A stretch of 43,319 nucleotides of DNA, from NCBI GenBank assembly GCA_045657125.1, contig JAZOSM010000002.1, positions 1-43,319 on the forward strand, written 5' to 3'. This stretch comes from Eubacteriales bacterium. GTDB taxonomy: Bacteria > Bacillota > Clostridia > Oscillospirales > SIG627. The stretch's first letter is position 1. Each line of letters opens with the position of its first letter. The translations under genes were made by a program, and so were the position numbers. The notes under the pieces were generated by a model. It worked only from the letters and a program-made list of their open reading frames with translations, ran no database searches and was not told where the DNA came from. This document shows positions 1 through 43,319 of the stretch, one piece after another.

Positions 1-13
1 TCGTTCTTTTTTT

Positions 14-198
14 ATCCAAGCCGACAGGCTTGGTATATCATCAGCCTGTAGGGCTGTATATCATTACCGCACCTGTGCGGCGTATATCATCACGCGTAGC
101 GTGTATTTTTCTCGGCTTGATGATATAGAACTTCTTTCGAAGTTGATGATATGCAATTCCTTCGGAATTGACGATATACAACGGCAAGACGTTGATTT
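14..198. repeat. Hairpin-ladder element, copy A (3 forward TATATCAT linkers, 3 reverse ATGATATA-type linkers, 7 variable hairpins)
   Basis: Hairpins at 16-33, 42-56, 65-82, 91-103, 128-145, 154-170, 179-194. Linkers TATATCAT at 34, 57, 83 and ATGATATA/ATGATATG/ACGATATA at 120, 146, 171. Same architecture at 1067-1274 and 11443-11627. Confidence 0.9.
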
Positions 199-228
199 AT
201 AAAATTCAACCTCAGGTTGAAAAATATA

Positions 229-257
229 TTGAAAAATATTGGAAGATGTGATATAAT
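229..257 (+). promoter_or_regulatory. sigmaA-type promoter for histidine phosphatase gene
   Basis: TTGAAA(229-234)-17 bp-TATAAT(252-257) with extended -10 TG. Confidence 0.7.
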
Positions 258-301
258 GAGGCCACTAAATTGCGGAGCATACGGAAAAGGATATCAAGTA
301 T

Positions 302-991
302 ATGAAGATTTATTTTGTTCGCCACGGACACCCTGATTATGAAAACGATTGTTTGACAGAGCTGGGGCACAAGCAGGCCGTAGCCGCGGCAGAAAGATTA
401 AAGAATTGCGGAATCGAGCAAGTGTTTTCTTCTACCAAAGGAAGAGCTTTTCAAACCGCAGAGTATACTGCAAAAGCACTTGGTTTGCAGGTGATATCTT
501 GTGATTTTATGAGAGAAATAGGGTGGCGTTCAATTGACGGAGAGCCTATTTTGGCAAATGGACATCCATGGAGTCTTTCTGACATCTTTGCCTCCGAGGG
601 TAAAACTTTGACCGACAAAGAGTGGTACATGAAAGAGCCATATTGCAAAAGCAAGGTGGTAAGTTCTGCCGATGTCGTAAAAAAGGGGCTCGACGCGTGG
701 TTTGCCGAGCTCGGATATCAAAGAGAGGGAGAGTATTATCGAGTAGTTGGCGAAGCAACAGAAAAAACGGTTGCCATGTTCAGCCATGGTGGCTCTTCTT
801 CCGTAGCGTTGTCGCACATTTTGAACATCCCCTTTCCCCAAATTTGCGGCATTTTTCATCCTGATTTTACTTCAATTACTGTGGTTGAGTTTTCGGATAA
901 AATCGGAGAGCTTTTTTGCCCCGTACTGCTTCTTTTGAATGATGCACGGCATATAGAAGGTCTTGATAGCAAAAAAACATACGAAGAGTGA
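302..991 (+). CDS. Histidine phosphatase / phosphoglycerate mutase family protein
   Basis: N-terminal FVRHG motif, LTELGHKQA, SSTKGRAFQTA and C-terminal FSHGG; RBS AAAGGA upstream. Confidence 0.9.
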   Translation: MKIYFVRHGHPDYENDCLTELGHKQAVAAAERLKNCGIEQVFSSTKGRAFQTAEYTAKALGLQVISCDFMREIGWRSIDGEPILANGHPWSLSDIFASEGKTLTDKEWYMKEPYCKSKVVSSADVVKKGLDAWFAELGYQREGEYYRVVGEATEKTVAMFSHGGSSSVALSHILNIPFPQICGIFHPDFTSITVVEFSDKIGELFCPVLLLLNDARHIEGLDSKKTYEE

Positions 992-1031
992 GTCCTAAAA
1001 GGAAGTGGCATCTTTTTTGTCAACACGCGCC

Positions 1032-1066
1032 AAAAAAGAGATACTCAATTGAGTATCTCTTTTTTT
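1032..1066. terminator. Intrinsic (bidirectional) terminator directly upstream of element copy B
   Basis: Palindrome AAAAAAGAGATACTCAATTGAGTATCTCTTTTTT. Confidence 0.8.
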
Positions 1067-1274
1067 ATCCAATCCGAAGGATTGGTATGTAATCGCCGTT
1101 AGGCGTATGTAATCAGTTCGCTCTGCGAACTGTATGTCATCAAAGCATTAGCTTTGTATGTTTTTTCCTTCGGATTGATTACATACCGACTTTGTCGGAT
1201 TACATCCACGGCGTTGCCGTGATTACATACATTTTGTTACGAAAATGATTACATGCAACACTTCGTGTTGATTT
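1067..1274. repeat. Hairpin-ladder element, copy B (linker variant TATGTAAT / ATTACATA)
   Basis: Hairpins at 1069-1085, 1094-1105, 1114-1132, 1141-1156, central TCC-TTC-GGA, 1186-1198, 1207-1221, 1230-1247, 1256-1270. Linkers TATGTAAT/TATGTCAT at 1086, 1106, 1133 and ATTACAT(A/C/G) at 1178, 1199, 1222, 1248. Confidence 0.9.
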
Positions 1275-1296
1275 AGTGGCGGATTTCTGCTATACT
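1268..1296 (+). promoter_or_regulatory. sigmaA-type promoter whose -35 is the right end of element B
   Basis: TTGATT(1268-1273)-17 bp-TATACT(1291-1296) with extended -10 TG; RBS GAGGTG then ATG at 1316. Confidence 0.6.
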
Positions 1297-1315
1297 CTAA
1301 TTAAGAGGTGAGAGT

Positions 1316-1558
1316 ATGAAAGAAAATCTTTTGCTTAAATATGCCGAACAGTTGGCATTTCAAATTGAAATTTTATGCAAATCTTTAGAACGCAAAGACA
1401 ATTCTAATGTGATTTTTCAAATTCGTAAATCTTCTTCGAGTGTCTTTGCAAATATTACTGAAGCTCAATATCCTCAAAGTTTATCCGATATGCTTTCTAA
1501 ATTCAAAATTGCTCGTAAAGAGTGTGTTGAAACAGAAAGTTGGTTAAAACTTTTATAG
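1316..1558 (+). pseudogene. Four-helix-bundle protein (23S rRNA IVP / TIGR02436 / Avd-like family), C-terminally truncated
   Basis: QIRKSSSSVFANITEA...DMLSKFKIARKECVETESWLKLL matches the family consensus (QLxRSxxSxxANIxE...FxxKLxIAxKExxETxYWLxLL). Stops at 80 aa, lacking the last helix expected in ~110-120 aa members. Confidence 0.8.
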
Positions 1559-1580
1559 TTCATCCTTTATGTGGGAATAC

Positions 1581-1614
1581 AAAAGAGAACACTTCGTATG
1601 AAGTGTTCTTTTTT
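1581..1614. terminator. Intrinsic terminator after four-helix-bundle gene
   Basis: AGAACACTTC-GTAT-GAAGTGTTCT followed by T-tract. Confidence 0.75.
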
Positions 1615-1673
1615 GTCCAAATATGCAGACTGTATCTGTAAAGTTGATATAAAAAAAGCCGAGTTTTTTTCGG

Positions 1674-1703
1674 TTGCACTTTTTTAGAAAAATATGTTAT
1701 AAT
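1674..1703 (+). promoter_or_regulatory. Putative sigmaA promoter for anti-sigma operon
   Basis: TTGCAC(1674-1679)-18 bp-TATAAT(1698-1703) with extended -10 TG. Confidence 0.5.
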
Positions 1704-1805
1704 AGAAAAAAGGTTATTCGATCTTCTTTTCTTTGGAGTCTTGCAGGGGATGAAATTGTCGGTTCATCACGCAAAAAGATTCAGGAAAGATTGGAGGGAA
1801 AAATA

Positions 1806-2357
1806 ATGAAGGCTGAATGCAGTGTAATTTGTGATTTGCTTCCACTTTATGCGACGGATCGGGTAAGTCCCGAAACCGCAGAGTTTGTAAAAGCTCATTT
1901 GGAGGATTGTGCCGCGTGTCGGGCAGAGCTTGCGTGCTTGGGATCAGGAAAAAAATTATCCGAGATTGAGAAAAATCCTAACGAAATGGCGAGTGAGTCA
2001 AAGCCTTTTAAAAATTTCTTTAAAAGATTCAAGACACAGTTTCGCTATTTTGCGTATGCCGCTTTGATCTTTTTGATTTTTCTCGGCTTTAGTGCGACTT
2101 GCGGAGAAGACTTAATGTATAATACCTTGATTATGCCTGCCGTAGGTGTGATCGGTTACTACGTTTTCCGTGAAAAATCGATTTTTAAGGTTCCGCTTCT
2201 CCTTTTGACCATTGATACTCTTTTGTGGTTGCTGGATTACGTTGATCTTGATTTTTATTCCGTATTGTTATGGACGGTGATTTACACCTTTTTTATTGGC
2301 ATTGGAATTGCCATTGGATTTTTCCTGCATTTTGCATTCAGAAAGGAGAATGGCTGA
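1806..2357 (+). CDS. zf-HC2 zinc-finger anti-sigma-like membrane protein
   Basis: MKAECSVICDLLPLY...HLEDCAAC (HxxxCxxC) then about 4 hydrophobic segments. Start moved to ATG 1806 after RBS GGAGGG. Confidence 0.85.
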   Translation: MKAECSVICDLLPLYATDRVSPETAEFVKAHLEDCAACRAELACLGSGKKLSEIEKNPNEMASESKPFKNFFKRFKTQFRYFAYAALIFLIFLGFSATCGEDLMYNTLIMPAVGVIGYYVFREKSIFKVPLLLLTIDTLLWLLDYVDLDFYSVLLWTVIYTFFIGIGIAIGFFLHFAFRKENG

Positions 2358-3190
2358 TGAGAAATCGAATTTTGAAAATTTTCTCCTTTGTTTTTGCTCT
2401 GATTTTGATTGCAGGCGTACTTTTTATTTCAAATGCTTTTGCCGGGAATCCGATTTCAAAAGCACTTGCCACCAACGCCGCCCAAAAGCATCTTGAAAAA
2501 AATTATTCCGATCAGAATTTTTTGTTGGAAGACGTTTCCTATAACTTTAAGGATGGATATTATCACGGATTTGTTTATGATCCCAACAGCATGGATCGTG
2601 ATTTTAGCATTCTTATTGATATATGGGGTAAGGTGAGATACGATACCTATGAGGATCGTGTGCTTTCGGGCAGAAATACTGCCGATCGAATCAGTATGGA
2701 TTACAGAGCCGCTGTGGATACGGTTTTGGAAAGCAGAGTGTTTCCCTACAGCACAAACATCGGATACGGCGATTTCGAAATGTATCCCCGTGACCTTTCA
2801 GAAGATGAAACTGTTCCCGCGTATGCGCTGATTACCGATGATTTGATCATTGATTCTTTTTACGATGTGAATGAACTCGGTGCAAAGCACGGGAAACTTA
2901 CGATTTATATTGACAGCAAAACGGTTTCTTATGAGGAATTGTCCAAAATTCTCCTTGAAATCAAAAAAATGTTTGACGATGCGGGTGTAAAATTTTACGT
3001 AATTGATTGTGTGCTTGAATATCAGCCGGATCAGGATGGAAAGCGCAAAGAAGCCCGTGTCGAAGTGCGCGAATTTTTATATGCAGATATTTACGAGGAT
3101 GAAATGGTGCAGCGCGTAAAGGTTTCTGATGAAGCGGCACGTGCTTATTACAAAGAGCAAGATGCGGAGAAATCGGAAGAAATTCTATAA
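2357..3190 (+). CDS. Membrane-anchored YfjL-like protein
   Basis: TGA/ATG overlap with upstream gene and RBS AAGGAG; N-terminal TM helix followed by GNPISK...HLEKNY...YNFKDGYY. Confidence 0.6.
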   Translation: MRNRILKIFSFVFALILIAGVLFISNAFAGNPISKALATNAAQKHLEKNYSDQNFLLEDVSYNFKDGYYHGFVYDPNSMDRDFSILIDIWGKVRYDTYEDRVLSGRNTADRISMDYRAAVDTVLESRVFPYSTNIGYGDFEMYPRDLSEDETVPAYALITDDLIIDSFYDVNELGAKHGKLTIYIDSKTVSYEELSKILLEIKKMFDDAGVKFYVIDCVLEYQPDQDGKRKEARVEVREFLYADIYEDEMVQRVKVSDEAARAYYKEQDAEKSEEIL

Positions 3191-3240
3191 TCTATGCGCT
3201 TTTTATGCACCGGACTGCCTGTGGAAAAAGGAGAACTGAA

Positions 3241-4110
3241 ATGTATCAGGATATGTTTGGGGAAACGCGCTATAAAATCGGTCTGCATATTCATACGAAT
3301 TTGTCAGATGGACGCGTATCTCCCGAAGAATGTGGAAGAATCTATAAAGAGGCAGGATTTGACGCCATTGCCATTACGGACCATTGGAAATACGGCGCAG
3401 AGGGGGAGCTTTCCGGCTTGAAAATTTTTTCAGGCTGTGAGTATCACGTAGGCAATGCGGATACCGTGGAAGGCGTGATGCATATCGTCGGTGTCGGTAT
3501 GGACTCGGAGCCTGCGAATCTTACCCGTGAAAGTACCCGTCAAGAGATTATTGACGGAATCAGAAGCAGTGGCGGTATTGCAATATTTGCCCATCCTGCG
3601 TGGTCATTGAATGCCCCCGATCACGCCAAGGCTTTATCTGGCTTTGGCGCCTTGGAAATTTATAATACGGTTTCCGAATGCGGACAAAGCAACCGTCCGT
3701 ATTCCGGTTACCTTGTGGATCTTCTTGCAAACGAGGGGATTACATACCCGCTGATTGCAACGGACGATACCCATTATTACGCGGGAAGTGATGAAACAAA
3801 GGCTTATATTATGGTAAAAGCAAAAAGCCTTGATCAAAAATCTATTCTCGAAGCTATTGCAAATTGTGATTTTTACGCAACTCAGGGACCCGAACTTCAC
3901 GTCACCCGCCGTGGGGATAAAATTATTGTGCATTGCAGCGAATGCGAGACACTTGCTTTTATGAGCAACCGTGTCTGGGCACCCGATCGAATGAAGCGCG
4001 GTGCAGTAACTTATGCCGAATATCAGCTTACGGACGTTGAAAAATGGATTCGTGTGGAAGTAAAAGATAAAAACGGGCTTTATGCTTGGAGCAATATCAT
4101 CGTTCTTTGA
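3241..4110 (+). CDS. PHP-domain metallohydrolase (CehA/McbA-like)
   Basis: LHIHTNLSDG, AITDH, GCEY, AHP, ATDDTH motifs; RBS AAGGAG. Confidence 0.85.
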   Translation: MYQDMFGETRYKIGLHIHTNLSDGRVSPEECGRIYKEAGFDAIAITDHWKYGAEGELSGLKIFSGCEYHVGNADTVEGVMHIVGVGMDSEPANLTRESTRQEIIDGIRSSGGIAIFAHPAWSLNAPDHAKALSGFGALEIYNTVSECGQSNRPYSGYLVDLLANEGITYPLIATDDTHYYAGSDETKAYIMVKAKSLDQKSILEAIANCDFYATQGPELHVTRRGDKIIVHCSECETLAFMSNRVWAPDRMKRGAVTYAEYQLTDVEKWIRVEVKDKNGLYAWSNIIVL

Positions 4111-4148
4111 ACGGAATGATATAAAGCGAAAATATAACGGAGTAAAAT

Positions 4149-5060
4149 ATGAACGAAAAGATTTCAAATTTGGCGCAGATGGCAAGCTTGCGTCGCTACA
4201 CCATCGCCGAGGGCAGGGAAAAAGGTCTTGAGGTAATTGATTGTGATAACGGAACCATTCGCTTCCTGTTAAACGTGACCAAAGCTTGTGATATGATGCA
4301 GCTTTACCACAAAGGGCAGAATATGACCTTTGTATCCAAAAACGGATTTATAAAAAGAGAACTTCCTTTTGTAAATCGTTTCGAGGGCGGTATGCTCTAC
4401 ACCTGTGGTCTTGACAGTTGCGGAGAACGGGAGGGATTTGAGGAGCACGGTTCTTTTCATAATACCCCCGCGGAGATCTTGCGTGCAGAATGCAGTGAAG
4501 AAGGAATTGTAGTGGAGGCCTTGGTTCGAGATACCGCTATGGGCGGCAAGAACCTTGTCCTGCACCGTAGAATTACTACCGATCTCGGGGCATCGCAGGT
4601 TTCCGTAGTGGATCGTTTGACCAACCATGGCTTTTTTGATGAAAAATATTGCCTGTTGTATCACGTGAACTTAGGATACCCCTTGGTGGATGCTGATGCG
4701 AAAATCGTATGTGACTCCGCTGAGTGTATGCCTCGTACAGCGTGGGCAGAAAAGAATTTGGATTCGGCGTACCAAATCAGTGAACCTGCCCCGGGTTTTG
4801 AGGAAACCTGTTATTATTTGATGCCCAAAACCCCGAAAGTATCTTTGGTCAATGAAAAAATCGGGAAAAAGTTTACCGTCTCGTATTCCGCCGATACCTT
4901 GCCGCAGTTTCTGGAGTGGAAGAATATGACCAGCGGTGATTATGCCGTAGGGCTCGAGCCTGCTACCACAAAGCTGGATCATTTATTTGAACTGAGCACG
5001 ATCGGACACGGAGAGACTATCGAGTTTCGCGTGGTTCTGAACATCTGTGAAATTGAATGA
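4149..5060 (+). CDS. Aldose 1-epimerase-like protein (DUF4432 family)
   Basis: FEGGMLYTCGL, EHGSFHNTPA, LYHVNLGYP and GLEPAT motifs. Confidence 0.8.
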   Translation: MNEKISNLAQMASLRRYTIAEGREKGLEVIDCDNGTIRFLLNVTKACDMMQLYHKGQNMTFVSKNGFIKRELPFVNRFEGGMLYTCGLDSCGEREGFEEHGSFHNTPAEILRAECSEEGIVVEALVRDTAMGGKNLVLHRRITTDLGASQVSVVDRLTNHGFFDEKYCLLYHVNLGYPLVDADAKIVCDSAECMPRTAWAEKNLDSAYQISEPAPGFEETCYYLMPKTPKVSLVNEKIGKKFTVSYSADTLPQFLEWKNMTSGDYAVGLEPATTKLDHLFELSTIGHGETIEFRVVLNICEIE

Positions 5061-5128
5061 TTTGAACGGAAAAATTTACTGTTTTCACCATCCAACAGCG
5101 AAAAAAACTTGAGAAACAGGAGGTTTTT

Positions 5129-5983
5129 ATGCGTGCAAAAACAATTGTAAAAATTGTGGTGTTCGTCCTTTTGATCGCCTTGATCGTCGCGTTCGTCTAT
5201 TGGACGAAGTGGGAGAACACCATTCTCGAGAGCAATACGTACACGGTTTCAAGCACTCGTTTGCCGAAGGCATTTAACGGATACCGCATTGCACAGGTTT
5301 CTGATTTCCATAATCAGAAATGGGGCGAAGAAAACGAAACGCTTCTGACTCTGTTGGCGAAAGCCGAGCCTGATATGATAGCCTTGACAGGCGATTTGAT
5401 TGACTCTCGCGATTTGAATATTGAAATTGCGCTGGAATTTGCAGAAAAAGCAATGCAGATCGCTCCTTGCTACTACGTGACGGGAAATCACGAATCGAGA
5501 ATTTCTCAACTTAATGAATTGAAAGACGGCTTGGTCAAAGCGGGTGTGATTGTCCTTGAGGATCAGCAGGTGAAGATCGAAAAGGACGGAGAATCCATCG
5601 TTGTGATCGGTTTGAACGACCCTGCCTTTCGCACGGACGATTGGTTTGGAGATTCTTCTGCAGTTTTGGAAAAACAACTGCGAAATTTGAAAAAAGAGGA
5701 GCTTTATACAGTGCTTCTTTCCCATAGACCCGAAGCGTTTGACGTCTATGTGCAATACGACGTTGACCTGGTTCTCAGCGGACATACCCACGGCGGTCAG
5801 TTCAGACTTCCGTATTTTGGCGGTATTTACGTGCCGCAGCAAGGCTTTTTCGGAGAATACGACGCAGGTCTGTTCGCGCAGGAAAATACCAATATGATCG
5901 TCAGCAGAGGTGTTGGCAACAGCTCGATCCCGTTTCGAATCAATAATAAAGCCGAGATCCTCGTAATTGAACTTACAAACTAA
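5129..5983 (+). CDS. Calcineurin-like metallophosphoesterase (YkuE/YaeI-like) with N-terminal TM helix
   Basis: SDFH, TGDLID, TGNHE, SHRP, SGHTHGGQ, SRGVG motifs. Confidence 0.9.
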   Translation: MRAKTIVKIVVFVLLIALIVAFVYWTKWENTILESNTYTVSSTRLPKAFNGYRIAQVSDFHNQKWGEENETLLTLLAKAEPDMIALTGDLIDSRDLNIEIALEFAEKAMQIAPCYYVTGNHESRISQLNELKDGLVKAGVIVLEDQQVKIEKDGESIVVIGLNDPAFRTDDWFGDSSAVLEKQLRNLKKEELYTVLLSHRPEAFDVYVQYDVDLVLSGHTHGGQFRLPYFGGIYVPQQGFFGEYDAGLFAQENTNMIVSRGVGNSSIPFRINNKAEILVIELTN

Positions 5984-5986
5984 AAG

Positions 5987-6020
5987 AAAAGGATGTGTAG
6001 AGTTTCTACACATCCTTTTT
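5987..6020. terminator. Bidirectional terminator between convergent genes
   Basis: AAAAGGATGTGTAGA-GTT-TCTACACATCCTTTT. Confidence 0.85.
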
Positions 6021-6039
6021 ATCGTTTTGTTGCGGATTT

Positions 6040-7815
6040 TTATTTTTTCAGCTTGTTGCCGACAACGTCGCTCAAAATTTCCTTGAAGGCCTCGAGAGAG
6101 AGGGCGCCCAGATCTTCTCCGGAACGGTGACGAACGGAAATGGTACCGTTTTCCATATCCTTGTCGCCTACGATGATCATATAAGGGATCTTTTCCATCT
6201 GCGCGCCGCGGATCTTATAGCGCAGGGTATTCTGACTTTCATCAACGGTTACGCGATATTTGTCTTTGGCGAGGCTCTTTTTAATGGAGTCTGCATATTC
6301 TACCGCTCTGTCGGTAATGGGGAGAATACGAATCTGCTCGGGAGCCATCCACGTGGGCAGTGTGCGTGCATATTTTTTCAAAAGGTAAGCCAAGGTGCGC
6401 TCGTAGCAGCCAAGACTGGTTCTGTGAATGATATAAGGGAGCTTCTTCTGTCCGTCGCTGTCGATATAGTACATACCGAACTTTTCTGCGAGAAGCATGT
6501 CGATCTGAATGGTAACGATGGTATCCTCTTTGCCGAATACGTTCTTGTACTGAATATCAAGCTTCGGTCCGTAGAAGGCGGCCTCGCCGATACCGATTTC
6601 GTAGTTTACACCCAGATTGTCGAGAATCTTCTTCATCGTTTCCTGTGCGGATGCCCACTGCTCGGGAGTACCTTCGTACTTTGCAGTGTTTTCGGGATCC
6701 CACTGAGAGAAGCGGAAGGAGCAATCCTCCAGCATACCGACGGTTTCCAAGAAGTATTTGCACAGAGCAAAGCTGTCTGCAAATTCTGATTCCAACTGAT
6801 CGGGACGGAGAACCAAGTGACCCTCGGAAATGGTGAACTGACGAACACGGATCAAACCGTGCATTTCACCGGAATCCTCGTTGCGGAACAGGGTAGAGGT
6901 TTCGCCCAAACGCATGGGAAGATCGCGGTAACTTCTTGCTTGGTTCAGATATACCTGATACTGGAAAGGACAGGTCATGGGACGAAGTGCGAGACATTCC
7001 TTTTCATCGTTATCGGGATCACCCATAATAAACATACCGTCGCGGTAATGATCCCAGTGACCGGAAATCTTGTAAATATCACTCTTTGCCATCAAGGGCG
7101 TTTTGGTCAGAATGTAATCGTGCTCCTGCTCAACGTCCTCAACCCAGCGCTGCAAAAGTTGAATGACTCTGGAGCCCTTGGGAAGCAGAATGGGCAGACC
7201 CTGACCGATGGGATCTACCGTAGTAAAGTAGCCGAGCTCTCTGCCGAGCTTGTTGTGGTCGCGCTTTCTTGCTTCTTCACGGGCGGTAATAAAGGCATCC
7301 AGTTCTTCCTTTTTCTGGAAGGAAATGCCGTAAATACGCTGCAGCATCTTGTTCTTTTCATCACCGCGCCAATAAGCACCCGTAGCAGCCAGCAGCTTGA
7401 TTGCGTTTCCTTTTACTCTGCCGGTGGAATCCAAGTGAGGACCTGCACAAAGGTCGGTAAACTCGCCCTGCTTGTAGAAAGAAATTTCTTCATCTGCAGG
7501 AAGCTCGTTGATCAATTCAATTTTATAGGGCTCTGCAGCCATAAGGGTAAGTGCTTCTTCCTTGGGAAGGGTGAAGCGCTCGATTTTCAATTTTTCTTTG
7601 CAAATGGCTCTCATTTCGCTTTCGATCTCGGTCAATGCTTCGGGGGTGATGGAAGACTCAAGATCAATATCGTAGTACCATCCCTCTGCAATGGCAGGAC
7701 CGATGGCAAGCTTTGCTTCGGGAAATTTGCGTTTGATTGCCTGCGCCATAATATGAGAGCAGGTGTGCCAATAAGTCTTTCTGAATTCTTCGTTTTCAAA
7801 CGTGTATTCGCTCAT
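6040..7815 (-). CDS. thrS: Threonine--tRNA ligase (no N-terminal TGS domain)
   Basis: HTCSH editing motif, DLCAGPH, RDHNKLG, LRPMTCP, GLIRVRQF, FYGPKLD, IIHR; preceded by T-box. Confidence 0.97.
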   Translation of the reverse strand: MSEYTFENEEFRKTYWHTCSHIMAQAIKRKFPEAKLAIGPAIAEGWYYDIDLESSITPEALTEIESEMRAICKEKLKIERFTLPKEEALTLMAAEPYKIELINELPADEEISFYKQGEFTDLCAGPHLDSTGRVKGNAIKLLAATGAYWRGDEKNKMLQRIYGISFQKKEELDAFITAREEARKRDHNKLGRELGYFTTVDPIGQGLPILLPKGSRVIQLLQRWVEDVEQEHDYILTKTPLMAKSDIYKISGHWDHYRDGMFIMGDPDNDEKECLALRPMTCPFQYQVYLNQARSYRDLPMRLGETSTLFRNEDSGEMHGLIRVRQFTISEGHLVLRPDQLESEFADSFALCKYFLETVGMLEDCSFRFSQWDPENTAKYEGTPEQWASAQETMKKILDNLGVNYEIGIGEAAFYGPKLDIQYKNVFGKEDTIVTIQIDMLLAEKFGMYYIDSDGQKKLPYIIHRTSLGCYERTLAYLLKKYARTLPTWMAPEQIRILPITDRAVEYADSIKKSLAKDKYRVTVDESQNTLRYKIRGAQMEKIPYMIIVGDKDMENGTISVRHRSGEDLGALSLEAFKEILSDVVGNKLKK

Positions 7816-7829
7816 AATAACCTCCTAAG

Positions 7830-8080
7830 AAAAAAATCCCACCCCTGACCGTCGGTCAGGGGTGGGATAATCATAAACTATCTCACGGTTCCACCCTGAT
7901 TACAGGAAAAACCTGTCACTTTTTTTGCTGTTACGGGCAAACCCGTTCGACTTACTTGCAGATGCAATTCGCCGACTGCTCCGAGGTGGTAACGCGATCG
8001 TGTTCAATAATCAAGCTTTCAGCTAATGCTCGATCTCTCTGTAAATTCACGGAAAGCATCGTGTCCTCATCAATGCCGTT
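7830..8080 (-). ncRNA. T-box riboswitch leader (Thr, ACC specifier) with terminator
   Basis: Minus strand shows AGAGA and GCTGAAA stem-I motifs, ACC specifier (~7985-7990), T-box AGGGTGGAACCGTG (7884-7897) and terminator hairpin 7836-7868 with U-tract. Confidence 0.93.
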
Positions 8081-8086
8081 TGACAC

Positions 8087-8115
8087 ATTATATCACGGAG
8101 TTTTCCCTGTGTCAA
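8087..8115 (-). promoter_or_regulatory. sigmaA promoter of thrS leader
   Basis: TTGACA-17 bp-TATAAT on minus strand. Confidence 0.85.
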
Positions 8116-8146
8116 GATTTTGAAATGCAATTGAAGACGGCGTTTT

Positions 8147-9412
8147 TTAATTTCTGATTTCAATGGGAGTGGACTCAAGAAGCTGAAAAATGCCTTGGGT
8201 TTTCTGTTCCATAAAGGGGGCGTCAAATCCTTCTGCGGAAACGTTTTCAAATACCACTTTTTCGAAATTGGTACAAATCAAAAGAGGGAAGTCTTCCGTG
8301 TTTTCTTTCTTGGTGATACGGCAGTTTTTCAAAGTGAAGGTAACCTTTTCGTTGGCATCGCCGTGAAGAATTCCTTCTGCATCCAAATTCAAGAAATCAC
8401 AGTTTTCAAAAGCAATGGAGGAAAGACTGCGGTTGCAGCACCATTTATGCTCACCGTCAAATTCCAAACGGAACAAACGGCGAATGCCGTCGAACGAGCA
8501 GTTTCTCACCAAAATATCACCGGGGGTTTTGCGAATCTCCGCGCGGAAATCACAGTAATACAAAAAGGGATTGTGAGCGATGTGACGAGCACTTTCGGTG
8601 GGCAAATGTGAAAACTGTCTTTGGTCTTTCGGGATAGAGCCGCGGAATCCGAAACGGCACGGAGTGGAACGGCAGTTTTCTATCAGCACGTTGTTTCCGC
8701 CAAAACGGAATACACTGCAGGCACTTTGAAAATCGCAGTTTCGAACCGTAACGTCGTGGTTGTCAAATCCTGCAATACAGTCGTCACCCGTGTGAAAAGT
8801 GCAGTTTTCCACGAGAACGTTGTCGCAGGTGCGCACGTCAAAGCCATCGTGACCGCCGTAGACGGAAACGTTTTGCACAACAATGTTTTGACTTTGGAAG
8901 ATGGCGTGTGCCCAGTTGGCACTGTCGATGATGGTATAGCCGGAAAGGGTCAGCCCATCGCATCGCCATACGGAAACGGCGTGAGGACCGCGATAATTTT
9001 CCTCCCCTTCGGGATTATAAACGTTGCGCCCGTCGATGTAAGAGCCTTTTTCACCGGTGATGCTGACGTTTTTGGCATCCAATACGCGGATCAATCCGTT
9101 GCACCAAGTGCTCGTGGCAATGGCGGAACGGGCAACACCCTCGCGATTCTCATCCTTGACAGGCTCGATGGTGTCATTCCAAAAATCGTTGTAATCATCG
9201 GGGTTTTCACTTCCGCGGAGAATAGCGCCGCTTTCCAGATATAATTCTACGTTTGAGCGCAGACGAATGCCGCCTGTGACGAAAATACCGCAGGGAACGA
9301 CAACTCGTCCGCCGCCTGCCAAAAAGCAAGCATCAATGGCATTTTGAATTGCCTTGGTCTGAAGAAAGTCGGATGTGACCGCACCGAAATCCGTTATGGT
9401 AAATACATGCAT
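8147..9412 (-). CDS. Glycoside hydrolase family 28 / pectin lyase-fold protein
   Basis: ITDFGA, TKAIQNAID, GGGRVVVP, LRSNVELYLESGA, HDGFD, TGDDCIA; start at ATG 9412 after GAGG. Confidence 0.85.
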   Translation of the reverse strand: MHVFTITDFGAVTSDFLQTKAIQNAIDACFLAGGGRVVVPCGIFVTGGIRLRSNVELYLESGAILRGSENPDDYNDFWNDTIEPVKDENREGVARSAIATSTWCNGLIRVLDAKNVSITGEKGSYIDGRNVYNPEGEENYRGPHAVSVWRCDGLTLSGYTIIDSANWAHAIFQSQNIVVQNVSVYGGHDGFDVRTCDNVLVENCTFHTGDDCIAGFDNHDVTVRNCDFQSACSVFRFGGNNVLIENCRSTPCRFGFRGSIPKDQRQFSHLPTESARHIAHNPFLYYCDFRAEIRKTPGDILVRNCSFDGIRRLFRLEFDGEHKWCCNRSLSSIAFENCDFLNLDAEGILHGDANEKVTFTLKNCRITKKENTEDFPLLICTNFEKVVFENVSAEGFDAPFMEQKTQGIFQLLESTPIEIRN

Positions 9413-9565
9413 GGCAAACCTCGTTTTGTTTGGATTTTTCTTTATTCTAACACACCCGATTTTTTTTGCAATACTTTTGTCCAAAAAGATTTTTTTTCGT
9501 TGACTTATTTTTTCTTTTTTTGTATAATTGGCTTATAATCTTCATTGTTTGAAAGGATCAAAGCG

Positions 9566-11233
9566 ATGGAAAAGAAATGGTGGCACGAGGCAGTAGGCTA
9601 CGAGATTTATTGTAAAAGCTTTTGTGATTCCAACGGTGACGGAATCGGCGACCTGCAGGGTGTTAAGTCAAAGCTTGGCGTTCTTCGGGATTTGGGTGTG
9701 AACTGTATTTGGTTTGCGCCGATCTATCGTTCTCCTCAGGTTGACAATGGTTACGACGTTTCCGACTATATGGATATTGAACCCGCCTACGGAACTCTTG
9801 AGGATTTCAAGGATTTGCTTGACACCGCCCATTCTATGGGTATCCGCGTGATTATGGATCAGGTTCTCAATCACTCCTCCGATGAGCATTATTGGTTCCG
9901 TGAATCCCGCAAATCCAAGGACAACCCTTATCGCAATTACTATATTTGGCAGCCGCCCCGCGAAGACGGTTCCGAGCCCACGAACTGGGGCAATTATTTT
10001 CACGAGGGAAACGGATCTGCATGGACTTTTGACGAAACCACAGGCGAATATTATTTCCATCAGTATTCGGCAAAAATGCCCGACTTGAACTGGGAATACG
10101 AGCCCTTGCGCCAAGAGATTTATAAAATGCTGCACTTTTGGCTGGACTTGGGCGTGGATGGCTTCCGCCTTGACGTGTTTACCCGCTTCAAGAAAATGCC
10201 CGGTTTCCCCATGAGTACCAAAACTCCCGATCCGAAGCTTGACCGCAAAGGATACGTCGTGGATTATACTATGTGCACCCACGTTCCCGGCATCCACGAA
10301 ATTCTCAAAGATATCAATAAAAACGTATTTTCCAAGAGAGAATGTATGACTATGGGCGAAGGTGCAGGCACCACTTGGGAGCTTGCCCCCGATTATATTT
10401 CCCCCGAGAGAGGGGAGATCGATTCTCTCTACCATTTTGAACTTTCCAGCCGCAGAAGAAGTCAGATTTCTCCCGAGTTGTTCCGTACCGTTCAGAAGAG
10501 ATGGGCAGGGGTTATGGAAAAGGGCGGATGGAATATTCAGTATCTTTCCAATCACGATTCCCAAAGACAGGTTACCTGTTATGGTGACGAAGCCTGGCGC
10601 GTAGAATCCGCAAAGCTTCTGGCTACTTTGACCCATACCACCCCCGGCATTCCCTTTATCTATCAGGGCGAGGAAATCGGTATGGTCAACGTGCGTTTTG
10701 ACTCTATCGAGGATTATAACTGCTGCTATACCTTGGGCGCTTATCAGTCTATGATCGAAAACGGCTACTCCGTAGAGGAGGCTATGGAGTTTATCTCCTC
10801 CCAAAGCCGTGACAACGCCCGTACCCCTTATCAGTGGGATGATAGCGAGAATGCAGGCTTTACCACAGGTAAGCCTTGGCTGAAGGTCAATCCCCGTTAT
10901 AAGGAGATCAACTTGAAAAAGGACCTGGCTTCTCCCGATTCCATTTTCCGTCATTACAGAGCGTTGGCGGATCTGAGAAAGGAGCACCCTGCCATCATTC
11001 ACGGCGATCTGAACTTCTATTTGGAGGATGATGCAGACGTGATCGTCTATACCAGAAAATGCGAGGAAGAAACCCTGCTTGTTATAGCAAACAAATCCTC
11101 GGCAGAGCGTAAGATCACTCTTCCCGCAGAGCTTACCGAAGGAAAGGTGCTTCTTTCCAACCTTGTAAAGGAAAATCCCTTGGCAAAAGAAATGACCCTT
11201 TCTCCTTGGGAAGCAGTTGTTTACAAAATCTGA
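9566..11233 (+). CDS. GH13 alpha-glucosidase / oligo-1,6-glucosidase
   Basis: YEIYCKSFCDSNGDGIGD, DNGYD, VLNH, QYSAKMPDLNW, GFRLDV, NHD, YQGEEIG, SRDNARTP. Confidence 0.92.
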   Translation: MEKKWWHEAVGYEIYCKSFCDSNGDGIGDLQGVKSKLGVLRDLGVNCIWFAPIYRSPQVDNGYDVSDYMDIEPAYGTLEDFKDLLDTAHSMGIRVIMDQVLNHSSDEHYWFRESRKSKDNPYRNYYIWQPPREDGSEPTNWGNYFHEGNGSAWTFDETTGEYYFHQYSAKMPDLNWEYEPLRQEIYKMLHFWLDLGVDGFRLDVFTRFKKMPGFPMSTKTPDPKLDRKGYVVDYTMCTHVPGIHEILKDINKNVFSKRECMTMGEGAGTTWELAPDYISPERGEIDSLYHFELSSRRRSQISPELFRTVQKRWAGVMEKGGWNIQYLSNHDSQRQVTCYGDEAWRVESAKLLATLTHTTPGIPFIYQGEEIGMVNVRFDSIEDYNCCYTLGAYQSMIENGYSVEEAMEFISSQSRDNARTPYQWDDSENAGFTTGKPWLKVNPRYKEINLKKDLASPDSIFRHYRALADLRKEHPAIIHGDLNFYLEDDADVIVYTRKCEEETLLVIANKSSAERKITLPAELTEGKVLLSNLVKENPLAKEMTLSPWEAVVYKI

Positions 11234-11236
11234 AAC

Positions 11237-11278
11237 CAAAGTCTGCAAGATTTTTCTTGCAGACTTTGTCTTTTTTTT
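11237..11278 (+). terminator. Intrinsic terminator
   Basis: CAAAGTCTGCAAGA-TTTT-TCTTGCAGACTTTG followed by T-tract. Confidence 0.8.
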
Positions 11279-11287
11279 AAGAATCGG

Positions 11288-11316
11288 TTGACAAAAATAA
11301 CTTCATCCGATATAAT
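11288..11316 (+). promoter_or_regulatory. sigmaA promoter of tRNA-Gln
   Basis: TTGACA(11288-11293)-17 bp-TATAAT(11311-11316). Confidence 0.9.
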
Positions 11317-11330
11317 AATAGGGTTCATAT

Positions 11331-11406
11331 AGGGATGTAGCCAAGCGGTTAAGGCACCAGACTTTGACTCTGGCACTCGTGAGTTCAAATCTCGCCATCC
11401 CTGCCA
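11331..11406 (+). tRNA. tRNA-Gln (anticodon TTG)
   Basis: Acceptor AGGGATG/CATCCCT, D-arm GCC..GGC, anticodon arm CCAGA-CTTTGAC-TCTGG, T-loop TTCAAAT, encoded CCA; 76 nt. Confidence 0.97.
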
Positions 11407-11442
11407 AAAAATTCGACAAGTTTCAACTTGTCGAATTTTTTT
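11407..11442 (+). terminator. tRNA terminator directly upstream of element copy C
   Basis: AAAAATTCGACAAGTT-TC-AACTTGTCGAATTTTT. Confidence 0.85.
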
Positions 11443-11627
11443 ATCCAAGCCGCAGGCTTGGCATATCATCACGACGCAGTCGTGTATATCATCAAGGGCG
11501 CATTGCGCCCTGGTATCTCATCACGCGCCAGCGTGCATTTCCTGCGGAATTGATGATATACAATGCTTCGCATTGATGATATACCGCAACAAGTTGCGGA
11601 TGATATACACGGCTTTCGCCGTGATTT
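11443..11627. repeat. Hairpin-ladder element, copy C
   Basis: Hairpins at 11445-11461, 11470-11484, 11493-11513, 11522-11535, central TTCC-TGC-GGAA, 11561-11575, 11584-11599, 11608-11623. Linkers CATATCAT/TATATCAT/TATCTCAT then ATGATATA x3. Confidence 0.9.
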
Positions 11628-11779
11628 ATGCAAGAGTTCGAATTCATACGCAAAACTGCTGAAAATATCTTTTTTGATTGATGTGTTCCCTTCGGGAATA
11701 TGATGCCGCTACGCGAATGATGTCACGTTGGATGACGATTCTATTCCGTTTTTTGTGCAGATTGACTGCTTGTTTTTTG

Positions 11780-11808
11780 TTGACAAAGCAAGTTCTTCCT
11801 TATATAAT
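11780..11808 (+). promoter_or_regulatory. sigmaA promoter of large surface protein gene
   Basis: TTGACA-17 bp-TATAAT. Confidence 0.75.
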
Positions 11809-11903
11809 CAAAAACGTATAGGTGTAGTATATATTTACCGATTACGCCAATATGAAATTGCCTTGATAAATGGTTCAATCAACTTGTTCAGGAGGAAAAG
11901 ACA

Positions 11904-14900
11904 ATGAAAAACGCAAAACTTTTTTCGGTTTTAGCGTCCCTGGTTCTTCTCGTCGCTTGTGTTGTCGGTGTGCTTGTATTTGGCACTTCTGCGGCAGATG
12001 AGACGGTTCAGTGGACGATTGACGGCACTACTTATTCTACCATCAAAGAGGCGTTGACCGCTGCCGAGGGCAAAAACTGGGCGGCATCCCAGACCCTTGT
12101 CATTACGGTAGATCCTACAAAATTGGCAAATGAGAGCATTTCTCACGATGCAAACGGCACGGCTTATGCAGGTGGAATTGCTTTTGGTCAGAAAACGATT
12201 TTCCGTGCAGACGGCACCCGTCTGCCCATTACTATCAAGGGTTCTTCTGATCGCGCGGCTTTTACCTTGAATATCACTACCGATACAAAGGTTGCCTGTG
12301 CCAACAACTATACCTTTGAAAATCTGACTTTCCCCATTGGCGCAACCTCTAAAAATACCTATTTTTTTGCAGGATCGGGTGTGATTCGTCTGGAGAACGT
12401 GGCTACCGGCACCGGTGTCCTCGGAAAAATGAGTGGTGATAACTTCACCGCCCGCGCTTTTGACGGTTGGACTGCGGATCATGTTGCCGCAAACGCTTAT
12501 AAGGGAAGCACCAATACCTATACTTCTCCGAAGGTTCTTACTTCGCTTACCATCGGTAATGACGTTGTTTACGTTCACGATGCAACCAAGTGTAATACCG
12601 CCGCCGTTCAAGATTACGACGGATGGGATACTTATGCCGGTGTTACGTTGACCCCTTCCGATATCGTTGCCGAGATTGTTCTTGACGGCGGCAGAGTCGG
12701 TGACTTTGCGGGACGTGTAGGTACGAGCCCCGTTGCAGAATCCATTCAGCGCGTGGAAAAAGGCGCGATTGCAGGTGCTTATTTTGCAAGCAGCGGTAAC
12801 TTTGTAAATGCCACCGCTTATTCCGGAAGAACCCATTATACAGGAAATATTACCATTATCGTCAACGGCGGTACCATTGAAAAGTCCACCAGACTTTTGC
12901 ATACTGCACAGGTAAACGGTAACTATAAGGTGTATTTCAACGGCGGTACTTTTAAAAGCTACGTACAGGTCGGTTACGGTGAGAACGTAATTACCGGTGA
13001 CTACGAGCTTAACGTTACGGGCGGTTTGTACGAAGACACCGCAAATGGTTTCTATGCGCATCCCTCTGCAAGAATTGAAGGAAAATGCGTAGTAAATATT
13101 TCCGGCGGTACTTTTAAGCATTGGTTCCGCGGTACTCATTTGCAGCCTTTCGACGAAGACGGAGCGCCGACCACGTTCAAATCCATTGAGATCAACGTTA
13201 TGCCCAATGCCAAATCTCCTGAATTGGATCCCGTTTTCGAAGGCAATTTTTACGGAAATTATAAAAACGGCGGCACTATTGAAACGATGAAGATCAATAT
13301 CTCCGGCGGTACCTTTAACAGCTTTGTTACAAATACCCACTCGGACGGTGTTGGAACGATTGTCAATACCGTTACCGGCGGTACCTTCAACGGAGCCTTT
13401 TATCCCGGAAAAGTAACCTATGCAGGAGTAATCGGAAGCATTACCAATAAAGTTTCCGGCGGTACTTTTAACGCGGGCTTCTTCGGCAACGGACAGTACG
13501 GAGACGCTTCTCCCTGTCCTACCGTTTTGAATGAGATCTCCGGCGGTACCTTCAACGGCTATTTCTACGGCGGCGGTGAAATGGAGAAATGCTATGCGGA
13601 AACCATTACCAATAAAGTTTCCGGCGGTACTTTCAACAGCTATTTCTACGGCGGTTCCAAAGTTTCGAATTATGCGTCTACCGACGTTATCAATGAGATC
13701 TCCGGCGGCACTTTTGTAAAGGCGTTTCTCGGCGGCAACGTTAGTGGAACCGTAAATAGTGTTACCAACAGAATTTCCGGCGGTACTTTTAGCTCAAACT
13801 TCTATGGAGGCAGTGACGGCGGTACCATCAAAGTCGTTGCGACCGAGGTTACAGACGGTACCTTTGGCGGTATTTACTTCGGCGGCAACTACAGCAGTGT
13901 TACGACAGATATTACCAATACGTTTAAGGGCGGTACCTTTAACAACCTTGTAATGGGCGCAGGTAAGGCTTCCACGACGGGTAACGTAAGTAATACCATC
14001 TCCGGCGGTAATTTCAAAAGTCTCTTTATGGGCGCAGGCGTTCTTTCCGCAGTAGACGGCAACGTTACCAACAACATCAGCGGCGGTACTTTTGCAAAGC
14101 CCGTTTTCGGCGGTGCTTGCAACGCTGCCATTACCGGTACGATTACCAATAATCTGTGCGGTCCCGTTACCTTTACCCAGGGCTTCTGTGCAGTTCACGG
14201 AACCAAAGCAAACGGCGGTTCTACAGGCTCTATCGTCAATCGAATCTATGCGGATGCAAACGGAAAGGCTCCCAAGATTCTGAATCCTCCCGCAAACGAA
14301 GCGGCAGGATCTGTATTTACCTACGAGTCAACGAAATATGACGTAAGCGATACCAACGGATTCTCCTTCCTCGGCGGTACTTGCTACGGTACGATTACAG
14401 GTACCATCACCAATACGGTGGAAGCAGGCGAATTCGGTACTGCAAGCATTGGTATGTTCCACGCAGGAAGCCGTAATTCTGCCATTGGAAAGGATGCAAA
14501 CGGCGTTTCCGTTAACAACCTTATCAAAGGCGGTACCTTCCACTTCCGTTTCTACGGCGGATGTCTCAACGGCACTGCAAGCGGCGAGACTAGAACTGTG
14601 GTTGAGGGCGGTGTTTTTGAGAAAGAATTTACAGCCGGAAACCGTACTATGTCTTCTTATAACAAGCCGATTACGTTAATCATTCGCGACGGTGAATTTC
14701 TCAGCAAGGTTTACGGAACTTATTTCGGCTATACCGCAGATCAGAGTGCCAGGGGTCAGATTTCCTCTAACGTTATGGTGAATATCGAAGGCGGTATTTT
14801 CAGAAACGATATTTACGGTATGGGTAACAACGGTGCCGCAACTGCAACTTACTCCAATGGCAGCGGTATTACATCAGACGGCTCCGTGCTTGTCAATATC

Positions 14901-17189
14901 TACGGCGGTACCTTCTACGGCAGCATAAGTCCCACCAACGAAGCCCCCGTTGAAGCTAATATGCTTGGTACGGCACGCGTTACCGTTGAACCGAAGCACA
15001 GCGACGTGATGATCGGCGGCAAGGTCGTATCTCGCTTTGCGGCAGAAAAGATTTCCGTTGTGGGCGGTGAATATAAGATTCTCGTAAACAGAGACGGCTC
15101 TTTGCAGGCCAATGAATCTGCAGAAGGCACCATTGAAGTGGTGCAGACCGATATGTGGAAAAAGTCTACGTATCTTGCACTTCCTGCAGGTCACACCGCT
15201 ACCGTAAACGCTTCTACTGCAAAAGGCGCTTACGGCTACTTTAAGACAAAGCTCGGTCAGCAGGGCGAGATCATTGAGGTATACGGAGATGCTTTGGACC
15301 TTGGTGCTTCCCTGGTCCTGACCGACCGCATTGCGGTAAAGTTTCAACTGAATAAGGAACTTGTTGATGCAGTTGAAAACTTTACTTATTCCTTTACCTT
15401 GCCTGACGGAACCGTTTTGGCAGAGGGTGATGCAGACGATCTGAAAGATATGATCGAAATGACGGAGTTTGAGTATTATACTCTGACCTTGAAAGCCCTC
15501 GGCATTTCTCAGTTTGATACGCCGATCACGGCGAATATCAAGGGAATCTGGGAGGGTGATACCTTCTCCATTTCCGCCTTGGCTTATGCTGCGGTTGATG
15601 CTTGGGAAGGAAATGATAACTTCGTTTTGATGGCGAAGTCTATTGTAAATATGGCTGCAGCGGCGAAAGACGATACGCTTCCTTACCGGTTGACTCCCGA
15701 TGCCGTTGAATACCAGCGCAAGACTCCTACCAAGGATAACGATGCTCTGATCTCCTTTACCTCCAAGAGTCTTTTGATGAGCAGTGCCGTAGGCGTTCGC
15801 CTTGAGGGTACTGTAGCAAATGCTTCCGATGCGGAAGGTATGATTGTCAAAGTAAACGGAAACAACGTAACGAACAGAGCGCTGATTCAGGTGGAAGGAA
15901 ATTCCGTTTTCGTAGATCTGTTCTTTACCGCTTATGGTATGAGCAAGGAATTCAGCCTTGAAATTCTTGATAAGAACGGAAAGAATTGCTTGACGATGTT
16001 TGAGCGATTGGATTCCTTTGCGGCTTTGTATGGCGCAGACCACAAGCTTGCGGTTTCCCTTTTGTCTTACATTCAGGCAACCGCTGCTATGGAAAAGGCA
16101 ACCTTTAATATGGAAGCGACCGATTCCGAGATCGCACATCTTAACAGCCTTTATGAAGGTGAGACTGTTTACTACGGAGATATCCACGGACATCCCGGCG
16201 GCGGAATCATCGAGGATGGTAAAGTAGATATGTCCGTTTGGGTAGCAGACAGAACTACCATCGGCGTTGACTTCTACACGGCTATGAACCATAAGCAGGT
16301 CGCACATATGTACGACGACGGATGGGACGATACCGTTATGATCGGCGGTTCCGAGCCTGCTACTTCCATTACCAAGAACGGAAAGAAAATTTCCGTACAC
16401 TACAATATGATCGTTCCCAATCCCGAAGCGCTGATTGAGGTTCTTCAGCTTTTCCCCGAGTTTAAATATACCGGCGGAACGGGTGATATTGAACTGAATA
16501 TGGGCACCTTCGGTTATCCCGGATTTACCTACGATCGCTTCAACGAGCTTGTTTCTGCCATTAAAGAGCGCGGCGGAACCGTGGTGAACGTGCATCCCAA
16601 GCAGCAGTACACATCCGACGATCCCTTGGACTACTACTATCAGGATTATATGGGTCTTGAGGTGTTCTACTCCTACACCGACAAGAACATCCACGGCAAA
16701 GATTCCCAGGATAACTACAAGCTCTGGACGGATCTTCTGGCTCTCGGAAAGAGAGTTTGGGCAACTGCAGGTTCCGATAGTCATAATTCGCCCACCAACA
16801 GCGGTCTTACTACCCTTTACGCTTCTCAGCGACTCAATACCAAGTACGTAGAACAGTTGGTTAGCGGTAATTTTGCTCCCGGATACGCAGGCATTCGTAT
16901 GGCAATCGGTGATGCGGAAATGGGTGGACATACCGATTTCGAAGGTAAGAGGCTGATCTTTTCCGTTGGTGATATCCACGATCTGTATCTGTCTAAGACC
17001 CGCGCATACAGAGTCAACGTAATCACCGATCAGGGCGTTGTATTCTCCACCGTAATCGATGGTACCAAGACGAGTTACTTCTCTCTGGACGCTGATGAAA
17101 ATGCGGCATTTTACCGCATTGAGGTCATTGATGAGTCGATTCAGGGTCTGCCCATCGTAGGTCTCGGTAACCCCATCTGGAACGACTGA
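11904..17189 (+). CDS. Large secreted protein: signal peptide, tandem 'NxISGGTF' beta-solenoid repeats, C-terminal PHP-type metallohydrolase domain
   Basis: RBS AGGAGG; signal peptide ending TSA-A; many (I/V)SGGTF..FYGG repeats; C-terminal YGDIHGH, DFYTAMNH, VHP, GLEV, AGSDSH. Confidence 0.85.
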   Translation: MKNAKLFSVLASLVLLVACVVGVLVFGTSAADETVQWTIDGTTYSTIKEALTAAEGKNWAASQTLVITVDPTKLANESISHDANGTAYAGGIAFGQKTIFRADGTRLPITIKGSSDRAAFTLNITTDTKVACANNYTFENLTFPIGATSKNTYFFAGSGVIRLENVATGTGVLGKMSGDNFTARAFDGWTADHVAANAYKGSTNTYTSPKVLTSLTIGNDVVYVHDATKCNTAAVQDYDGWDTYAGVTLTPSDIVAEIVLDGGRVGDFAGRVGTSPVAESIQRVEKGAIAGAYFASSGNFVNATAYSGRTHYTGNITIIVNGGTIEKSTRLLHTAQVNGNYKVYFNGGTFKSYVQVGYGENVITGDYELNVTGGLYEDTANGFYAHPSARIEGKCVVNISGGTFKHWFRGTHLQPFDEDGAPTTFKSIEINVMPNAKSPELDPVFEGNFYGNYKNGGTIETMKINISGGTFNSFVTNTHSDGVGTIVNTVTGGTFNGAFYPGKVTYAGVIGSITNKVSGGTFNAGFFGNGQYGDASPCPTVLNEISGGTFNGYFYGGGEMEKCYAETITNKVSGGTFNSYFYGGSKVSNYASTDVINEISGGTFVKAFLGGNVSGTVNSVTNRISGGTFSSNFYGGSDGGTIKVVATEVTDGTFGGIYFGGNYSSVTTDITNTFKGGTFNNLVMGAGKASTTGNVSNTISGGNFKSLFMGAGVLSAVDGNVTNNISGGTFAKPVFGGACNAAITGTITNNLCGPVTFTQGFCAVHGTKANGGSTGSIVNRIYADANGKAPKILNPPANEAAGSVFTYESTKYDVSDTNGFSFLGGTCYGTITGTITNTVEAGEFGTASIGMFHAGSRNSAIGKDANGVSVNNLIKGGTFHFRFYGGCLNGTASGETRTVVEGGVFEKEFTAGNRTMSSYNKPITLIIRDGEFLSKVYGTYFGYTADQSARGQISSNVMVNIEGGIFRNDIYGMGNNGAATATYSNGSGITSDGSVLVNIYGGTFYGSISPTNEAPVEANMLGTARVTVEPKHSDVMIGGKVVSRFAAEKISVVGGEYKILVNRDGSLQANESAEGTIEVVQTDMWKKSTYLALPAGHTATVNASTAKGAYGYFKTKLGQQGEIIEVYGDALDLGASLVLTDRIAVKFQLNKELVDAVENFTYSFTLPDGTVLAEGDADDLKDMIEMTEFEYYTLTLKALGISQFDTPITANIKGIWEGDTFSISALAYAAVDAWEGNDNFVLMAKSIVNMAAAAKDDTLPYRLTPDAVEYQRKTPTKDNDALISFTSKSLLMSSAVGVRLEGTVANASDAEGMIVKVNGNNVTNRALIQVEGNSVFVDLFFTAYGMSKEFSLEILDKNGKNCLTMFERLDSFAALYGADHKLAVSLLSYIQATAAMEKATFNMEATDSEIAHLNSLYEGETVYYGDIHGHPGGGIIEDGKVDMSVWVADRTTIGVDFYTAMNHKQVAHMYDDGWDDTVMIGGSEPATSITKNGKKISVHYNMIVPNPEALIEVLQLFPEFKYTGGTGDIELNMGTFGYPGFTYDRFNELVSAIKERGGTVVNVHPKQQYTSDDPLDYYYQDYMGLEVFYSYTDKNIHGKDSQDNYKLWTDLLALGKRVWATAGSDSHNSPTNSGLTTLYASQRLNTKYVEQLVSGNFAPGYAGIRMAIGDAEMGGHTDFEGKRLIFSVGDIHDLYLSKTRAYRVNVITDQGVVFSTVIDGTKTSYFSLDADENAAFYRIEVIDESIQGLPIVGLGNPIWND

Positions 17190-17210
17190 GTTGTTTAAGG
17201 AGCGATGAAA

Positions 17211-17351
17211 ATGAAAAAGAACTATGAAACACCGATTCTTAAGACGATTCAGTTTGAGATTGAAGAAAAACTGATGGTGTCCGTTACCGTGCACGATAAA
17301 AATATCGACAACGGCTCGGTAAAACTTCCTTCCGTTAATATTTTCGGATAA
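17211..17351 (+). CDS. Small 46-aa peptide MKKNYETPILKTIQFEIEEKLMVSVTVHDKNIDNGSVKLPSVNIFG (below ORF-track cutoff)
   Basis: RBS AAGGAG upstream, alternative ATG at 17205, TAA at 17349-17351, followed immediately by a terminator. Confidence 0.7.
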   Translation: MKKNYETPILKTIQFEIEEKLMVSVTVHDKNIDNGSVKLPSVNIFG

Positions 17352-17355
17352 AATA

Positions 17356-17388
17356 AAAAGATCTTCTCCGATGGGGAAGATCTTTTTT
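17356..17388 (+). terminator. Intrinsic terminator
   Basis: AAAAGATCTTCTCC-GAT-GGGGAAGATCTTTTTT. Confidence 0.8.
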
Positions 17389-17444
17389 CTTGCAAGCGGA
17401 GGAAAATGGTGTTATAATAGCGAAAATACAAGGAGATGAAAACT

Positions 17445-18848
17445 ATGGAATATAATCGTATGAAACTACCGCTTTTCGATGATTTTTGGATTGATTTTCG
17501 TGTTGGTACGGTTCGCAGATGGTTTGCTCCGGAGCCCTTTTCTCTTTGCAAAGCAGGGCCTTACAGTTCCATAATTTACGACAAAGACCGAGGCGTGTAC
17601 CGCGTATATTACGAAACCTTAATCGAGGCGGGCAAGGACGGTCCCCGTCATCTGAAGGGGCAGGAAAGTCGCGATTTGATCCATTTCGAGCCTTTGCTTA
17701 CGCCCGATGGAAACGAAGTATTGTACGACGGTGAAAGCGGCGTTCACGGCTGCAGCGTGCTCTACGACGAGTACGACCCCGATCCGAATCGCCGTTATAA
17801 GCTTTGCGGAATGACCCGAATGGGACGCAAAGGGATTCCCAAAGAGGTGGAACTTGCTTTTTCTTCCGACGGTATTACCTGGGAGAACGATCACGGCAAT
17901 TTGATTCACCCCTTTACCAGTGATACCCGTAACTCCGTTTTTTATAATCCCTACGACGGCGAATACACCTTACTGCATCGCAGTGCACACGTAGACCGCA
18001 GAATTTCCGTGAAATTCTCCAAGGATTTGAAAAATTGGACGGAGCCCCGTATTATCCTGCATCCGGGTGCTTCCTACAACGACGGCTTTACCGCAATGCA
18101 TCATTATGCCATGAGCGCACGCTTTATGGACGGTATTTTTTACGGTCTCGTATGGAGATACAATACCTGTCTTTACGGCGAGGATTATACCAGAATGTTT
18201 GGCTATATGGAGCCGGAATTGGTTTATAGCTACGACGGGAAAGAATTTCTTTCCACCACGGGCAAGCCTTTGATGGAAAGACCCTTGCCGCCCGAACCCG
18301 GGTGTGCAGGACTTGCTCCCCAGGATATCTGCCAAAGCAGTGACGGAAAAGACTATTATATCCTTTGTTCCGGCGCGCTTTTTGTTCACGGTACGCAGGA
18401 CAGTAATAAAGCCCGCGCCGATGCTTTAAAAGGAAAATTCGTAAAAAGCGGAAGCCCGATTTATAAGATTCGTCGTGATGGCTTTTGCGGTATTGAAAGC
18501 GTCGGACTCGGTGGCAAGGTAATTACAAAACCCATTCAGCTGATCAAGGACGATCTTTCCTTTAATATCCGCGCAAATTACGGTTTTGTTCGTTTCGGCT
18601 TGATGGATCGTACAGGGGAATTTTTGGAAGGATTTTCTTTTGACGATTCAATTCCTTTTTCCTATGCAGATGATACGGACGTGACCCCTTGCTGGAAAGA
18701 GCACAGTCTTTCCGAGGTTCTCGGAAAGCAGGTTCGCATTGCAGTTGAGTTGAATACCGCGATTTTGCATTGTATCAGCGGAACAGCCCGTCCCCATATC
18801 CGTCAGGCACAAAAAAGCTTTGCACAGCCTTGGGGTATTGAATATTAA
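17445..18848 (+). CDS. Putative five-bladed beta-propeller glycoside hydrolase-like protein
   Basis: Propeller-like repeats SRDLIHF, SSDGITW, SKDLKNW, SYDGKEF; C-terminal IRRDGF plus beta-sandwich. RBS AAGGAG (alternative start 17436). Confidence 0.6.
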   Translation: MEYNRMKLPLFDDFWIDFRVGTVRRWFAPEPFSLCKAGPYSSIIYDKDRGVYRVYYETLIEAGKDGPRHLKGQESRDLIHFEPLLTPDGNEVLYDGESGVHGCSVLYDEYDPDPNRRYKLCGMTRMGRKGIPKEVELAFSSDGITWENDHGNLIHPFTSDTRNSVFYNPYDGEYTLLHRSAHVDRRISVKFSKDLKNWTEPRIILHPGASYNDGFTAMHHYAMSARFMDGIFYGLVWRYNTCLYGEDYTRMFGYMEPELVYSYDGKEFLSTTGKPLMERPLPPEPGCAGLAPQDICQSSDGKDYYILCSGALFVHGTQDSNKARADALKGKFVKSGSPIYKIRRDGFCGIESVGLGGKVITKPIQLIKDDLSFNIRANYGFVRFGLMDRTGEFLEGFSFDDSIPFSYADDTDVTPCWKEHSLSEVLGKQVRIAVELNTAILHCISGTARPHIRQAQKSFAQPWGIEY

Positions 18849-18859
18849 GAGGTAAACCG

Positions 18860-19675
18860 ATGAAATTATACAATAAAGAAGAAATTTTTGCACAGCTTTG
18901 CGCTATGAAAGCGCCACGGGATAAAATGGTTCTGATGCATTCGTCTTTGCGTACCGTAGGCAAGGTAGCGGGTGGTGCACAGGGACTTCTGGACATTCTC
19001 GTGGAATATTTTACCGCCGAGGGCGGACTCTTTTGCGTACCCGTGCATACCTGGCACAATCTGGAGAAGGAAATCACGCTGGATATGAACTCCTCCGACA
19101 ACTGCCTTGGATATTTTTCCACGGTTGCGGCAGAAGACCCGCGAGGCTACCGTACGGAAAGTCCCACCCATTCCATGGTGATCTTCGGGGATCGGGTAAA
19201 GGCGGAAGAAATTGCCAAAGGGGAGCTTGTTGCACTGACCCCCACTGCGCCCGAAACCTGTTACGGGAAACTTTATGACGAAGACGGCTTTGTTCTCCTG
19301 GTGGGTGTTGCACACAACCGAAATACGTATTTGCATACCGTGGATGAAATGCTGAAAATTCCAAACCGCATGGAAGAAAAGGAGATTCAGACTGCGATTC
19401 GCAAGAAAAACGGAGAAATCGTCAAGCGTCCCTTGCGCCTTTTTTATACCGATTACAGCCACGATATTTCCGAACGCTTTGTGAAGTTTGATATTCCTTT
19501 CCGATATCACCGATGCGGCACGGACGGGTCGATCGGAGATGCTCCCACGCAGCTTCTTTCCGCACGGAAAATGAAGAACGTGGTGGAAATGATTTATAAA
19601 AACTGTCCCGTAGACCCGCTGGAAACGGAGAAACCCATTTGTCCGCAATATTTTGTTACACGGGGTGATGAATAA
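18860..19675 (+). CDS. AAC(3)/YokD family N-acetyltransferase
   Basis: VLMHSSLRTVGKVAGG, GGLFCVP, PTHS, LLVGV..NRNTYLHTVDE. Confidence 0.85.
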   Translation: MKLYNKEEIFAQLCAMKAPRDKMVLMHSSLRTVGKVAGGAQGLLDILVEYFTAEGGLFCVPVHTWHNLEKEITLDMNSSDNCLGYFSTVAAEDPRGYRTESPTHSMVIFGDRVKAEEIAKGELVALTPTAPETCYGKLYDEDGFVLLVGVAHNRNTYLHTVDEMLKIPNRMEEKEIQTAIRKKNGEIVKRPLRLFYTDYSHDISERFVKFDIPFRYHRCGTDGSIGDAPTQLLSARKMKNVVEMIYKNCPVDPLETEKPICPQYFVTRGDE

Positions 19676-20679
19676 TGAAACACTTGTTGCCTGAAAGAAA
19701 AAAATATTATAAAGCCGCGCTTCATACCCATTCTACCATTAGCGATGGCACAGTCGATCCTCAAAGGGTAAAGGAAACCTATAAGAAAAAAGGCTATCAG
19801 ATTCTTTCCCTGACCGATCACGAAATGTGCTTTGCCCATCCCGAATTGAACGACGAGAATTTTCTCACCTTGAACGGTTATGAAATGATGGTTTATGACA
19901 AAGCGCCCAGAATCAATTCCCGCACGTATCATATCAATTTCATTTCCAAATCCCCCGAAAACCGTTGGCAGCACTATCATCCCCATTTGCGGCCATATAT
20001 GGAGGGACACGAAGACGAGCTTGTTTTTGATGAACCGTATGAGCGCACCTACAGCGTTGACGAGATCAACCGATTGATCGCTCAAGCCAATGAAAAAGGC
20101 TTTTTTGCCGTATACAATCATCCCGTCTGGTCTTTGCAGGACGGCAGAGATTATTTGGACTTGAAAGGGCTCTGGGGCGTTGAAGTGTTCAATTACGGCG
20201 CCTATCGAAACGGCTGTGAGGAGGACGCAAGTCAGTGCTATCAGGAAATGCTCCGAGAGGGGAATTTCCTTTGTCCCGTTGCCGCGGACGATTCCCACCA
20301 TATCCTTGAAATCGGCGGCGGTTGGGTTATGATCGGTGCGGAAGAACTCACCTACGAAAGTGTCGTGAAGGCTATGGAACAGGGCGACGTGTATGCTTCC
20401 GCAGGACCGAAAATCCATTCCTTGACTGCAGACGGAGACGTTCTCCGCGTTACCTGCTCCAAAGCGGCGCATATTGCCTATATCACCAACGGACGAGAGC
20501 ATAAACGTGTGAAGGGAACGAAAAACAGCCCCTTGACCGAAGCGAAGTTTTCTCTGAAAAAATGGCGTGAAGGGATTACCGAGGAATGGCGGGACAAATC
20601 CTTTTTCCGTTTGTGTATCACCGATGAGCGCGGCAGAAAAGCATGGACCCGCGCTTATTACTTGAAGGATCTCGTATAA
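19675..20679 (+). CDS. PHP-domain metallohydrolase (CehA/McbA-like)
   Basis: YKAALHTHSTISDG, LTDH, GYE, NHPVWS, GVEVFN, AADDSH; TAATG overlap. Confidence 0.85.
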   Translation: MKHLLPERKKYYKAALHTHSTISDGTVDPQRVKETYKKKGYQILSLTDHEMCFAHPELNDENFLTLNGYEMMVYDKAPRINSRTYHINFISKSPENRWQHYHPHLRPYMEGHEDELVFDEPYERTYSVDEINRLIAQANEKGFFAVYNHPVWSLQDGRDYLDLKGLWGVEVFNYGAYRNGCEEDASQCYQEMLREGNFLCPVAADDSHHILEIGGGWVMIGAEELTYESVVKAMEQGDVYASAGPKIHSLTADGDVLRVTCSKAAHIAYITNGREHKRVKGTKNSPLTEAKFSLKKWREGITEEWRDKSFFRLCITDERGRKAWTRAYYLKDLV

Positions 20680-20690
20680 ATAGCAAAAAG

Positions 20691-20725
20691 AAAAGCTGTG
20701 TAGAAAATTCTGCACAGCTTTTTTT
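20691..20725. terminator. Bidirectional terminator
   Basis: AAAAGCTGTGTAGAA-AA-TTCTGCACAGCTTTT. Confidence 0.75.
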
Positions 20726-20737
20726 GATTTTCAAAAT

Positions 20738-21592
20738 TTAGCCAAGGGTTCTGTTTTTCAACTGATAATAGTGTTCTTCCGAAATGCCGTCGAAGGTGGG
20801 CCAAGCTCGGTCTCCGCCGCAGCAACTCATAGGGCCGTCGTGGTCGGTACCGCCGCAGTGATACAGATTGTACTTTTCTGCCGCTTCCATTGCCAAAGGA
20901 AGTACTTCGGGAGCAATGTTGGGGTGACCGGTTTCAATACCGTTCATACCCATATCCACAAGTTTATCAAAGTAAGGAACGAATTTTGCGCTGGGATGAG
21001 CAAGGGCAATAATACCGCCTGCCTTGCGGACTGCACGAATGATTTCCTCAGCGCTGGGTGCGGGAAAGCTAAATTCTTTTACTTCGGGTGCCTTGAAGAC
21101 CTTGGGACGGATTGCGGCGGTTCCTTCGGGAAGCGTAAGACGCATTTCGCGGATCGTGTTTAGTACGGAGTCGATACAGAGCCAGGAGCCTTTGGGAGTG
21201 TGATCCAATACGTCCTGCCAGGTAAGTCCGTCCAGAACGCCGATTTTAATTCCGAATTCTACGGTCTTTCTGGTTTTTTCTGCCTGAAGCTCGCATCTTC
21301 TGTCGATCAGTTCGCGCAAGACAGGCTCGTCGGGATCAAAATCCAGTGCAGTCAGATGAGCAGAGCCAATGACACCCTCGATTTTACCGTAAAATTCAAC
21401 GCCGGTGATGCAGTCGATTCCTTCGCGTTTGCAGATATTGGCGAATACACGGTTTCCTCCGTCGGTTTCGTGGTCGGTGAGGGCGAGTGCCTTATAGCCT
21501 AAAGACTTGCCGATCAAAACCAACTGACGGGGGGTGAAGCCCGCATCGGAATAAGTAGAGTGCAGGTGCAGATTTGCATATTTTACTTCCAT
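20738..21592 (-). CDS. PHP-domain protein (TrpH/YciV-like)
   Basis: NLHLHSTYSD, ALTDHET, TGVE, LAHP, GGTDHDG. Confidence 0.85.
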   Translation of the reverse strand: MEVKYANLHLHSTYSDAGFTPRQLVLIGKSLGYKALALTDHETDGGNRVFANICKREGIDCITGVEFYGKIEGVIGSAHLTALDFDPDEPVLRELIDRRCELQAEKTRKTVEFGIKIGVLDGLTWQDVLDHTPKGSWLCIDSVLNTIREMRLTLPEGTAAIRPKVFKAPEVKEFSFPAPSAEEIIRAVRKAGGIIALAHPSAKFVPYFDKLVDMGMNGIETGHPNIAPEVLPLAMEAAEKYNLYHCGGTDHDGPMSCCGGDRAWPTFDGISEEHYYQLKNRTLG

Positions 21593-21635
21593 AATTCAAA
21601 CCTCGTTTTCAGCCATATGGCAAAATATAATTGTT

Positions 21636-22442
21636 TTATTGGTGTACGTGAATATCCATCTGAGGATAGGGGATTTGAATTTCCAATTTTTCAAAGGCTT
21701 CTTTCGCCTGTTCCAAAAGGTCAAAATGAACGGTCCAGTAATCGCCACTCTTACACCATACGCGGAGAACGAAGACCAATGCGGAGGTATCCTGGCGGGT
21801 CATACGGGCAACGGGCTCGGGGTCTTTCAAAACCAAATCGTGCTGGGAAGCAAGGAGCAGAAGCACCTTTTTCACGCGCTCGGTATCGGTTCCGTATGCC
21901 ACGGAAAATTCCAGATCCACACGGCGGGTGTTTTCGGCAGAATAATTGGTAATAACCGAGTTCATTAAAGTGCCGTTGGGGATAATGATATCTTTGTTAT
22001 CAGGGGTAGAAAGTCTCGAGGAAAGTAAATTGATTTCTTTTACGGTACCCGATACACCGGTGGATTCGATGTAGTCACCAACGTGAAATGGGTGGAAAAT
22101 CAAAAGCATGATTCCTCCGGCAAAATTGGAAAGACTGCCTTGAAGTGCCAAACCGATGGCAAGACCGCAAGAGCCTACGACGGCAACGATGTTGGTCATG
22201 GGAATGCCAAGATTTGCGGCAACGGTCAAAACCAAAATCACTTTCAAAACGATGGATACGGTGGTGAGGATAAAGCCTTGTGCGCCGCCGTCAATTTTCA
22301 TAAAATGCTTGTTTTTGCGAATGATCTTGGTCAGCAGACCGATAAAATACCAACATACCACAAGAAGCAGTAAGGAACAAAGAATTTTCACACCGCTTTT
22401 TGCAACGAATTCTCCGATGCTGTTTAACATAGATTGAAACAT
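21636..22442 (-). CDS. mscS: Small-conductance mechanosensitive channel
   Basis: GLAIGLALQGSLSNFAGG, PFHVGDYI, IPNG, IPYPQ. Confidence 0.92.
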   Translation of the reverse strand: MFQSMLNSIGEFVAKSGVKILCSLLLLVVCWYFIGLLTKIIRKNKHFMKIDGGAQGFILTTVSIVLKVILVLTVAANLGIPMTNIVAVVGSCGLAIGLALQGSLSNFAGGIMLLIFHPFHVGDYIESTGVSGTVKEINLLSSRLSTPDNKDIIIPNGTLMNSVITNYSAENTRRVDLEFSVAYGTDTERVKKVLLLLASQHDLVLKDPEPVARMTRQDTSALVFVLRVWCKSGDYWTVHFDLLEQAKEAFEKLEIQIPYPQMDIHVHQ

Positions 22443-22457
22443 AAATTTTCTCCTTTT

Positions 22458-24473
22458 TTAGTTTAGTCGAATTGTACCCGTAAAGGGGATTCGTTCTTCT
22501 TCCGCGGCGTTTTCCAAAAACATTCTTGCCGCTTCTCCCGCATCACGAATCATTTCCATTGAAAATGATTCGGAAATGGGATCTGCCCCGAAGCCGGATT
22601 GCCTCGTTCCGAAAAATTCTCCGGGACCGCGGGTTTTTAAATCAAATTGTGCAAGTTCAAAACCGTCGTGACAATCGCACAGCTTTTTCAACCGTTGACG
22701 GGCGTTCTTTCCGGAATGGGATGAAATTAAAATACAGTAGGATTTTTCACTTCCTCTGCCCACTCTGCCGCGCAACTGATGAAGCTGACTTAAACCGAAG
22801 CGCTCCGCACAGCGAATACACATAACGGTTGCGTTGGGGACGTCTACTCCAACTTCGATGACGGTGGTAGAAACCAAAAGCTTTGTTTCGCCTGAGACGA
22901 AGCTTTCCATCACGCGATTTTTGTCCGCAGGCTTCATTTTTCCGTGGAGCAAGGCACAGGGGACGTCGGGAAGTTCTTTTTGGACCTCTCGCAGGGCATC
23001 TGCCGCGCTGGTCAAATTTGAAAGATCTTCTTCGTCCTCAATGAGAGGGCATACGATGTAAGCCTGTCTTCCGTTTTGGATCTGTTCTTTTAAAAATCCG
23101 TACATGCGGGAAAGCTTATCCTCACCGACGTACAGCGTATCGATTTTCTGTCTGCCGGGAGGCAGCTGGTCAATGACGGAAATGCGGCTTTTGGCGTGAA
23201 GGAACATGGCAAGACTGCGGGGAATGGGGGTTGCGCTCATAACCAAAGAGTGGATCGCCCCGCCTTTCTCGCCCAAACGGTTTCGATGCCGTACACCGAA
23301 GCGGTGCTGTTCGTCGGTAATTGCCAAAAGTACCCCTCCGCAACGGTTCTTTTCTTCAATCAGCGCGTGAGTGCCGATGAGAACGTAGGGGACTTCGCCC
23401 GTGGTATGCAGGAAAATTTCCTCGCGTTCTTTTTTCGTCGTGGAACCGGTCAAAAGAAAAACGGGGATGTTATGAGGGGCAAACAGTTTGGAAAGACTTG
23501 CTGCGTGCTGCTTTGCCAGTATTTCCGTAGGCGCCATAAATAAAGTGCTTTTTCCGTTCTTTGCCACTAAATACGCCGCCGCGGCGGCAACCATGGTTTT
23601 GCCGCTTCCCACGTCACCTTGCAAAAGACGGTCCATAGGGGGGATTTCTGTCGTTCCGCAAAGATCGTCACGAATTTCGTTGATCGCTCTTGTTTGTGCT
23701 TCCGTAAGCTGAAAGGGAAGTCCCGCGAGAAATTCGGATAAATCGGAAAATGAAAGAGCCTGAACTCGCTTTTTGCCGCTTTCCAAGGAAAAAAGCGTAG
23801 ACTGAACGCTGAAACGAAACAGTTCCTCGAAGGCGAAGCGGTGCTTTGCTTCGGCAAGAGAGGCTTCGTCTGCAGGTCGGTGCATCAAATAGACTGCTCT
23901 TGCCCGTGGGATCAGGTTAAATTTTTCCGCAACGTAAAAGGGGAGCGTTTCGGGAATTTCGGAAAGCAGGGGCAGAAGAATCTGATCGATCAGTCCCGCA
24001 AACAGCTTGGAGGAGAGTCCTCCCGCGACGGGATAAACGGGAAACAGCGCATCTTCCCGCGGCTTTGTTGTTTCACGAATGGGGGAGAACAGATAAAACA
24101 CGCCGTTCTTTTCTTGAAGAATGCCTCCGAAAAAAAGACTTTGTCCCGAACAAATTTGATTTTTCAGGTACGGTTGATGAAAATGTAAAACCTGAACGAT
24201 GGTACCGTCTTGGTCAGAGGCTACGTATCGCAGGGTTTTTCCGCGTCCTTTTAAGTTCAGAACAACCGGAGTGGAGTCTACCGTTAAGTGAAAATAAGAA
24301 AAAATTCCCACCCGATCCGAAGATACGGGATAGACTTTTCCGCTGCGATAGGACGAAGGAAAGCGAAACAGTAGATCGCCCGCGGTGGAAATACCGCTTT
24401 TTTGCAAGGCTTCCGCCCGTTTTGCTCCAATGCCTTTTAAATCCCCGACGGGGGAAGTCAGGGTGAGTGCCAT
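22458..24473 (-). CDS. recG: ATP-dependent DNA helicase RecG
   Basis: LLQGDVGSGKT, APTEILAKQH, DEQHRFGV, MSATPIPR, HQLRGRVGRG, RGPGEFFGTRQSG. Confidence 0.96.
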   Translation of the reverse strand: MALTLTSPVGDLKGIGAKRAEALQKSGISTAGDLLFRFPSSYRSGKVYPVSSDRVGIFSYFHLTVDSTPVVLNLKGRGKTLRYVASDQDGTIVQVLHFHQPYLKNQICSGQSLFFGGILQEKNGVFYLFSPIRETTKPREDALFPVYPVAGGLSSKLFAGLIDQILLPLLSEIPETLPFYVAEKFNLIPRARAVYLMHRPADEASLAEAKHRFAFEELFRFSVQSTLFSLESGKKRVQALSFSDLSEFLAGLPFQLTEAQTRAINEIRDDLCGTTEIPPMDRLLQGDVGSGKTMVAAAAAYLVAKNGKSTLFMAPTEILAKQHAASLSKLFAPHNIPVFLLTGSTTKKEREEIFLHTTGEVPYVLIGTHALIEEKNRCGGVLLAITDEQHRFGVRHRNRLGEKGGAIHSLVMSATPIPRSLAMFLHAKSRISVIDQLPPGRQKIDTLYVGEDKLSRMYGFLKEQIQNGRQAYIVCPLIEDEEDLSNLTSAADALREVQKELPDVPCALLHGKMKPADKNRVMESFVSGETKLLVSTTVIEVGVDVPNATVMCIRCAERFGLSQLHQLRGRVGRGSEKSYCILISSHSGKNARQRLKKLCDCHDGFELAQFDLKTRGPGEFFGTRQSGFGADPISESFSMEMIRDAGEAARMFLENAAEEERIPFTGTIRLN

Positions 24474-26644
24474 TACAGAATGACGAGATTTGCCGTATCA
24501 CGGCAAGCCTCGCAAAGCTCCTCCGAAGAAGTAATGACGAAAAACTGAGAACAGGTCTTGCACAGGTTCTCATAAAAATCTTTTGCCTGATTTGTGGTTA
24601 GGGTTGCAAAAGAATCGTCAAAGATCATGGGGAATTTGTTGGTGTTCAAAAGCTCTGCCAAGGTTAAACGGAAGGACAAAACTCCCATTTCCGTAATAAC
24701 GCCGCCGCCTGCGGCAATAACGGGTAAAATGGATTTCTGATCGCAGAAGCAAAGCTCAAAATCCTCATCAAAGCGGAAGGATTCACCCTCGCGCAAAAGG
24801 CTAGAGGTGTGGCGGTTGATTTTTAACGCCATGGCTTTTTTCAGTTCGTCTTCGAATTTATCCTTGCGGGCTTTCGCCAAGGTATAGTTCAAGTCGATCG
24901 CTTCGTAATTTGTCTGTTCGTGAGCGATTTTCTCCTTCAGGGAATCCAGCTCGCTTTGAATATCCTCGGGCTTTTTCTCGCTCTTTTCTTTTGCCTTTTG
25001 CAATCTTGCGGTGACGGCGGCTTTCTTCTTGTACAGAGAATCGTTCTGTGCGGAAAGGAACGCAAACTTTTTCTGCAGGGCGGCAAATTCGGGGCTGATG
25101 GTGTAATTGTCGCTTTCCACGTTTTCCGTCAGTATTTTCAGATAAAGTGCTTTTTCGTTGTCCACTTCTTCCTGCAGATCGTAAAGGGTATCGTTGGCAT
25201 CAATGATCTCATCACAAATGGCAAGAAGATCTCCGTCTGTTTCCTTGAAGCCCAAAGCTTTGACCTTTGCGGCGATTCGGTTGGAGATGGTTTTCTTTTG
25301 AGATGCTCTTTCGGAGCAAACGTTTTTGGCGCTTTCCACTTCGGAAAGATATACCTGCGAGGTTTTGCTGTGAGCATCAACCTTTTCGTAAAGCTCGTAG
25401 AATTCGTTCAAATTTGCCACGTCGTAATCGGCAAGAATGTTTTTGACACGAGCAGAGAAGAAAGAGGATATAAACAGAAGGGAAAAACCGCACAGAGCCA
25501 CGGCTGCTGCAGAGGCAATGCAGGTGAGTTCATTAAAATTCAAATAGTTCAAAAGCAATGCAAGACCTGCGGCTCCCGCCATAAACAGAATGCCGAAAAT
25601 GCTCAGCGTAAGACGGCGTTTTTTCTCCTTGACGATCTGATCCAGTTTTTCACCCAATTCTACCAAGGATTTGTGTCCCGTGAAAAGGGCTTCGTGATAG
25701 CTTAGGTTTTCTTTCGCAGAGGAAAGAGCCAGGCGTGCTTCGTTCAGGTTGGCAATGGAAACACTCAGCTGGTTGTAGTCTCGCTTTAATTCGTCAAGCT
25801 CGGACTTGGAAAGCTTTCCGATCTTGGAGGAAACCTCGTACGCCATAATGCGAAGCTTCTTTTCTTTTGCGGCGATTTTGTGGAACAGAGCCTCTGCATT
25901 TTCTTTGTTCTGAGACAAGCGAAGATCGTTTTCATATCCTGCCATGTCTGCTTTGATCAGTACACAGTTTCGATCGTTTTCGTCAATTTTCTCGTTGATT
26001 TCCTCGAGAATGTTCATGCAGACGCGCACCTCCGCTTTCCAGTCGGGATGCTCGTTCAGTTCGGTTTCCAGTTTGCTGTGCTCGGACCACAATAGATCCA
26101 AACTGCCCGTTTTCTCCTCGTTGCGGTACAGTCTTCTTTTTTTGTCCAAAACGAATACGTCTTCGTAGATCCGTTCGGTTTCGGGAGAGAAGGAGGCAAT
26201 TTTGTTCAGCATGGAAAATTTCGGTTTTACGGCAGGTGCTTCGTATTTAGACTGTCTGAAATAATTGATAAAATCGAAAGAATCCTGATCCAACTCGGTT
26301 AAGTATTCGCCGGGGGTCAACTCGGTTTCAACGGGATTTTCGGGACTTGTGGTGTAAAAGGAAACCGACTCTACGCCCTCAATGACACTGCGCTCAACGA
26401 CAAAAGGACCCTGGTCGGAATTGAGAAACAGTTTTCCCTGGGCATCCTCGGTATTACCTCTGGCAAGGGAAACGGAATCTGCACCGTACAGGGCAAATTG
26501 AATAAATTCGCAAAGGCTGGTTTTTCCGCTGCGATAAGTTCCGAAAAACAAATTTCCGTTCTCATCGGGAGAAATGGTAAGCTTGCGAATTTTTTTAAAT
26601 TGTTCTATTTCGATTTTTTCTATGGTCAAACGTTTTAGTTCCAT
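24473..26644 (-). CDS. SMC/Rad50-like coiled-coil ATPase with two central TM helices (YhaN-like)
   Basis: N-terminal Walker A GTYRSGKTS, long coiled coil, hydrophobic hairpin mid-protein, C-terminal PMIFDDSF Walker B. Confidence 0.75.
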   Translation of the reverse strand: MELKRLTIEKIEIEQFKKIRKLTISPDENGNLFFGTYRSGKTSLCEFIQFALYGADSVSLARGNTEDAQGKLFLNSDQGPFVVERSVIEGVESVSFYTTSPENPVETELTPGEYLTELDQDSFDFINYFRQSKYEAPAVKPKFSMLNKIASFSPETERIYEDVFVLDKKRRLYRNEEKTGSLDLLWSEHSKLETELNEHPDWKAEVRVCMNILEEINEKIDENDRNCVLIKADMAGYENDLRLSQNKENAEALFHKIAAKEKKLRIMAYEVSSKIGKLSKSELDELKRDYNQLSVSIANLNEARLALSSAKENLSYHEALFTGHKSLVELGEKLDQIVKEKKRRLTLSIFGILFMAGAAGLALLLNYLNFNELTCIASAAAVALCGFSLLFISSFFSARVKNILADYDVANLNEFYELYEKVDAHSKTSQVYLSEVESAKNVCSERASQKKTISNRIAAKVKALGFKETDGDLLAICDEIIDANDTLYDLQEEVDNEKALYLKILTENVESDNYTISPEFAALQKKFAFLSAQNDSLYKKKAAVTARLQKAKEKSEKKPEDIQSELDSLKEKIAHEQTNYEAIDLNYTLAKARKDKFEDELKKAMALKINRHTSSLLREGESFRFDEDFELCFCDQKSILPVIAAGGGVITEMGVLSFRLTLAELLNTNKFPMIFDDSFATLTTNQAKDFYENLCKTCSQFFVITSSEELCEACRDTANLVIL

Positions 26645-26737
26645 GGAAACACCTTTAAAATTATAATCTATACTTATATTAGATTATAATAGAAAATGTC
26701 CTGTTCGTCAATCGTTTTCCGCAAAGAAATGAGGCGG

Positions 26738-27424
26738 TTATCCCGCCTCATTTTCGATCATTTCCGAAATGGTGACAAATTTATATCCGTTTTCCTTCAA
26801 ATAGGGAAGAATTCGTTCCAAAACCTTCGGTGTGGGAAGCCGTTTGTCATTCAAATCGTGAAACAGAATGATGTCTCCCCCCACTGCGCTTGCTTCGATT
26901 TTCGAAGCAATTGTGTCGGATTTTGGCATACACCAGTCTTTGGTATCCAGAGACCAGAGAATACTCCGATAACCCATTTCCTCCAAAATCTCCAAAGATT
27001 TGTTGTCGTAAAAACCGCCCGGCGGTCGAAAGACCTTCGGCCGTTGTCCCGTGATGCTTGTCAGTACGTTCTCTGTTTTTTGGATTTCCCGGCGCAAAGC
27101 TTCTTCGCTGATTTTTGAAATATAGGCGTGGGTGTAGGTGTGGTTTCCGATTTCGTGTCCCGCGTCGTAAATCATACGAATTCTGTCAGGATCTGCCGCG
27201 GCGTTTTGTCCAATGACAAAAAACGTGGCGCGAATGTCGTATTTTTTGAGGATGGCAAGGATTTCTTCCGTGTTTTGAATGCTGGGGCCGTCGTCAAAAG
27301 TTAAAGCGATTTGCCGTTCTTCGCTCGCTCCTTTTCGATAGGGAGTCCCAAAAACCGAGGCGGGGGTTTCCCATAAAACAAAAAGTGCGGCGGCAAGTGC
27401 AAAAAATCTTTTTATGCCTCCCAT
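26738..27424 (-). CDS. Polysaccharide deacetylase (CE4, PdaB-like)
   Basis: ALTFDDGP, GNHTYTH, FRPPGG, ILFHD; start ATG 27424 after GGAGGA. Confidence 0.9.
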   Translation of the reverse strand: MGGIKRFFALAAALFVLWETPASVFGTPYRKGASEERQIALTFDDGPSIQNTEEILAILKKYDIRATFFVIGQNAAADPDRIRMIYDAGHEIGNHTYTHAYISKISEEALRREIQKTENVLTSITGQRPKVFRPPGGFYDNKSLEILEEMGYRSILWSLDTKDWCMPKSDTIASKIEASAVGGDIILFHDLNDKRLPTPKVLERILPYLKENGYKFVTISEMIENEAG

Positions 27425-28152
27425 AATTCCTCCAAACTGCCGAAACGATAGCCTTTGCATTTCATTTGACGAATGAAATCGCTTAAGATGGCAGCGTTGG
27501 TGGCGGAGGTCGGATGCAGGAGAATGACCGCACCGTTATGGATGCGGCTTGTCAGTTTATCCATGGCGTATTCGGGACTTTTTTGATTGTTGTTATCCCA
27601 ATCTGCCCACGCCAAACTCCAGAATACCGTTCGGTAGCCAAGCGCTGAAACCGTCTCCAAAGATTCTTTGGAATAAGCTCCCTCGGGCGGACGGAAATAA
27701 GGAGAAAGATTGACTCCGCAATGTTCTCGGCAAACGTCTTCCAATTCTTTCAGCTCGGCTTTCAAAGCCTCGGCAGAAATTTTTGTGATGTTGGGATGTG
27801 TTGCGGTGTGGTTGCAGAGAAGATTTCCGTCTTTGAGAATGGTTTTGCAAAGTTCGGGGTTTGCCTGAATAAAATGCTTAAGAACAAAGAACGCGCCCGT
27901 GACCTTTTCTTCGCGAAGGGTGTTTACGATCTTTTCCACGTTTCCGTTCTCGTATCCTGCATCAAAGGTCAGATAAAGCACTTTTTCGTCTTTTCCGATG
28001 CCTTTTCCCAATCGGGAATCTACTGTGGGAAGTCCCGGGCGAATCCCTTTTCCTTTTGATGAAAAATACCAATTTTCACCGCCTTTTGCGGTGGCAAAGG
28101 AAGACGCCGAAAGTAAAATGACCGATAAGAAAAATGAGATGATTTTTTTCAT
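27412..28152 (-). CDS. pdaA: Delta-lactam-biosynthetic de-N-acetylase PdaA-like polysaccharide deacetylase
   Basis: LYLTFDAGYENG, NHTATHP, FRPPEG, FWSLAWADWD, IHNGAVILLH; start ATG 28152 after GGAGG. Confidence 0.8.
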   Translation of the reverse strand: MKKIISFFLSVILLSASSFATAKGGENWYFSSKGKGIRPGLPTVDSRLGKGIGKDEKVLYLTFDAGYENGNVEKIVNTLREEKVTGAFFVLKHFIQANPELCKTILKDGNLLCNHTATHPNITKISAEALKAELKELEDVCREHCGVNLSPYFRPPEGAYSKESLETVSALGYRTVFWSLAWADWDNNNQKSPEYAMDKLTSRIHNGAVILLHPTSATNAAILSDFIRQMKCKGYRFGSLEELWEA

Positions 28153-28243
28153 TTTCAATTCCTCCTTTACGCTTTTTATTGTTCCACGGGAGTAAAAAAA
28201 TATGATTGCCTGATTTTTTAGGCAATCACATTTTTTGGGATTT

Positions 28244-28813
28244 TTATTTGAATTTTTTGATTTCTTCCGCAATTTTTTTGAAATCCACAAGAGCATCTTC
28301 CTTTTTGGAGGGATCTCGAAGCAGGGCGGAGGGATGATAAGTAGCCATCACGCGCAGTCCTCCCAGATCGTACCAGATCCCACGTTGCTTGGTGATGCGA
28401 AAGTCGGGGGAAATGATGCGCTTTGCGGAAATTCTGCCCAGACAAACCAAAATTTTCGGTTGTAAAAGCTTTAACTGCTCACGCAGGTGGGAAAGACAGG
28501 CTTCTTCCTCCTCGGGAAGGGGATCACGGTTATGAGGCGGTCTGCATTTCAAAATATTGGCAATGTAGAAATCCTCCTCCGTCATACCGATAAATTCCAA
28601 ATACAGATCCAAAAGCTTTCCCGCCGGACCTACGAACGGCTTTCCCTCTCGATCCTCCTGCTCTCCCGGTGCTTCACCGACGAACAGAACGATGGGGGAT
28701 TCGGACCCTTTTCCGAAGACGCTTTGGGTGCGCGTGTTGCACAGAGAACAGTTTCGGCAGTCAGAGACCTTTTGCCTCAATTGTTCCATCATTTCATGAT
28801 TGGGTTGAGCCAT
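28244..28813 (-). CDS. Uracil-DNA glycosylase family 4
   Basis: CxxC, VGEAPG, PFVGPAG, KCRPPHNR, TYHPSALLR. Confidence 0.93.
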   Translation of the reverse strand: MAQPNHEMMEQLRQKVSDCRNCSLCNTRTQSVFGKGSESPIVLFVGEAPGEQEDREGKPFVGPAGKLLDLYLEFIGMTEEDFYIANILKCRPPHNRDPLPEEEEACLSHLREQLKLLQPKILVCLGRISAKRIISPDFRITKQRGIWYDLGGLRVMATYHPSALLRDPSKKEDALVDFKKIAEEIKKFK

Positions 28814-29303
28814 ACAAAAGCCTTTCTTTCCAATGGATTTTTTGACAGCGGGAATTTAGAAATACCAAGGAGGGAACTTTAATTTTTTCGCCGAATTCAA
28901 AAAATAAAGGCGGCGCGTCCTTCTCGGAAATCAGAACGTAAAATTTGCTTTTTTTCGTATCTTTCCAAACCTGGCAATCAAGGGGGTGTTTGTTGTGGCT
29001 GAGGGCGTGATAAAAGCCGTCGAAATCTGAGAAACAAAAGCAAATGCTTCGCTGTTCCTTTTCCAGCTTCGTTACAAATAATTCGCATCCGCCTTGATCT
29101 GTGGGATAAAACTGTATGTAGATTTTTTCTCCGGTCGCATCAAAGCCCGTTTCGCGTCGTGCCTTGTCAAACAGTTCCCAAATCACCCGTTTGCCGTGGG
29201 CTGAATCGTAGTCCAATTCTTCTGCGGTAATGGAGAAGGAAGCAAGATCCTCTTTGGTAAGGCGGATTCTGATCTCACTTTCTCCTTGTCGGTATAATTT
29301 CAT
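28794..29303 (-). CDS. mecA: Adaptor protein MecA-like
   Basis: MKL...IRIRLTKEDL, IYIQFYP..GGCELFVTK, FSDFD, EFGEKI. Confidence 0.7.
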   Translation of the reverse strand: MKLYRQGESEIRIRLTKEDLASFSITAEELDYDSAHGKRVIWELFDKARRETGFDATGEKIYIQFYPTDQGGCELFVTKLEKEQRSICFCFSDFDGFYHALSHNKHPLDCQVWKDTKKSKFYVLISEKDAPPLFFEFGEKIKVPSLVFLNSRCQKIHWKERLLYGSTQS

Positions 29304-29462
29304 GGCTTTTCCTCGCTTTTTCTTTCTATTACAGTATAAGCGAAAAAAACGTTTTGGCAACCGAAAGATATTGGCAGATCCGTCACTTTTTTCCAATTCT
29401 AAAACACAAACGAAAAAAATGCAATCTTTTTTGGAAAAATAGGCGCTTTTTCAATGAATTGA

Positions 29463-29491
29463 TTGACAAAAAGTTCCATCTCCCTTAAAAT
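29463..29491 (+). promoter_or_regulatory. sigmaA promoter of ABC operon
   Basis: TTGACA-17 bp-TAAAAT. Confidence 0.65.
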
Positions 29492-29529
29492 GGAGTATGG
29501 AAAGAAATGATAAAAAAGGATTGATGTGT

Positions 29530-31824
29530 ATGAAGATAAAACTTCCGGAAGAAGTCATAACGGCTTTCCGTAAAAAAGGAATCCTTGCAGACGAAGCACT
29601 GTTTTTTCTGAAAACCGATATGGGACGGGAACAGTTGTATTGCGATGCCTATACTTTGGTAACCGAAGAGGGGATCGCTACGCTGTTTTGTCTCGACGTT
29701 TTGAAAGAGAAAAAAGGTGCTTCTTTGTTTTCACCCCGTAAGAGTGAATCGGCATTGCGGGAACTAGACTACCGATATATTCCCCTGGATGAGGTAAAGT
29801 CCATTCAGTGTGAGGAACTTTTGTCGGTTCTTCGGTTGATTGTGACGCGCACGGACGGGCAGGACGAGGTTTTGTTTTACACCACAGCCGCCTGCCGCAA
29901 AAAGGCTTTTTCCTTTATAGAGCGTTTTCAAGCCTGGCGAGAAACGGGTAAGCTTCCTCAGGAAAAACGTGAACGTGGCGGAGTTTGCCCCAAGTGCCAC
30001 CGTCCTTACGACGATCCCGAGAAAAAAATCTGCAATCACTGTGTTAGCAAGATGGGGCTTGTTCGAAAACTCATCCCCTTTTTCATTCGCTATCGCGTTC
30101 AAATCGCACTTGTATTTTTAACGGTTTTGTTTTCTTCCGCGCTGAGTGTAATTACGCCTTATCTGAACAGTAAGGTCCTTTACGACGAGGTGCTTTCTCC
30201 GGATTCACCCCGTTACGGTGCCGTGCTTTTTCTGGTGCTTTCCATTGCTCTTGCAGGTCTTTTGCGAGCGTTTGTTACCACCGTCAACGGCATCATCGGT
30301 GCAAAGGTTTCTGCATACGTTTCCTGCGACTTAAAAAAGACGATTTTTTCATCCTTTGAACGCTTGTCGTACTCCTTTTTCACGTCCCGTCATACGGGCA
30401 GACTGATCACGCAGATCAACTCCGACGCAGAAACTCTGTATTGGTTTTTCTGTGACGGCGTACCGTATTTTTTGACCAATGTGATCCAAATGATCGGCAT
30501 TGCCGTGGTGATGTTTACCATCCACGTGCCCTTGACGATTTTGATTTTGATTCCCATTCCCATTATGTTTATCGGGTACGTTTTGGTACTGCGTATGTTC
30601 CGCAGACTCCACGCGGAAAACCACGCGCACCGTTCCCGTTTCAACGGAATTTTATCCGACGTTTTGGGCGGTATGCGTATCGTAAAGGCGTTTTCCCGTG
30701 AACAGCAGGAAATTGAGCGTTTTGATGATAAAAGCCGTCGTCTTTCCGCATCCAAATTGGAAATCGATGTGAAGAACCACACCATCTTTCCTTTGTTGAA
30801 TTTGGGAATTCGCTTAAGCGTTTATTTGGTTTGGGGCTTCGGCGGATATTTCGTTTTGAAGGAACTTGCAAATCCCGGAAGCGGTATCAGCTACGGCGTT
30901 TTAAACCTGTTTATCAGTTATCTTGCAATGCTTTACACCCCGTTGAATTTCTTCGCGAACTTCCTAAGCCATATGGCAAACGGAATGAATGCGCTTCAGC
31001 GCTTGTTCAGTATTATGGAGGCAGAGCCTGACGTAAAGGAAAAGGAGAATGCCACGAGCCTTGAAAAGGTGCGCGGAGAGGTGGTTTTTGACCACGTGAA
31101 TTTCTCATATACTCCCGGCAAGAAAACCATTCAGGACGTTTCTTTCCGCGTGGAGGCGGGGAAATCTCTCGGTATTGTAGGTCATACGGGCGCGGGAAAA
31201 AGTACCCTGGCAAATCTTTTGACCCGTCTGTACGACGTTGAAAGCGGATCGGTTTCCATCGACGGAGTCAATCTGAAAGATTTGACCATCAAAACACTCC
31301 GCGACCACGTTGCCATCGTATCGCAGGAAACGTATCTGTTCCGCGGAAGCATTATGGATAACATCCGCTATGCATCACCCGAAGCTACGGAGGAAGAAGT
31401 TCTTGCCGCATCCAAAGCGGCAGGCTGTCACGACTTTATTATGTCTTTCCCCGACGGCTACGATACGCAGGTGGGAACGGACAAAAAGATGCTTTCCGGC
31501 GGTGAAAAGCAACGCGTTTCCATTGCCCGTGCAATTTTAAAAGACCCTGCCATTTTGATTCTGGACGAAGCTACCGCTGCCATGGATACCAAGACGGAGC
31601 GAAAAATCCAGGAGGCTCTGCGGGTCATTTCCCAAAACCGCACTACCATTACCATTGCCCACCGTCTTTCCACCCTGCGCGATGCAGATCATTTGATTGT
31701 CATTGAAGACGGAAAAATGGTGGAAAGCGGCACCCACGAAGAACTTTTGCAGCGTGACGGAGTTTATAAAAAACTCTATACGCTCCAAATGGAAGCACTG
31801 AAAACCATTGGTATCGAAGAATAG
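29530..31824 (+). CDS. ABC exporter (TMD+NBD) with N-terminal extension and zinc ribbon
   Basis: CPKC-x11-CNHC, TM domain, GHTGAGKST, LSGGEKQR, ILILDEAT, IAHRLST. Start uncertain (29497/29524/29530). Confidence 0.9.
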   Translation: MKIKLPEEVITAFRKKGILADEALFFLKTDMGREQLYCDAYTLVTEEGIATLFCLDVLKEKKGASLFSPRKSESALRELDYRYIPLDEVKSIQCEELLSVLRLIVTRTDGQDEVLFYTTAACRKKAFSFIERFQAWRETGKLPQEKRERGGVCPKCHRPYDDPEKKICNHCVSKMGLVRKLIPFFIRYRVQIALVFLTVLFSSALSVITPYLNSKVLYDEVLSPDSPRYGAVLFLVLSIALAGLLRAFVTTVNGIIGAKVSAYVSCDLKKTIFSSFERLSYSFFTSRHTGRLITQINSDAETLYWFFCDGVPYFLTNVIQMIGIAVVMFTIHVPLTILILIPIPIMFIGYVLVLRMFRRLHAENHAHRSRFNGILSDVLGGMRIVKAFSREQQEIERFDDKSRRLSASKLEIDVKNHTIFPLLNLGIRLSVYLVWGFGGYFVLKELANPGSGISYGVLNLFISYLAMLYTPLNFFANFLSHMANGMNALQRLFSIMEAEPDVKEKENATSLEKVRGEVVFDHVNFSYTPGKKTIQDVSFRVEAGKSLGIVGHTGAGKSTLANLLTRLYDVESGSVSIDGVNLKDLTIKTLRDHVAIVSQETYLFRGSIMDNIRYASPEATEEEVLAASKAAGCHDFIMSFPDGYDTQVGTDKKMLSGGEKQRVSIARAILKDPAILILDEATAAMDTKTERKIQEALRVISQNRTTITIAHRLSTLRDADHLIVIEDGKMVESGTHEELLQRDGVYKKLYTLQMEALKTIGIEE

Positions 31825-31832
31825 GAGGCGTT

Positions 31833-32345
31833 ATGATACAAGGCTTGGAAAAAATTACCGATTCTTTTTTGATTGATCGCGAAAATACCACGTTTTATGC
31901 CTCGCCCACAGGTCTTTTGATGGTGAAAATCCCCGAGAAGAACTATGAGGGAAGAGCTTTTCTTGCTTTGGCGTTCCCTTTCAAAACCGAGGAAAATTAC
32001 GTTTGCGTGCAAAACGAGGAGCACGAAGAATTGGGAATGATTCGTTCCCTGTCGCTTTTGGATGAATCCGCCGCGGCACTTTGTCGCGAGGAACTGAAAA
32101 AGAAGTATTTCGCACCAAAGATTTTGAAGATTGTGAAAATCAGCGAGCGTTTCGGCTCCAGCTATTGGGATTGCGAAACCGACTACGGTATGAAAAAGTT
32201 TACGGTCAAGGATCCCCACAGAAGCATTTTGCGTTTGGGCGAGGATCGCGCTTTCGTGGTGGACGTAGACGGATGCCGCTACGAAATTGAGAGTCTGAAA
32301 GGAATGGACAAAAAGAGCCATTCCAAAATCGAACTATATCTGTAA
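31833..32345 (+). CDS. DUF1854 domain-containing protein
   Basis: AFPF, ELGMI, YFAPKI, WDCETDYG, DVDGCRYEI; typical position beside this ABC class. Confidence 0.8.
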   Translation: MIQGLEKITDSFLIDRENTTFYASPTGLLMVKIPEKNYEGRAFLALAFPFKTEENYVCVQNEEHEELGMIRSLSLLDESAAALCREELKKKYFAPKILKIVKISERFGSSYWDCETDYGMKKFTVKDPHRSILRLGEDRAFVVDVDGCRYEIESLKGMDKKSHSKIELYL

Positions 32346-32360
32346 TCGGAGAAAAGAAGA

Positions 32361-34604
32361 TTGGATAATCAAATTTTGATGGAACATGTCAAAAAGCTTT
32401 TGGAACGCGACCACGGTGATCGCGTGATTTTCCACCTCACCTCGAATTTGAATCAAAAAGGAGAGGGTAGGGAAAACCTCGTTTTGTTTGGTACAAAGGG
32501 CGTTTACGTCTATTGCGCGGAGACCGAGTCAATTTCCGTCTATCTGTTTGAGAAAATGGAGGACGTCCGCTACGAGACCTTTATGGGCGGAGGTACCTGC
32601 GTTGTTTTCTACGACGGACAGTGGGCGGAGCTTTGTCGCGCTTTCGGTTCCGAAAAGGAAAATCTTTCTCAGCTGACCCGCATTCTCAAAGAGGTACTTG
32701 ACGGTGTGTTAAAGCCGGAGGAGGCTTCCTTTACGGAGCGCCATACCGTTTGCCCGAAATGCCGCCGTCCTTTGGGAAAGGGCAGTCAGGTCTGCCCCAA
32801 TTGCTCGGATAAAAAAGGGTCCGTGAAACAGCTTTTGCAGTTGATTCGCGGTCAGTACGGCTGGATTGCCTTGTCGATGCTTCTCTTTTTCGTGCACTCC
32901 CTGCTGAACGTGCTTTTGCCGATGATTCAGGGAACTTTTGTGGACGATTATTTGACTACAAATACCCCCGACGCCTTTTTGAAGGACTATATGCCTGCGG
33001 TTTTGGTGGTCGTATCCATGGCGGTAATTCGAATCTCCGTCGTTCTATCTACGATTTTCAGAAACGTCATTTTGTCTAAAATCAGTACCAAAACCGTAAT
33101 AGAACTTCGCCGCAGACTTTATGAAAAAATTCAGTCCCTGTCCGTTGCGGGAATTTCCCGACATACCGCAGGTGACCTGATGAATCGCGTCTCGGGCGAT
33201 ACCACTACCATCGCGCAATTTATGACGGAGTTTTTGCCCTCGATTCTCGAGCAGCTTTTCGTTGTGATTTTCGTAGGCGCCGTGCTCTTTTCCTACTCGG
33301 TGAAAATGGCGCTGATGATTTTGATTCCCACACCGTTCGTTGCCATTTTGTTCCGCATCGTTTGGCGTAAGACCCACCGTTTGTACCACCGTCATTGGGT
33401 GGAAAATTCCAACGTCAATACGATTCTTCACGACGTGTTCCAGGGCGTTCGCGTGGTCAAGGTGTTCGGAACGGAGAAAAACGAGATCGATAAATACGAT
33501 CGGGCGGTTCAGGCACAGCGTGATATTGCCGTTCGCAACGAAATTGCCTGGGCGAAGCTTGTTCCTTACGCGGAATATTTGATTCAGGTGGGTAATTTTA
33601 TTTTGCTCTACTATGCAGGCAACGAAATTTTAAAGGAAAATATGACCATCGGTCAGTTGACGATGTTTTCCTCTTTCGTCAGCTTGATCTATACACCTTT
33701 GCGCTCCATGGCAAGTTATCCTCGGAGAATCCAGCGGGCAGCAACGGCTGTTGCAAAGGTGTTCGAGGTGCTTGACGAAGAACCTGACGTGGCGGATAAA
33801 AAGGATGCCGTGGACGTTGATATCCGCGGACAAATTGACATTGACGGCATTTGGTTCGGTTATGACGAAAACGAAAACGTTTTGGAAAACGTCAGCGTTT
33901 CCGTTTCCCCCGGTGAAATGCTGGGAATTGTAGGCAGAAGCGGTGTCGGAAAAAGTACGCTGATCAATTTGGTGATGCGTCTGTACGACGTTCAGCGCGG
34001 TTCCATTCGCATCGACGGAATGGACGTGCGGGATATTTCTCAGCACTCTCTGCGCTCGCAGATCGGTGTGGTTCTTCAGGAAACCTTCCTGTTTGCAGGC
34101 TCGATTTACGAGAACCTGGCGTATGCAAAGCCTGACGCTACTTACGAGGAGGTCATTTCCGCCGCAAGGCTTGGCGGCGCCCACTCCTTTATTATGAAGC
34201 TTCCCGACGGCTACGATACCGTCGTAGGAGAAAAGGGATATACCCTGTCCGGCGGTGAACGGCAAAGAATTGCCATTGCCCGCGCCATTCTGCACGACCC
34301 CAAGATTCTGATTTTGGATGAAGCGACTTCCGCATTGGATACGGAAACGGAAAAACTGATTCAGGAATCCTTGGCTTATCTGTGCAAAAATCGTACGACA
34401 ATTGCCATCGCCCACCGTCTTTCCACCCTGCGAAATGCCACCAAGCTTTTGGTTTTGGATAAAAAGACCGTTGCGGAAGTGGGAAGCCACGAGGAACTGA
34501 TGGAGAAGGAAGACGGCATCTACAAGTCGCTGGTTATTGCTCAGCGCGAAATGTCCCGCGTAAAAAAGACAGATGTTTCCGAGGGACAAACAAATAACGA
34601 TTGA
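32361..34604 (+). CDS. ABC exporter (TMD+NBD) with N-terminal extension and zinc ribbon
   Basis: CPKC-x10-CPNC, GRSGVGKST, LSGGERQR, ILILDEATS, IAHRLST. Confidence 0.9.
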   Translation: MDNQILMEHVKKLLERDHGDRVIFHLTSNLNQKGEGRENLVLFGTKGVYVYCAETESISVYLFEKMEDVRYETFMGGGTCVVFYDGQWAELCRAFGSEKENLSQLTRILKEVLDGVLKPEEASFTERHTVCPKCRRPLGKGSQVCPNCSDKKGSVKQLLQLIRGQYGWIALSMLLFFVHSLLNVLLPMIQGTFVDDYLTTNTPDAFLKDYMPAVLVVVSMAVIRISVVLSTIFRNVILSKISTKTVIELRRRLYEKIQSLSVAGISRHTAGDLMNRVSGDTTTIAQFMTEFLPSILEQLFVVIFVGAVLFSYSVKMALMILIPTPFVAILFRIVWRKTHRLYHRHWVENSNVNTILHDVFQGVRVVKVFGTEKNEIDKYDRAVQAQRDIAVRNEIAWAKLVPYAEYLIQVGNFILLYYAGNEILKENMTIGQLTMFSSFVSLIYTPLRSMASYPRRIQRAATAVAKVFEVLDEEPDVADKKDAVDVDIRGQIDIDGIWFGYDENENVLENVSVSVSPGEMLGIVGRSGVGKSTLINLVMRLYDVQRGSIRIDGMDVRDISQHSLRSQIGVVLQETFLFAGSIYENLAYAKPDATYEEVISAARLGGAHSFIMKLPDGYDTVVGEKGYTLSGGERQRIAIARAILHDPKILILDEATSALDTETEKLIQESLAYLCKNRTTIAIAHRLSTLRNATKLLVLDKKTVAEVGSHEELMEKEDGIYKSLVIAQREMSRVKKTDVSEGQTNND

Positions 34605-34628
34605 CAAGTCATTCTTTTTGTGTATAAT
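34601..34628 (+). promoter_or_regulatory. sigmaA promoter of glyQS
   Basis: TTGACA-16 bp-TATAAT. Confidence 0.7.
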
Positions 34629-34679
34629 AGATAGGAGTTTCACCCGATCTCCAGTCGGGGAAGAAAGAGAGGAATAAAA

Positions 34680-36071
34680 ATGAAAAACACAGAAAAAACA
34701 ATGGACAAAATCGTTGCTCTTTGCAAGGGCAGAGGTTTTGTATATCCCGGCAGCGAAATCTACGGCGGTCTTGCCAACTCTTGGGACTACGGTCCTCTCG
34801 GCGTTGAACTGAAGAACAACGTTAAAAGAGCTTGGTGGAAGAAATTCGTTCAGGAAAGCCCCTACAACGTAGGTCTTGACAGTGCAATCCTGATGAACCC
34901 CCAGACTTGGGTGGCATCCGGTCACGTAGGCGGTTTCTCCGATCCTTTGATGGACTGCAAAGTTTGTAAGACTCGTCACAGAGCAGACAAGCTGGTAGAG
35001 GATTATATTGCCGAAAACGGATTGGATATCAATCCCAACGGCTGGGACAACAATAAACTTGCCGATTTTATTAAGGAAAATCACATCGTTTGTCCTTCCT
35101 GCGGTTCCGGTGACTTTACCGATATCCGTAAGTTCAATCTGATGTTCAAAACCTTCCAGGGCGTTACCGAGGACTCCACTTCCGAGCTTTACCTCCGTCC
35201 TGAAACCGCACAGGGTATTTTCGTAAACTTCAAGCACATTCAGCGTACCACCAGAAAGAAGGTTCCCTTCGGTGTAGGTCAGATCGGTAAATCCTTCCGT
35301 AACGAAATCACCCCCGGTAACTTTATTTTCCGTATTCGCGAATTTGAGCAGATGGAGCTTGAATTCTTCTGCAAGCCCGGTACTGACCTTGAGTGGTTTG
35401 CATATTGGAGAAGCTATTGTGCAAAGTTCCTGTATGATCTTGGCATTGCCGAGGAAAATCTCCGTCTCCGCGACCACGATCAGGATGAATTGAGCTTCTA
35501 TTCCAAGGCAACCACTGACTTTGAATTTATGTTCCCCTTCGGATGGGGCGAGCTTTGGGGCATTGCTGACAGAACCGACTACGACCTGACTCAGCACGCA
35601 AATCACTCCGGTGAACCTATGGAATACTTTGATCCCGAGTCCGGCGAAAAGTACGTTCCTTACGTTATCGAGCCTTCTCTGGGCGCAGACCGTATCACCC
35701 TCGCATTCCTTTGTGAAGCTTACGACGAAGAGGTTGTCGGCGAGAACGATACCCGTGTCGTGATGCACTTCCATCCCGCCCTGGCTCCCGTGAAAGCGGC
35801 GATTCTGCCCCTTTCTAAGAAGCTTTCCGACAAGGCGCGCGAATTGTATGCTGACCTTGCTACCGAGTTCAACGTAGAGTTTGACGAAGCAGGTTCCATT
35901 GGTAAGCGCTACCGCCGTCAGGATGAGATCGGTACTCCTTTCTGTATTACTTACGACTTCGATACCGAGACCGACGGATGCGTTACGGTTCGTGACCGTG
36001 ATTCCATGGAGCAGGTTCGTATTCCCGTTGCAGAGGTAAAGGCTTATATCGCCGAGAGAATCAAGTTCTGA
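34680..36071 (+). CDS. glyQS: Glycine--tRNA ligase (alpha2 type)
   Basis: [57 protein letters not shown]. Confidence 0.97.
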
Positions 36072-36080
36072 TTGCAAAAC

Positions 36081-36117
36081 AAAATGGCTTGACAGATTTT
36101 CTGTCAAGCCATTTTTT
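36081..36117. terminator. Bidirectional terminator
   Basis: AAAATGGCTTGACAGA-TTT-TCTGTCAAGCCATTTT. Confidence 0.85.
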
Positions 36118-36640
36118 CTATTCCGTAGGTGCCGCTGACGGGATCGAGAAACAATCCGATTTCGGGCGGATAAAAGGTGAAAATCACAAAAAGAACTGCG
36201 ATTCCGCAAAGAATTACAAGAGACAAAAGGGAAAAACGGCAGGGAAGCGCAGGCGTTGAAAGCAGCTTTGCTCCGCGGCGATATGCAAAGAATGCCGAAA
36301 TAAAGAAAATCGAAATGTTGAGCCAATCGGGGGATTTACCGACCGCGCCGTTATAGGTGTAGAAAAGAACGGGAATGAGGGTCAGCCCTGTCAAAATGCT
36401 TTGAAGCTGAACGCACCAAAAATCCTTCCGATCCCCGTAAAAGAAATATTGAACCGCCGCAAACAGCAGCATGGGGAAAAACAAAAGTTTCATGTGTTCC
36501 CAAGTGGATTCGTTGACCCCCGAAACAACCGAAGCCCAAAACTTTTTTCCACTCAGCTCATACAAAAAGTGTAAAAATGTTCCCGCCAGACTTGTAAAAG
36601 CAAATCCTCCCAAACCCCAAAGAAAATTCTCTTTTTTCAT
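36104..36640 (-). CDS. DUF6512-like membrane protein
   Basis: GTFLHFLYE, VNESTWEHMKL, FYTYNG, FTFYPP..LFLDP; RBS GAGGTG. Confidence 0.7.
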   Translation of the reverse strand: MKKENFLWGLGGFAFTSLAGTFLHFLYELSGKKFWASVVSGVNESTWEHMKLLFFPMLLFAAVQYFFYGDRKDFWCVQLQSILTGLTLIPVLFYTYNGAVGKSPDWLNISIFFISAFFAYRRGAKLLSTPALPCRFSLLSLVILCGIAVLFVIFTFYPPEIGLFLDPVSGTYGIEKMA

Positions 36641-36750
36641 ATCGCACCTCACAGCTTCTCTTTGAGAAAAGTGTATTCCGCGGCGCAAAAATTATACCTG
36701 CTTTATTGAATAGACAAAGTTTGGTATAAACTTTTTGTTTTGCTCAAAGA

Positions 36751-36786
36751 AAAAAGGAAGCACGATTTTTTCGTGCTTCCTTTTTG
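36751..36786. terminator. Intrinsic terminator
   Basis: AAAAAGGAAGCACGA-TTTT-TCGTGCTTCCTTTTT. Confidence 0.75.
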
Positions 36787-36791
36787 TCAAT

Positions 36792-37388
36792 TTATGCTCT
36801 GTGAAAGAGGTACAGGGCGGGGTTTCGGTTGGAGATTTCTTTTTCAAGAACCTCGGGGGCACAAAGGGCGATGTAGCCTGCTTTGACTTCCACCTTGCCT
36901 TTTCTGCCTTCCTCCTCGTAGATGCCTTCCTCGTAAGCAGGGTCTAAAATGGCAAGTCGTCCGTCCGGCTCGATTCCGATTACCACGATATAGTGTCCCA
37001 CGTGGCTGAATACGCCCGTGTAGCCCTCGCGGTCACCGCCTACGTTTGCTGCGGCAACTCCGCCGGTACGCAGACATTCAAACAGTTTTTCCATATCGGT
37101 GGTTGCTTCAAAGGTCAAGCCGTAGCGCTGTGCAAACAAAGGTCCGAATTTTGGGTAATTGGTACCGAATCTGCGATTGGCGCCGCTTTCAATGGAAATT
37201 TCCATTGCTTTTTCCAAATCAAAATCACAGTTCGGGAGAAGTCTGTCTGCGATCATTACCGCAGAGCAAAGACCGCATCCCGAGGTTTTCACCGTGGTTT
37301 TCTTTCCTTCTTCCCGTGCTTCGCCCTCCAGGTCGCATCCTGTGACGTAAAGCATATCGGGATATTGCAATTGATTAACGTACTTCAT
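36792..37388 (-). CDS. C39-like cysteine peptidase
   Basis: YVNQ, SGCGLCSAVM, GHYIVV, ILDP (Q/C/H/D set). Confidence 0.8.
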   Translation of the reverse strand: MKYVNQLQYPDMLYVTGCDLEGEAREEGKKTTVKTSGCGLCSAVMIADRLLPNCDFDLEKAMEISIESGANRRFGTNYPKFGPLFAQRYGLTFEATTDMEKLFECLRTGGVAAANVGGDREGYTGVFSHVGHYIVVIGIEPDGRLAILDPAYEEGIYEEEGRKGKVEVKAGYIALCAPEVLEKEISNRNPALYLFHRA

Positions 37389-37397
37389 AAGAACTCC

Positions 37398-38507
37398 TTA
37401 TTGATCTACAAAAACTTTTTTCAGTGCTTCCAAATAGCCGTAGCCGTAAAGATCATCGGGCTGAAGATAACTTCCCTCGGTCCATTCGTTCCAGGAATTT
37501 ACGGTAATCAGCGGGGCGGGAAGATCGTGAGAATCCACGTATTCCTTTGCTGTGCGGAAAGCGGTTTCCAAATTTTCGGGGGTGTTGTTGGTGATGATCT
37601 TGGGCATAAACATCCGATAGCGGGGATTGGTGTCCCAACCGCAGGAAACGTGAGGGAAATAGGGGATGGAATAATCCTCGTCGATCTTTTTCCACGCCGC
37701 CTTTTCGTTTTCAAGCTGATCGAGAAAATCTCCGCCGTAGCTTACAAGCTGACCTGTCTGATAGTTTGTGATGCTGTCAGCACCAAGGCGTTCGGAAAGC
37801 TGCTTGTATGTACATTCCTCTCCCACGCGTTGGGGATTGCAATCACGGTCACCGCGAACGCAGAACTGCAAATGCACGTCGGGAAATCCTGCCGCCTTTA
37901 CTTTTTCCCGAAGGTAATCCATTGCTTTTCTCGTGTTTTCAATACCGCCGAAGCCGACCACGAGATTTTCTATATCGTAGATCAATAAAACGGGCTTGGA
38001 GTCAATGGTGTAGTAATTATCCAGATGGAAATATTTTTCAATCCAGCGGTCTACGATTGCCGCGAAATCCTTCATATCCACAAAGCCGTTCCAGATAATG
38101 GTCTTTCCTTCCTCCGTTCCCGCAAGTCTGCGATCCCAAAGGTGGTTGACGTTGTGGTTTGCCCACATCAGGAAGAATTTCATCTTCTTGTTATTTTTCG
38201 CCTTTAAAAAGCCGTCGTTCAGACAGTTTTCCAGGAAAGGACGACCGTCATACCAATACCAATCGTAAATAAATACGTTTACGCCGTGGCGGGTAGCCTC
38301 CTCAATCTGCATCTCCATAACGGCATCGTTTGCCTCGTTGCAGTAGCCCCAAAGGGGTTTTCTCGGCCAGGCGTGTCCCTCAAACTTGGGCTTTGCAGCA
38401 AGAACCGTTTCCCATTCGCCGATCCCATCGGGCCAAAAAATGCGGGTGCGTAGTTCGTCCCCCGTGTAAGAGGGCCAGATATAAGCGGCAACGTCGTACT
38501 TTTTCAT
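37398..38507 (-). CDS. GH99-like / WbsX family protein
   Basis: AAYIWP, KPLWGY, FIYDWYWY, LMWANH, GWDTNPR, NSWNEWTEGSYLQPD. Confidence 0.85.
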   Translation of the reverse strand: MKKYDVAAYIWPSYTGDELRTRIFWPDGIGEWETVLAAKPKFEGHAWPRKPLWGYCNEANDAVMEMQIEEATRHGVNVFIYDWYWYDGRPFLENCLNDGFLKAKNNKKMKFFLMWANHNVNHLWDRRLAGTEEGKTIIWNGFVDMKDFAAIVDRWIEKYFHLDNYYTIDSKPVLLIYDIENLVVGFGGIENTRKAMDYLREKVKAAGFPDVHLQFCVRGDRDCNPQRVGEECTYKQLSERLGADSITNYQTGQLVSYGGDFLDQLENEKAAWKKIDEDYSIPYFPHVSCGWDTNPRYRMFMPKIITNNTPENLETAFRTAKEYVDSHDLPAPLITVNSWNEWTEGSYLQPDDLYGYGYLEALKKVFVDQ

Positions 38508-39400
38508 TGCAAACTACCGCCTTCCATTTCAAAATCCATTTGATAAATGTACCCGGAAGCATTGCTGTAAAGGCATTTTCCTTGGTAGAATTCCATCCAT
38601 TCGGGTTCAATGGGGAGACCTGCATCGCACAAATCAAAATAGGCAATCTGACTTTTTTTGGCAAGGTCGATGATGCGAATGGCGGAACGGGATTTTTCGT
38701 TTTCTCCAAAGCCTTCGGTGGAGTAGATCATCCCTTTATAACAGGCGCCTCCCTGAATGAATTTGTGGTAAGGCGTGTCAAATTGATCCCGGATTTGTTC
38801 TTTCTTTAAAACCACGCGGGAGATACCGTCATCATTTTTTACACCGTCCTTGAGGGAGGGGAAAGCAAAGGCAAAATATCGGGTCAAACAGTCCTTATCC
38901 CGCATAACATAGGCGTAGAGCAAATTCTTATCCAAATCTGCCAAAAAGTTTCCGTAGGGACGAACGTCTTTTTCTTCTTCGTCTGCGGCATAGGAGCACC
39001 AAAGCAGGTCCGTGGTAAAACCGATTTCGATGATTTGAACCAGCGTCGTGGAAAATTCACCGTTTTTGCGGAACAGCCTGTACACGCAAAGCTGTCCGAC
39101 CTTCCGATCATTCTCCTTGGAGTAATTGTTGTATACGTTTGCATACAGGAGAGGGAATTCGTCTGCCTCGTCATATTTTTCGTTTCCGAAAAAAACGGTA
39201 TTGCAGTGGGGGCAAATAAGATCGGTCTTGTCCAGTGCAAATTCCGTATAGGGCAAAATTTCCTCGGGATCGGCAGGGTTGAAAACGTCCTGTGCAGAAT
39301 AGGCGAACCCGATTCCTTTTGCGTTAAATCGAAAAAATGTGTCTCCGAAAGCAGCGCCGTCCTGACCGCTTCGTATTTTGGAAAGCTGCTCGTATTTCAT
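38504..39400 (-). CDS. Hypothetical protein (possible beta-propeller)
   Basis: RBS AGGAG; overlaps downstream gene start; GQDGA / IQGGA / EPEW motifs. Confidence 0.6.
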   Translation of the reverse strand: MKYEQLSKIRSGQDGAAFGDTFFRFNAKGIGFAYSAQDVFNPADPEEILPYTEFALDKTDLICPHCNTVFFGNEKYDEADEFPLLYANVYNNYSKENDRKVGQLCVYRLFRKNGEFSTTLVQIIEIGFTTDLLWCSYAADEEEKDVRPYGNFLADLDKNLLYAYVMRDKDCLTRYFAFAFPSLKDGVKNDDGISRVVLKKEQIRDQFDTPYHKFIQGGACYKGMIYSTEGFGENEKSRSAIRIIDLAKKSQIAYFDLCDAGLPIEPEWMEFYQGKCLYSNASGYIYQMDFEMEGGSLQ

Positions 39401-39548
39401 CAAAGTATCTCCTTTGCTTCGCTTTTTTTCATATTAACATAGATTTTCGGTTTTCGCAAGAAAAAAAGAAAAAGCTTCGTGTGTTTTTTCGTAAGGAAAA
39501 ATGGTGAAAAAAAGATGGAATTTTATCAATTCTTTGTCGAAAATACCA

Positions 39549-39577
39549 TTGACTGCAAGAGACGTGAGGTGTATAAT
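39549..39577 (+). promoter_or_regulatory. sigmaA promoter
   Basis: TTGACT-17 bp-TATAAT. Confidence 0.65.
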
Positions 39578-39615
39578 ATCTCAGTTTCGAAAAATAAAGA
39601 AAAGAAGGCGTTTTT

Positions 39616-40923
39616 ATGAATACGTTACTTACTGTTTCCGTAGCACTTTTAGCAGGTCTTTTGATGACCCGTCTGTTTAAAAAGTTCAAACTTCCCGCAG
39701 TTACCGCATATCTGATCGCAGGCGTTTTGATCGGACCGTACTGCCTGGGACTTTTGGGCATTGACGGCTTGGGATTTGCTTCTCACGAGGTCGTTGCAGG
39801 TCTCGGATTGGTTTCCGAGGTGGCGCTCGGCTTTATCGCTTTTGCCATCGGAAACGAATTTCGCTTGGAGGAACTGAAAAAGACCGGTAAGCAGGCACTT
39901 GTAATCGGTGTGCTGCAAGCGGTCGTTGCAATGCTTCTTGTGGATTTTTCTTTGATCGGTGTGCATTATTTGATGCCCGATAAGCTCAGCATGGCGCAAG
40001 CGTTGACCTTGGGTGCAATTGCCACTGCCACGGCTCCTGCCGCAACCTTGATGGTTGTCCGTCAGTATAAGGCAAAAGGTCCTTTGACCAAGCTTCTTCT
40101 CCCCATTGTTGCTTTGGACGATGCGGTTGGCTTGATTGCCTTTGCCGTTTCCTTTGGTATTGCAAAGACACTGGTCAGCGGAGATTTGGATCTGATTTCC
40201 ATTTTTGTAAATCCCTTGATCGAGATTGCCGCATCTTTGATTCTCGGTGCGGTAATGGGATGGATCTTGACCCATCTTGAAAAACTGTTTAACTCCAATA
40301 CCAACCGTCTGAATCTGACGATCGCAGTGGTATTTCTTACCACATCTCTGTCGGGACTTCATTTTGAAATCGGACCCGTTGCGGTGCATTTTTCTTCCTT
40401 GCTCGTATGTATGATGCTGGGAACCGTGTTCTGCAACATTTGTCCTCTTTCTCATGATTTGATGGATCGCTCTGATAAGTGGACCTCTCCTTTGTTTGCT
40501 TTGTTCTTCGTAATCAGCGGTGCAGAGCTTGAGCTTGATGTATTTACCGATTTTTCCATCATCCTGATCGGTATAGTTTACATTCTTTTCCGCAGTGCGG
40601 GCAAGTATTTTGGCGCCATGGCAAGTGCGAAAATGACCAAATGCTCTCCCTCTATTTGCAAGTATCTCGGAATTACGCTTCTCCCCCAGGCCGGCGTTGC
40701 TCTCGGTATGTGTACCACCGCGATGCAGCTTGGAGAACAGGGAAATCTGATCCGCAATATCACCTTGTTTGCCGTATTGATCTATGAATTGTTCGGACCT
40801 GTCTTCACCCGTATGGCACTTCAGGCAGCAGGCGAAATCGAACCTATGTCCGATGAAGTGAAGAACCGTCGTCACCATAAACTCAATCAGTTGGAAGAAT
40901 CCAAAAACGCGGAAAGCAAATAA
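39616..40923 (+). CDS. Cation:proton antiporter (CPA2 family)
   Basis: LPAVTAYLIAGVLIGP, ATAPAAT, VALDDAVG, LLPQAGVA; about 12 TM segments. Confidence 0.9.
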   Translation: MNTLLTVSVALLAGLLMTRLFKKFKLPAVTAYLIAGVLIGPYCLGLLGIDGLGFASHEVVAGLGLVSEVALGFIAFAIGNEFRLEELKKTGKQALVIGVLQAVVAMLLVDFSLIGVHYLMPDKLSMAQALTLGAIATATAPAATLMVVRQYKAKGPLTKLLLPIVALDDAVGLIAFAVSFGIAKTLVSGDLDLISIFVNPLIEIAASLILGAVMGWILTHLEKLFNSNTNRLNLTIAVVFLTTSLSGLHFEIGPVAVHFSSLLVCMMLGTVFCNICPLSHDLMDRSDKWTSPLFALFFVISGAELELDVFTDFSIILIGIVYILFRSAGKYFGAMASAKMTKCSPSICKYLGITLLPQAGVALGMCTTAMQLGEQGNLIRNITLFAVLIYELFGPVFTRMALQAAGEIEPMSDEVKNRRHHKLNQLEESKNAESK

Positions 40924-40933
40924 GAGGTTTATT

Positions 40934-42211
40934 ATGGAAAAATTCTATTTGATGCCTAAATTTTTCAGTATTCTGAAAACCTATCGGAAAGATCAGTTCG
41001 TCAAAGATCTCATTGCAGGTGTGATTGTTGCCATTATTGCGCTTCCTCTCTCCATTGCTTTGGCTCTTGCTAGCGGAGTATCTCCTGCAGCAGGTATTTA
41101 TACGGCAATTACCGCAGGCTTTGTAGTTTCTTTGCTTGGCGGCAGCCGCGTACAGATCGCAGGACCTACTGCGGCATTTGCTACCATCGTGGCAGGAATC
41201 GTCAACCGTGAGGGTATGAGTGGCCTGATCCTTGCAACCCTGATGGCAGGCTTGATTCTGATCATCATGGGCGTTTGCAAAGCAGGTGGCTTGATCCGTT
41301 TCGTTCCCAAAACCATCACCGTTGGCTTTACCGCAGGTATCGCGGTTACCATTCTCTTGGGACAGATCAAAGATTTCTTTGGTTTGCAGTATGCCGACGG
41401 AACCAAAGCGGTGGAAACCGTAGAAAAGATTGAGGCAAATATTGCTTCGATCTCCACGTTTTCCTGGCAGGCGCTTTTGGTGGGAGCCGTATCTCTTTTG
41501 ATTTTGATTATCTACCCCAAGTTTGAGAAAAAAATTCCTCCGTCTTTGATCGCCGTTGTGGTCGGCGCTTTGCTCGTGAAACTGATTCCCGCTTTGGACG
41601 AGGGTGTTTTTACCATCGGTGAGCTTTATGAGATTCCCAAGGGCCTCCCCAAATTCGTTTTGGGCTCCGTGGATTTCAGCGTATCCAAAATGCTTTCTCT
41701 TTTGCCCGATGCCGTAACCATTGCGGTCCTTGCGGCAATCGAGTCTCTGCTTTCCTGCGTTGTGGCAGATTCCATGGTGGATTCCAAGCACAACCCCAAT
41801 GCTGAGCTTGTAGCGCAGGGCGCAGGTAATATGCTCTCCGTTATGTTCGGCGGTATTCCCGCAACGGGTGCCATTGCCCGTACTGCGGCAAATGCGAAAA
41901 ACGGAGGAAGAACCCCCGTTGCAGGTATGGTACACGCCATTGTTTTGCTTCTCGTATTGGTATTCTTGATGCCTCTGGCAAAACTGATTCCCATGCCCAC
42001 CATCGCGGCAATTCTGTTCATCGTAGCTTACAATATGAGCGAATGGCGCAAGTTCCTTTCTCTTTTGAAAACCGAAAAGGTAACGGGCATCATCATTCTC
42101 GTGCTTACCTTTGTTTTGACGGTAGCAAAGGATTTGGTAGTTGCCATTGCCGTAGGACTTGTTCTGCACTTCATCTTCTATCTTGTAAGAAAGTTTTCCA
42201 AGAAGAATTGA
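40934..42211 (+). CDS. SulP/SLC26 family anion transporter lacking STAS domain
   Basis: DLIAGVIVAIIALPLSIA, QIAGPTAA, ESLLS, GAIART; ends right after last TM helix. Confidence 0.9.
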   Translation: MEKFYLMPKFFSILKTYRKDQFVKDLIAGVIVAIIALPLSIALALASGVSPAAGIYTAITAGFVVSLLGGSRVQIAGPTAAFATIVAGIVNREGMSGLILATLMAGLILIIMGVCKAGGLIRFVPKTITVGFTAGIAVTILLGQIKDFFGLQYADGTKAVETVEKIEANIASISTFSWQALLVGAVSLLILIIYPKFEKKIPPSLIAVVVGALLVKLIPALDEGVFTIGELYEIPKGLPKFVLGSVDFSVSKMLSLLPDAVTIAVLAAIESLLSCVVADSMVDSKHNPNAELVAQGAGNMLSVMFGGIPATGAIARTAANAKNGGRTPVAGMVHAIVLLLVLVFLMPLAKLIPMPTIAAILFIVAYNMSEWRKFLSLLKTEKVTGIIILVLTFVLTVAKDLVVAIAVGLVLHFIFYLVRKFSKKN

Positions 42212-42218
42212 CGCATCC

Positions 42219-42252
42219 AACTCCCGAATTTTTGATTCGGGAGTTTCTTTTT
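42219..42252 (+). terminator. Intrinsic terminator
   Basis: AACTCCCGAAT-TTTTG-ATTCGGGAGTT followed by T-tract. Confidence 0.75.
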
Positions 42253-42322
42253 AAAAAAACGATTGACGAACGTTTGATTACAAGGTAAAATGGTTTATAT
42301 TGAATTGCTTGCGGGAGGTCTT

Positions 42323-43319
42323 ATGCAAAAAGCGGAAAAATTACTTGTAAACGGAAAATTTCTTACCATGGAGGAGGAAGGTGCACAGGCATCTGCTCTT
42401 GCTATAGCAAATGGACGTATTTTGTTCGTGGGCACGGAGAAAGAAGCGCGTCGTTACGCCGATGAAGATACCGAGATCATTGATCTCGGCGGCAGACTTG
42501 CTACCCCCGGCTTCATCGACTGCCATACCCATCCGATGGGTTCGTACACGGTTCGCTTTGTTCAGTTGGATTTGCGCGGAGAAAAAACGTCTTCGCTGGA
42601 AAAGCTTCTTGCTTACCTTGGAGAAAAAGCAAAAACGACTCCCGAGGGAGAATGGATTATTGGCCGCGGCTATGACGAAAGCAAATTTTCCGAGGGCGAG
42701 ATTTTGCTTACTGCGAAAATGCTCGATCAGGTTACCGACCGCCATCCCGTTTGTCTGACCCGAACCTGCGGTCACATCGGTGTTGTCAACACGTTGGCGC
42801 TGAATTTGGCAGGTCTTACGGATGAATCCCCCGACCCCGTTACGGGCGGGCATTTGTTCCGCGATGAGAATGGTCATCTGACAGGAATGCTTTCGGGGTC
42901 TGCTTTGGGAAAAATTCCTACTCCCCCCATTAAGCTTTCTCAGAAAAAAGATGCGATGATTTCAGGAGTTCAGGCAGAGTATTTCAGCAAGGGCGTTACG
43001 GCTACGGGTGAGATGGGCTCGGTAACTGCCAGCTTCCGTGCTCTGCAGAATTTGGAAAAAGAGGGCAGACTCAAGCTTCGCGTCGGTTACTACTGTGTCG
43101 GCAGACGCAGCGGAAAAGCACAGCCCATGGCACAAAGAATGATGGATATGGGACTGACCACGGGATTCGGTACCGAACACGTTCGTTTTATGGGCATTAA
43201 GTTCGTTATGGACGGCTCTACGGGCGGACATACCGCCGCATTTTCTCAGCCCTATTTGGGAGAGGACAATTGCGGTGAGCTTTACTTTGATCCCGATATT
43301 CTTCGCGAGGATCTTTTGA
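42323..43319 (+). CDS. Amidohydrolase (YtcJ-like), partial, runs off window end
   Basis: Not in ORF track. RBS GGAGG; MQKAEKLLVNGKFLT...DLGGRLATPGFIDCHTH...IKFVMDGS; promoter TTGACG-17-TAAAAT at 42263-42291. Confidence 0.9.
   Translation, partial: MQKAEKLLVNGKFLTMEEEGAQASALAIANGRILFVGTEKEARRYADEDTEIIDLGGRLATPGFIDCHTHPMGSYTVRFVQLDLRGEKTSSLEKLLAYLGEKAKTTPEGEWIIGRGYDESKFSEGEILLTAKMLDQVTDRHPVCLTRTCGHIGVVNTLALNLAGLTDESPDPVTGGHLFRDENGHLTGMLSGSALGKIPTPPIKLSQKKDAMISGVQAEYFSKGVTATGEMGSVTASFRALQNLEKEGRLKLRVGYYCVGRRSGKAQPMAQRMMDMGLTTGFGTEHVRFMGIKFVMDGSTGGHTAAFSQPYLGEDNCGELYFDPDILREDLL

What the first reader, a model, noticed from the sequence alone, without database searches (positions are those of the whole stretch)
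14..198. 'Hairpin-ladder' element: constant 8-nt linkers alternating with hypervariable hairpins, with the second half inverted
Seen, parsed as hairpins in brackets: AT-[CCAAGCC gaca GGCTTGG]-TATATCAT-[CAGCCT gta GGGCTG]-TATATCAT-[taCCGCA cctg TGCGGcg]-TATATCAT-[CACGC gta GCGTG]-centre-ATGATATA-[gAACTTC tttc GAAGTTg]-ATGATATG-[CAATTCC ttc GGAATTG]-ACGATATA-[CAACG gcaaga CGTTG]-ATTT. The hairpins are unrelated to each other and only the linkers repeat. The right-half linkers are the reverse complement of the left-half linkers. Inference: a single strand would fold into a central 3x8-bp helix interrupted by essentially perfect four-way junctions, each carrying a left and a right hairpin. This is the inverse of a CRISPR array (short non-palindromic repeat, palindromic spacers). 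It is not a REP, terminator or riboswitch I recognise. An extra hairpin TTCAACC-tca-GGTTGAA follows at 205-221.
Basis: partly seen in the sequence, partly recalled or inferred. Interest (0 to 1): 0.88.

Follow-up and report, generated by a model that had tools for sequence, protein, structure and literature searches.

The report
Hairpin-array repeat tied to Avd-like genes
The "hairpin ladder" is real and belongs to a multi-copy family of modular non-coding DNA cassettes in gut Clostridia that sit just after tRNA genes and accompany a small four-helix-bundle ("23S rRNA intervening-sequence"/Avd-like) gene, but the evidence favours strand-specific hairpin units read one by one rather than one folded ladder RNA.

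Summary
Observation confirmed. Window 14-198 holds 7 hairpins separated by 3 TATATCAT and 3 inverted ATGATATA-type linkers; there are two more copies in the window and about 18 in the genome. The triple-linker pattern occurs in 37 of 251 genomes sampled from the order.

The element is a cassette with these features:
- It carries its own terminator, which starts right at a tRNA 3' end in 8 of 18 copies.
- It has two inverted arrays of oriented units: a C-G-footed hairpin with a G..A loop plus an 8-nt motif.
- Its TTGATT end is the -35 of a promoter that, in 7 loci of this genome, drives a PF05635/TIGR02436 four-helix-bundle gene.

Elsewhere in the phylum (Bacillota by the record labels), PF05635 genes are bracketed by plain inverted arrays of tandem 6-8-nt repeats, as in the classic IVS. 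The ladder looks like a hairpin-interrupted variant of that.

A ladder fold is the predicted minimum-energy structure in 17 of 20 elements. However, linker point variants are compensated in only 1 of 51 cases, and loop and wobble asymmetry is mirrored between the halves. The hairpins are conserved; the central helix is not shown.

Best reading (0.4): strand-specific hairpin units recognised by a protein, probably the cognate Avd-like protein. This resembles the GRNA-loop DNA hairpin of DGR target sites. No Rfam, phage or plasmid match, and no RNA data.

The parts
1..13 (+). T-run end of the upstream terminator module; the contig starts here
   Evidence: In other copies the same TTTTTTTAT junction follows a complete terminator hairpin.
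14..200 (+). Ladder copy 1, family A (FFF-centre-RRR), orphan: hp1 16-33; linkers 34-41, 57-64, 83-90 / 120-127, 146-153, 171-178; centre 104-119; TTGATT 192-197
205..221 (.). Extra hairpin TTCAACC-tca-GGTTGAA. Scored as a terminator-like site on the minus strand.
   Evidence: The same hairpin follows the homologous element in L058.
229..257 (+). Promoter-like site TTGAAA-17-TATAAT of the histidine-phosphatase gene (302-991)
1032..1065 (+). Terminator module of copy 2 (A6-stem-loop-stem-T6)
1067..1273 (+). Ladder copy 2: linkers TATGTAAT (left) and ATTACATA (right); hp1 CCAATCC/GGATTGG; the centre carries the covarying GGATTG
1268..1296 (+). Promoter-like TTGATT-17-TATACT (TG-extended). Its -35 is the last 6 nt of ladder copy 2.
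1316..1558 (+). PF05635 / TIGR02436 four-helix-bundle gene, truncated (80 aa; profile positions 5-79 of 106)
11331..11406 (+). tRNA-Gln(ttg)
11406..11442 (+). Terminator module of copy 3
11443..11629 (+). Ladder copy 3, family A (FFF-centre-RRR), orphan
11685..11745 (+). Short degenerate hairpin array with TGATG-type linkers. It resembles the array in front of the PF05635 gene on contig C68.

Best explanation
**What it is.** The element is one copy of a modular, multi-copy non-coding cassette that belongs with the PF05635/TIGR02436 (Avd-like four-helix-bundle, '23S rRNA IVS protein') gene family.

**Anatomy (shown):**
1. Its own intrinsic-terminator hairpin, which begins 0-2 nt after the upstream gene, often a tRNA.
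2. Two arrays of 3-5 oriented units in inverted orientation. Each unit is a 4-11-bp hairpin with a C-G foot, usually a C-G closing pair and a G..A tri- or tetraloop, followed by an 8-nt motif of the form TAT-R-N-M-AT.
3. A centre complementary to the 5' arm plus loop of the first hairpin.
4. A TTGATT end that serves as the -35 of a promoter. In the complete form this promoter drives the four-helix-bundle gene. Orphan copies such as 14-198 have lost or never had the gene.

**How it most likely works (inferred).** The conserved thing is the unit, not the long-range helix. Each hairpin forms on the strand where its motif reads TATATCAT, either in extruded or transiently single-stranded DNA or in nascent RNA. 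It is recognised together with its flanking motif by a protein.
- The best candidate is the cognate four-helix-bundle protein, made in cis or, for orphans, in trans.
- The nearest precedent is the DGR target site. There, a GC-rich DNA hairpin with a 5'-GRNA loop on one strand lies between the variable repeat (VR) and the avd gene.

**Other properties.**
- The cassette spreads or is homogenised between tRNA 3' ends by duplication or gene conversion.
- Hairpin modules are exchanged at the constant motifs.
- As a side effect or host benefit, it supplies a terminator upstream and a promoter downstream.
For: **Link to PF05635**
- Window 1316-1558 is PF05635 (E 4e-14) and TIGR02436.
- Of 9 PF05635 matches in the genome, 7 loci have a ladder or inverted array directly upstream. 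One is a 5'-truncated fragment without one, and one lies at a contig end.
- Different linker motifs go with different protein subgroups.
- 34 of 37 genomes in the order sample that carry the triple-TATATCAT pattern also have PF05635, against 73 of 214 without the pattern. I cross-tabulated by hand. Related genomes are not independent.
- In other genomes of the phylum, PF05635 ORFs are bracketed by tandem 6-8-nt repeats and their reverse complements. This is visible by eye in at least 14 of the 22 loci my profile picked out of 30 fetched. Four of them lie inside 23S rRNA.
- C90 of this genome has the plain, hairpin-free version in the same tRNA-terminator-array-ORF layout.

**Oriented units**
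- G..A against T..C loops are 42:1 of 86 hairpins in family A and 40:0 of 91 in family B.
- The foot pair is C-G in 80 of 86 and the closing pair C-G in 66 of 86.
- G.T wobbles outnumber A.C mismatches 11:1 on the motif strand in both halves.
- The same motif variants (C at position 1, C at position 4) occur in both halves when read on that strand.

**Hairpins under constraint**
- 62 of 86 hairpins are perfect and fill the whole slot.
- 23 pairs of stems differ by one compensated change.

**The terminator is part of the repeat**
- A 62-nt stretch (terminator plus first hairpin) is identical behind tRNA-Val, tRNA-Arg and tRNA-Glu. The next three hairpins are replaced wholesale and the downstream genes are only about 85% alike.

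**Position**
- 8 of 18 copies lie 15-53 nt after a tRNA.
- Of 31 family-A elements, 26 have a T-run upstream. Thirteen of the 29 with enough flank have a tRNA within 140 nt.

**DGR precedent**
- Passages of PMC3240598 describe 7-10-bp GC stems with a 4-nt 5'-GRNA loop on the sense strand. Stem sequences are free and the loop is essential.
Against: - No binding, expression or structure-probing data exist. No RNA run was listed.
- The protein-recognition step is pure inference from linkage, co-occurrence and analogy. Linkage and co-diversification would also arise from simple co-inheritance.
- Family A places the arrays converging and family B diverging relative to the gene. There is therefore no single fixed geometry between units and promoter.
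- Stems are shorter than in DGR hairpins (mode 6 bp), and half the loops are triloops.
- No reverse transcriptase was found in the genome, which is 77% complete. This is not a DGR.
- The ladder fold is the thermodynamic optimum. All linkers of both halves change together between subfamilies, which a pairing model also predicts.
- I found no empty site, so mobility is inferred from copy number and mosaic identity only.
Confidence: 0.4

Rival explanations
1. Structured RNA. One strand is transcribed, for example by read-through from the tRNA or as a leader. It folds into a stem of 8-bp linker helices with hairpin branches. This would be the counterpart of the IVS stem that RNase III cuts.
For: - The predicted minimum-energy fold has left-right linker pairing in 17 of 20 elements (RNA parameters).
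- z-scores are -5.9 and -6.5.
- Left and right linkers are reverse complements in every subfamily seen: TATATCAT, TATGTAAT, TATGGAAT, TATGAAAT, GTGATAT, GTGATG and ATGAAGC.
- Classic PF05635 elements have complementary flanks. In Coxiella these flanks form a 28-bp stem cut by RNase III (passages of PMC4990558).
Against: - Only 1 of 51 linker variants is compensated.
- Loop and wobble asymmetry is mirrored between halves. A single RNA would carry U..C loops and A.C mismatches in one half.
- The element lies after a strong terminator and before the promoter.
- Pairing alone does not require all linkers within an element to be identical.
Confidence: 0.15
2. Bidirectional transcription barrier or insulator. 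Each unit acts co-transcriptionally as a weak intrinsic terminator (GC hairpin followed by UAUAUCAU). The converging arrays stop RNA polymerase from either side, between a highly transcribed tRNA gene and the next promoter.
For: - The elements sit in terminator-to-promoter gaps.
- The first module is a bona fide terminator. The last left hairpin is followed by TATTTTT and scores as terminator-like.
- The hairpins, G.U tolerance and G..A loops lie on the strand an incoming polymerase would transcribe in family A.
Against: - Family B has the arrays diverging, so incoming transcription meets the opposite orientation.
- The motif has only 4 U in 8.
- The model does not explain why motifs change in concert with the PF05635 subgroup, the centre-to-first-hairpin complementarity, or the genome-level co-occurrence with PF05635.
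Confidence: 0.2
3. Purely selfish MITE-like DNA. The inverted arrays are transposon ends with several subterminal binding sites, as in Mu or Tn7 (recalled from general knowledge, not from a call). An unidentified enzyme mobilises them. The four-helix-bundle gene is cargo or an accessory factor, and the hairpins are by-products of palindrome correction.
For: - There are many copies per genome: about 18 here, and up to 17 pattern matches in one relative.
- Only the ladder and the PF05635 part of window 250-2400 match relatives at DNA level (22 of 41 genomes).
- Contig depth over the ladders is 20-30 times that of the flanks.
- A 62-nt block is identical at three tRNA loci.
- A hairpin loop is inverted between orthologues (ttta in L013/L088, taaa in L105).
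- A 46-nt insertion with duplicated GCAG sits inside the first hairpin of L116 and L057.
Against: - No transposase lies next to any copy. The only Y1 transposase trace is a 47-residue fragment on C133 with no ladder beside it.
- No target duplication or empty site was found.
- There is no match in the phage or plasmid collections.
- The strand-specific loop bias (82:1 over both families) needs selection or a directional copying process.
Confidence: 0.2

Closest known systems
23S rRNA intervening sequences carrying a PF05635 (S23p / four-helix-bundle) ORF
   Same: The protein family is the same. The ORF is accompanied by two mutually complementary repeat blocks. Here I found those blocks to be tandem 6-8-nt units in other genomes of the phylum, including 4 loci inside 23S rRNA. 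The literature regards the IVS as a selfish or possibly mobile element (PMC4990558, abstract and passages).
   Different: - Both arrays lie upstream of the ORF instead of bracketing it.
- The units are separated by perfect hairpins.
- The site is after tRNA or protein genes, not inside rRNA.
- The cassette has its own terminator and promoter.
- Most copies are orphans without the ORF.
DGR target-site hairpin/cruciform (between the variable repeat VR and avd)
   Same: Both are GC-rich stems of free sequence with a conserved G...A loop on one defined strand. Both lie next to a gene of the Avd/PF05635 superfamily and function as DNA structure (PMC3240598 passages; the homology of Avd and PF05635 is stated in PMC10053308).
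   Different: - Here there are arrays of 6-9 hairpins rather than one.
- Stems are mostly 5-7 bp, and loops are tri- as well as tetranucleotides.
- A conserved 8-nt motif follows each hairpin.
- No template repeat (TR), VR or reverse transcriptase was found.
REP/BIME and BOX-type modular intergenic repeats (recalled from general knowledge, not from a call)
   Same: Both are interspersed, modular, hairpin-forming intergenic repeats with variable numbers of modules.
   Different: - In REPs the palindrome is the conserved part. Here the palindromes vary and the spacer is conserved.
- The ladders lie after terminators, not before them.
- No RAYT gene is associated.
CRISPR arrays
   Same: Both show regular alternation of a constant and a variable segment, with whole-module replacement between copies.
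   Different: - The constant segment is 8 nt and non-palindromic, and the variable segments are palindromes drawn from a shared repertoire.
- The second half is inverted.
- Arrays are short (3-5 units) and multi-copy.

Membership tests
Any Rfam 15 family | Score at or above the family's gathering threshold | tested here: not met
   the only match in the whole window is tRNA; 13 sub-threshold matches in 1-1400, all far below their gathering scores.
PF05635 IVS-type element | A PF05635 ORF belongs to the element | tested here: inconclusive
   Met for copy 2 (1316-1558) and for 7 of 9 PF05635 loci in the genome. Not met for the copy in question (14-198) or for most copies: 6 of 31 family-A elements have the ORF downstream.
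PF05635 IVS-type element | Complementary repeat blocks bracket the ORF and can close it in a stem | tested here: not met
   Both arrays lie upstream of the ORF. No inverted array was seen downstream of intact ORFs.
PF05635 IVS-type element | Inserted in helix 25/45 of 23S rRNA and excised by RNase III | tested here: not met
   The location is after tRNA or protein genes. Excision cannot be tested with these tools.
DGR target hairpin | 7-10-bp GC-rich stem and a 4-nt 5'-GRNA loop on one strand | tested here: inconclusive
   Loops are G..A in 42 of 86 against T..C in 1. Stems are 4-11 bp with a mode of 6. There are 41 triloops and 39 tetraloops.
DGR target hairpin | Reverse transcriptase and TR/VR repeats in the same genome | tested here: not met
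   No RVT_1 match in the genome, which is 77% complete. TR/VR pairs were not searched.
REP/BIME | Conserved palindrome sequence and an associated RAYT (Y1 transposase) flanked by the repeats | tested here: not met
   There are 33 different stems. The only Y1_Tnp trace is a fragment on C133 with no ladder beside it.
CRISPR array | Direct repeats of about 23-55 nt with unique non-palindromic spacers | tested here: not met
   The repeat is 8 nt, the spacers are perfect palindromes and half the array is inverted. cas genes were not searched.
MITE | Terminal inverted repeats, target-site duplication, insertion polymorphism | tested here: inconclusive
   Inverted arrays and high copy number are met. 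No duplication or empty site was found, and the two likely orthologous loci lacked synteny.
Intrinsic terminator | GC-rich hairpin followed by a U-tract | tested here: inconclusive
   Met by the 5' module (T-run in 26 of 31) and weakly by the last left hairpin. The internal units are followed by TATATCAT, with 4 T in 8.
Integron attC | R''/L'' and L'/R' core sites with an integron integrase | not tested
   Considered only as an analogy.

The most novel reading that the evidence does not exclude
Stand-alone Avd-like four-helix-bundle proteins (PF05635) are sequence- and structure-specific readers of DNA hairpins with G..A loops. The ladder is their cognate multi-site target.
- Protein and target together would form a previously unrecognised kind of self-propagating 'terminator - hairpin array - promoter' cassette that colonises tRNA 3' ends in gut Clostridia.
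- The cassette would exchange hairpin modules at its 8-nt motifs.
- This would give a function to a large orphan protein family.
- It would also explain why DGR homing needs a GRNA-loop hairpin beside avd.
Probability: 0.22. Interest if true: 0.85.

Novelty: new variant of a known kind. Interest (0 to 1): 0.72.

Why it matters
PF05635/TIGR02436 is a large family with no known role outside DGRs. It occurs in 107 of 251 genomes sampled in this order and 49 of 301 in the phylum. The 23S rRNA IVS has been an unexplained 'selfish element' for 30 years.

Three observations turn that question into a testable protein-nucleic-acid pair:
- The gene travels with arrays of a short motif. These are plain tandem repeats in most of the phylum and hairpin-interrupted ladders in gut Oscillospirales-type Clostridia.
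- The hairpins are strand-specific, with G..A loops.
- The hairpins resemble the DGR target hairpin.

The cassette is also a natural module that carries a terminator, a structured spacer and a promoter. It breaks metagenome assemblies at tRNA loci, which matters for annotation and binning of gut MAGs.

Tried and rejected
- **Rfam.** Gathering and E-value modes found nothing.
- **Phage and plasmid collections.** A distant blastn of 1-230 gave no match.
- **Expression.** No RNA holder was listed for window 1-10000.
- **Laying contigs.** Contigs of four DNA runs showed only that the ladder bins are deep and that contigs break there. The joints listed link different ladder copies and are repeat artefacts. 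No clean empty site appeared.
- **Empty-site search.** I used the gene downstream of copy 3. The two best relatives (65% and 59% identity) have no tRNA or ladder upstream and no synteny, so this was uninformative.
- **MAFFT alignment.** Aligning 13 elements shifted the right-half slots against each other. I therefore did not run fold_alignment, the count of structure pairs or a covariance model on it, and counted pairs slot by slot in scripts instead. R-scape as such was not run.
- **Alternative helix.** Pairing between the 5' arm plus loop of the first hairpin and the centre is complementary over 8 nt or more in 15 of 20 elements, and it covaries (mean 8.4 against 5.0 in mismatched controls). 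It appears in the predicted optimum of only 1 of 20. Its meaning is unexplained.
- **REP/RAYT and DGR membership.** Both rejected.
- **Literature.**
  - Searches for PF05635, TIGR02436, 'intervening sequence protein', S23p and Avd-like and for the motif strings found no description of these arrays.
  - Those searches cover only the held library, and supplements were not read.
  - The papers on cas-locus association of 23S_rRNA_IVP (PMC3936711 and PMC10910872, passages only) do not mention repeats.
- One search had a slice error, redone. One search had a key error. One search used the wrong slot offset and gave zero hairpins; it was corrected.
- **tRNA detection.** Detection missed some visible tRNA 3' ends (for example L088, L105, L066), so 13 of 29 is a lower bound.
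Full report
**1.

- Seven hairpins lie in 16-194.
- Three TATATCAT linkers sit at 34-41, 57-64 and 83-90.
- Three inverted linkers sit at 120-127, 146-153 and 171-178.
- A 16-nt centre lies at 104-119, and a further hairpin at 205-221.

This is far more than chance.
- TATATCAT occurs 10 times in the window against 0.77 expected. None of 100 shuffles reached 10.
- The region folds far better than shuffles (z -5.9). The second copy gives z -6.5.
- Rfam has nothing but a tRNA in the window.

**2. It is a repeat family**

The window holds two more copies.
- Copy 2 is at 1067-1273. Every left linker has become TATGTAAT and every right linker ATTACATA.
- Copy 3 is at 11443-11629, directly behind tRNA-Gln and its terminator.

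Scripts on the laid genome (1.99 Mb, 185 contigs, 77% complete) found 13 loci by k-mer logic and 17 by hairpin-plus-linker logic. I list 18 loci in total. They include other linker types: GTGATAT/ATATCAC, GTGATG/CATCAC, TATGAAAT/ATTTCATA and ATGAAGC/GCTTCAT.

The family is widespread in gut Clostridia.
Of the 80 rows shown, nearly all are labelled as gut or rumen Clostridia MAGs (Acutalibacteraceae, Oscillospiraceae, Faecousia, Eubacteriales, Christensenella). A few are evident chance or tandem-repeat hits, such as a Borreliella plasmid and two archaea.
- In an even sample of the order, 37 of 251 genomes (25 of 138 genera) have the pattern. The reversed control pattern gave 0.
- Only the ladder and the small gene behind it, out of window 250-2400, match relatives at DNA level (22 of 41 genomes, several places each).
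- Contig depth over the ladder bins is 20-30 times that of the flanks in four metagenome runs.

**3. Architecture**

Among 131 linker chains, the commonest layout is FFF-RRR, with 19 chains (F = TATATCAT, R = its complement). I call this family A.
- A second layout has the arrays diverging (RRRR-FFFF, family B).
- One-sided arrays also exist.

*3a. Hairpins of family A.* In 31 family-A elements there are 114 hairpin slots and 86 distinct sequences.
- 62 of 86 are perfect stems that fill the slot exactly.
- The foot pair is C-G in 80 of 86 and the closing pair C-G in 66 of 86.
- Loops are 41 triloops and 39 tetraloops.
- There are 33 distinct perfect stems, and 23 pairs of them differ by one compensated change.
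- 14 of the 33 stems recur in 2-9 loci, but only 4 of 33 occur in both halves.
- The hairpins are therefore constrained as hairpins and drawn from a shared repertoire. They are not random.

*3b. The units are oriented and strand-specific.* The counts below read each hairpin on the strand where its linker is TATATCAT.
- In family A, loops are G..A in 42 and T..C in 1 of 86. The left half gives 21:1 and the right half 23:0.
- In family B the count is 40:0 of 91.
- Stem mismatches are G.T/T.G 11 against A.C/C.A 1. The left half gives 7:0 and the right half 4:1.
- The right half is thus a mirror image of the left on the other strand. It is not the 3' half of one folded strand.

**4. The central helix is predicted but not conserved**

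The ladder fold is the thermodynamic optimum.
- Left-right linker pairing (12 or more of 24 nt) is in the predicted optimum of 17 of 20 elements with RNA parameters and 18 of 20 with DNA parameters.
- Left and right linkers are reverse complements in every subfamily.

Fine-scale covariation is missing.
- Within the TATATCAT family, 51 of 696 nested linker positions depart from consensus.
- Only 1 of those is compensated; 13 give G.T and 37 give mismatches.
- The same two variants, C at position 1 and C at position 4, occur in both halves when read on the motif strand. That is what an oriented recognition motif predicts.
- Pairing alone would not need all linkers of an element to be identical.

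One long-range complementarity does covary.
- The 5' arm plus loop of the first hairpin is complementary to the end of the centre over 8 nt or more in 15 of 20 elements. The mean is 8.4 nt against 5.0 in mismatched controls.
- Matching pairs include CCAAGCC-gaca with tgtcGGCTTG, CCATTGC-gaaa with tttcGCAATG, and CCATTAC-gga with tccGTAATG.
- This helix is in the predicted optimum of only 1 of 20. I cannot explain it.

**5. Context**

*5a. Upstream: a terminator, often behind a tRNA.* Every complete copy begins at the T-run of an intrinsic terminator (TTTTTTTAT-CC...).
- 26 of 31 family-A elements have the T-run. Thirteen of the 29 with enough flank have a tRNA gene within 140 nt upstream, which is a lower bound.
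- In the window's genome, 8 of 18 ladders lie 15-53 nt after one of the 46 tRNA genes, on the same strand.

The terminator is part of the repeat.
- Behind tRNA-Val (C131), tRNA-Arg (C37) and tRNA-Glu (C29), a 62-nt block is identical from 0-2 nt after the tRNA end. It covers the terminator and the first hairpin.
- The next three hairpins are replaced by unrelated modules.
- The right half is about 85-90% alike, and the downstream genes differ at many third positions.
- Terminator stems are also homologous between genomes, with compensated changes.

*5b. Downstream: a promoter and the PF05635 gene.* The last hairpin plus ATTT gives TTGATT, which is the -35 of a promoter.
- The promoter is TTGATT-17-TATACT at 1268-1296.
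- C131 and C37 have TTGATT-17-TATAAT.
- Four of 31 elements pass a strict pattern.

In copy 2 this promoter drives a truncated PF05635/TIGR02436 four-helix-bundle gene. A full-length relative matches PDB 2RLD.

**6. The link to PF05635 is the key to what it is**

Within this genome:
- Of 9 PF05635 matches, 7 loci have a ladder or inverted array directly upstream.
- One match is a 5'-truncated fragment without one, and one lies at a contig end.
- Linker type follows protein subgroup.

In relatives, the order tRNA operon - ladder - gene - ladder - PF05635 recurs.

At genome level, 34 of 37 pattern-positive genomes have PF05635, against 73 of 214 others. I cross-tabulated by hand. Related genomes are not independent, and pattern-negative genomes may carry other linker types.

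Elsewhere in the phylum I looked at the 22 PF05635 loci that my profile recognised among 30 fetched.
- At least 14 show, by eye, 3-5 tandem copies of a 6-8-nt unit just upstream of the ORF and the reverse complement just downstream.
- Four of them lie inside 23S rRNA, the classic IVS.
- Three sit at the same upp-to-next-gene junction with different repeat sequences.
- Contig C90 of the window's genome has the plain form with both arrays upstream: AGATAA xn - hairpin - TTATCT xn - RBS - ORF, behind tRNA-Arg and a terminator.

The ladder is therefore best seen as a hairpin-interrupted, ORF-external variant of the inverted tandem arrays that accompany this gene family.

**7. Mechanism**

*Shown:*
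- the modular anatomy;
- the strand-specific units;
- the terminator and promoter ends;
- the linkage and co-occurrence with PF05635;
- the mosaic identity between copies.

*Inferred:* the units are read one by one, as hairpins on the motif strand together with the motif, by a protein. The cognate four-helix-bundle protein is the obvious candidate.

The nearest precedent is the DGR target site.
- It is a hairpin or cruciform with a 7-10-bp GC stem of free sequence and a 4-nt 5'-GRNA loop on the sense strand.
- It lies between the variable repeat (VR) and avd.
- Function is lost when GAAA is replaced by CTTT (passages of PMC3240598).
- Avd and PF05635 are regarded as homologous (PMC10053308).

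This is not a DGR: no reverse transcriptase was found.

I put 0.4 on this reading. The rivals are:
- a bidirectional transcription barrier (0.2);
- a purely selfish MITE-like element (0.2);
- the single-RNA ladder (0.15).

No expression data could be had.

**8. Comparison and novelty**

- The element works like a cross between an IVS-type PF05635 element and a REP/BIME-like modular repeat.
- It fails the defining tests of each: bracketing repeats and an rRNA site for the IVS, and a conserved palindrome with a RAYT gene for REP.
- It also fails the tests for CRISPR and matches no Rfam family.
- My literature searches found no description of the ladders or of the tandem-unit nature of PF05635 flanks. 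They cover only the held library, without supplements.
- I rate it a new variant of a known kind. It is of real interest because it makes the function of a large orphan family testable.

Noticed in passing
L147, L145, L158, L142, L155, L168, L146, L143, L151, L156, L152, L162, L139, L140 (about 1300-1900 in each locus): In other genomes of the phylum, PF05635 ORFs are bracketed by 3-5 tandem copies of a 6-8-nt unit upstream and its reverse complement downstream. The unit sequence differs in each genome. Four loci are inside 23S rRNA. L147, L163 and L144 all sit between upp and the next gene.
   Followed up: partly
G000 contigs C131:8907-8970, C37:17075-17140, C29:365-430: A 62-nt block (terminator plus first hairpin) is identical behind three different tRNA genes (Val, Arg, Glu), while the next three hairpins are replaced wholesale. 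This is a mosaic exchange of modules at the 8-nt motifs.
   Followed up: yes
L116 and L057, first hairpin of the element: A 46-nt structured insertion sits in the loop of the first hairpin, with GCAG present on both sides. It may be a nested insertion with a 4-nt duplication.
   Followed up: no
L013/L088 versus L105, second left hairpin: Orthologous hairpin GCCGCA-ttta-TGCGGC against GCCGCA-taaa-TGCGGC. The loop is inverted between species, a DNA-level palindrome flip.
   Followed up: no
window 1316-1558; G000 C90:398-832; C68:8239-8728; C68:2750-2983: Several PF05635 genes of this genome are decayed: truncated at 80 aa, split in two, frameshifted, or 5'-truncated. This fits a dispensable or selfish gene.
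   Followed up: partly
window 11685-11745: A short degenerate hairpin array with TGATG-type linkers lies directly after ladder copy 3. It resembles the array in front of the PF05635 gene on C68.
   Followed up: partly
window 6256-7506: Contig depth in four metagenome runs rises to several hundred or thousand here. The ORF at 6040-7815 (minus strand) is a threonyl-tRNA synthetase, so the spike reflects conserved sequence from many organisms.
   Followed up: yes
window 11904-17189: A 1761-aa ORF has no Pfam domain at E 1e-5. Its N-terminal 300 aa have 5 matches in this genome and several in most relatives that have any, so it is a large paralogous family.
   Followed up: no
order-level sample: PF05635 is much commoner in this order (107 of 251 genomes) than in the phylum sample (49 of 301).
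   Followed up: no

Follow-up and report, generated by a model that had tools for sequence, protein, structure and literature searches.

The DNA analysed here, called the window, is a stretch of 43,319 nucleotides from a bacterium of the order Oscillospirales (contig JAZOSM010000002.1); all features given below are on its plus strand unless a strand is named. Near the start of the window, a histidine-phosphatase gene (302–991) is followed by an IVP gene (1316–1558), whose product is a four helix bundle protein of the family PF05635/TIGR02436 that is 80 aa long and stops after helix 3. Between the two genes lies a 210-base run of small hairpins split by one repeated 8-letter word, which we refer to as copy B (1063–1275). 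The histidine-phosphatase gene has a Rho-independent two-way terminator (1032–1065) that consists of a 17-nt perfect inverted repeat with no spacer and with an A-run and a T-run at its sides; the T-run enters the element. At the other side, the 3′ end of the element is itself the −35 box (TTGATT) of a promoter (1268–1296) that continues with a 17-nt spacer, a TG and the −10 box TATACT.

Copy B starts with a conserved 5′ end (TTTTATCCAA, 1063–1072) that is identical in seven copies of the source genome; the exact sequence TTTATCCAA occurs four times in the window, three of them at element starts. The first hairpin, H0 (1069–1085), has a 7-bp stem and a GAA loop and folds as DNA with −4.9 kcal/mol, which was matched by none of 200 shuffles. 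The left arm (1086–1164) consists of three units of linker plus hairpin and then a degenerate linker. Its linkers are TATGTAAT (1086–1093 and 1106–1113), TATGTCAT (1133–1140) and the degenerate TATGTTTT (1157–1164), and its hairpins lie at 1094–1105, 1114–1132 and 1141–1156. Next comes a segment, M (1166–1177), that is the reverse complement of the 5′ arm and loop of H0 (1070–1081), with 100% complementarity over 12 nt. The right arm (1178–1270) contains four units with the mirrored linker, which reads ATTACATA at 1178–1185 and 1222–1229, ATTACATC at 1199–1206 and ATTACATG at 1248–1255; the hairpins lie at 1186–1198, 1207–1221, 1230–1247 and 1256–1270. The conserved 3′ end (TTGATTTA, 1268–1275) is common to copy B and to two further copies in the window, A and C.

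All eight hairpins of copy B fold as DNA, one of them weakly (−1.4 kcal/mol), and on either strand the folding of the region as a whole is far better than that of its shuffles (z −6.17 and −6.43). The word GATTACAT is found eight times in the window against 1.13 expected, a count that was reached in none of 100 shuffles. Six of these eight occurrences are within 1087–1254, where the left arm carries two on the minus strand and the right arm four on the plus strand. A sequence-only reading of this DNA had placed the element at 1067–1274, which is correct to within a few bases, and had described its layout accurately. Relative to copies A and C, the linker differs at left positions 4 and 6, and this change is mirrored at right positions 3 and 5. 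The hairpins are paired and all seven rung hairpins begin with C and end with G, the ends TTTTATCCAA and TTGATTTA are present in copies A and C as well, and copy B has the extra rung that had been reported, with four right-arm hairpins versus three in A and C.

Copies A (10–199) and C (11439–11628) have the same plan as copy B, with TATATCAT/ATGATATA linkers and three hairpins in the right arm, and both are solo. Copy A lies at the contig start and is followed by the histidine-phosphatase gene, and copy C comes after a tRNA-Gln gene (11331–11406) and its terminator. The word GATGATATA occurs seven times in the window, with 0.16 expected, and all seven are within these two copies. A degenerate array piece at 11676–11745 has linkers of another class, of the ATGATG type, between small hairpins. 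The 50 nt after copy C (11624–11676) are themselves a repeat on many contigs of relatives; in other genomes it precedes a short conserved stretch, after which come a new terminator and another array. Past the terminator of the IVP gene, the window contains at 1586–1660 the sequence TTTTTTGTCCAAAT, which resembles an array start and may be a remnant copy.

The arrays are abundant outside the window. Using a profile built from the copies, we found nine full copies, one partial copy and one one-rung miniature in the source genome (G000, 1.99 Mb, 77% complete), many of them near contig ends. BLAST of 41 related genomes detected the array in 26, with up to 28 matches per genome and in several families of the order; these genomes are related to each other and are mostly incomplete MAGs, and the counts are to be read as a pattern and not as independent trials. 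Where relatives are named, they are MAGs from animal guts, assigned to Clostridia, Acutalibacteraceae and Oscillospiraceae. The pooled retrieved DNA holds 156 non-redundant copies, and in two gut DNA runs the depth of element bins was about 50–150 times that of the flanks. All mapped copies are intergenic, and rung number varies between copies, as the sequence-only reading had it. Of the 66 arrays detected through DNA similarity, only 10 are followed within 520 nt by an IVP-like ORF; about 85% are solo. In one locus upstream of an IVP gene (L057), a hairpin module with its linker has been amplified head to tail, giving nine right-arm linkers. Another copy in the source genome (contig C126, 738–901) is not preceded by a terminator of the usual kind and begins a few codons past a ribosome-binding site and ATG; since the sequence after it looks like the rest of a zinc-ribbon protein, it may have inserted into a gene. 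Contig C111 of the same genome (approximately 2895–2983) has a perfect 22-nt palindrome around TTTCACGTGAAA, twice within 90 nt, which is unrelated to the arrays. Phage carriage was considered and rejected: the two-linker pattern is found on 46 viral contigs, only one of which has a true copy.

The arrays nearly always lie between the T-run of a terminator, often that of a tRNA gene, and a promoter, and point the same way as the genes on either side. The TTGATT of the element end is, in nearly all of the copies read, the −35 box, followed by a 17-nt spacer and TATAAT or TATACT. One terminator hairpin has an array next to it in all three of its copies in the source genome and in 22 of 22 in the loci, and because an array invariably comes after it, we conclude that this hairpin travels with the element. 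The orthologous tRNA-Gln gene of another genome (G011) has kept a similar terminator, has no array and has a different downstream neighbour; thus the array proper starts after the T-run. In places, arrays separate every pair of unrelated genes across several kb. One such piece (L027; G022 contig C7, 1–5000) has five unrelated single genes in a row with an array of one of two classes between each; the layout is cassette-like, and the piece 1–5000 contains no integrase.

The window genes between 200 and 3200 have no DNA-level orthologue in five close genomes, and searches of relatives with the window flanks gave no clean pair of filled and empty sites. The element ends, ATCCAAG... and ...CTTGAT, are loosely inverted, with no clean empty site to show target duplication. 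There is no transposase in or beside the copies; the IVP gene is the sole recurrent neighbour. In two RNA-library runs, contigs covered the histidine-phosphatase gene and otherwise only short stretches of copy A, and such coverage by metagenome contigs of a repeat shows neither transcription nor its absence.

The IVP after copy B matches its Pfam family with an E-value of 4.2e-14 and TIGR02436 with 2.3e-14. One TAG lies inside this match; relatives are full length, at 115–119 aa. The IVP gene at 16637–16867 of contig C37 in the source genome, which lies beside another copy, is interrupted at the identical point by an in-frame stop, following WLKL(L), and both proteins thereby lose helix 4. A full-length relative was modelled at pLDDT 95. 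The model resembles BT_0352 (2RLD; TM 0.83–0.91), and Xcc0516 (2GSC) also matches. It further resembles Avd, both alone and within the ribonucleoprotein of a diversity-generating retroelement (DGR; chains of 4DWL and 8UB7; TM 0.73–0.80), so the modelled IVP has an Avd-like fold. Avd is described as a positively charged pentamer (PMC6182149), and its stem-loop is gripped by all five protomers, with flipped-out bases between protomers (bioRxiv 10.1101/2023.10.23.563531). An assignment of PF05635 to the HEPN families was dropped, as the five terms searched are all absent from the HEPN survey (PMC3710099). Some other IVP genes (G000 contig C90 300–1100, L140, L153 and L154) have no hairpin-linker array upstream and are preceded by one long purine/pyrimidine-rich imperfect palindrome of short tandem words.

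The sequence-only reading had suggested that the arrays fall into subfamilies by linker sequence, in step with the clade of the protein encoded next to them. We took 80 loci of IVP relatives, from one genome per species; 75 of these had at least 150 nt upstream, and in 74 of the 75 loci, which are from other species, an array was directly upstream of the IVP gene. The split was exact. All 51 arrays of the TATATCAT class precede IVPs with an ending of the C[KNVR]TLK type, and all 23 arrays of the TATG[TG][AC]AT class are followed by IVPs of the C[IV]TIE type. The linkers TATGTAAT/ATTACATA are common to copy B and its closest IVP relatives (L018, L051–L060 and L220). Left and right linkers co-vary, as had also been claimed: the reverse complement of the linker 7-mer is present in 56 of 74 arrays, its plain reverse in three and its complement in none.

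The same rule extends to distant paralogues. Among the PF05635 genes of 16 related genomes, IVPs that are only about 35–50% identical are preceded by arrays of the same plan with private words, and each of at least eight IVP clades is marked by a mirrored linker of its own. These include AGTGATATT/AATATCACT (genomes G000, G004, G009 and G014), CGTGATG/CATCAC (G005 and G012), GTGAAGT/ACTTCAC (G013 and G026), ATGAAAT/ATTTCAT (G003, G023, G011 and G031), ATGATAT/ATATCAT (G022 and G009) and ATGAAGC/GCTTCAT (G013). A diverged member, AGTTATAT/ATATAACT, has a single change that is mirrored in both arms, and a given IVP clade keeps its word across different genera and families. For a comparison of class with protein identity, we used shared hexamers, as single best 7-mers were too strict about register; a usable hexamer set was obtained from 73 of 88 IVP-array pairs. 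A linker hexamer was shared by 984 of 1093 pairs of IVPs from different genomes that were at least 70% identical, the misses being arrays with only one hexamer past the filter, versus 83 of 1522 pairs below 70% identity. Presence of the array also followed presence of the family: 24 of the 41 genomes have both, two have an array only, two an IVP only, and 13 neither. Both genomes with an IVP only carry arrays of other classes, and one genome with 12 array matches and no PF05635 match (G018) is 63% complete. The control, the Y1 transposase (PF01797), was found in 14 of 26 genomes with arrays and 7 of 15 without. The link between class and clade points to a partnership of protein and repeat; with a gap of less than 100 bp between array and IVP gene, inheritance as a single unit could alone yield it.

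We next turn to the hairpins, which are maintained while their sequences differ, as the sequence-only reading had proposed. Of the unique segments between linkers, 144 of 159 in the left arm and 106 of 145 in the right arm fold from end to end, as compared with 55 of 1590 and 52 of 1450 shuffled segments, respectively. The accompanying idea that stem sequence is free did not hold, since the same hairpin modules recur at other rungs and in other linker classes. The hairpins are conserved, shuffled modules. Because they are shared across rungs and classes, the linkers have changed in concert while the hairpins remained unchanged, and selection by a reader of the linkers explains this concerted change more easily than drift.

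The hairpins also distinguish the strands. On the top strand of the left arm, the loop is of the c(GNA)g or c(GNNA)g type in 45 of 144 unique hairpins and of the complementary type in two, and G.T pairs outnumber A.C pairs by 31 to 3. For the right arm, the top strand has none of these loops versus 56 of the complementary type, and G.T exceeds A.C solely on the bottom strand (8 versus 4). C-G-closed GNA loops are unusually stable in DNA. In arrays whose arms are in the opposite order, the loop types swap along with linker orientation. This arm-wise flip indicates that both arms are objects of one kind, each on its own strand, a symmetry that belongs to duplex DNA and not to a transcript. Rather than being under selection, the asymmetry of the loops could go back to a small number of ancestral modules that always kept to one arm.

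The mirrored linker change had been taken as rung pairing within one folded strand. This part of the earlier claim was not supported: linker variants within an element are uncompensated at the partner position. In the table of copies, read by eye, the L3 C, R1 G and R2 terminal-G variants are independent of each other, and because such frequent variants occur independently, we dropped the one-strand ladder as the main reading. The complementarity between H0 and M, with at most one mismatch of 11, is present in 83 of 140 elements versus 17 of 700 mismatched controls, and it covaries over at least five H0 types. A simple DNA-binding model gives no account of it; it would fit a folding strand.

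Our model, which we hold with about even confidence, is that copy B is a member of a family of dispersed, dyad-symmetric intergenic arrays that are the cis partner of the IVP and act on DNA. Each arm displays the 8-nt linker word three to five times, each time beside a small stable hairpin with a C-G closing pair, and the two arms carry the word in opposite orientations, with the hairpins of each arm optimised for its own strand. Given this opposite orientation and these own-strand hairpins, the object that is read would be DNA rather than one folded RNA, in a form in which the hairpins are extruded or single-stranded and the linkers are duplex or flipped-out. The word is specific for the clade of the IVP gene just downstream, whose promoter takes its −35 box from the array end. 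By analogy with Avd on its stem-loop, IVP pentamers may bind linker-plus-hairpin units on the DNA, with the linker supplying the clade specificity. Such binding could serve the spread and maintenance of the arrays, control of the adjoining promoter, or both. Solo arrays would be non-autonomous derivatives, as in other selfish elements made of a protein and a repeat; the small fraction of arrays with an IVP gene (10 of 66) is as expected if most arrays are of this kind. We propose the group name IVP-cognate repeat array for inverted word sets with an adjoining PF05635 gene and a clade-specific word, all of which copy B has. The literature searched yielded no description of these arrays or of a general link between IVPs and repeats.

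We considered the possibility that the array is a REP/BIME- or MITE-like element moved by another enzyme, the linkers being that enzyme's binding sites and the IVP a frequent passenger that uses the carried promoter. We regard this as unlikely, even though the behaviour of the arrays has much of a mobile element: they are multi-copy, intergenic and often solo, assemblies break at them (copies lie near contig ends), one terminator hairpin travels along (3/3 in the source genome and 22/22 in the loci), modules are shuffled and amplified up to the nine right linkers of L057, the orthologous tRNA-Gln of G011 has a similar terminator and no array, and the window genes 200–3200 are without DNA-level orthologues in the five close genomes. 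However, the copies have no transposase inside or adjoining, the Y1 transposase does not track the arrays (14/26 versus 7/15), the six tyrosine recombinase genes (PF00589) of the source genome are on contigs without arrays, and a true copy is present in only 1 of 46 viral-contig pattern matches. Moreover, a passenger gene fails to explain a private linker that at least eight IVP clades have kept across genomes.

It is less probable still that the IVP is a regulator that binds duplex linkers as operators, controlling its own promoter and those behind solo arrays, while the hairpins do no more than absorb supercoils or stop read-through between co-directional genes. That nearly every copy read stops precisely at the −35 box, that the IVP gene is the first gene, often with varied genes directly after it, and that the last left-arm hairpin with the T-rich degenerate linker scores as a terminator-like site would all fit such control. 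Plain operators, however, need neither strand-specific G..A loops nor C-G-closed hairpins. In other phyla the repeats are on both sides of the IVP gene, which sits amid unrelated operons, an arrangement that looks more like an insertion than a regulon. The fold is also one without a known DNA-binding motif and has so far been known to grip RNA stem-loops (bioRxiv 10.1101/2023.10.23.563531).

The reading that survives worst, and that we think very improbable, is a structured noncoding RNA in which one strand forms a ladder of left-right linker pairs with the hairpins protruding as rungs: its strong fold (MFE −73.4 kcal/mol, z −6.17, with the ladder as predicted structure), the mirrored linker classes, the covariation of the 5′ part of H0 with M, loop bases included, and the excess of G.T over A.C in the left arm all suit it, but the element is placed between terminator and promoter, the minus strand folds equally well, loop type and G.T/A.C flip between arms as a single RNA would not need, linker variants are uncompensated at the partner position (by eye), the linkers of one arm are all alike, which pairing does not require, and positions 1–1400 have no Rfam match at the gathering score and nothing relevant at E ≤ 5. 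At the gathering score, tRNA was the only Rfam match in the whole window.

Several known systems share features with the proposed partnership of array and IVP. REP/BIME sequences are multi-copy extragenic hairpins in mosaic arrays, in which a conserved palindrome has a conserved tetranucleotide at its foot; the REP class is tied to the clade of a RAYT (Y1) transposase gene that is flanked by the repeats, and many copies are solo. The arrays are likewise extragenic and multi-copy, with units in both orientations, a class tied to a protein clade and many solo copies. In contrast to REPs, which do the reverse, the arrays conserve the 8-nt linker and vary in their stems, and their partner is a 115-aa four-helix bundle instead of a Y1 nuclease. 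RAYT/Y1 transposase as the array partner was rejected (PF01797 in 14/26 genomes with arrays and 7/15 without). For a MITE, a parent element with a transposase and the same ends was not found, the IVP gene again being the sole recurrent neighbour.

Integron attC sites are structured, single-strand-read sites whose architecture is conserved and whose sequence varies; they have core sites of the GTTRRRY type at their ends and an integron integrase nearby. The arrays resemble them in being structured and read on one strand, with conserved architecture and variable sequence, and in lying between unrelated co-oriented genes in variable regions. They differ in their ends, TTTTATCCAA and TTGATTTA, which are not attC core sites, in having no nearby integrase (the six PF00589 matches of the incomplete source genome are on array-free contigs) and in that each array unit has its own terminator and promoter. 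An integron-like cassette system was rejected, with no integrase near the arrays and attC core sites absent.

The intervening sequences (IVS) of 23S rRNA, which lie within a helix of that rRNA, encode the same S23p/IVP protein family (PF05635), of which the ORF at copy B is a truncated member. The Coxiella IVS has heptameric GACAGAT repeats in variable number before its S23p ORF, and terminal inverted repeats (PMC4990558). Both IVS and array thus have inverted and short tandem repeats beside an ORF, and both have long been suspected to be selfish. The array, however, is outside rRNA (there is no rRNA in the window), has both arms upstream of the ORF and promoter, whereas the inverted repeats of the IVS flank the ORF, has hairpins between the repeats and is mostly without an ORF.

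A further likeness is to DGRs. Their targets need a DNA hairpin or cruciform with free stem sequence and a GRNA loop (PMC3240598). The array hairpins match this with GC-rich stems whose sequence is free and with G..A loops read on a single strand; the modelled IVP fold adds the likeness to Avd. Unlike DGRs, the arrays have no template or variable repeats and have 6–10 units instead of a single hairpin, and no reverse transcriptase was found in the source genome (77% complete) or next to the IVP genes read. A DGR was rejected for the source genome, with 0 PF00078 matches at that completeness.

Genes for four-helix-bundle proteins also occur on plasmid records of Cyanobacteriota, Bacteroidota, Spirochaetota, Chloroflexota and Monoglobus, where they are between genes of unrelated operons. 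In seven of the eight plasmid records (L155–L162), a tandem word of 6–8 nt is upstream of the gene and its reverse complement is downstream; the Chlorohelix locus has 10 nt upstream only. The gene positions in these records are between hsdS and hsdR, between drmD and a gene for an MmeI-type enzyme, between helicase and methylase genes, and between two RND pump genes. These loci have in common with the arrays the protein family and, for each gene, its own word together with the reverse complement of that word. They differ in that the words follow one another head to tail, with no hairpins between them, and one arm stands on each side of the gene. The arrays of the Oscillospirales resemble a version of this theme in which both arms have moved upstream and hairpins separate the words. 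We found no paper on inverted tandem words beside four-helix-bundle genes on plasmid records in the literature searched.

These comparisons bear on a wider suggestion, which we offer tentatively as a possibility: PF05635/TIGR02436 proteins in general may bind their own short repeats, word and protein together forming a selfish or regulatory module, to which the Oscillospirales would have added DNA mini-hairpins and hundreds of solo arrays. If this is true, each IVP clade would have a private word of 6–9 nt in two inverted sets, across bacterial phyla, and the solo arrays of the Oscillospirales would supply host genes with terminators and promoters. In animal-gut Clostridia (Oscillospirales, Acutalibacteraceae), the arrays make up an abundant class of intergenic DNA; assemblies break at them, and they bring terminators and promoters with them. 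The natural matched pairs of protein and word, in at least eight classes, would be a ready specificity code. Hairpins with strand-specific G..A loops may connect the arrays to the still puzzling need of DGR targets for a hairpin or cruciform. For the very common S23p/IVP relatives of Avd, whose role has been open since the ORF of the 23S rRNA IVS, clade-specific repeat recognition would be a testable function.

Follow-up and report, generated by a model that had tools for sequence, protein, structure and literature searches.

A ladder of short repeated units, followed by a gene of the PF05635 family (23S_rRNA_IVP, here IVP), makes up a real and conserved cassette that is specific to this protein family. 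It was identified in the window, which is the whole stretch of DNA analysed, an entire contig of 43,319 bp from a genome (G000) of 1.99 Mb in 185 contigs, with 47% GC and an estimated completeness of 77%. The reading preferred here, which is given about an even chance of being right, is of a cassette complete in itself, made up of terminator, ladder, promoter and IVP gene and similar to the intervening sequences (IVS) of 23S rRNA, in which the repeated units are the ligand of an IVP pentamer.

The ladder with a gene (copy B) is found in a locus with the order His_Phos_1 gene, palindrome, ladder, promoter-like site, ribosome-binding site, ORF, hairpin and zf-HC2 anti-sigma gene. The window also contains copies A and C and a remnant of another type. 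The features are the following:

302-991: His_Phos_1 phosphatase gene, by Pfam.
1032-1065, no strand assigned: bidirectional terminator-like palindrome 3' of His_Phos_1, with 20-nt arms, 100% complementary, flanked by an A run and a T run.
1067-1275, + strand: ladder copy B, read directly.
1067-1166, + strand: left array of copy B, with hairpins at 1069-1085 (h1), 1095-1104, 1115-1131 and 1141-1156.
1085-1094, 1105-1114 and 1132-1141, + strand: left-array units of copy B, followed by a half unit (1156-1161) and a T run (1161-1166).
1166-1177, + strand: centre of copy B, complementary in 12/12 nt to 1070-1081 (5' arm, loop and part of the 3' arm of h1).
1177-1275, + strand: right array of copy B, with GATTACATAC-like units at 1177-1186, 1198-1207, 1221-1230 and 1247-1256 and a tail ATTTA.
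1186-1198, 1208-1222, 1232-1247 and 1256-1270, + strand: right-array hairpins of copy B, with loops T-rich on the + strand.
1268-1296, + strand: sigma-70-like promoter candidate from a consensus scan (-35 TTGATT, 17-nt spacer, extended -10 TGcTATACT).
1305-1310, + strand: ribosome-binding site GAGGTG, read directly.
1316-1558, + strand: PF05635 (23S_rRNA_IVP / S23p / Avd-like) ORF of 80 aa, cut before helix 4.
1579-1616, no strand assigned: terminator-like hairpin 3' of the truncated ORF, with 17-nt arms, 94%, flagged by the consensus scan.
13-196, + strand: ladder copy A, without gene, at the contig start, with units GTATATCATC / GATGATATAC.
11443-11630, + strand: ladder copy C, with A-type units and without gene, directly 3' of tRNA-Gln (11331-11406) and its terminator.
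11672-11745, + strand: remnant left half of a GTGATG-unit ladder type, by eye against the ladder of contig C68.

Copy B begins immediately after the T run of the palindrome and comprises four GTATGTAATC-like units followed by four GATTACATAC-like units and a partial fifth (GATTT) at the 3' end, the units being separated by distinct, perfect small hairpins. The loops of its left array are of the G..A kind on the + strand. In the 23 copies of A/B-type ladders the pairing of h1, h3 and h4 reaches 98.8%, 83.9% and 95.1%, respectively. The centre and positions 1070-1081 would form a long-range helix, P1, closing the left array; this helix is 90.2% paired in the same 23 ladders and the loop base of h1 covaries with the centre (AU in 14, CG in 5). 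Folded as RNA, copy B has a z-score of -6.8 and copy A one of -5.5. No Rfam family was identified for the ladder, either at gathering scores over the window, where the sole match is one tRNA, or with E values up to 10 over positions 1-1700. Neither copy A nor copy C has an IVP gene, as expected from the earlier note, which had regarded both as gene-less versions; downstream of copy A there is a separate promoter-like site (229-257) and then His_Phos_1. The start of the window is already within copy A. The last hairpin of the left half is followed by a T run in both copy A and copy B (91-103 and 1141-1156, respectively) and is flagged as terminator-like on the + strand.

The link between ladder and gene is not the single adjacency on which the earlier note had rested it. 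In G000, IVP-like genes were identified by local tblastn on contigs C2, C37, C131, C77, C120 (continuing on C48), C68 and C90, and a ladder is found directly upstream in 6 of the 7 loci retaining their 5' end; the seventh, on C90, has a long AT-rich inverted repeat upstream. For the counts that follow, a ladder call required 6 or more units with 3 or more hairpins between units, a threshold that misses decayed, cut and AT-rich forms. Matches to PF05635 are present in 25 of the 40 genomes of relatives (26 of 41 with G000) and in 26 IVP loci of the relatives the detector calls a ladder upstream in 18, about 22-23 being recognised by eye within 330 nt. The public set comprises 80 loci, all of them from gut metagenome-assembled genomes (MAGs) of Clostridia (Acutalibacteraceae, Oscillospiraceae, Christensenellaceae and similar). 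Here a ladder was called upstream in 53 of 74 loci, downstream in 1 of 76 and far upstream in 0 of 69, although the loci are kin and these association counts, like the preceding ones, overstate independence. The proposal of the earlier note that element and protein may form a unit is supported by this enrichment, the absence of which would have spoken against it. When G000 was tiled, 46 of 11346 windows were called by the detector, about half of them being true ladders. No conserved downstream partner gene was identified, the largest cluster comprising 7 of 90 loci.

The AT-rich arrangement is a third upstream form, a long imperfect inverted repeat with short units and without interleaved hairpins, seen on C90 of G000 (~430-1000) and in loci L013, L023, L169 and L175.

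At least ten different unit sequences were identified among the ladders upstream of IVP genes, and the ladders of different IVP clades use different units. Unit-hairpin-unit patterns had 0 matches in two complete genomes without IVP gene and 3-38 matches each in three genomes with IVP genes, with the exception of one match of one pattern in G028; the reversed-pattern controls gave 0-1. Some observations count against the cassette reading: the one array of G028 is of a type that its sole IVP gene does not match; G018 contains ladders and no IVP match, this genome being only 63% complete; and at least 4 of the 7 IVP genes of G000 are truncated, frameshifted (twice) or split beside ladders that look intact, so the upkeep of the ladder may not need the protein. 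The split gene of G000 is found on C68 (2750-2983 and 8130-8572, the second stretch being in locus L163), where the 3' part precedes the ladder and the 5' part by 5.4 kb on the same strand, with an overlap of ~100 nt between the two parts; the arrangement is suggestive of a circular permutation or of an integration event within the gene.

The conserved structure is best seen in the C77 family, named for contig C77 of G000, in which 45 ladders were aligned. Its seven small hairpins are 96.2% paired, with double changes in 26 of 31 pairs, and the covariation of the hairpins scores 0.542, compared with 0.151 for shuffles and no more than 0.075 for slid controls. This covariation shows the ladder hairpins to be selected structures. 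The units of this family are invariant (AGT..TATT in the left half, AATA..ACT in the right half), with the central dinucleotide alone varying, and by alignment they are conserved as sequence, beyond mere complementarity. What is conserved is a long-range helix between the centre and a segment made of the first unit and the 5' arm of hairpin 1, which is 97.9% paired overall and paired in 45 of 45 ladders at the variable dinucleotide. A rung-paired ladder was considered as the selected fold in these 45 ladders and rejected: rung pairing amounts to 85.7%, with 82.9% in shuffles, most outer rungs have a mismatch at the variable dinucleotide, and the complementarity at this dinucleotide is 18-27 of 45 for any pairing of U2/U3 (left) with R2-R4 (right).

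The loops of the C77 family are polar, T..C in the left half and GCAA, GTAA, GAA or GCA in the right half. In a set of 27 ladders covering many types, 19 have halves of opposite polarity and 2 have halves of like polarity, 6 being undecided, so that GNRA/GNA-type loops are found on opposite strands in the two halves, and each half looks built for a different strand. The unit on the strand of the G..A loop is approximately AYWTCAY in every ladder type, by eye. In the right half, G-T mismatches number 14 and A-C mismatches 3, which is counted in favour of a single-stranded structure. Since rung pairing has no register specificity and the loop polarity is opposite, the ladder is best regarded as a pair of inverted arrays, both with 4-5 modules, a module being a unit plus a capped hairpin. 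The arrays are divergent in 14 ladders and convergent in 5, the A/B types of the window being convergent; their orientation relative to the gene is therefore not fixed, which is a further point against the cassette reading.

A pure RNA processing element, with arrays pairing like IVS arms for RNase III or another nuclease to cut and with IVP as unrelated cargo, is an unlikely explanation of these structures. In its favour, the arrays are mutually complementary by construction and fold far more stably than shuffles. However, the rungs lack register specificity, the sequence of the units is invariant within a family to a degree that pairing does not require, and the opposite loop polarity of the halves is not expected if a single strand folds.

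PF05635 (TIGR02436) is a large orphan family that is not known to have a function outside diversity-generating retroelements (DGR). The ORF of the window matches it with an E value of 4.2e-14 and 53.1 bits, above the curated cut-off of 33.8 bits, over profile positions 5-79 of 106. A relative of 114 aa, 85% identical over the 80 shared residues, extends for 34 further residues, so the gene of the window is 3'-truncated and has lost helix 4; the DNA similarity to relatives stops at 1557. Of the four-helix-bundle ORF described in the earlier note, the family membership stands and the complete bundle does not, these being 80 aa without helix 4 where the full protein has ~110-120 aa. The AF2 model of the intact C77 paralogue (115 aa) has four helices with a pLDDT of 93.6, and Foldseek gave TM values of 0.88-0.94 to 2rld (an entry with 5 chains), 0.79 to 2gsc and 0.78 to the Avd protein of DGR. 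Passages of two publications describe the oligomers: the Xanthomonas S23p is a homopentamer (PMC4990558), and all five protomers of Avd contact one RNA stem-loop, with flipped-out bases of the RNA in the crevices between protomers (bioRxiv 10.1101/2023.10.23.563531).

Outside the ladder clade the PF05635 genes present a simpler arrangement. The family was identified in 55 of 301 sampled Bacillota genomes and is also present on cyanobacterial and Bacteroidota plasmids. In the Bacillota-wide sample of 28 loci, short tandem repeats precede the IVP start codon, and the detector calls one ladder, which by eye is a hairpin-free tandem repeat. The non-ladder set comprises these 28 loci and four plasmid loci (two from Nostoc, one from Bernardetia and one from Monoglobus), n=32. 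In 19 of the 32 loci Tandem Repeats Finder (TRF) identified a period-7 array no more than 130 nt upstream; a looser tandem-repeat score was discarded because 3 copies were reached even in 164 of 330 control windows. The plain arrays have a median of 4.8 copies and 12 of 20 are between 4.0 and 5.7, although with a range of 2.9-54.9 copies five is the mode and not a rule, which weighs against the cassette reading. Another 49 period-7 repeats were identified elsewhere in these loci, a figure that is not a clean background since many of them are downstream arms or further arrays. Arrays are found on both sides of the ORF, as inverted complements, in 18 of the 32 loci, and in 18 of 31 plain-type loci the flank-to-flank duplex has z < -4 relative to shuffles, the test being one of shuffle z-scores because 22 of 27 far windows also reach -30 kcal/mol. 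For the loci sampled, these counts show plain heptamer arrays to be the wider rule for PF05635 genes outside the ladder clade.

Three of the sampled loci are within 23S rRNA genes and one is within an RNase P RNA gene. In the latter (L150, 1229-2003) a bacterial RNase P class A RNA gene contains a PF05635 ORF and heptamer arms, with 775 nt of DNA against the 367 positions of the model; this is an intervening sequence outside rRNA. According to a passage of PMC4990558, one 23S insertion is a selfish element with a 28-bp terminal stem cut by RNase III, and one IVS has 3 tandem heptamers and 1 degenerate copy before the S23p start. The arms enclosing the ORF in plain relatives, the sites within 23S rRNA and RNase P RNA genes and this cleavage of an IVS stem are the remaining points that favour RNA processing. 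Many heptamer units are Shine-Dalgarno-like (AGGAG, GAGGT, GGTGAT), as seen in L136, L138, L139, L143, L148 and L150; those of Nostoc and Bernardetia have no such resemblance. The same three forms (ladder, AT-rich repeat and heptamers) were identified in IMG/VR contigs, and no DNA match was found in the phage collection.

In the reading of the ladder and gene as an IVS-like cassette, the ladder would be the form that paired inverted short-repeat arrays beside PF05635 genes take in gut Clostridia (Oscillospirales, Christensenellales-type). The plain form, with about five tandem heptamers on each side of the ORF as inverted arms, is built like the 23S rRNA intervening sequences, in which the two arms pair and RNase III cuts them. 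The ladder form has its two arrays upstream of the gene and a small GNRA/GNA-capped hairpin between successive units. The 4-5 units per array may be the cognate sites of an IVP pentamer in the shape of a ring, each protomer taking one unit; these sites would probably be on RNA, as binding is most likely to single-stranded nucleic acid, to RNA over DNA, with the hairpins looped out as spacers. The cassette would behave as a selfish, IVS-like element, and the gene-less ladders would be ORF-less derivatives, spread or at least persisting, that are served in trans.

The nearest known systems are the 23S IVS with an S23p ORF (Leptospira and Coxiella type) and Avd. The former shares with the cassette the PF05635 family, the inverted arms of short repeats (heptamers before the ORF in the passage of PMC4990558), a sporadic and selfish-looking distribution and ORF-less versions, and the three 23S loci of the sample are true insertions of this kind. 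The cassette of the window, in contrast, is outside rRNA genes, between a phosphatase and an anti-sigma gene; its two arrays are upstream and do not enclose the ORF (no downstream units were identified at ladder-type IVP genes, with a mean of 1.30 against 1.16 in far windows of 50 loci); hairpins are interleaved between its units; and its gene has its own promoter-like site and terminators. With Avd it shares the four-helix-bundle fold (TM 0.78). The Avd pentamer grips a structured RNA with all five protomers (bioRxiv 10.1101/2023.10.23.563531); its ligand is a single stem-loop, whereas the one proposed for the ladder is a repeat array. Furthermore, no RVT_1 match was identified in G000 (77% complete) or in 3 of 5 relatives (G003, G009 and G037, the last 100% complete), and no template/variable repeat pair was seen. 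A more distant comparison is TRAP, a ring homo-oligomer that reads a row of (G/U)AG repeats in leader RNA, one per subunit. This likeness is one of possible working mode, binding on the ladder side being conjectural; the folds are unrelated, and the ladder arrays are inverted pairs and dispersed copies.

The gene-less ladders are dispersed and multi-copy. There are about 15 ladder copies in G000 and several in each relative; those without a gene on contigs C29, C52 and C71 of G000 keep a promoter-like tail. DNA of ladder and IVP gene is found in up to 11 places in one complete genome with a single IVP gene, and G027 has 38 pattern matches on at least 12 contigs for 4 IVP genes. That gene-less ladders far outnumber IVP genes goes against the cassette reading. 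Arrays of the AGTGATATT type were seen at many contig ends of G027 (C17:10-40, C28:34-108, C35:34-108), so these repeats seem to break metagenome assemblies.

Such a distribution would also fit a mobile element acting at the DNA level, in which the arrays are multi-site terminal inverted repeats, the gene-less copies are MITE-like, IVP is a DNA-binding accessory and host enzymes act. Terminal inverted repeats with several binding sites each are found at the ends of Tn7 or Mu and in foldback elements. This explanation is held to be improbable, with evidence on both sides. The ladder and IVP gene of copy B match repeatedly in the 40 relatives, but the flanking host genes have no DNA match there. 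The multiple copies of G027, many of them at contig ends, are in its favour, as is the depth of 697-927 over the start of the ladder (bins 1010-1150) against ~11 in the flanks in a DNA run. At 15 of 23 diverse loci there is a tRNA gene directly upstream that points the same way, the tRNAs being different ones, as against 0 of 37 loci of the C77 family. One tRNA cluster bears a ladder and IVP gene in one species and a decayed ladder of another type, alone, in a second species; in the window the GTGATG-type remnant abuts copy C, so two ladder types are in tandem behind tRNA-Gln. The frequency of IVP pseudogenes points the same way. Against it, no transposase or recombinase is linked to the cassette, PF05635 being the sole linked gene in the neighbour-gene clustering of 90 loci; no reverse transcriptase was identified in the genomes named above; no target-site duplication was noticed by eye at the ladder ends, and no empty site came to light, the flanks not aligning between species; divergent and convergent arrangements of the arrays coexist; and the hairpin covariation and choice of loops point to a single-stranded state. 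A parallel on the DNA side is REP/REPIN with the RAYT transposase, where dispersed short palindromic repeats have a cognate low-copy protein gene flanked by repeats. Ladders are likewise dispersed palindromic repeats with each sequence type paired to a cognate low-copy gene; however, their partner protein has no nuclease or transposase fold, and they are composite arrays of ~200 nt where REPIN are single hairpin pairs.

The initiation region of copy B was found as originally read, with the terminal TTGATT, 17-nt spacing, TGcTATACT, ribosome-binding site and ORF 41 nt past the ladder (ATG at 1316), the direct reading and the consensus scan being in agreement. The -35 TTGATT is built from the 3' arm of the last hairpin and the tail; it is conserved in 19 of 23 aligned A/B-type ladders and the remaining 4 have GTGATT. 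The promoter match by itself is not significant, with 7 promoter-like sites against 4.0 +/- 1.9 in shuffles. As this box is in the last module, binding of the units might also feed back on the IVP gene. Most ladder types have a promoter-like site between ladder and IVP gene; the ladder would then be outside the main IVP mRNA, which counts against the preferred reading. Exceptions are L025, L117, L120 and the first copy of L116, a subtype where the IVP start is ~25 nt past the ladder, with a ribosome-binding site and no -10 between, so the ladder would be within the transcript or would itself hold the promoter. In three RNA runs (Logan contigs, without ends or strand) the IVP gene of the copy B locus is uncovered. 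Contigs of RNA libraries contain the ladder starts of other copies, DNA carry-over being possible. The centres of C77-type ladders present a leftward candidate promoter, TTGAAA-17-TGaTATTTT, by eye.

A host regulatory module, that is, a portable terminator, insulator and promoter block that drives IVP as one of several genes by chance, would agree with ladders lying between a terminator and a promoter-like site and with gene-less copies preceding other genes, but is very improbable given that the enrichment is specific to PF05635 genes, that the gene downstream of copy A has its own promoter-like site 30 nt past the ladder, and that some copies are between two tRNA genes with nothing to drive.

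The ladder is filed here as new, with no Rfam match and no published description found, because its place, layout and copy number differ from those of the nearest known systems, S23p-bearing IVS and Avd. Full-text searches of the literature found neither the ladder nor a general link of repeat arrays to PF05635, the exception being the heptamers of the one IVS of PMC4990558; stem-loops bound by Avd may be treated in Table S3 of the bioRxiv paper on DGR. A conserved, lineage-specific array next to its genes gives PF05635 a concrete candidate ligand and leads to a hypothesis open to laboratory test, namely that five units serve five protomers. If true, it would unite 23S IVS, the insertion in RNase P RNA, tRNA-adjacent cassettes and a new, strongly covarying structured repeat, one that is common in gut Clostridia, absent from Rfam and seemingly disruptive to metagenome assembly.

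A broader proposal is possible but doubtful. PF05635 proteins would be dedicated partners of short-repeat arrays across bacteria, the pentameric ring reading about five tandem heptamers, and protein and array together would be an unrecognised class of selfish elements in or beside stable-RNA genes. Such a class would settle at 23S rRNA, RNase P RNA and the ends of tRNA clusters, and of its forms the ladder of gut Clostridia would be the most elaborate and the one that has proliferated furthest. The cyanobacterial heptamer repeats of the STRR kind may be kin; a title by Vioque from 1997 reportedly places STRR in RNase P RNA. The Avd of DGR would be a domesticated offshoot retaining the ring that grips RNA. 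Finally, the terminator hairpins between tRNA genes and ladders share a loop motif close to TTTGTCTAC with different stems, seen on C131, C37 and C29 of G000 and in L003, L007, L018, L022, L030 and L173.

Follow-up and report, generated by a model that had tools for sequence, protein, structure and literature searches.

What is the run of small hairpins that lies behind the tRNA-Gln gene of an uncultured member of the Clostridia, and what ties it to the tail of the tRNA terminator? The same question is raised by two further copies of this kind of sequence (copies A and B), which lie upstream of the tRNA-Gln copy (copy C). The first-pass annotation of this DNA had proposed a strict positional rule, explained either by targeted insertion at terminator tails and tRNA 3′ flanks or by a terminator that is itself part of the element. 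The window analyzed here comprises the initial 43,319 bases of contig C2 from a 1.99-Mb assembly (185 contigs, 77% complete; genome G000), and all of its features described below lie on the + strand. We find that copy C belongs to a large family of intergenic, modular DNA elements that occur in uncultured Clostridia of the gut and rumen, namely the Acutalibacteraceae, the Oscillospiraceae and their kin. The descriptive part of this account, comprising the family, its positional rule, anatomy, turnover and kinship with the Gut-1 motif (RF01706), is secure.

The tRNA-Gln(UUG) gene occupies positions 11331..11406 (ARAGORN; 65.8 bits with the Rfam tRNA model) and is preceded by a TTGACA-17-TATAAT promoter (11288..11316) that agrees with the consensus at 12/12 positions. 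It is followed by a terminator composed of an A-tract (A6), a 14-bp hairpin and T7 (11406..11442), visible in the fold, and relatives carry the same terminator family at this locus both with and without an array. Copy C begins at 11443, the base after the last T, just as had been claimed from the T-tract. Its first hairpin (hp1, 11443..11461) is kept to the base across families. The left half-array (11462..11535) consists of three words of the form (C/T)AT(A/C)TCATCA with a variable palindrome after each; the centre (11536..11552) retains 7/11 bases of the reverse complement to the 5′ arm and loop of hp1; and the right half-array (11553..11623) carries the inverted word ATGATATA three times, with a palindrome (TTC or CAAG loop) after each. 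The array ends at about 11630 with the tail ATTTATG (11624..11630), placed where other copies have a −35 box (TTGATT) that is weak in copy C. Downstream lie a conserved spacer module that is common to other loci and has a T-run at its end (11631..11676), a degenerate second half-array with the word ATGATG and two or three small hairpins (11677..11727, read from the sequence), and the promoter (11780..11808, 12/12 consensus positions) of a 1761-aa ORF that starts at 11904.

This ORF (11904-17189) has an apparent signal-peptide N-terminus, and its first 1000 residues have no Pfam match. The spacer module, about 45 nt in length, was also found in L013, L038, L200, L227, L229, L234 and L236, where it follows arrays or an AT-rich element and in many cases leads on to a short motif, also conserved, and then to the next terminator and array. 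A simple terminator scanner listed neither the hairpin at 11406-11442 nor its counterpart at 1032-1066, which are revealed by the fold (11406-11442) and by a separate hairpin scan; in our reading they went unlisted because the A-run pairs with the T-run and no T tail is left. Integration into the tRNA gene with duplication of its 3′ end was rejected, as a search of the window for a repeat of the final 22 nt of tRNA-Gln, allowing up to 4 mismatches, found none.

Copies A, B and C follow one common plan. Copy A (14..200) starts directly after TCGTTCTTTTTTT, as had been noted, and uses the same word as copy C. These two copies have hp1 and the word TATATCATCA/TGATGATATA in common and few of the variable hairpins, which bears out the earlier observation that they share linkers and a first stem and little else. 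A terminator hairpin had been predicted just upstream of window base 1; this base is the start of the contig and the assembly contains no overlapping contig, and the 13 bases before copy A match the 3′ arm and T-run of complete terminators that precede arrays in the relatives L030 and L038. A 40-nt stretch of copy A had no exact counterpart among metagenome contigs. At the right junction of copy A (217..257) a tandem TTGAAAAATAT (217-227 and 229-239) is followed by the TTGAAA-17-TATAAT promoter of a histidine phosphatase gene (302..991; PF00300, E 4.6e-22), which lies between copies A and B. This tandem is the sole duplication, is confined to one junction of copy A and looks like the module's own −35-like box beside the resident one.

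Before copy B there is again an A-tract/hairpin/T7 terminator (1032..1066; hairpin scan), and the copy (1067..1276) starts straight after the T7, at the T-tract where it had been placed. It represents a second dialect, with the word TATGTAATCA/TGATTACATA, and in its hp1 a G-C pair is changed to T-A in a compensated manner, with a GAA loop. The final six bases of copy B (TTGATT) form the −35 box of a promoter (1268..1296), behind which lies a four-helix-bundle gene of family PF05635 (1316..1558). The ORF scores above the curated cut-off (53.1 versus 33.8 bits, E 4.2e-14; profile positions 5-79 of 106), and a stop that falls within the match truncates it to 80 aa. The following ORF (1674-2357) carries a zf-HC2 anti-sigma-type zinc finger.

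The strict hp1 pattern has 7 copies in G000, and looser scans together with the Gut-1 model detect about 15 arrays with at least five word dialects. Across relatives, the hp1 pattern is present in 25/41 genomes from several families. When extended by four bases it recovers at least 123 stretches in a species-representative genome collection, and those matches listed are all from metagenome-assembled genomes of human or animal gut origin, most of which carry the label Clostridia, Acutalibacteraceae or Oscillospiraceae. From G000, its relatives and this collection we assembled a set of 124 non-redundant arrays. A terminator-like hairpin ends within 15 nt upstream in 117/120 arrays, and a T-run lies upstream of 101/123. 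Among the 113 arrays with at least 110 nt of upstream sequence, 59 have a tRNA gene 28-46 nt upstream on the same strand, representing 25 anticodons; counted from the tRNA side, 8 of the 36 listed tRNA (cluster) 3′ ends in G000 are followed by an array. The positional rule suspected from three copies is thus real and general, the exceptions in G000 being three arrays that have no T-tract terminator (C126, C68 and C16). At the other end, a sigma-70-like site was found in 44/113 arrays, 32 of them at a fixed TTGATT, compared with 2/113 on the reverse strand and 8/1130 in shuffles. The element fills the slot from the last T of an intrinsic terminator to the −35 box of the next promoter, which it often supplies itself.

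A single array in G000 (C71:100-560) is flanked by two tRNA-Leu(CAA) genes that converge on it and have a terminator each, so that both ends of the array abut a T-run, and many arrays stand alone between core genes. In L140 the right half has grown through tandem repetition of a unit of two hairpins, which suggests that arrays can undergo slippage. A phage or plasmid origin was rejected, since viral contigs yielded only 1 stretch and phages and plasmids yielded no match.

Each array is built from two opposed half-arrays, and each half from two to five short, mostly perfect palindromes. Before each palindrome stands the same 8-10-nt word, which is invariant within any one element and changes from dialect to dialect, and the second-half word is the reverse complement of the first-half word in every dialect seen. 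In the left half, 62/80 distinct units are end-to-end hairpins, compared with 26/1600 shuffles; in the right half, where the segmentation was cruder, the corresponding numbers are 40/108 and 16/2160. The loop bias is mirror-symmetric, with GNA loops in the left half and TNC loops in the right half.

Such an architecture could be that of a structured non-coding RNA in the sense of Gut-1, transcribed from a promoter upstream or by polymerase that reads through the tRNA terminator, and folded either into independent hairpins or into a rod of stacked four-way junctions that pairs left words with right words. We consider this unlikely, even though several observations are in keeping with it. The fold of 11407-11640 is very stable (−102.4 kcal/mol, z = −9.1; 0/200 shuffles as stable), the hairpins survive complete sequence replacement, and the words of the two halves could pair by virtue of their reverse complementarity. 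Avd-type four-helix-bundle proteins bind RNA in diversity-generating retroelements. In one copy (C52) a −10-like TGGTATAAT lies 22 nt upstream and replaces the 5′ half of the terminator. Weinberg et al. (2010; PMC2864571) placed Gut-1 among the likely non-coding RNAs and had found it in human gut metagenomes alone. Perfect palindromes would also fit an RNA or a single-stranded DNA intermediate.

The conservation pattern, however, lends no support to a pairing between the halves. The innermost word pair is Watson-Crick compatible in only 19/76 arrays (C/T 35, A/G 19) and thus uncompensated, and the common variants, C in the left word and G in the right word, avoid one another. The variant word adjoins the centre in both halves; taken strand by strand, both halves tend to close with an identical variant word, as expected of two mirrored copies of one grammar. 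Word counts are equal between the halves in 57/124 arrays and unequal in 67/124, and a half-array can occur alone (C16). A ladder of four-way junctions was accordingly rejected as the conserved structure on the basis of the compatibility and word counts. Further observations speak against an RNA fold of either kind. Stems with a single mismatch show no excess of G.U over A.C (G.T 12 versus A.C 7, with 164 stems perfect), and folding energy shows no strand bias, the + strand folding better than its complement in 70/124 arrays. Moreover, the arrays lie between a terminator and a promoter, and both mirror arrangements relative to the flanking terminator and promoter occur.

One further feature, shared by most arrays, shows both conservation and covariation. 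The centre carries a reverse complement of at least 9 nt to the 5′ arm and loop of hp1 in 95/124 arrays, and this match is class-specific, being found with hp1 of the own class in 56/76, 32/40 and 4/5 arrays and with that of the other main classes in 0. An invertible switch was rejected, as no flipped form was present in 2.43 Mb of array-rich sequence, where all 19 inversion candidates proved to be hp1 on the other strand or ordinary centres. The inverted repeat has no role in the model that we favour.

The tRNA-Gln(UUG) locus was compared across 18 genomes of the genus, most of which share one terminator family at this position. Behind the terminator stands a full array in 8 genomes (in four word or hp1 dialects), a remnant in 1 and a different, AT-rich inverted-repeat element in 3; the rest are free of an array (one contig being short). 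The same terminator with changing followers shows that here the terminator belongs to the tRNA gene while the occupants of the slot change, and the comparison favours occupation of a terminator tail. In a large sub-family, 18 arrays are headed by an identical 31-nt terminator, whether they lie behind tRNAs (11 different anticodons) or in settings with no tRNA (5), and the terminator moves with the array. A wider terminator family with the same loop core precedes 41/120 arrays, and its members are also found behind tRNAs that carry no array (C116). With a resident terminator at tRNA-Gln and a travelling one of 31 nt, both alternatives proposed at the outset occur, targeted occupation as well as a terminator that is part of the element. 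The related tRNA-Gln loci supplied the array-less sites that had been sought as a check.

The AT-rich element constitutes a second element type in the same slot behind tRNA terminators and is a long inverted repeat of short words. It is the occupant of the tRNA-Gln locus in L236, L241 and L245 (genomes G010, G009 and G004), is also found in G000 (C90:600-900 and C117:10895-11020) and in L265, L280, L282 and L283, and stands directly before a PF05635 gene of a separate clade in five cases.

Turnover can be followed on a metagenome contig (L286) that carries a histidine phosphatase 99% identical to that of the 302-991 gene and has no copy A. Homology begins at window base 226 and includes the same promoter of the phosphatase gene, and other non-coding DNA replaces copy A. 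Behind the gene, the contig has the same terminator and the same start of copy B, followed by a different unit in place of the first variable hairpin (L286:1240-1337). The absence of copy A next to a gene that is 99% identical implies that the turnover is recent. The copies within G000 share identical central blocks and differ in their outer units, and these mosaics, together with the differences in L286, show that the gain, loss and unit-wise reshuffling of arrays take place over short times. About 420 nt upstream, the same contig carries the 3′ half of a type-2 array (L286:1-527).

Comparison of L286 and of the tRNA-Gln locus therefore supports mobility, if the term is taken to mean that arrays were recently gained, lost or replaced. 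The claim that target-site duplications are missing also held up, as no flanking one was seen and the conserved right end (..TTGATTT) belongs to the element. Nothing points to cut-and-paste insertion, there being neither a target duplication nor a transposase that tracks the arrays. For the copy on C52 no clean empty site was found among relatives, which carry the gene in other contexts with an unreadable boundary. The interpretation offered by the first-pass annotation is, as a whole, partly supported.

Could the arrays be selfish, non-autonomous mobile repeats of the MITE or REP/REPIN kind that have no host function and are inserted into terminator T-runs, as a harmless site, by an enzyme encoded elsewhere? 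Their high copy number (up to 64 Gut-1 matches per genome), their invariably extragenic positions, the frequent breaks of contigs inside them and their variable presence among close relatives would all be expected of such repeats, and in our reading the outer hairpins of one half look like inverted versions of those of the other. Against this, a target duplication was not seen, and a match to Y1 transposases of the IS200/RAYT type (PF01797) is missing in 13/31 array-bearing genomes, including a genome that is 100% complete and has 11 hp1 matches (G028) and the genome with 64 Gut-1 matches (G016). Mobilization by RAYT/IS200 enzymes was rejected on this count, as the Y1 transposase does not track the arrays. 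Furthermore, hp1 is unchanged to the base across families, the positional grammar is kept with the variant word beside the centre in both halves, the supply of promoters argues for selection, and the copies are mosaics of shared units instead of diverging whole copies. We regard purely selfish repeats as improbable.

The least probable of the explanations considered, and in our view quite unlikely, is that the arrays are folded single-strand DNA recombination sites, similar to attC, that exchange accessory cassettes behind tRNA genes. Arrays do head series of small unrelated genes behind tRNAs, among them PF05635 genes, genes that we label nucleotidyltransferase-like and cysteine-rich, and other small ORFs. 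The genes between arrays also vary among relatives, as illustrated by the histidine phosphatase gene, for which no DNA match was found in 25 relatives, where copy B and its PF05635 gene did match. Structure is conserved in the arrays while sequence is free. In addition, GNA triloops closed by C-G form very stable DNA mini-hairpins. On the other side, the arrays carry promoters (44/113 ends), which attC sites do not, many of them stand alone between core genes or between convergent tRNAs (C71), and neither a circle nor an empty/filled pair with exact cassette boundaries was obtained.

A protein that might act on the arrays is suggested by their neighbours. A PF05635 gene follows about 20/124 arrays, and about 100/124 have none adjacent. 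Of the 10 PF05635 matches in G000, 5 are immediately preceded by an array and one more is oriented divergently from an array. Across 41 genomes, the 26 with a PF05635 match all have arrays and the 10 that lack arrays all lack PF05635; 5/41 have arrays and no PF05635 match, one of which is 96% complete. Among the best 40 PF05635 genes of relatives, picked by score regardless of arrays, 26 are in our reading immediately preceded by a hairpin-word array and 4 by an AT-rich inverted-repeat element, and about 7 were unreadable or cut by the contig end. The word also goes with the protein. Pairs of proteins with at least 75% identity share the word in 74/83 comparisons, the 9 exceptions differing by 1-2 bases, and this falls to 21/269 pairs at 50-75% identity and 0/715 below 50%. 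G028, at 100% completeness, carries just one PF05635 gene, which falls in the type-2 clade; its hp1 matches, 11 in number, are without exception of the type-2 form, and the 8 arrays that were read carry type-2-like words. The word GATGATAT is found in two arrangements and alongside two PF05635 clades that are unrelated to each other. Physical linkage and shared ancestry by themselves would produce both the word/protein match and the co-occurrence, so recognition is not proven by them, and we treat the PF05635 link as a lead.

The PF05635 genes behind copy B (1316-1558) and behind another array of G000 (C37:16631-16840) both have a stop inside the Pfam match and may be decaying. A full-length relative matches PDB entry 2RLD (E 7.5e-16), which contains 5 chains of an uncharacterized protein.

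The explanation that we favour, at a probability of about 0.4, is that the element is a DNA-level array of words that would be read by a cognate four-helix-bundle protein and spread by recombination. The array would act as double-stranded or transiently unwound DNA and not as a folded RNA ladder. Its words would be putative recognition sites for the small PF05635 (Avd-like) protein, whose gene immediately follows some of the arrays and whose clade agrees with the word. Array and protein could together form an insulated terminator/array/promoter head for accessory genes, and the module may spread or be replaced through recombination at the terminator and at the −35 box, with hairpin units swapped between copies. 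The counts of promoters at the module end (44/113, with 32 at TTGATT) lend support to a module that operates at the level of DNA. A more far-reaching version holds that PF05635 proteins, which form a very large family, are sequence-specific array readers and that protein and array jointly make up a self-propagating intergenic system, homing to terminator tails with its own promoter and exchanging cassettes as well as hairpin units. This version is conceivable but doubtful; if true, it would amount to a mobile or regulatory system of a new kind, in which a single genome harbours many word/protein specificities side by side.

The arrays are among the most numerous non-coding repeats of a whole order of gut and rumen bacteria, and what had been catalogued of them is one half of one dialect, entered in 2010 as an orphan motif. 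The positional rule, the promoter, the turnover at the level of strains and the pairing of word and clade turn this orphan motif into a testable system, and they provide a first concrete hypothesis for the binding target of stand-alone PF05635 proteins. Should the module insulate and drive accessory genes behind tRNAs, it would also bear on how variable genes are acquired and expressed in these uncultured bacteria, and would provide a natural set of orthogonal terminator/promoter heads.

Several known systems resemble the arrays in part. MITEs are recognized by a target-site duplication flanking terminal inverted repeats, which the arrays do not show. Integron attC sites share with the arrays a conserved structure with free sequence and a location at the boundaries of small, swappable accessory genes. 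An attC site is a single imperfect inverted repeat with extrahelical bases, its cassettes are promoterless and a linked integrase is required; none of these properties was seen with the arrays. REP, BIME and REPIN sequences with their RAYT enzymes in proteobacteria, to the extent covered by the accounts considered here, come closer, as they are clusters of extragenic palindromes behind genes in alternating orientation, which is also how the arrays are organized, and are likewise numerous, vertically kept and polymorphic between strains. In contrast to REPs as described in those accounts, the arrays have no conserved tetranucleotide tag at the foot of the palindrome and combine diverse palindromes with a constant linker, where REPs do the reverse. 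The cognate Y1 (HUH) transposase of the REP/RAYT systems, again as those accounts describe them, has no match in 13/31 array-bearing genomes.

The gene behind copy B belongs to the PF05635 family, which comprises 23S rRNA intervening-sequence proteins and Avd. The contexts associated with this family are a reverse transcriptase, a template/variable repeat pair and an rRNA gene, none of which is near the arrays; for stand-alone members, no description of a function was found in the portions of the literature consulted.

The closest relative is Gut-1, whose model consists of three short C-G-closed hairpins with a constant 7-nt word, GUGAAAU, between them. Within the window there is no Gut-1 match at the gathering score (50 bits), nor over copies A, B and C at E values up to 10, where no other Rfam family was matched either; type-1 sister copies (C29 and C131) reach 21.9 and 21.5 bits. 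The window copies differ from Gut-1 in using the words TATATCATCA and TATGTAATCA and another first hairpin. Gut-1 matches occur in 31/41 relatives, at up to 64 per genome, and both in relatives and elsewhere in G000 they correspond to one half of arrays that use other words; in one array (C128) it is the second half that matches, on the opposite strand. As the matches cover single halves, Gut-1 is one half-array of one dialect. For Gut-1, the seed alignment and the accessible text of PMC2864571 give no second half, terminator/tRNA rule, promoter or protein partner, and in the literature consulted no description of such arrays was found beyond that source; one further paper turned up that names Gut-1. 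Matches above the cut-off lie behind a tRNA-Glu terminator (C95), behind tRNA-Ala (L038) and upstream of PF05635 genes. Gut-1 and the window copies thus have in common at least three short hairpins joined by a constant linker of 7-10 nt, and they occupy the same slot behind tRNA terminators and before PF05635 genes.

Follow-up and report, generated by a model that had tools for sequence, protein, structure and literature searches.

What is the role of a short intergenic array of mini-hairpins behind a tRNA gene, and does it act as RNA or as DNA? The question is raised by positions 11445-11622 of the window, i.e. the whole stretch of 43,319 nucleotides from a member of the Eubacteriales that was analysed. 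The array comprises eight short hairpin positions joined by a 10-base word, which is present three times in a form like GTATATCATC and three times as the reverse complement. It is preceded by tRNA-Gln(TTG) (11331..11406, + strand), whose CCA (11404-11406) is the docking point of the cassette, and by what its sequence indicates to be a bidirectional terminator (A-run, 10-bp stem, T-run; 11407..11442, +), which opens the cassette head; hairpin types like this one are also found behind many different tRNAs. Hairpin 1 (11445..11461, +; loop cGCAg) has a 5' arm and loop that are complementary to the centre segment in most homologues. The left arm (11461..11534, +) carries linker words at 11461-70, 11484-93 and 11513-22, each followed by a hairpin; the loops are GCA, ATT and GCCA, with the stable loops on the + strand. 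The centre segment (11535..11551, no strand assigned) is partly altered to a hairpin with a TGC loop in this copy, which reduces its complementarity with hairpin 1. The right arm (11552..11622, - strand) contains the inverted words at 11552-61, 11575-84 and 11599-608 with their hairpins, whose loops read GAA, CTTG and GAAA on the - strand. A truncated conserved cassette tail of type T3 (11630..11676, +) is complete in relatives, where it ends in CA before the next head. This cassette carries no gene. Directly after the truncated tail, 11678-11730 hold a short decayed remnant of another array class, with GTGATG-type words and a TTC hairpin.

Two further copies are located at the start of the window. 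The second head (terminator end and array; 8..200, +) is situated at the contig edge, and its cassette includes a cargo gene of the histidine phosphatase family (PF00300; 302..991, +) and a conserved tail of type T8 (1008..1032, +), which ends in CCA directly before the next head. The T8 tail also follows an unrelated gene in L153, and in L154:2282-2620 an element of ~220 bases, bounded by long inverted repeats, splits it close to its end. The third head (1033..1296, +) comprises a terminator (1033-1066) and an array (1067-1275) with the variant word GTATGTAATC, and -35/-10-like boxes at 1268-1296 overlap the last hairpin. It is followed by a truncated gene (80 aa; 1316..1558, +) for an Avd-like four-helix-bundle protein of PF05635, from the clade that goes with the GTATGTAATC word. 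The genome of the window holds nine full and two decayed copies of the array, and related loci come mostly from uncultured gut Clostridia. Elsewhere in the window, 11904-17189 (+) encode a 1761-aa protein without a Pfam match, whose start resembles a signal peptide and which contains many repeats of 25-28 residues with a GGTF-like motif at their ends, and this gene has its own perfect TTGACA-17-TATAAT promoter at 11780-11808; 29497-34604 contain two tandem ABC-transporter-like genes of about 750-775 aa, 70-85% similar in parts at the DNA level.

The sequence-only reading of this DNA had listed GNA-type loops in the left halves of the three copies and TNC-type loops in their central and right parts, usually closed by C-G, and had proposed loop statistics over homologues as a check. 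All the loops listed are present at their positions; on the top strand, the copy at 11445-11622 reads GCA, GCA, (ATT) and GCCA on the left and TGC, TTC, (CAAG) and TTTC on the right. The list had left out non-conforming loops (ATT and CAAG in this copy; CCTG, TCT, ATTA, TTT, GTT and others in 8-200 and 1067-1275), none of which has the wrong polarity. Elements were parsed from the genome of the window, from 28 of the 30 loci of one set and from 124 loci of another, giving 116 two-armed elements, of which 108 are unique and 106 can be oriented. The central three or four bases of the spacer between two words were taken as the loop, with no folding program used, and spacers outside 9-32 nt or with more than two mismatches were removed before counting.

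The asymmetry is real and general over the 106 elements: internal left-arm hairpins have 105 G(N)NA, 8 T(N)NC and 90 other loops (n = 203), and internal right-arm hairpins have 0, 128 and 62, respectively (n = 190). For distinct spacers, the corresponding numbers are 48, 5 and 71 on the left (n = 124) and 0, 53 and 33 on the right (n = 86). The terminal hairpins agree, with GNA in 98 of 100 copies of hairpin 1, 63 GNA to 1 TNC in hairpin 4 (n = 100) and 64 TNC to 1 GNA in hairpin 8 (n = 96). C-G closure holds for 96 of the 124 left and 65 of the 86 right unique spacers. The stem mismatches on the top strand reveal a similar flip, with 22 G·T and 9 A·C in the left arm and 2 G·T and 9 A·C in the right (Fisher p 0.004, which overstates independence because the element copies are related). 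This flip of loops and wobbles between the arms suggests that the left arm is selected for folding of the top strand and the right arm for folding of the bottom strand. Among the 124 and 86 distinct spacers none is shared between the arms, directly or reverse-complemented, and the mirror is therefore maintained while the stems turn over. Both strands of the region fold far better than shuffled sequences (z -8.2; 0/200).

The further proposal that each strand carries its GNA hairpins in the 5' half is correct for this class and three relatives, but in six sister classes, including Gut-1, it is the 3' half. Classes D-I, to which the Gut-1 word belongs, have their arms in the opposite order, and the word-strand loops are GNA in 127 cases, TNC in 0 and other in 50; the Gut-1 word by itself gives 71, 0 and 23 and follows the same polarity. 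The rule is that GNA hairpin and linker word share a strand, irrespective of the 5' half. Since polarity follows the word strand across classes, the unit consists of a word and a hairpin on one strand. When 365 unique hairpins of ten word classes (class words handwritten, so that some classes may overlap) are read on the word strand, 219 loops are G(N)NA, 5 are T(N)NC and 141 are other; this last group, ~39%, counts against the main reading.

The composition of these 365 hairpins bears on the choice between DNA and RNA. GNA accounts for 123 of the 213 triloops, 117 of them closed by C-G, and GNRA for 54 of the 96 GNNA loops, i.e. no more than expected by chance, and an in-register UUCG (TTCG) loop is found on neither strand. 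In an RNA control of 324 terminator-like hairpins after genes of the same genome, GNA makes up 2 of 97 triloops, GNRA 15 of 17 GNNA loops, and TTCG occurs 9 times versus once for CGAA. The terminators heading the modules have a TTCG loop in 13 of 61 unique cases. The loop conservation expected of an RNA, GNRA or UUCG on one strand, was thus not found, and the loops are of the DNA type (cGNAg). According to the available part of PMC13037366, GNA is the only triloop that forms an extra-stable DNA mini-hairpin, the RNA version being much weaker, and GNA mini-hairpins bind SSB poorly. The hairpin at the promoters of phage N4, as described in PMC4496689, needs a C-G closing pair together with the loop bases G and A to extrude under supercoiling, and it is stable on one strand only; C-G closed GNA loops on one defined strand are also what the element has. 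ViennaRNA energies with DNA and RNA parameters do not discriminate, as triloops score identically on both strands. The metatranscriptome data consist of four runs of assembled contigs without strand, ends or level, which include records of 12-39 kb and may thus hold DNA. The array itself is located between a terminator and the next promoter.

These comparisons make it very probable that the element works as folded DNA rather than RNA, and it looks selected as DNA with strand-swapped arms. The earlier preference for a ssDNA or cruciform-type role over a one-strand ncRNA is well supported by the loop and wobble polarity. The two-fold strand symmetry that accompanied it stands in part: the arms are strand-swapped, with loops and wobbles flipped, but the symmetry is incomplete because the element always points the way of the tRNA (56 on the same strand, 0 on the opposite) and because a segment in the centre co-varies with hairpin 1 as its complement.

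In 70 of 100 elements, the 5' arm and loop of hairpin 1 recur as their reverse complement in the centre, compared with a mean of 21.5 and a maximum of 35 after shuffling; hairpin 1 itself is intact in 98 of 100. This complementarity co-varies, and inspection of the sister classes reveals a like feature. Mismatches between the two, read on the top strand, comprise 13 A·C and 4 G·T (unique pairs 8 : 2), a weak lean to the non-sense strand. An invertible switch formed by hairpin 1 and the centre was considered and rejected, since the flipped form occurs 0 times in the loci examined versus 145 normal left ends, and in 0 of 201 genomes. The ladder fold, in which left words pair with right words and which is the minimum-energy structure, is not supported as a selected structure because the facing words show no covariation in 71 three-plus-three elements.

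No Rfam family matches the array of the window. Gut-1 (RF01706) gives no match on this copy and scores 21.5-21.9 bits on two other copies of the class, compared with a gathering cut-off of 50; the over-cut-off Gut-1 matches in the same genome are one arm of sister-class arrays. These arrays share the two-arm design, the centre pairing and the PF05635 partner with the window class. In the part of Weinberg et al. 2010 (PMC2864571) that was available, Gut-1 was originally called an RNA and has a fixed short word with free-sequence mini-hairpins in gut bacteria. A fixed word alternating with variable mini-hairpins is likewise found in the window class, but the word is another one and the order of the arms is reversed. 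The catalogue entry for Gut-1 describes an RNA of one strand and names neither partner nor context. The element is related to Gut-1 but, by its score, not a member, and the shared polarity suggests that Gut-1 has probably been mis-filed as RNA and is DNA too. We also note one-armed arrays with 4-9 words in one orientation (L127, L130, L132, L134, L155, L176, L186, L192), which were mostly not seen behind a tRNA and keep the loop polarity where inspected.

Among 92 elements with enough upstream sequence, 56 start right behind a tRNA or tmRNA CCA on the same strand (29 types), and 0 do so on the opposite strand. A 96%-identical copy of the window module is located behind tRNA-Trp in another genome (G013), and the shared sequence starts in the last 8 nt of the tRNA. 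At the tRNA-Gln locus, 18 loci of the genus have a bare terminator, other inserts, or one or two heads of different classes. In a set of 179 heads, 107 are situated behind a tRNA and 6 behind a tRNA-like end. CA directly precedes 61 of the remaining 66 heads versus 233 of 699 control terminators, with some of the 66 junctions, and of the 61 with CA, being undetected or decayed tRNA or tmRNA ends and not independent tails. Behind the stop codons of unrelated genes there are recurrent tails of ~60 bases that extend to the junction CA, and the same tail type is found behind different tRNAs. The conservation of tails behind unrelated cargo genes points to a cassette unit, in which terminator, two-armed inverted array, often a promoter, cargo gene and conserved tail ending in CA follow each other in this order. 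Larger loci are stacks of head, gene, head and gene, co-oriented with the tRNA. In 31 of 102 class-A elements, a -35/-10 pair stands directly behind the array. Of 65 cases, 47 have their first downstream ORF on the same strand, 8 have it on the opposite strand and 10 have none. Tandem empty heads, which are gene-less, keep their arrays intact, as does the window copy.

Recombinase, transposase, reverse transcriptase (RT) and integron integrase are all absent from the 72 cassette-region proteins scanned, a subset of the ORFs taken from 17 of 20 multi-cassette loci and from genes located behind heads. That the tails are coding remnants of an integrase was rejected; their reverse strand gives short recurring peptides, but no tail continues into a recombinase ORF. 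Plasmid and phage collections gave no match, and two tail patterns gave 0 matches in viral contigs; 48 loci in viral contigs match the array pattern and were left out of all counts. Several other features of these loci were observed. Two tRNA-Leu(CAA) genes that converge on each other enclose one head, which is flanked by terminators on both sides (G000:C71:120-450); this arrangement is either real or an assembly artefact. Another recurrent insert after tRNA 3' ends or tails (L272, L280, L257, L324, G000:C86) opens with a long hairpin holding inverted T-loop-like words. The terminator loops of many heads (G000:C29, C37, C131) have a recurrent GTCTAC, common to different classes, whose reverse complement contains the REP tag GTAG.

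Integron attC sites are folded single-stranded DNA, and integron cassettes are stacked in arrays, including arrays without an integrase. The cassettes described here are similar in that small gene cassettes are stacked one way at an anchor, in tandem and with recurrent boundary sites, and the sites are apparently selected as folded ssDNA. In contrast to integrons, no integron integrase is present among the 72 scanned proteins, the anchor is a tRNA CCA, and the cassettes bring their own terminator and promoter. By inspection, the site also differs from attC in being multi-hairpin with stable loops on both strands. The element would work like an integron cassette site without being one. The docking region is also that of tRNA-targeted islands as presented in the accessible part of the Islander report (PMC4383910), but the cassettes are without a tyrosine or serine recombinase among those scanned and usually without a duplicate of the 3' end of the target tRNA.

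Three of the nine copies in the genome of the window precede a PF05635 four-helix-bundle gene. Over 41 genomes, whose kin are not independent, both element and gene occur in 24, only the element in 1, only the gene in 2 and neither in 14. A word/hairpin array is found within 1.5 kb of 22 of 30 PF05635 loci, and several of the remaining 8 have heptamer inverted repeats. The gene is present in cis at 14 or more of the 65 heads with enough downstream sequence, most heads being without it. On a tree of 53 proteins the word class changes 14 times (minimum 12, shuffled mean 32.3, 0/200 as low), and one PF05635 clade corresponds to each word class almost perfectly. Unlike these clades, the cargo family ADP-ribosylglycohydrolase is found behind two different word classes. 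The concordance of protein and word is also expected from co-inheritance, which counts against the binding reading. This wholly comparative set of evidence suggests that the PF05635 protein probably binds the array.

The predicted structure of the PF05635 protein (pLDDT 94) matches BT_0352 (2RLD), Xcc0516 (2GSC) and the Avd protein of diversity-generating retroelements (DGR; 4DWL, TM 0.80), which has the same fold, and the homology of PF05635 and Avd is noted in the available part of PMC10053308. In the DGR structure, as far as the portion of 10.1101/2023.10.23.563531 at hand describes it, Avd is an RT cofactor, and five Avd protomers all grip flipped-out bases of an RNA stem-loop. That structure illustrates how repeated short motifs could be read, yet it keeps the RNA reading alive. 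For homing, a DGR depends on a GAAA-loop hairpin in the DNA, which is extruded under supercoiling (PMC3240598, in part). Unlike a DGR, the loci here have no RT, template repeat or variable repeat; moreover, the solved Avd binds RNA, and the DGR has a single hairpin in place of a word/hairpin array. The element is paired with an Avd-like protein and is not a DGR. The 23S rRNA intervening sequences (IVS) with an S23p ORF, according to the accessible part of PMC4990558, place a PF05635 gene behind short repeats (Coxiella heptamers) in an inverted-repeat element, and heptamer-type heads occur here too. However, IVSs are cut from the rRNA by RNase III, whereas the elements here are located outside RNA genes, behind a terminator. 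A broken PF05635 gene after tRNA-Arg(CCT) (G000:C90) lies behind a long inverted-heptamer hairpin with no mini-hairpin array, a head type that recurs in relatives and recalls the Coxiella IVS heptamers.

Candidate enzymes for a crossover at the CCA point were found outside the cassettes. A large serine recombinase family (PF00239, PF07508, PF13408), detected at E<=1e-90 in 68 of 301 genomes from this order (e.g. L361:997-2517, L459-L488), has genes that end in a tRNA-like T-loop...CCA before a displaced terminator; this gene end was seen by eye in most of 29 loci, and a strict pattern caught 10. Heads directly follow such a CCA end in L316, L397, L480 and L483. Serine recombinases make a two-base crossover, which fits the joining of this family at the same CCA point. 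These recombinases join at the docking point of the cassettes and displace heads; that they move cassettes does not follow. Their presence does not track that of the element (both in 14 genomes, only the element in 11, only the recombinase in 14, neither in 2), arrays are near 0 of 30 serine-recombinase (PF07508) loci, no tail was found inside or beside a cognate recombinase, and the genome of the window, which is 77% complete, has no serine recombinase. One serine-recombinase island could be traced to its tRNA, a 5-kb island behind tRNA-Leu (L491), and it has no array at its start. The genome of the window also gives six tyrosine-recombinase matches, none of them on the contig of the window.

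The same folded DNA might instead serve transcription, as a supercoil-sensitive operator or activator that is bound by the PF05635 protein and acts on the promoter overlapping the last hairpin, while unrelated islands push the heads downstream. The location of the array directly upstream of a -35/-10 pair and of the PF05635 gene itself, the prevalence of same-strand first ORFs, the heads displaced by serine-recombinase islands and the precedent of the N4 promoters (PMC4496689, in part) all agree with this explanation. We regard it as unlikely, since cassettes without a gene, among them the window copy and the tandem empty heads, retain complete arrays, a two-armed strand symmetry is needless for a promoter, and conserved tails behind unrelated cargo genes indicate a cassette unit; we are slightly inclined to a role in mobility rather than only in transcription. 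A structured Gut-1-like RNA, made by read-through from the tRNA, in which hairpin 1 pairs with the centre and whose binding by the Avd-like protein would parallel that of DGR RNA by Avd, is quite unlikely. It would explain the fixed orientation relative to the tRNA and the covariation between hairpin 1 and the centre, and both the original description of Gut-1 and the RNA-level precedents of Avd and the 23S IVS, so far as their sources go, are in its favour. However, the polarity of loops and wobbles flips between the arms, in-register UUCG is absent and GNRA is at chance level, a terminator stands ahead of the array, the mismatches between hairpin 1 and the centre lean, if weakly, to the non-sense strand, and Gut-1 itself follows the polarity rule.

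Movement through an RNA stage would require that a borrowed RT, aided by the Avd-like protein, reverse-transcribes the cassette RNA and then switches to the tRNA CCA, and that the resulting hybrid cDNA enters the tRNA gene by recombination. A precedent is the Mauriceville plasmid, the junctions lie exactly at the CCA of many tRNAs and of tmRNA, the tails end in CCA or ACA, and Avd is an RT cofactor. This route is nonetheless highly unlikely: no RT (PF00078) is found in the genome of the window, at 77% completeness, nor any among the 72 cassette-region proteins, a terminator opens the cassette, and stable loops would be needed on one strand only, yet are present on both. The sequence-only reading had named, among other roles, a REP/REPIN-like substrate of an HUH (RAYT/IS200) transposase. 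A short tag with a hairpin in inverted pairs is the design of REP/REPIN-RAYT systems, which share with the element the tagged hairpins, the inverted arrangement, the intergenic location and the multiple copies, and Y1 transposases occur in 21 of 41 genomes. The proposal is not supported by the comparison and is now most improbable. An array is within 1.5 kb of 1 of 30 Y1-transposase (PF01797) loci versus 22 of 30 PF05635 loci, and the co-occurrence of Y1 transposase and element (14/11/7/9) is not significant (p 0.53). The search for an element-flanked RAYT/IS200-like gene in the genome of the window gave an IS200 fragment only, with no array beside it and no full Y1 transposase. Moreover, the stems are free in sequence, with no sequence-conserved REP-type palindrome among the 124 and 86 distinct spacers, and insertion is strictly at tRNA ends in a fixed orientation.

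The reading that we prefer, with doubt and confidence in equal parts, is that the array may be the folded-DNA head of a small mobile cassette docked behind the tRNA CCA and likely bound by an Avd-like protein. Each linker word would be followed by a GNA-capped mini-hairpin on its own strand, and these word-plus-hairpin units would be bound by the matching Avd-like four-helix-bundle protein, which would help in capture, movement or re-insertion of the cassette. The mini-hairpins would form singly, either in ssDNA during replication or transfer or, in the manner of the phage N4 promoters, by extrusion under supercoiling, and the inverted arms would let either exposed strand present one stable arm. 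Because the facing words do not co-vary, the words may act as independent sequence tags, read by an Avd-like pentamer. The crossover would be made by an enzyme encoded elsewhere, for which a serine recombinase is favoured because the dinucleotide CA is the only invariant junction sequence; this assignment is a tentative one that we hold to be somewhat less than probable. Taken to its full extent, the reading would describe a new integron-like system of gut Clostridia. Any tRNA CCA would offer cassettes a dock, each cassette family would be coded by a short word shown next to GNA mini-hairpins on one or the other DNA strand and read by its own clade of Avd-like pentamers, Gut-1 would represent one arm of the structure, and free-standing PF05635 proteins would be structure-plus-sequence DNA readers that load a borrowed recombinase. 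We consider this extended form speculative and rather doubtful.

In the literature covered, with most subscription journals outside it, no description of the arrays, the cassettes or the link to PF05635 was found. Two orphans become testable together, namely Gut-1, which entered the catalogue in 2010 as an RNA, and the free-standing four-helix-bundle proteins of PF05635, whose structures have been solved but to which no function is assigned. With the polarity of loops and wobbles, folded DNA can be told apart from RNA motifs by sequence alone, and the pairing of words with protein clades points to exact binding experiments. If the cassettes move as proposed, they would constitute a common route of single-gene gain and loss in gut Clostridia, with a docking site present in every tRNA gene.
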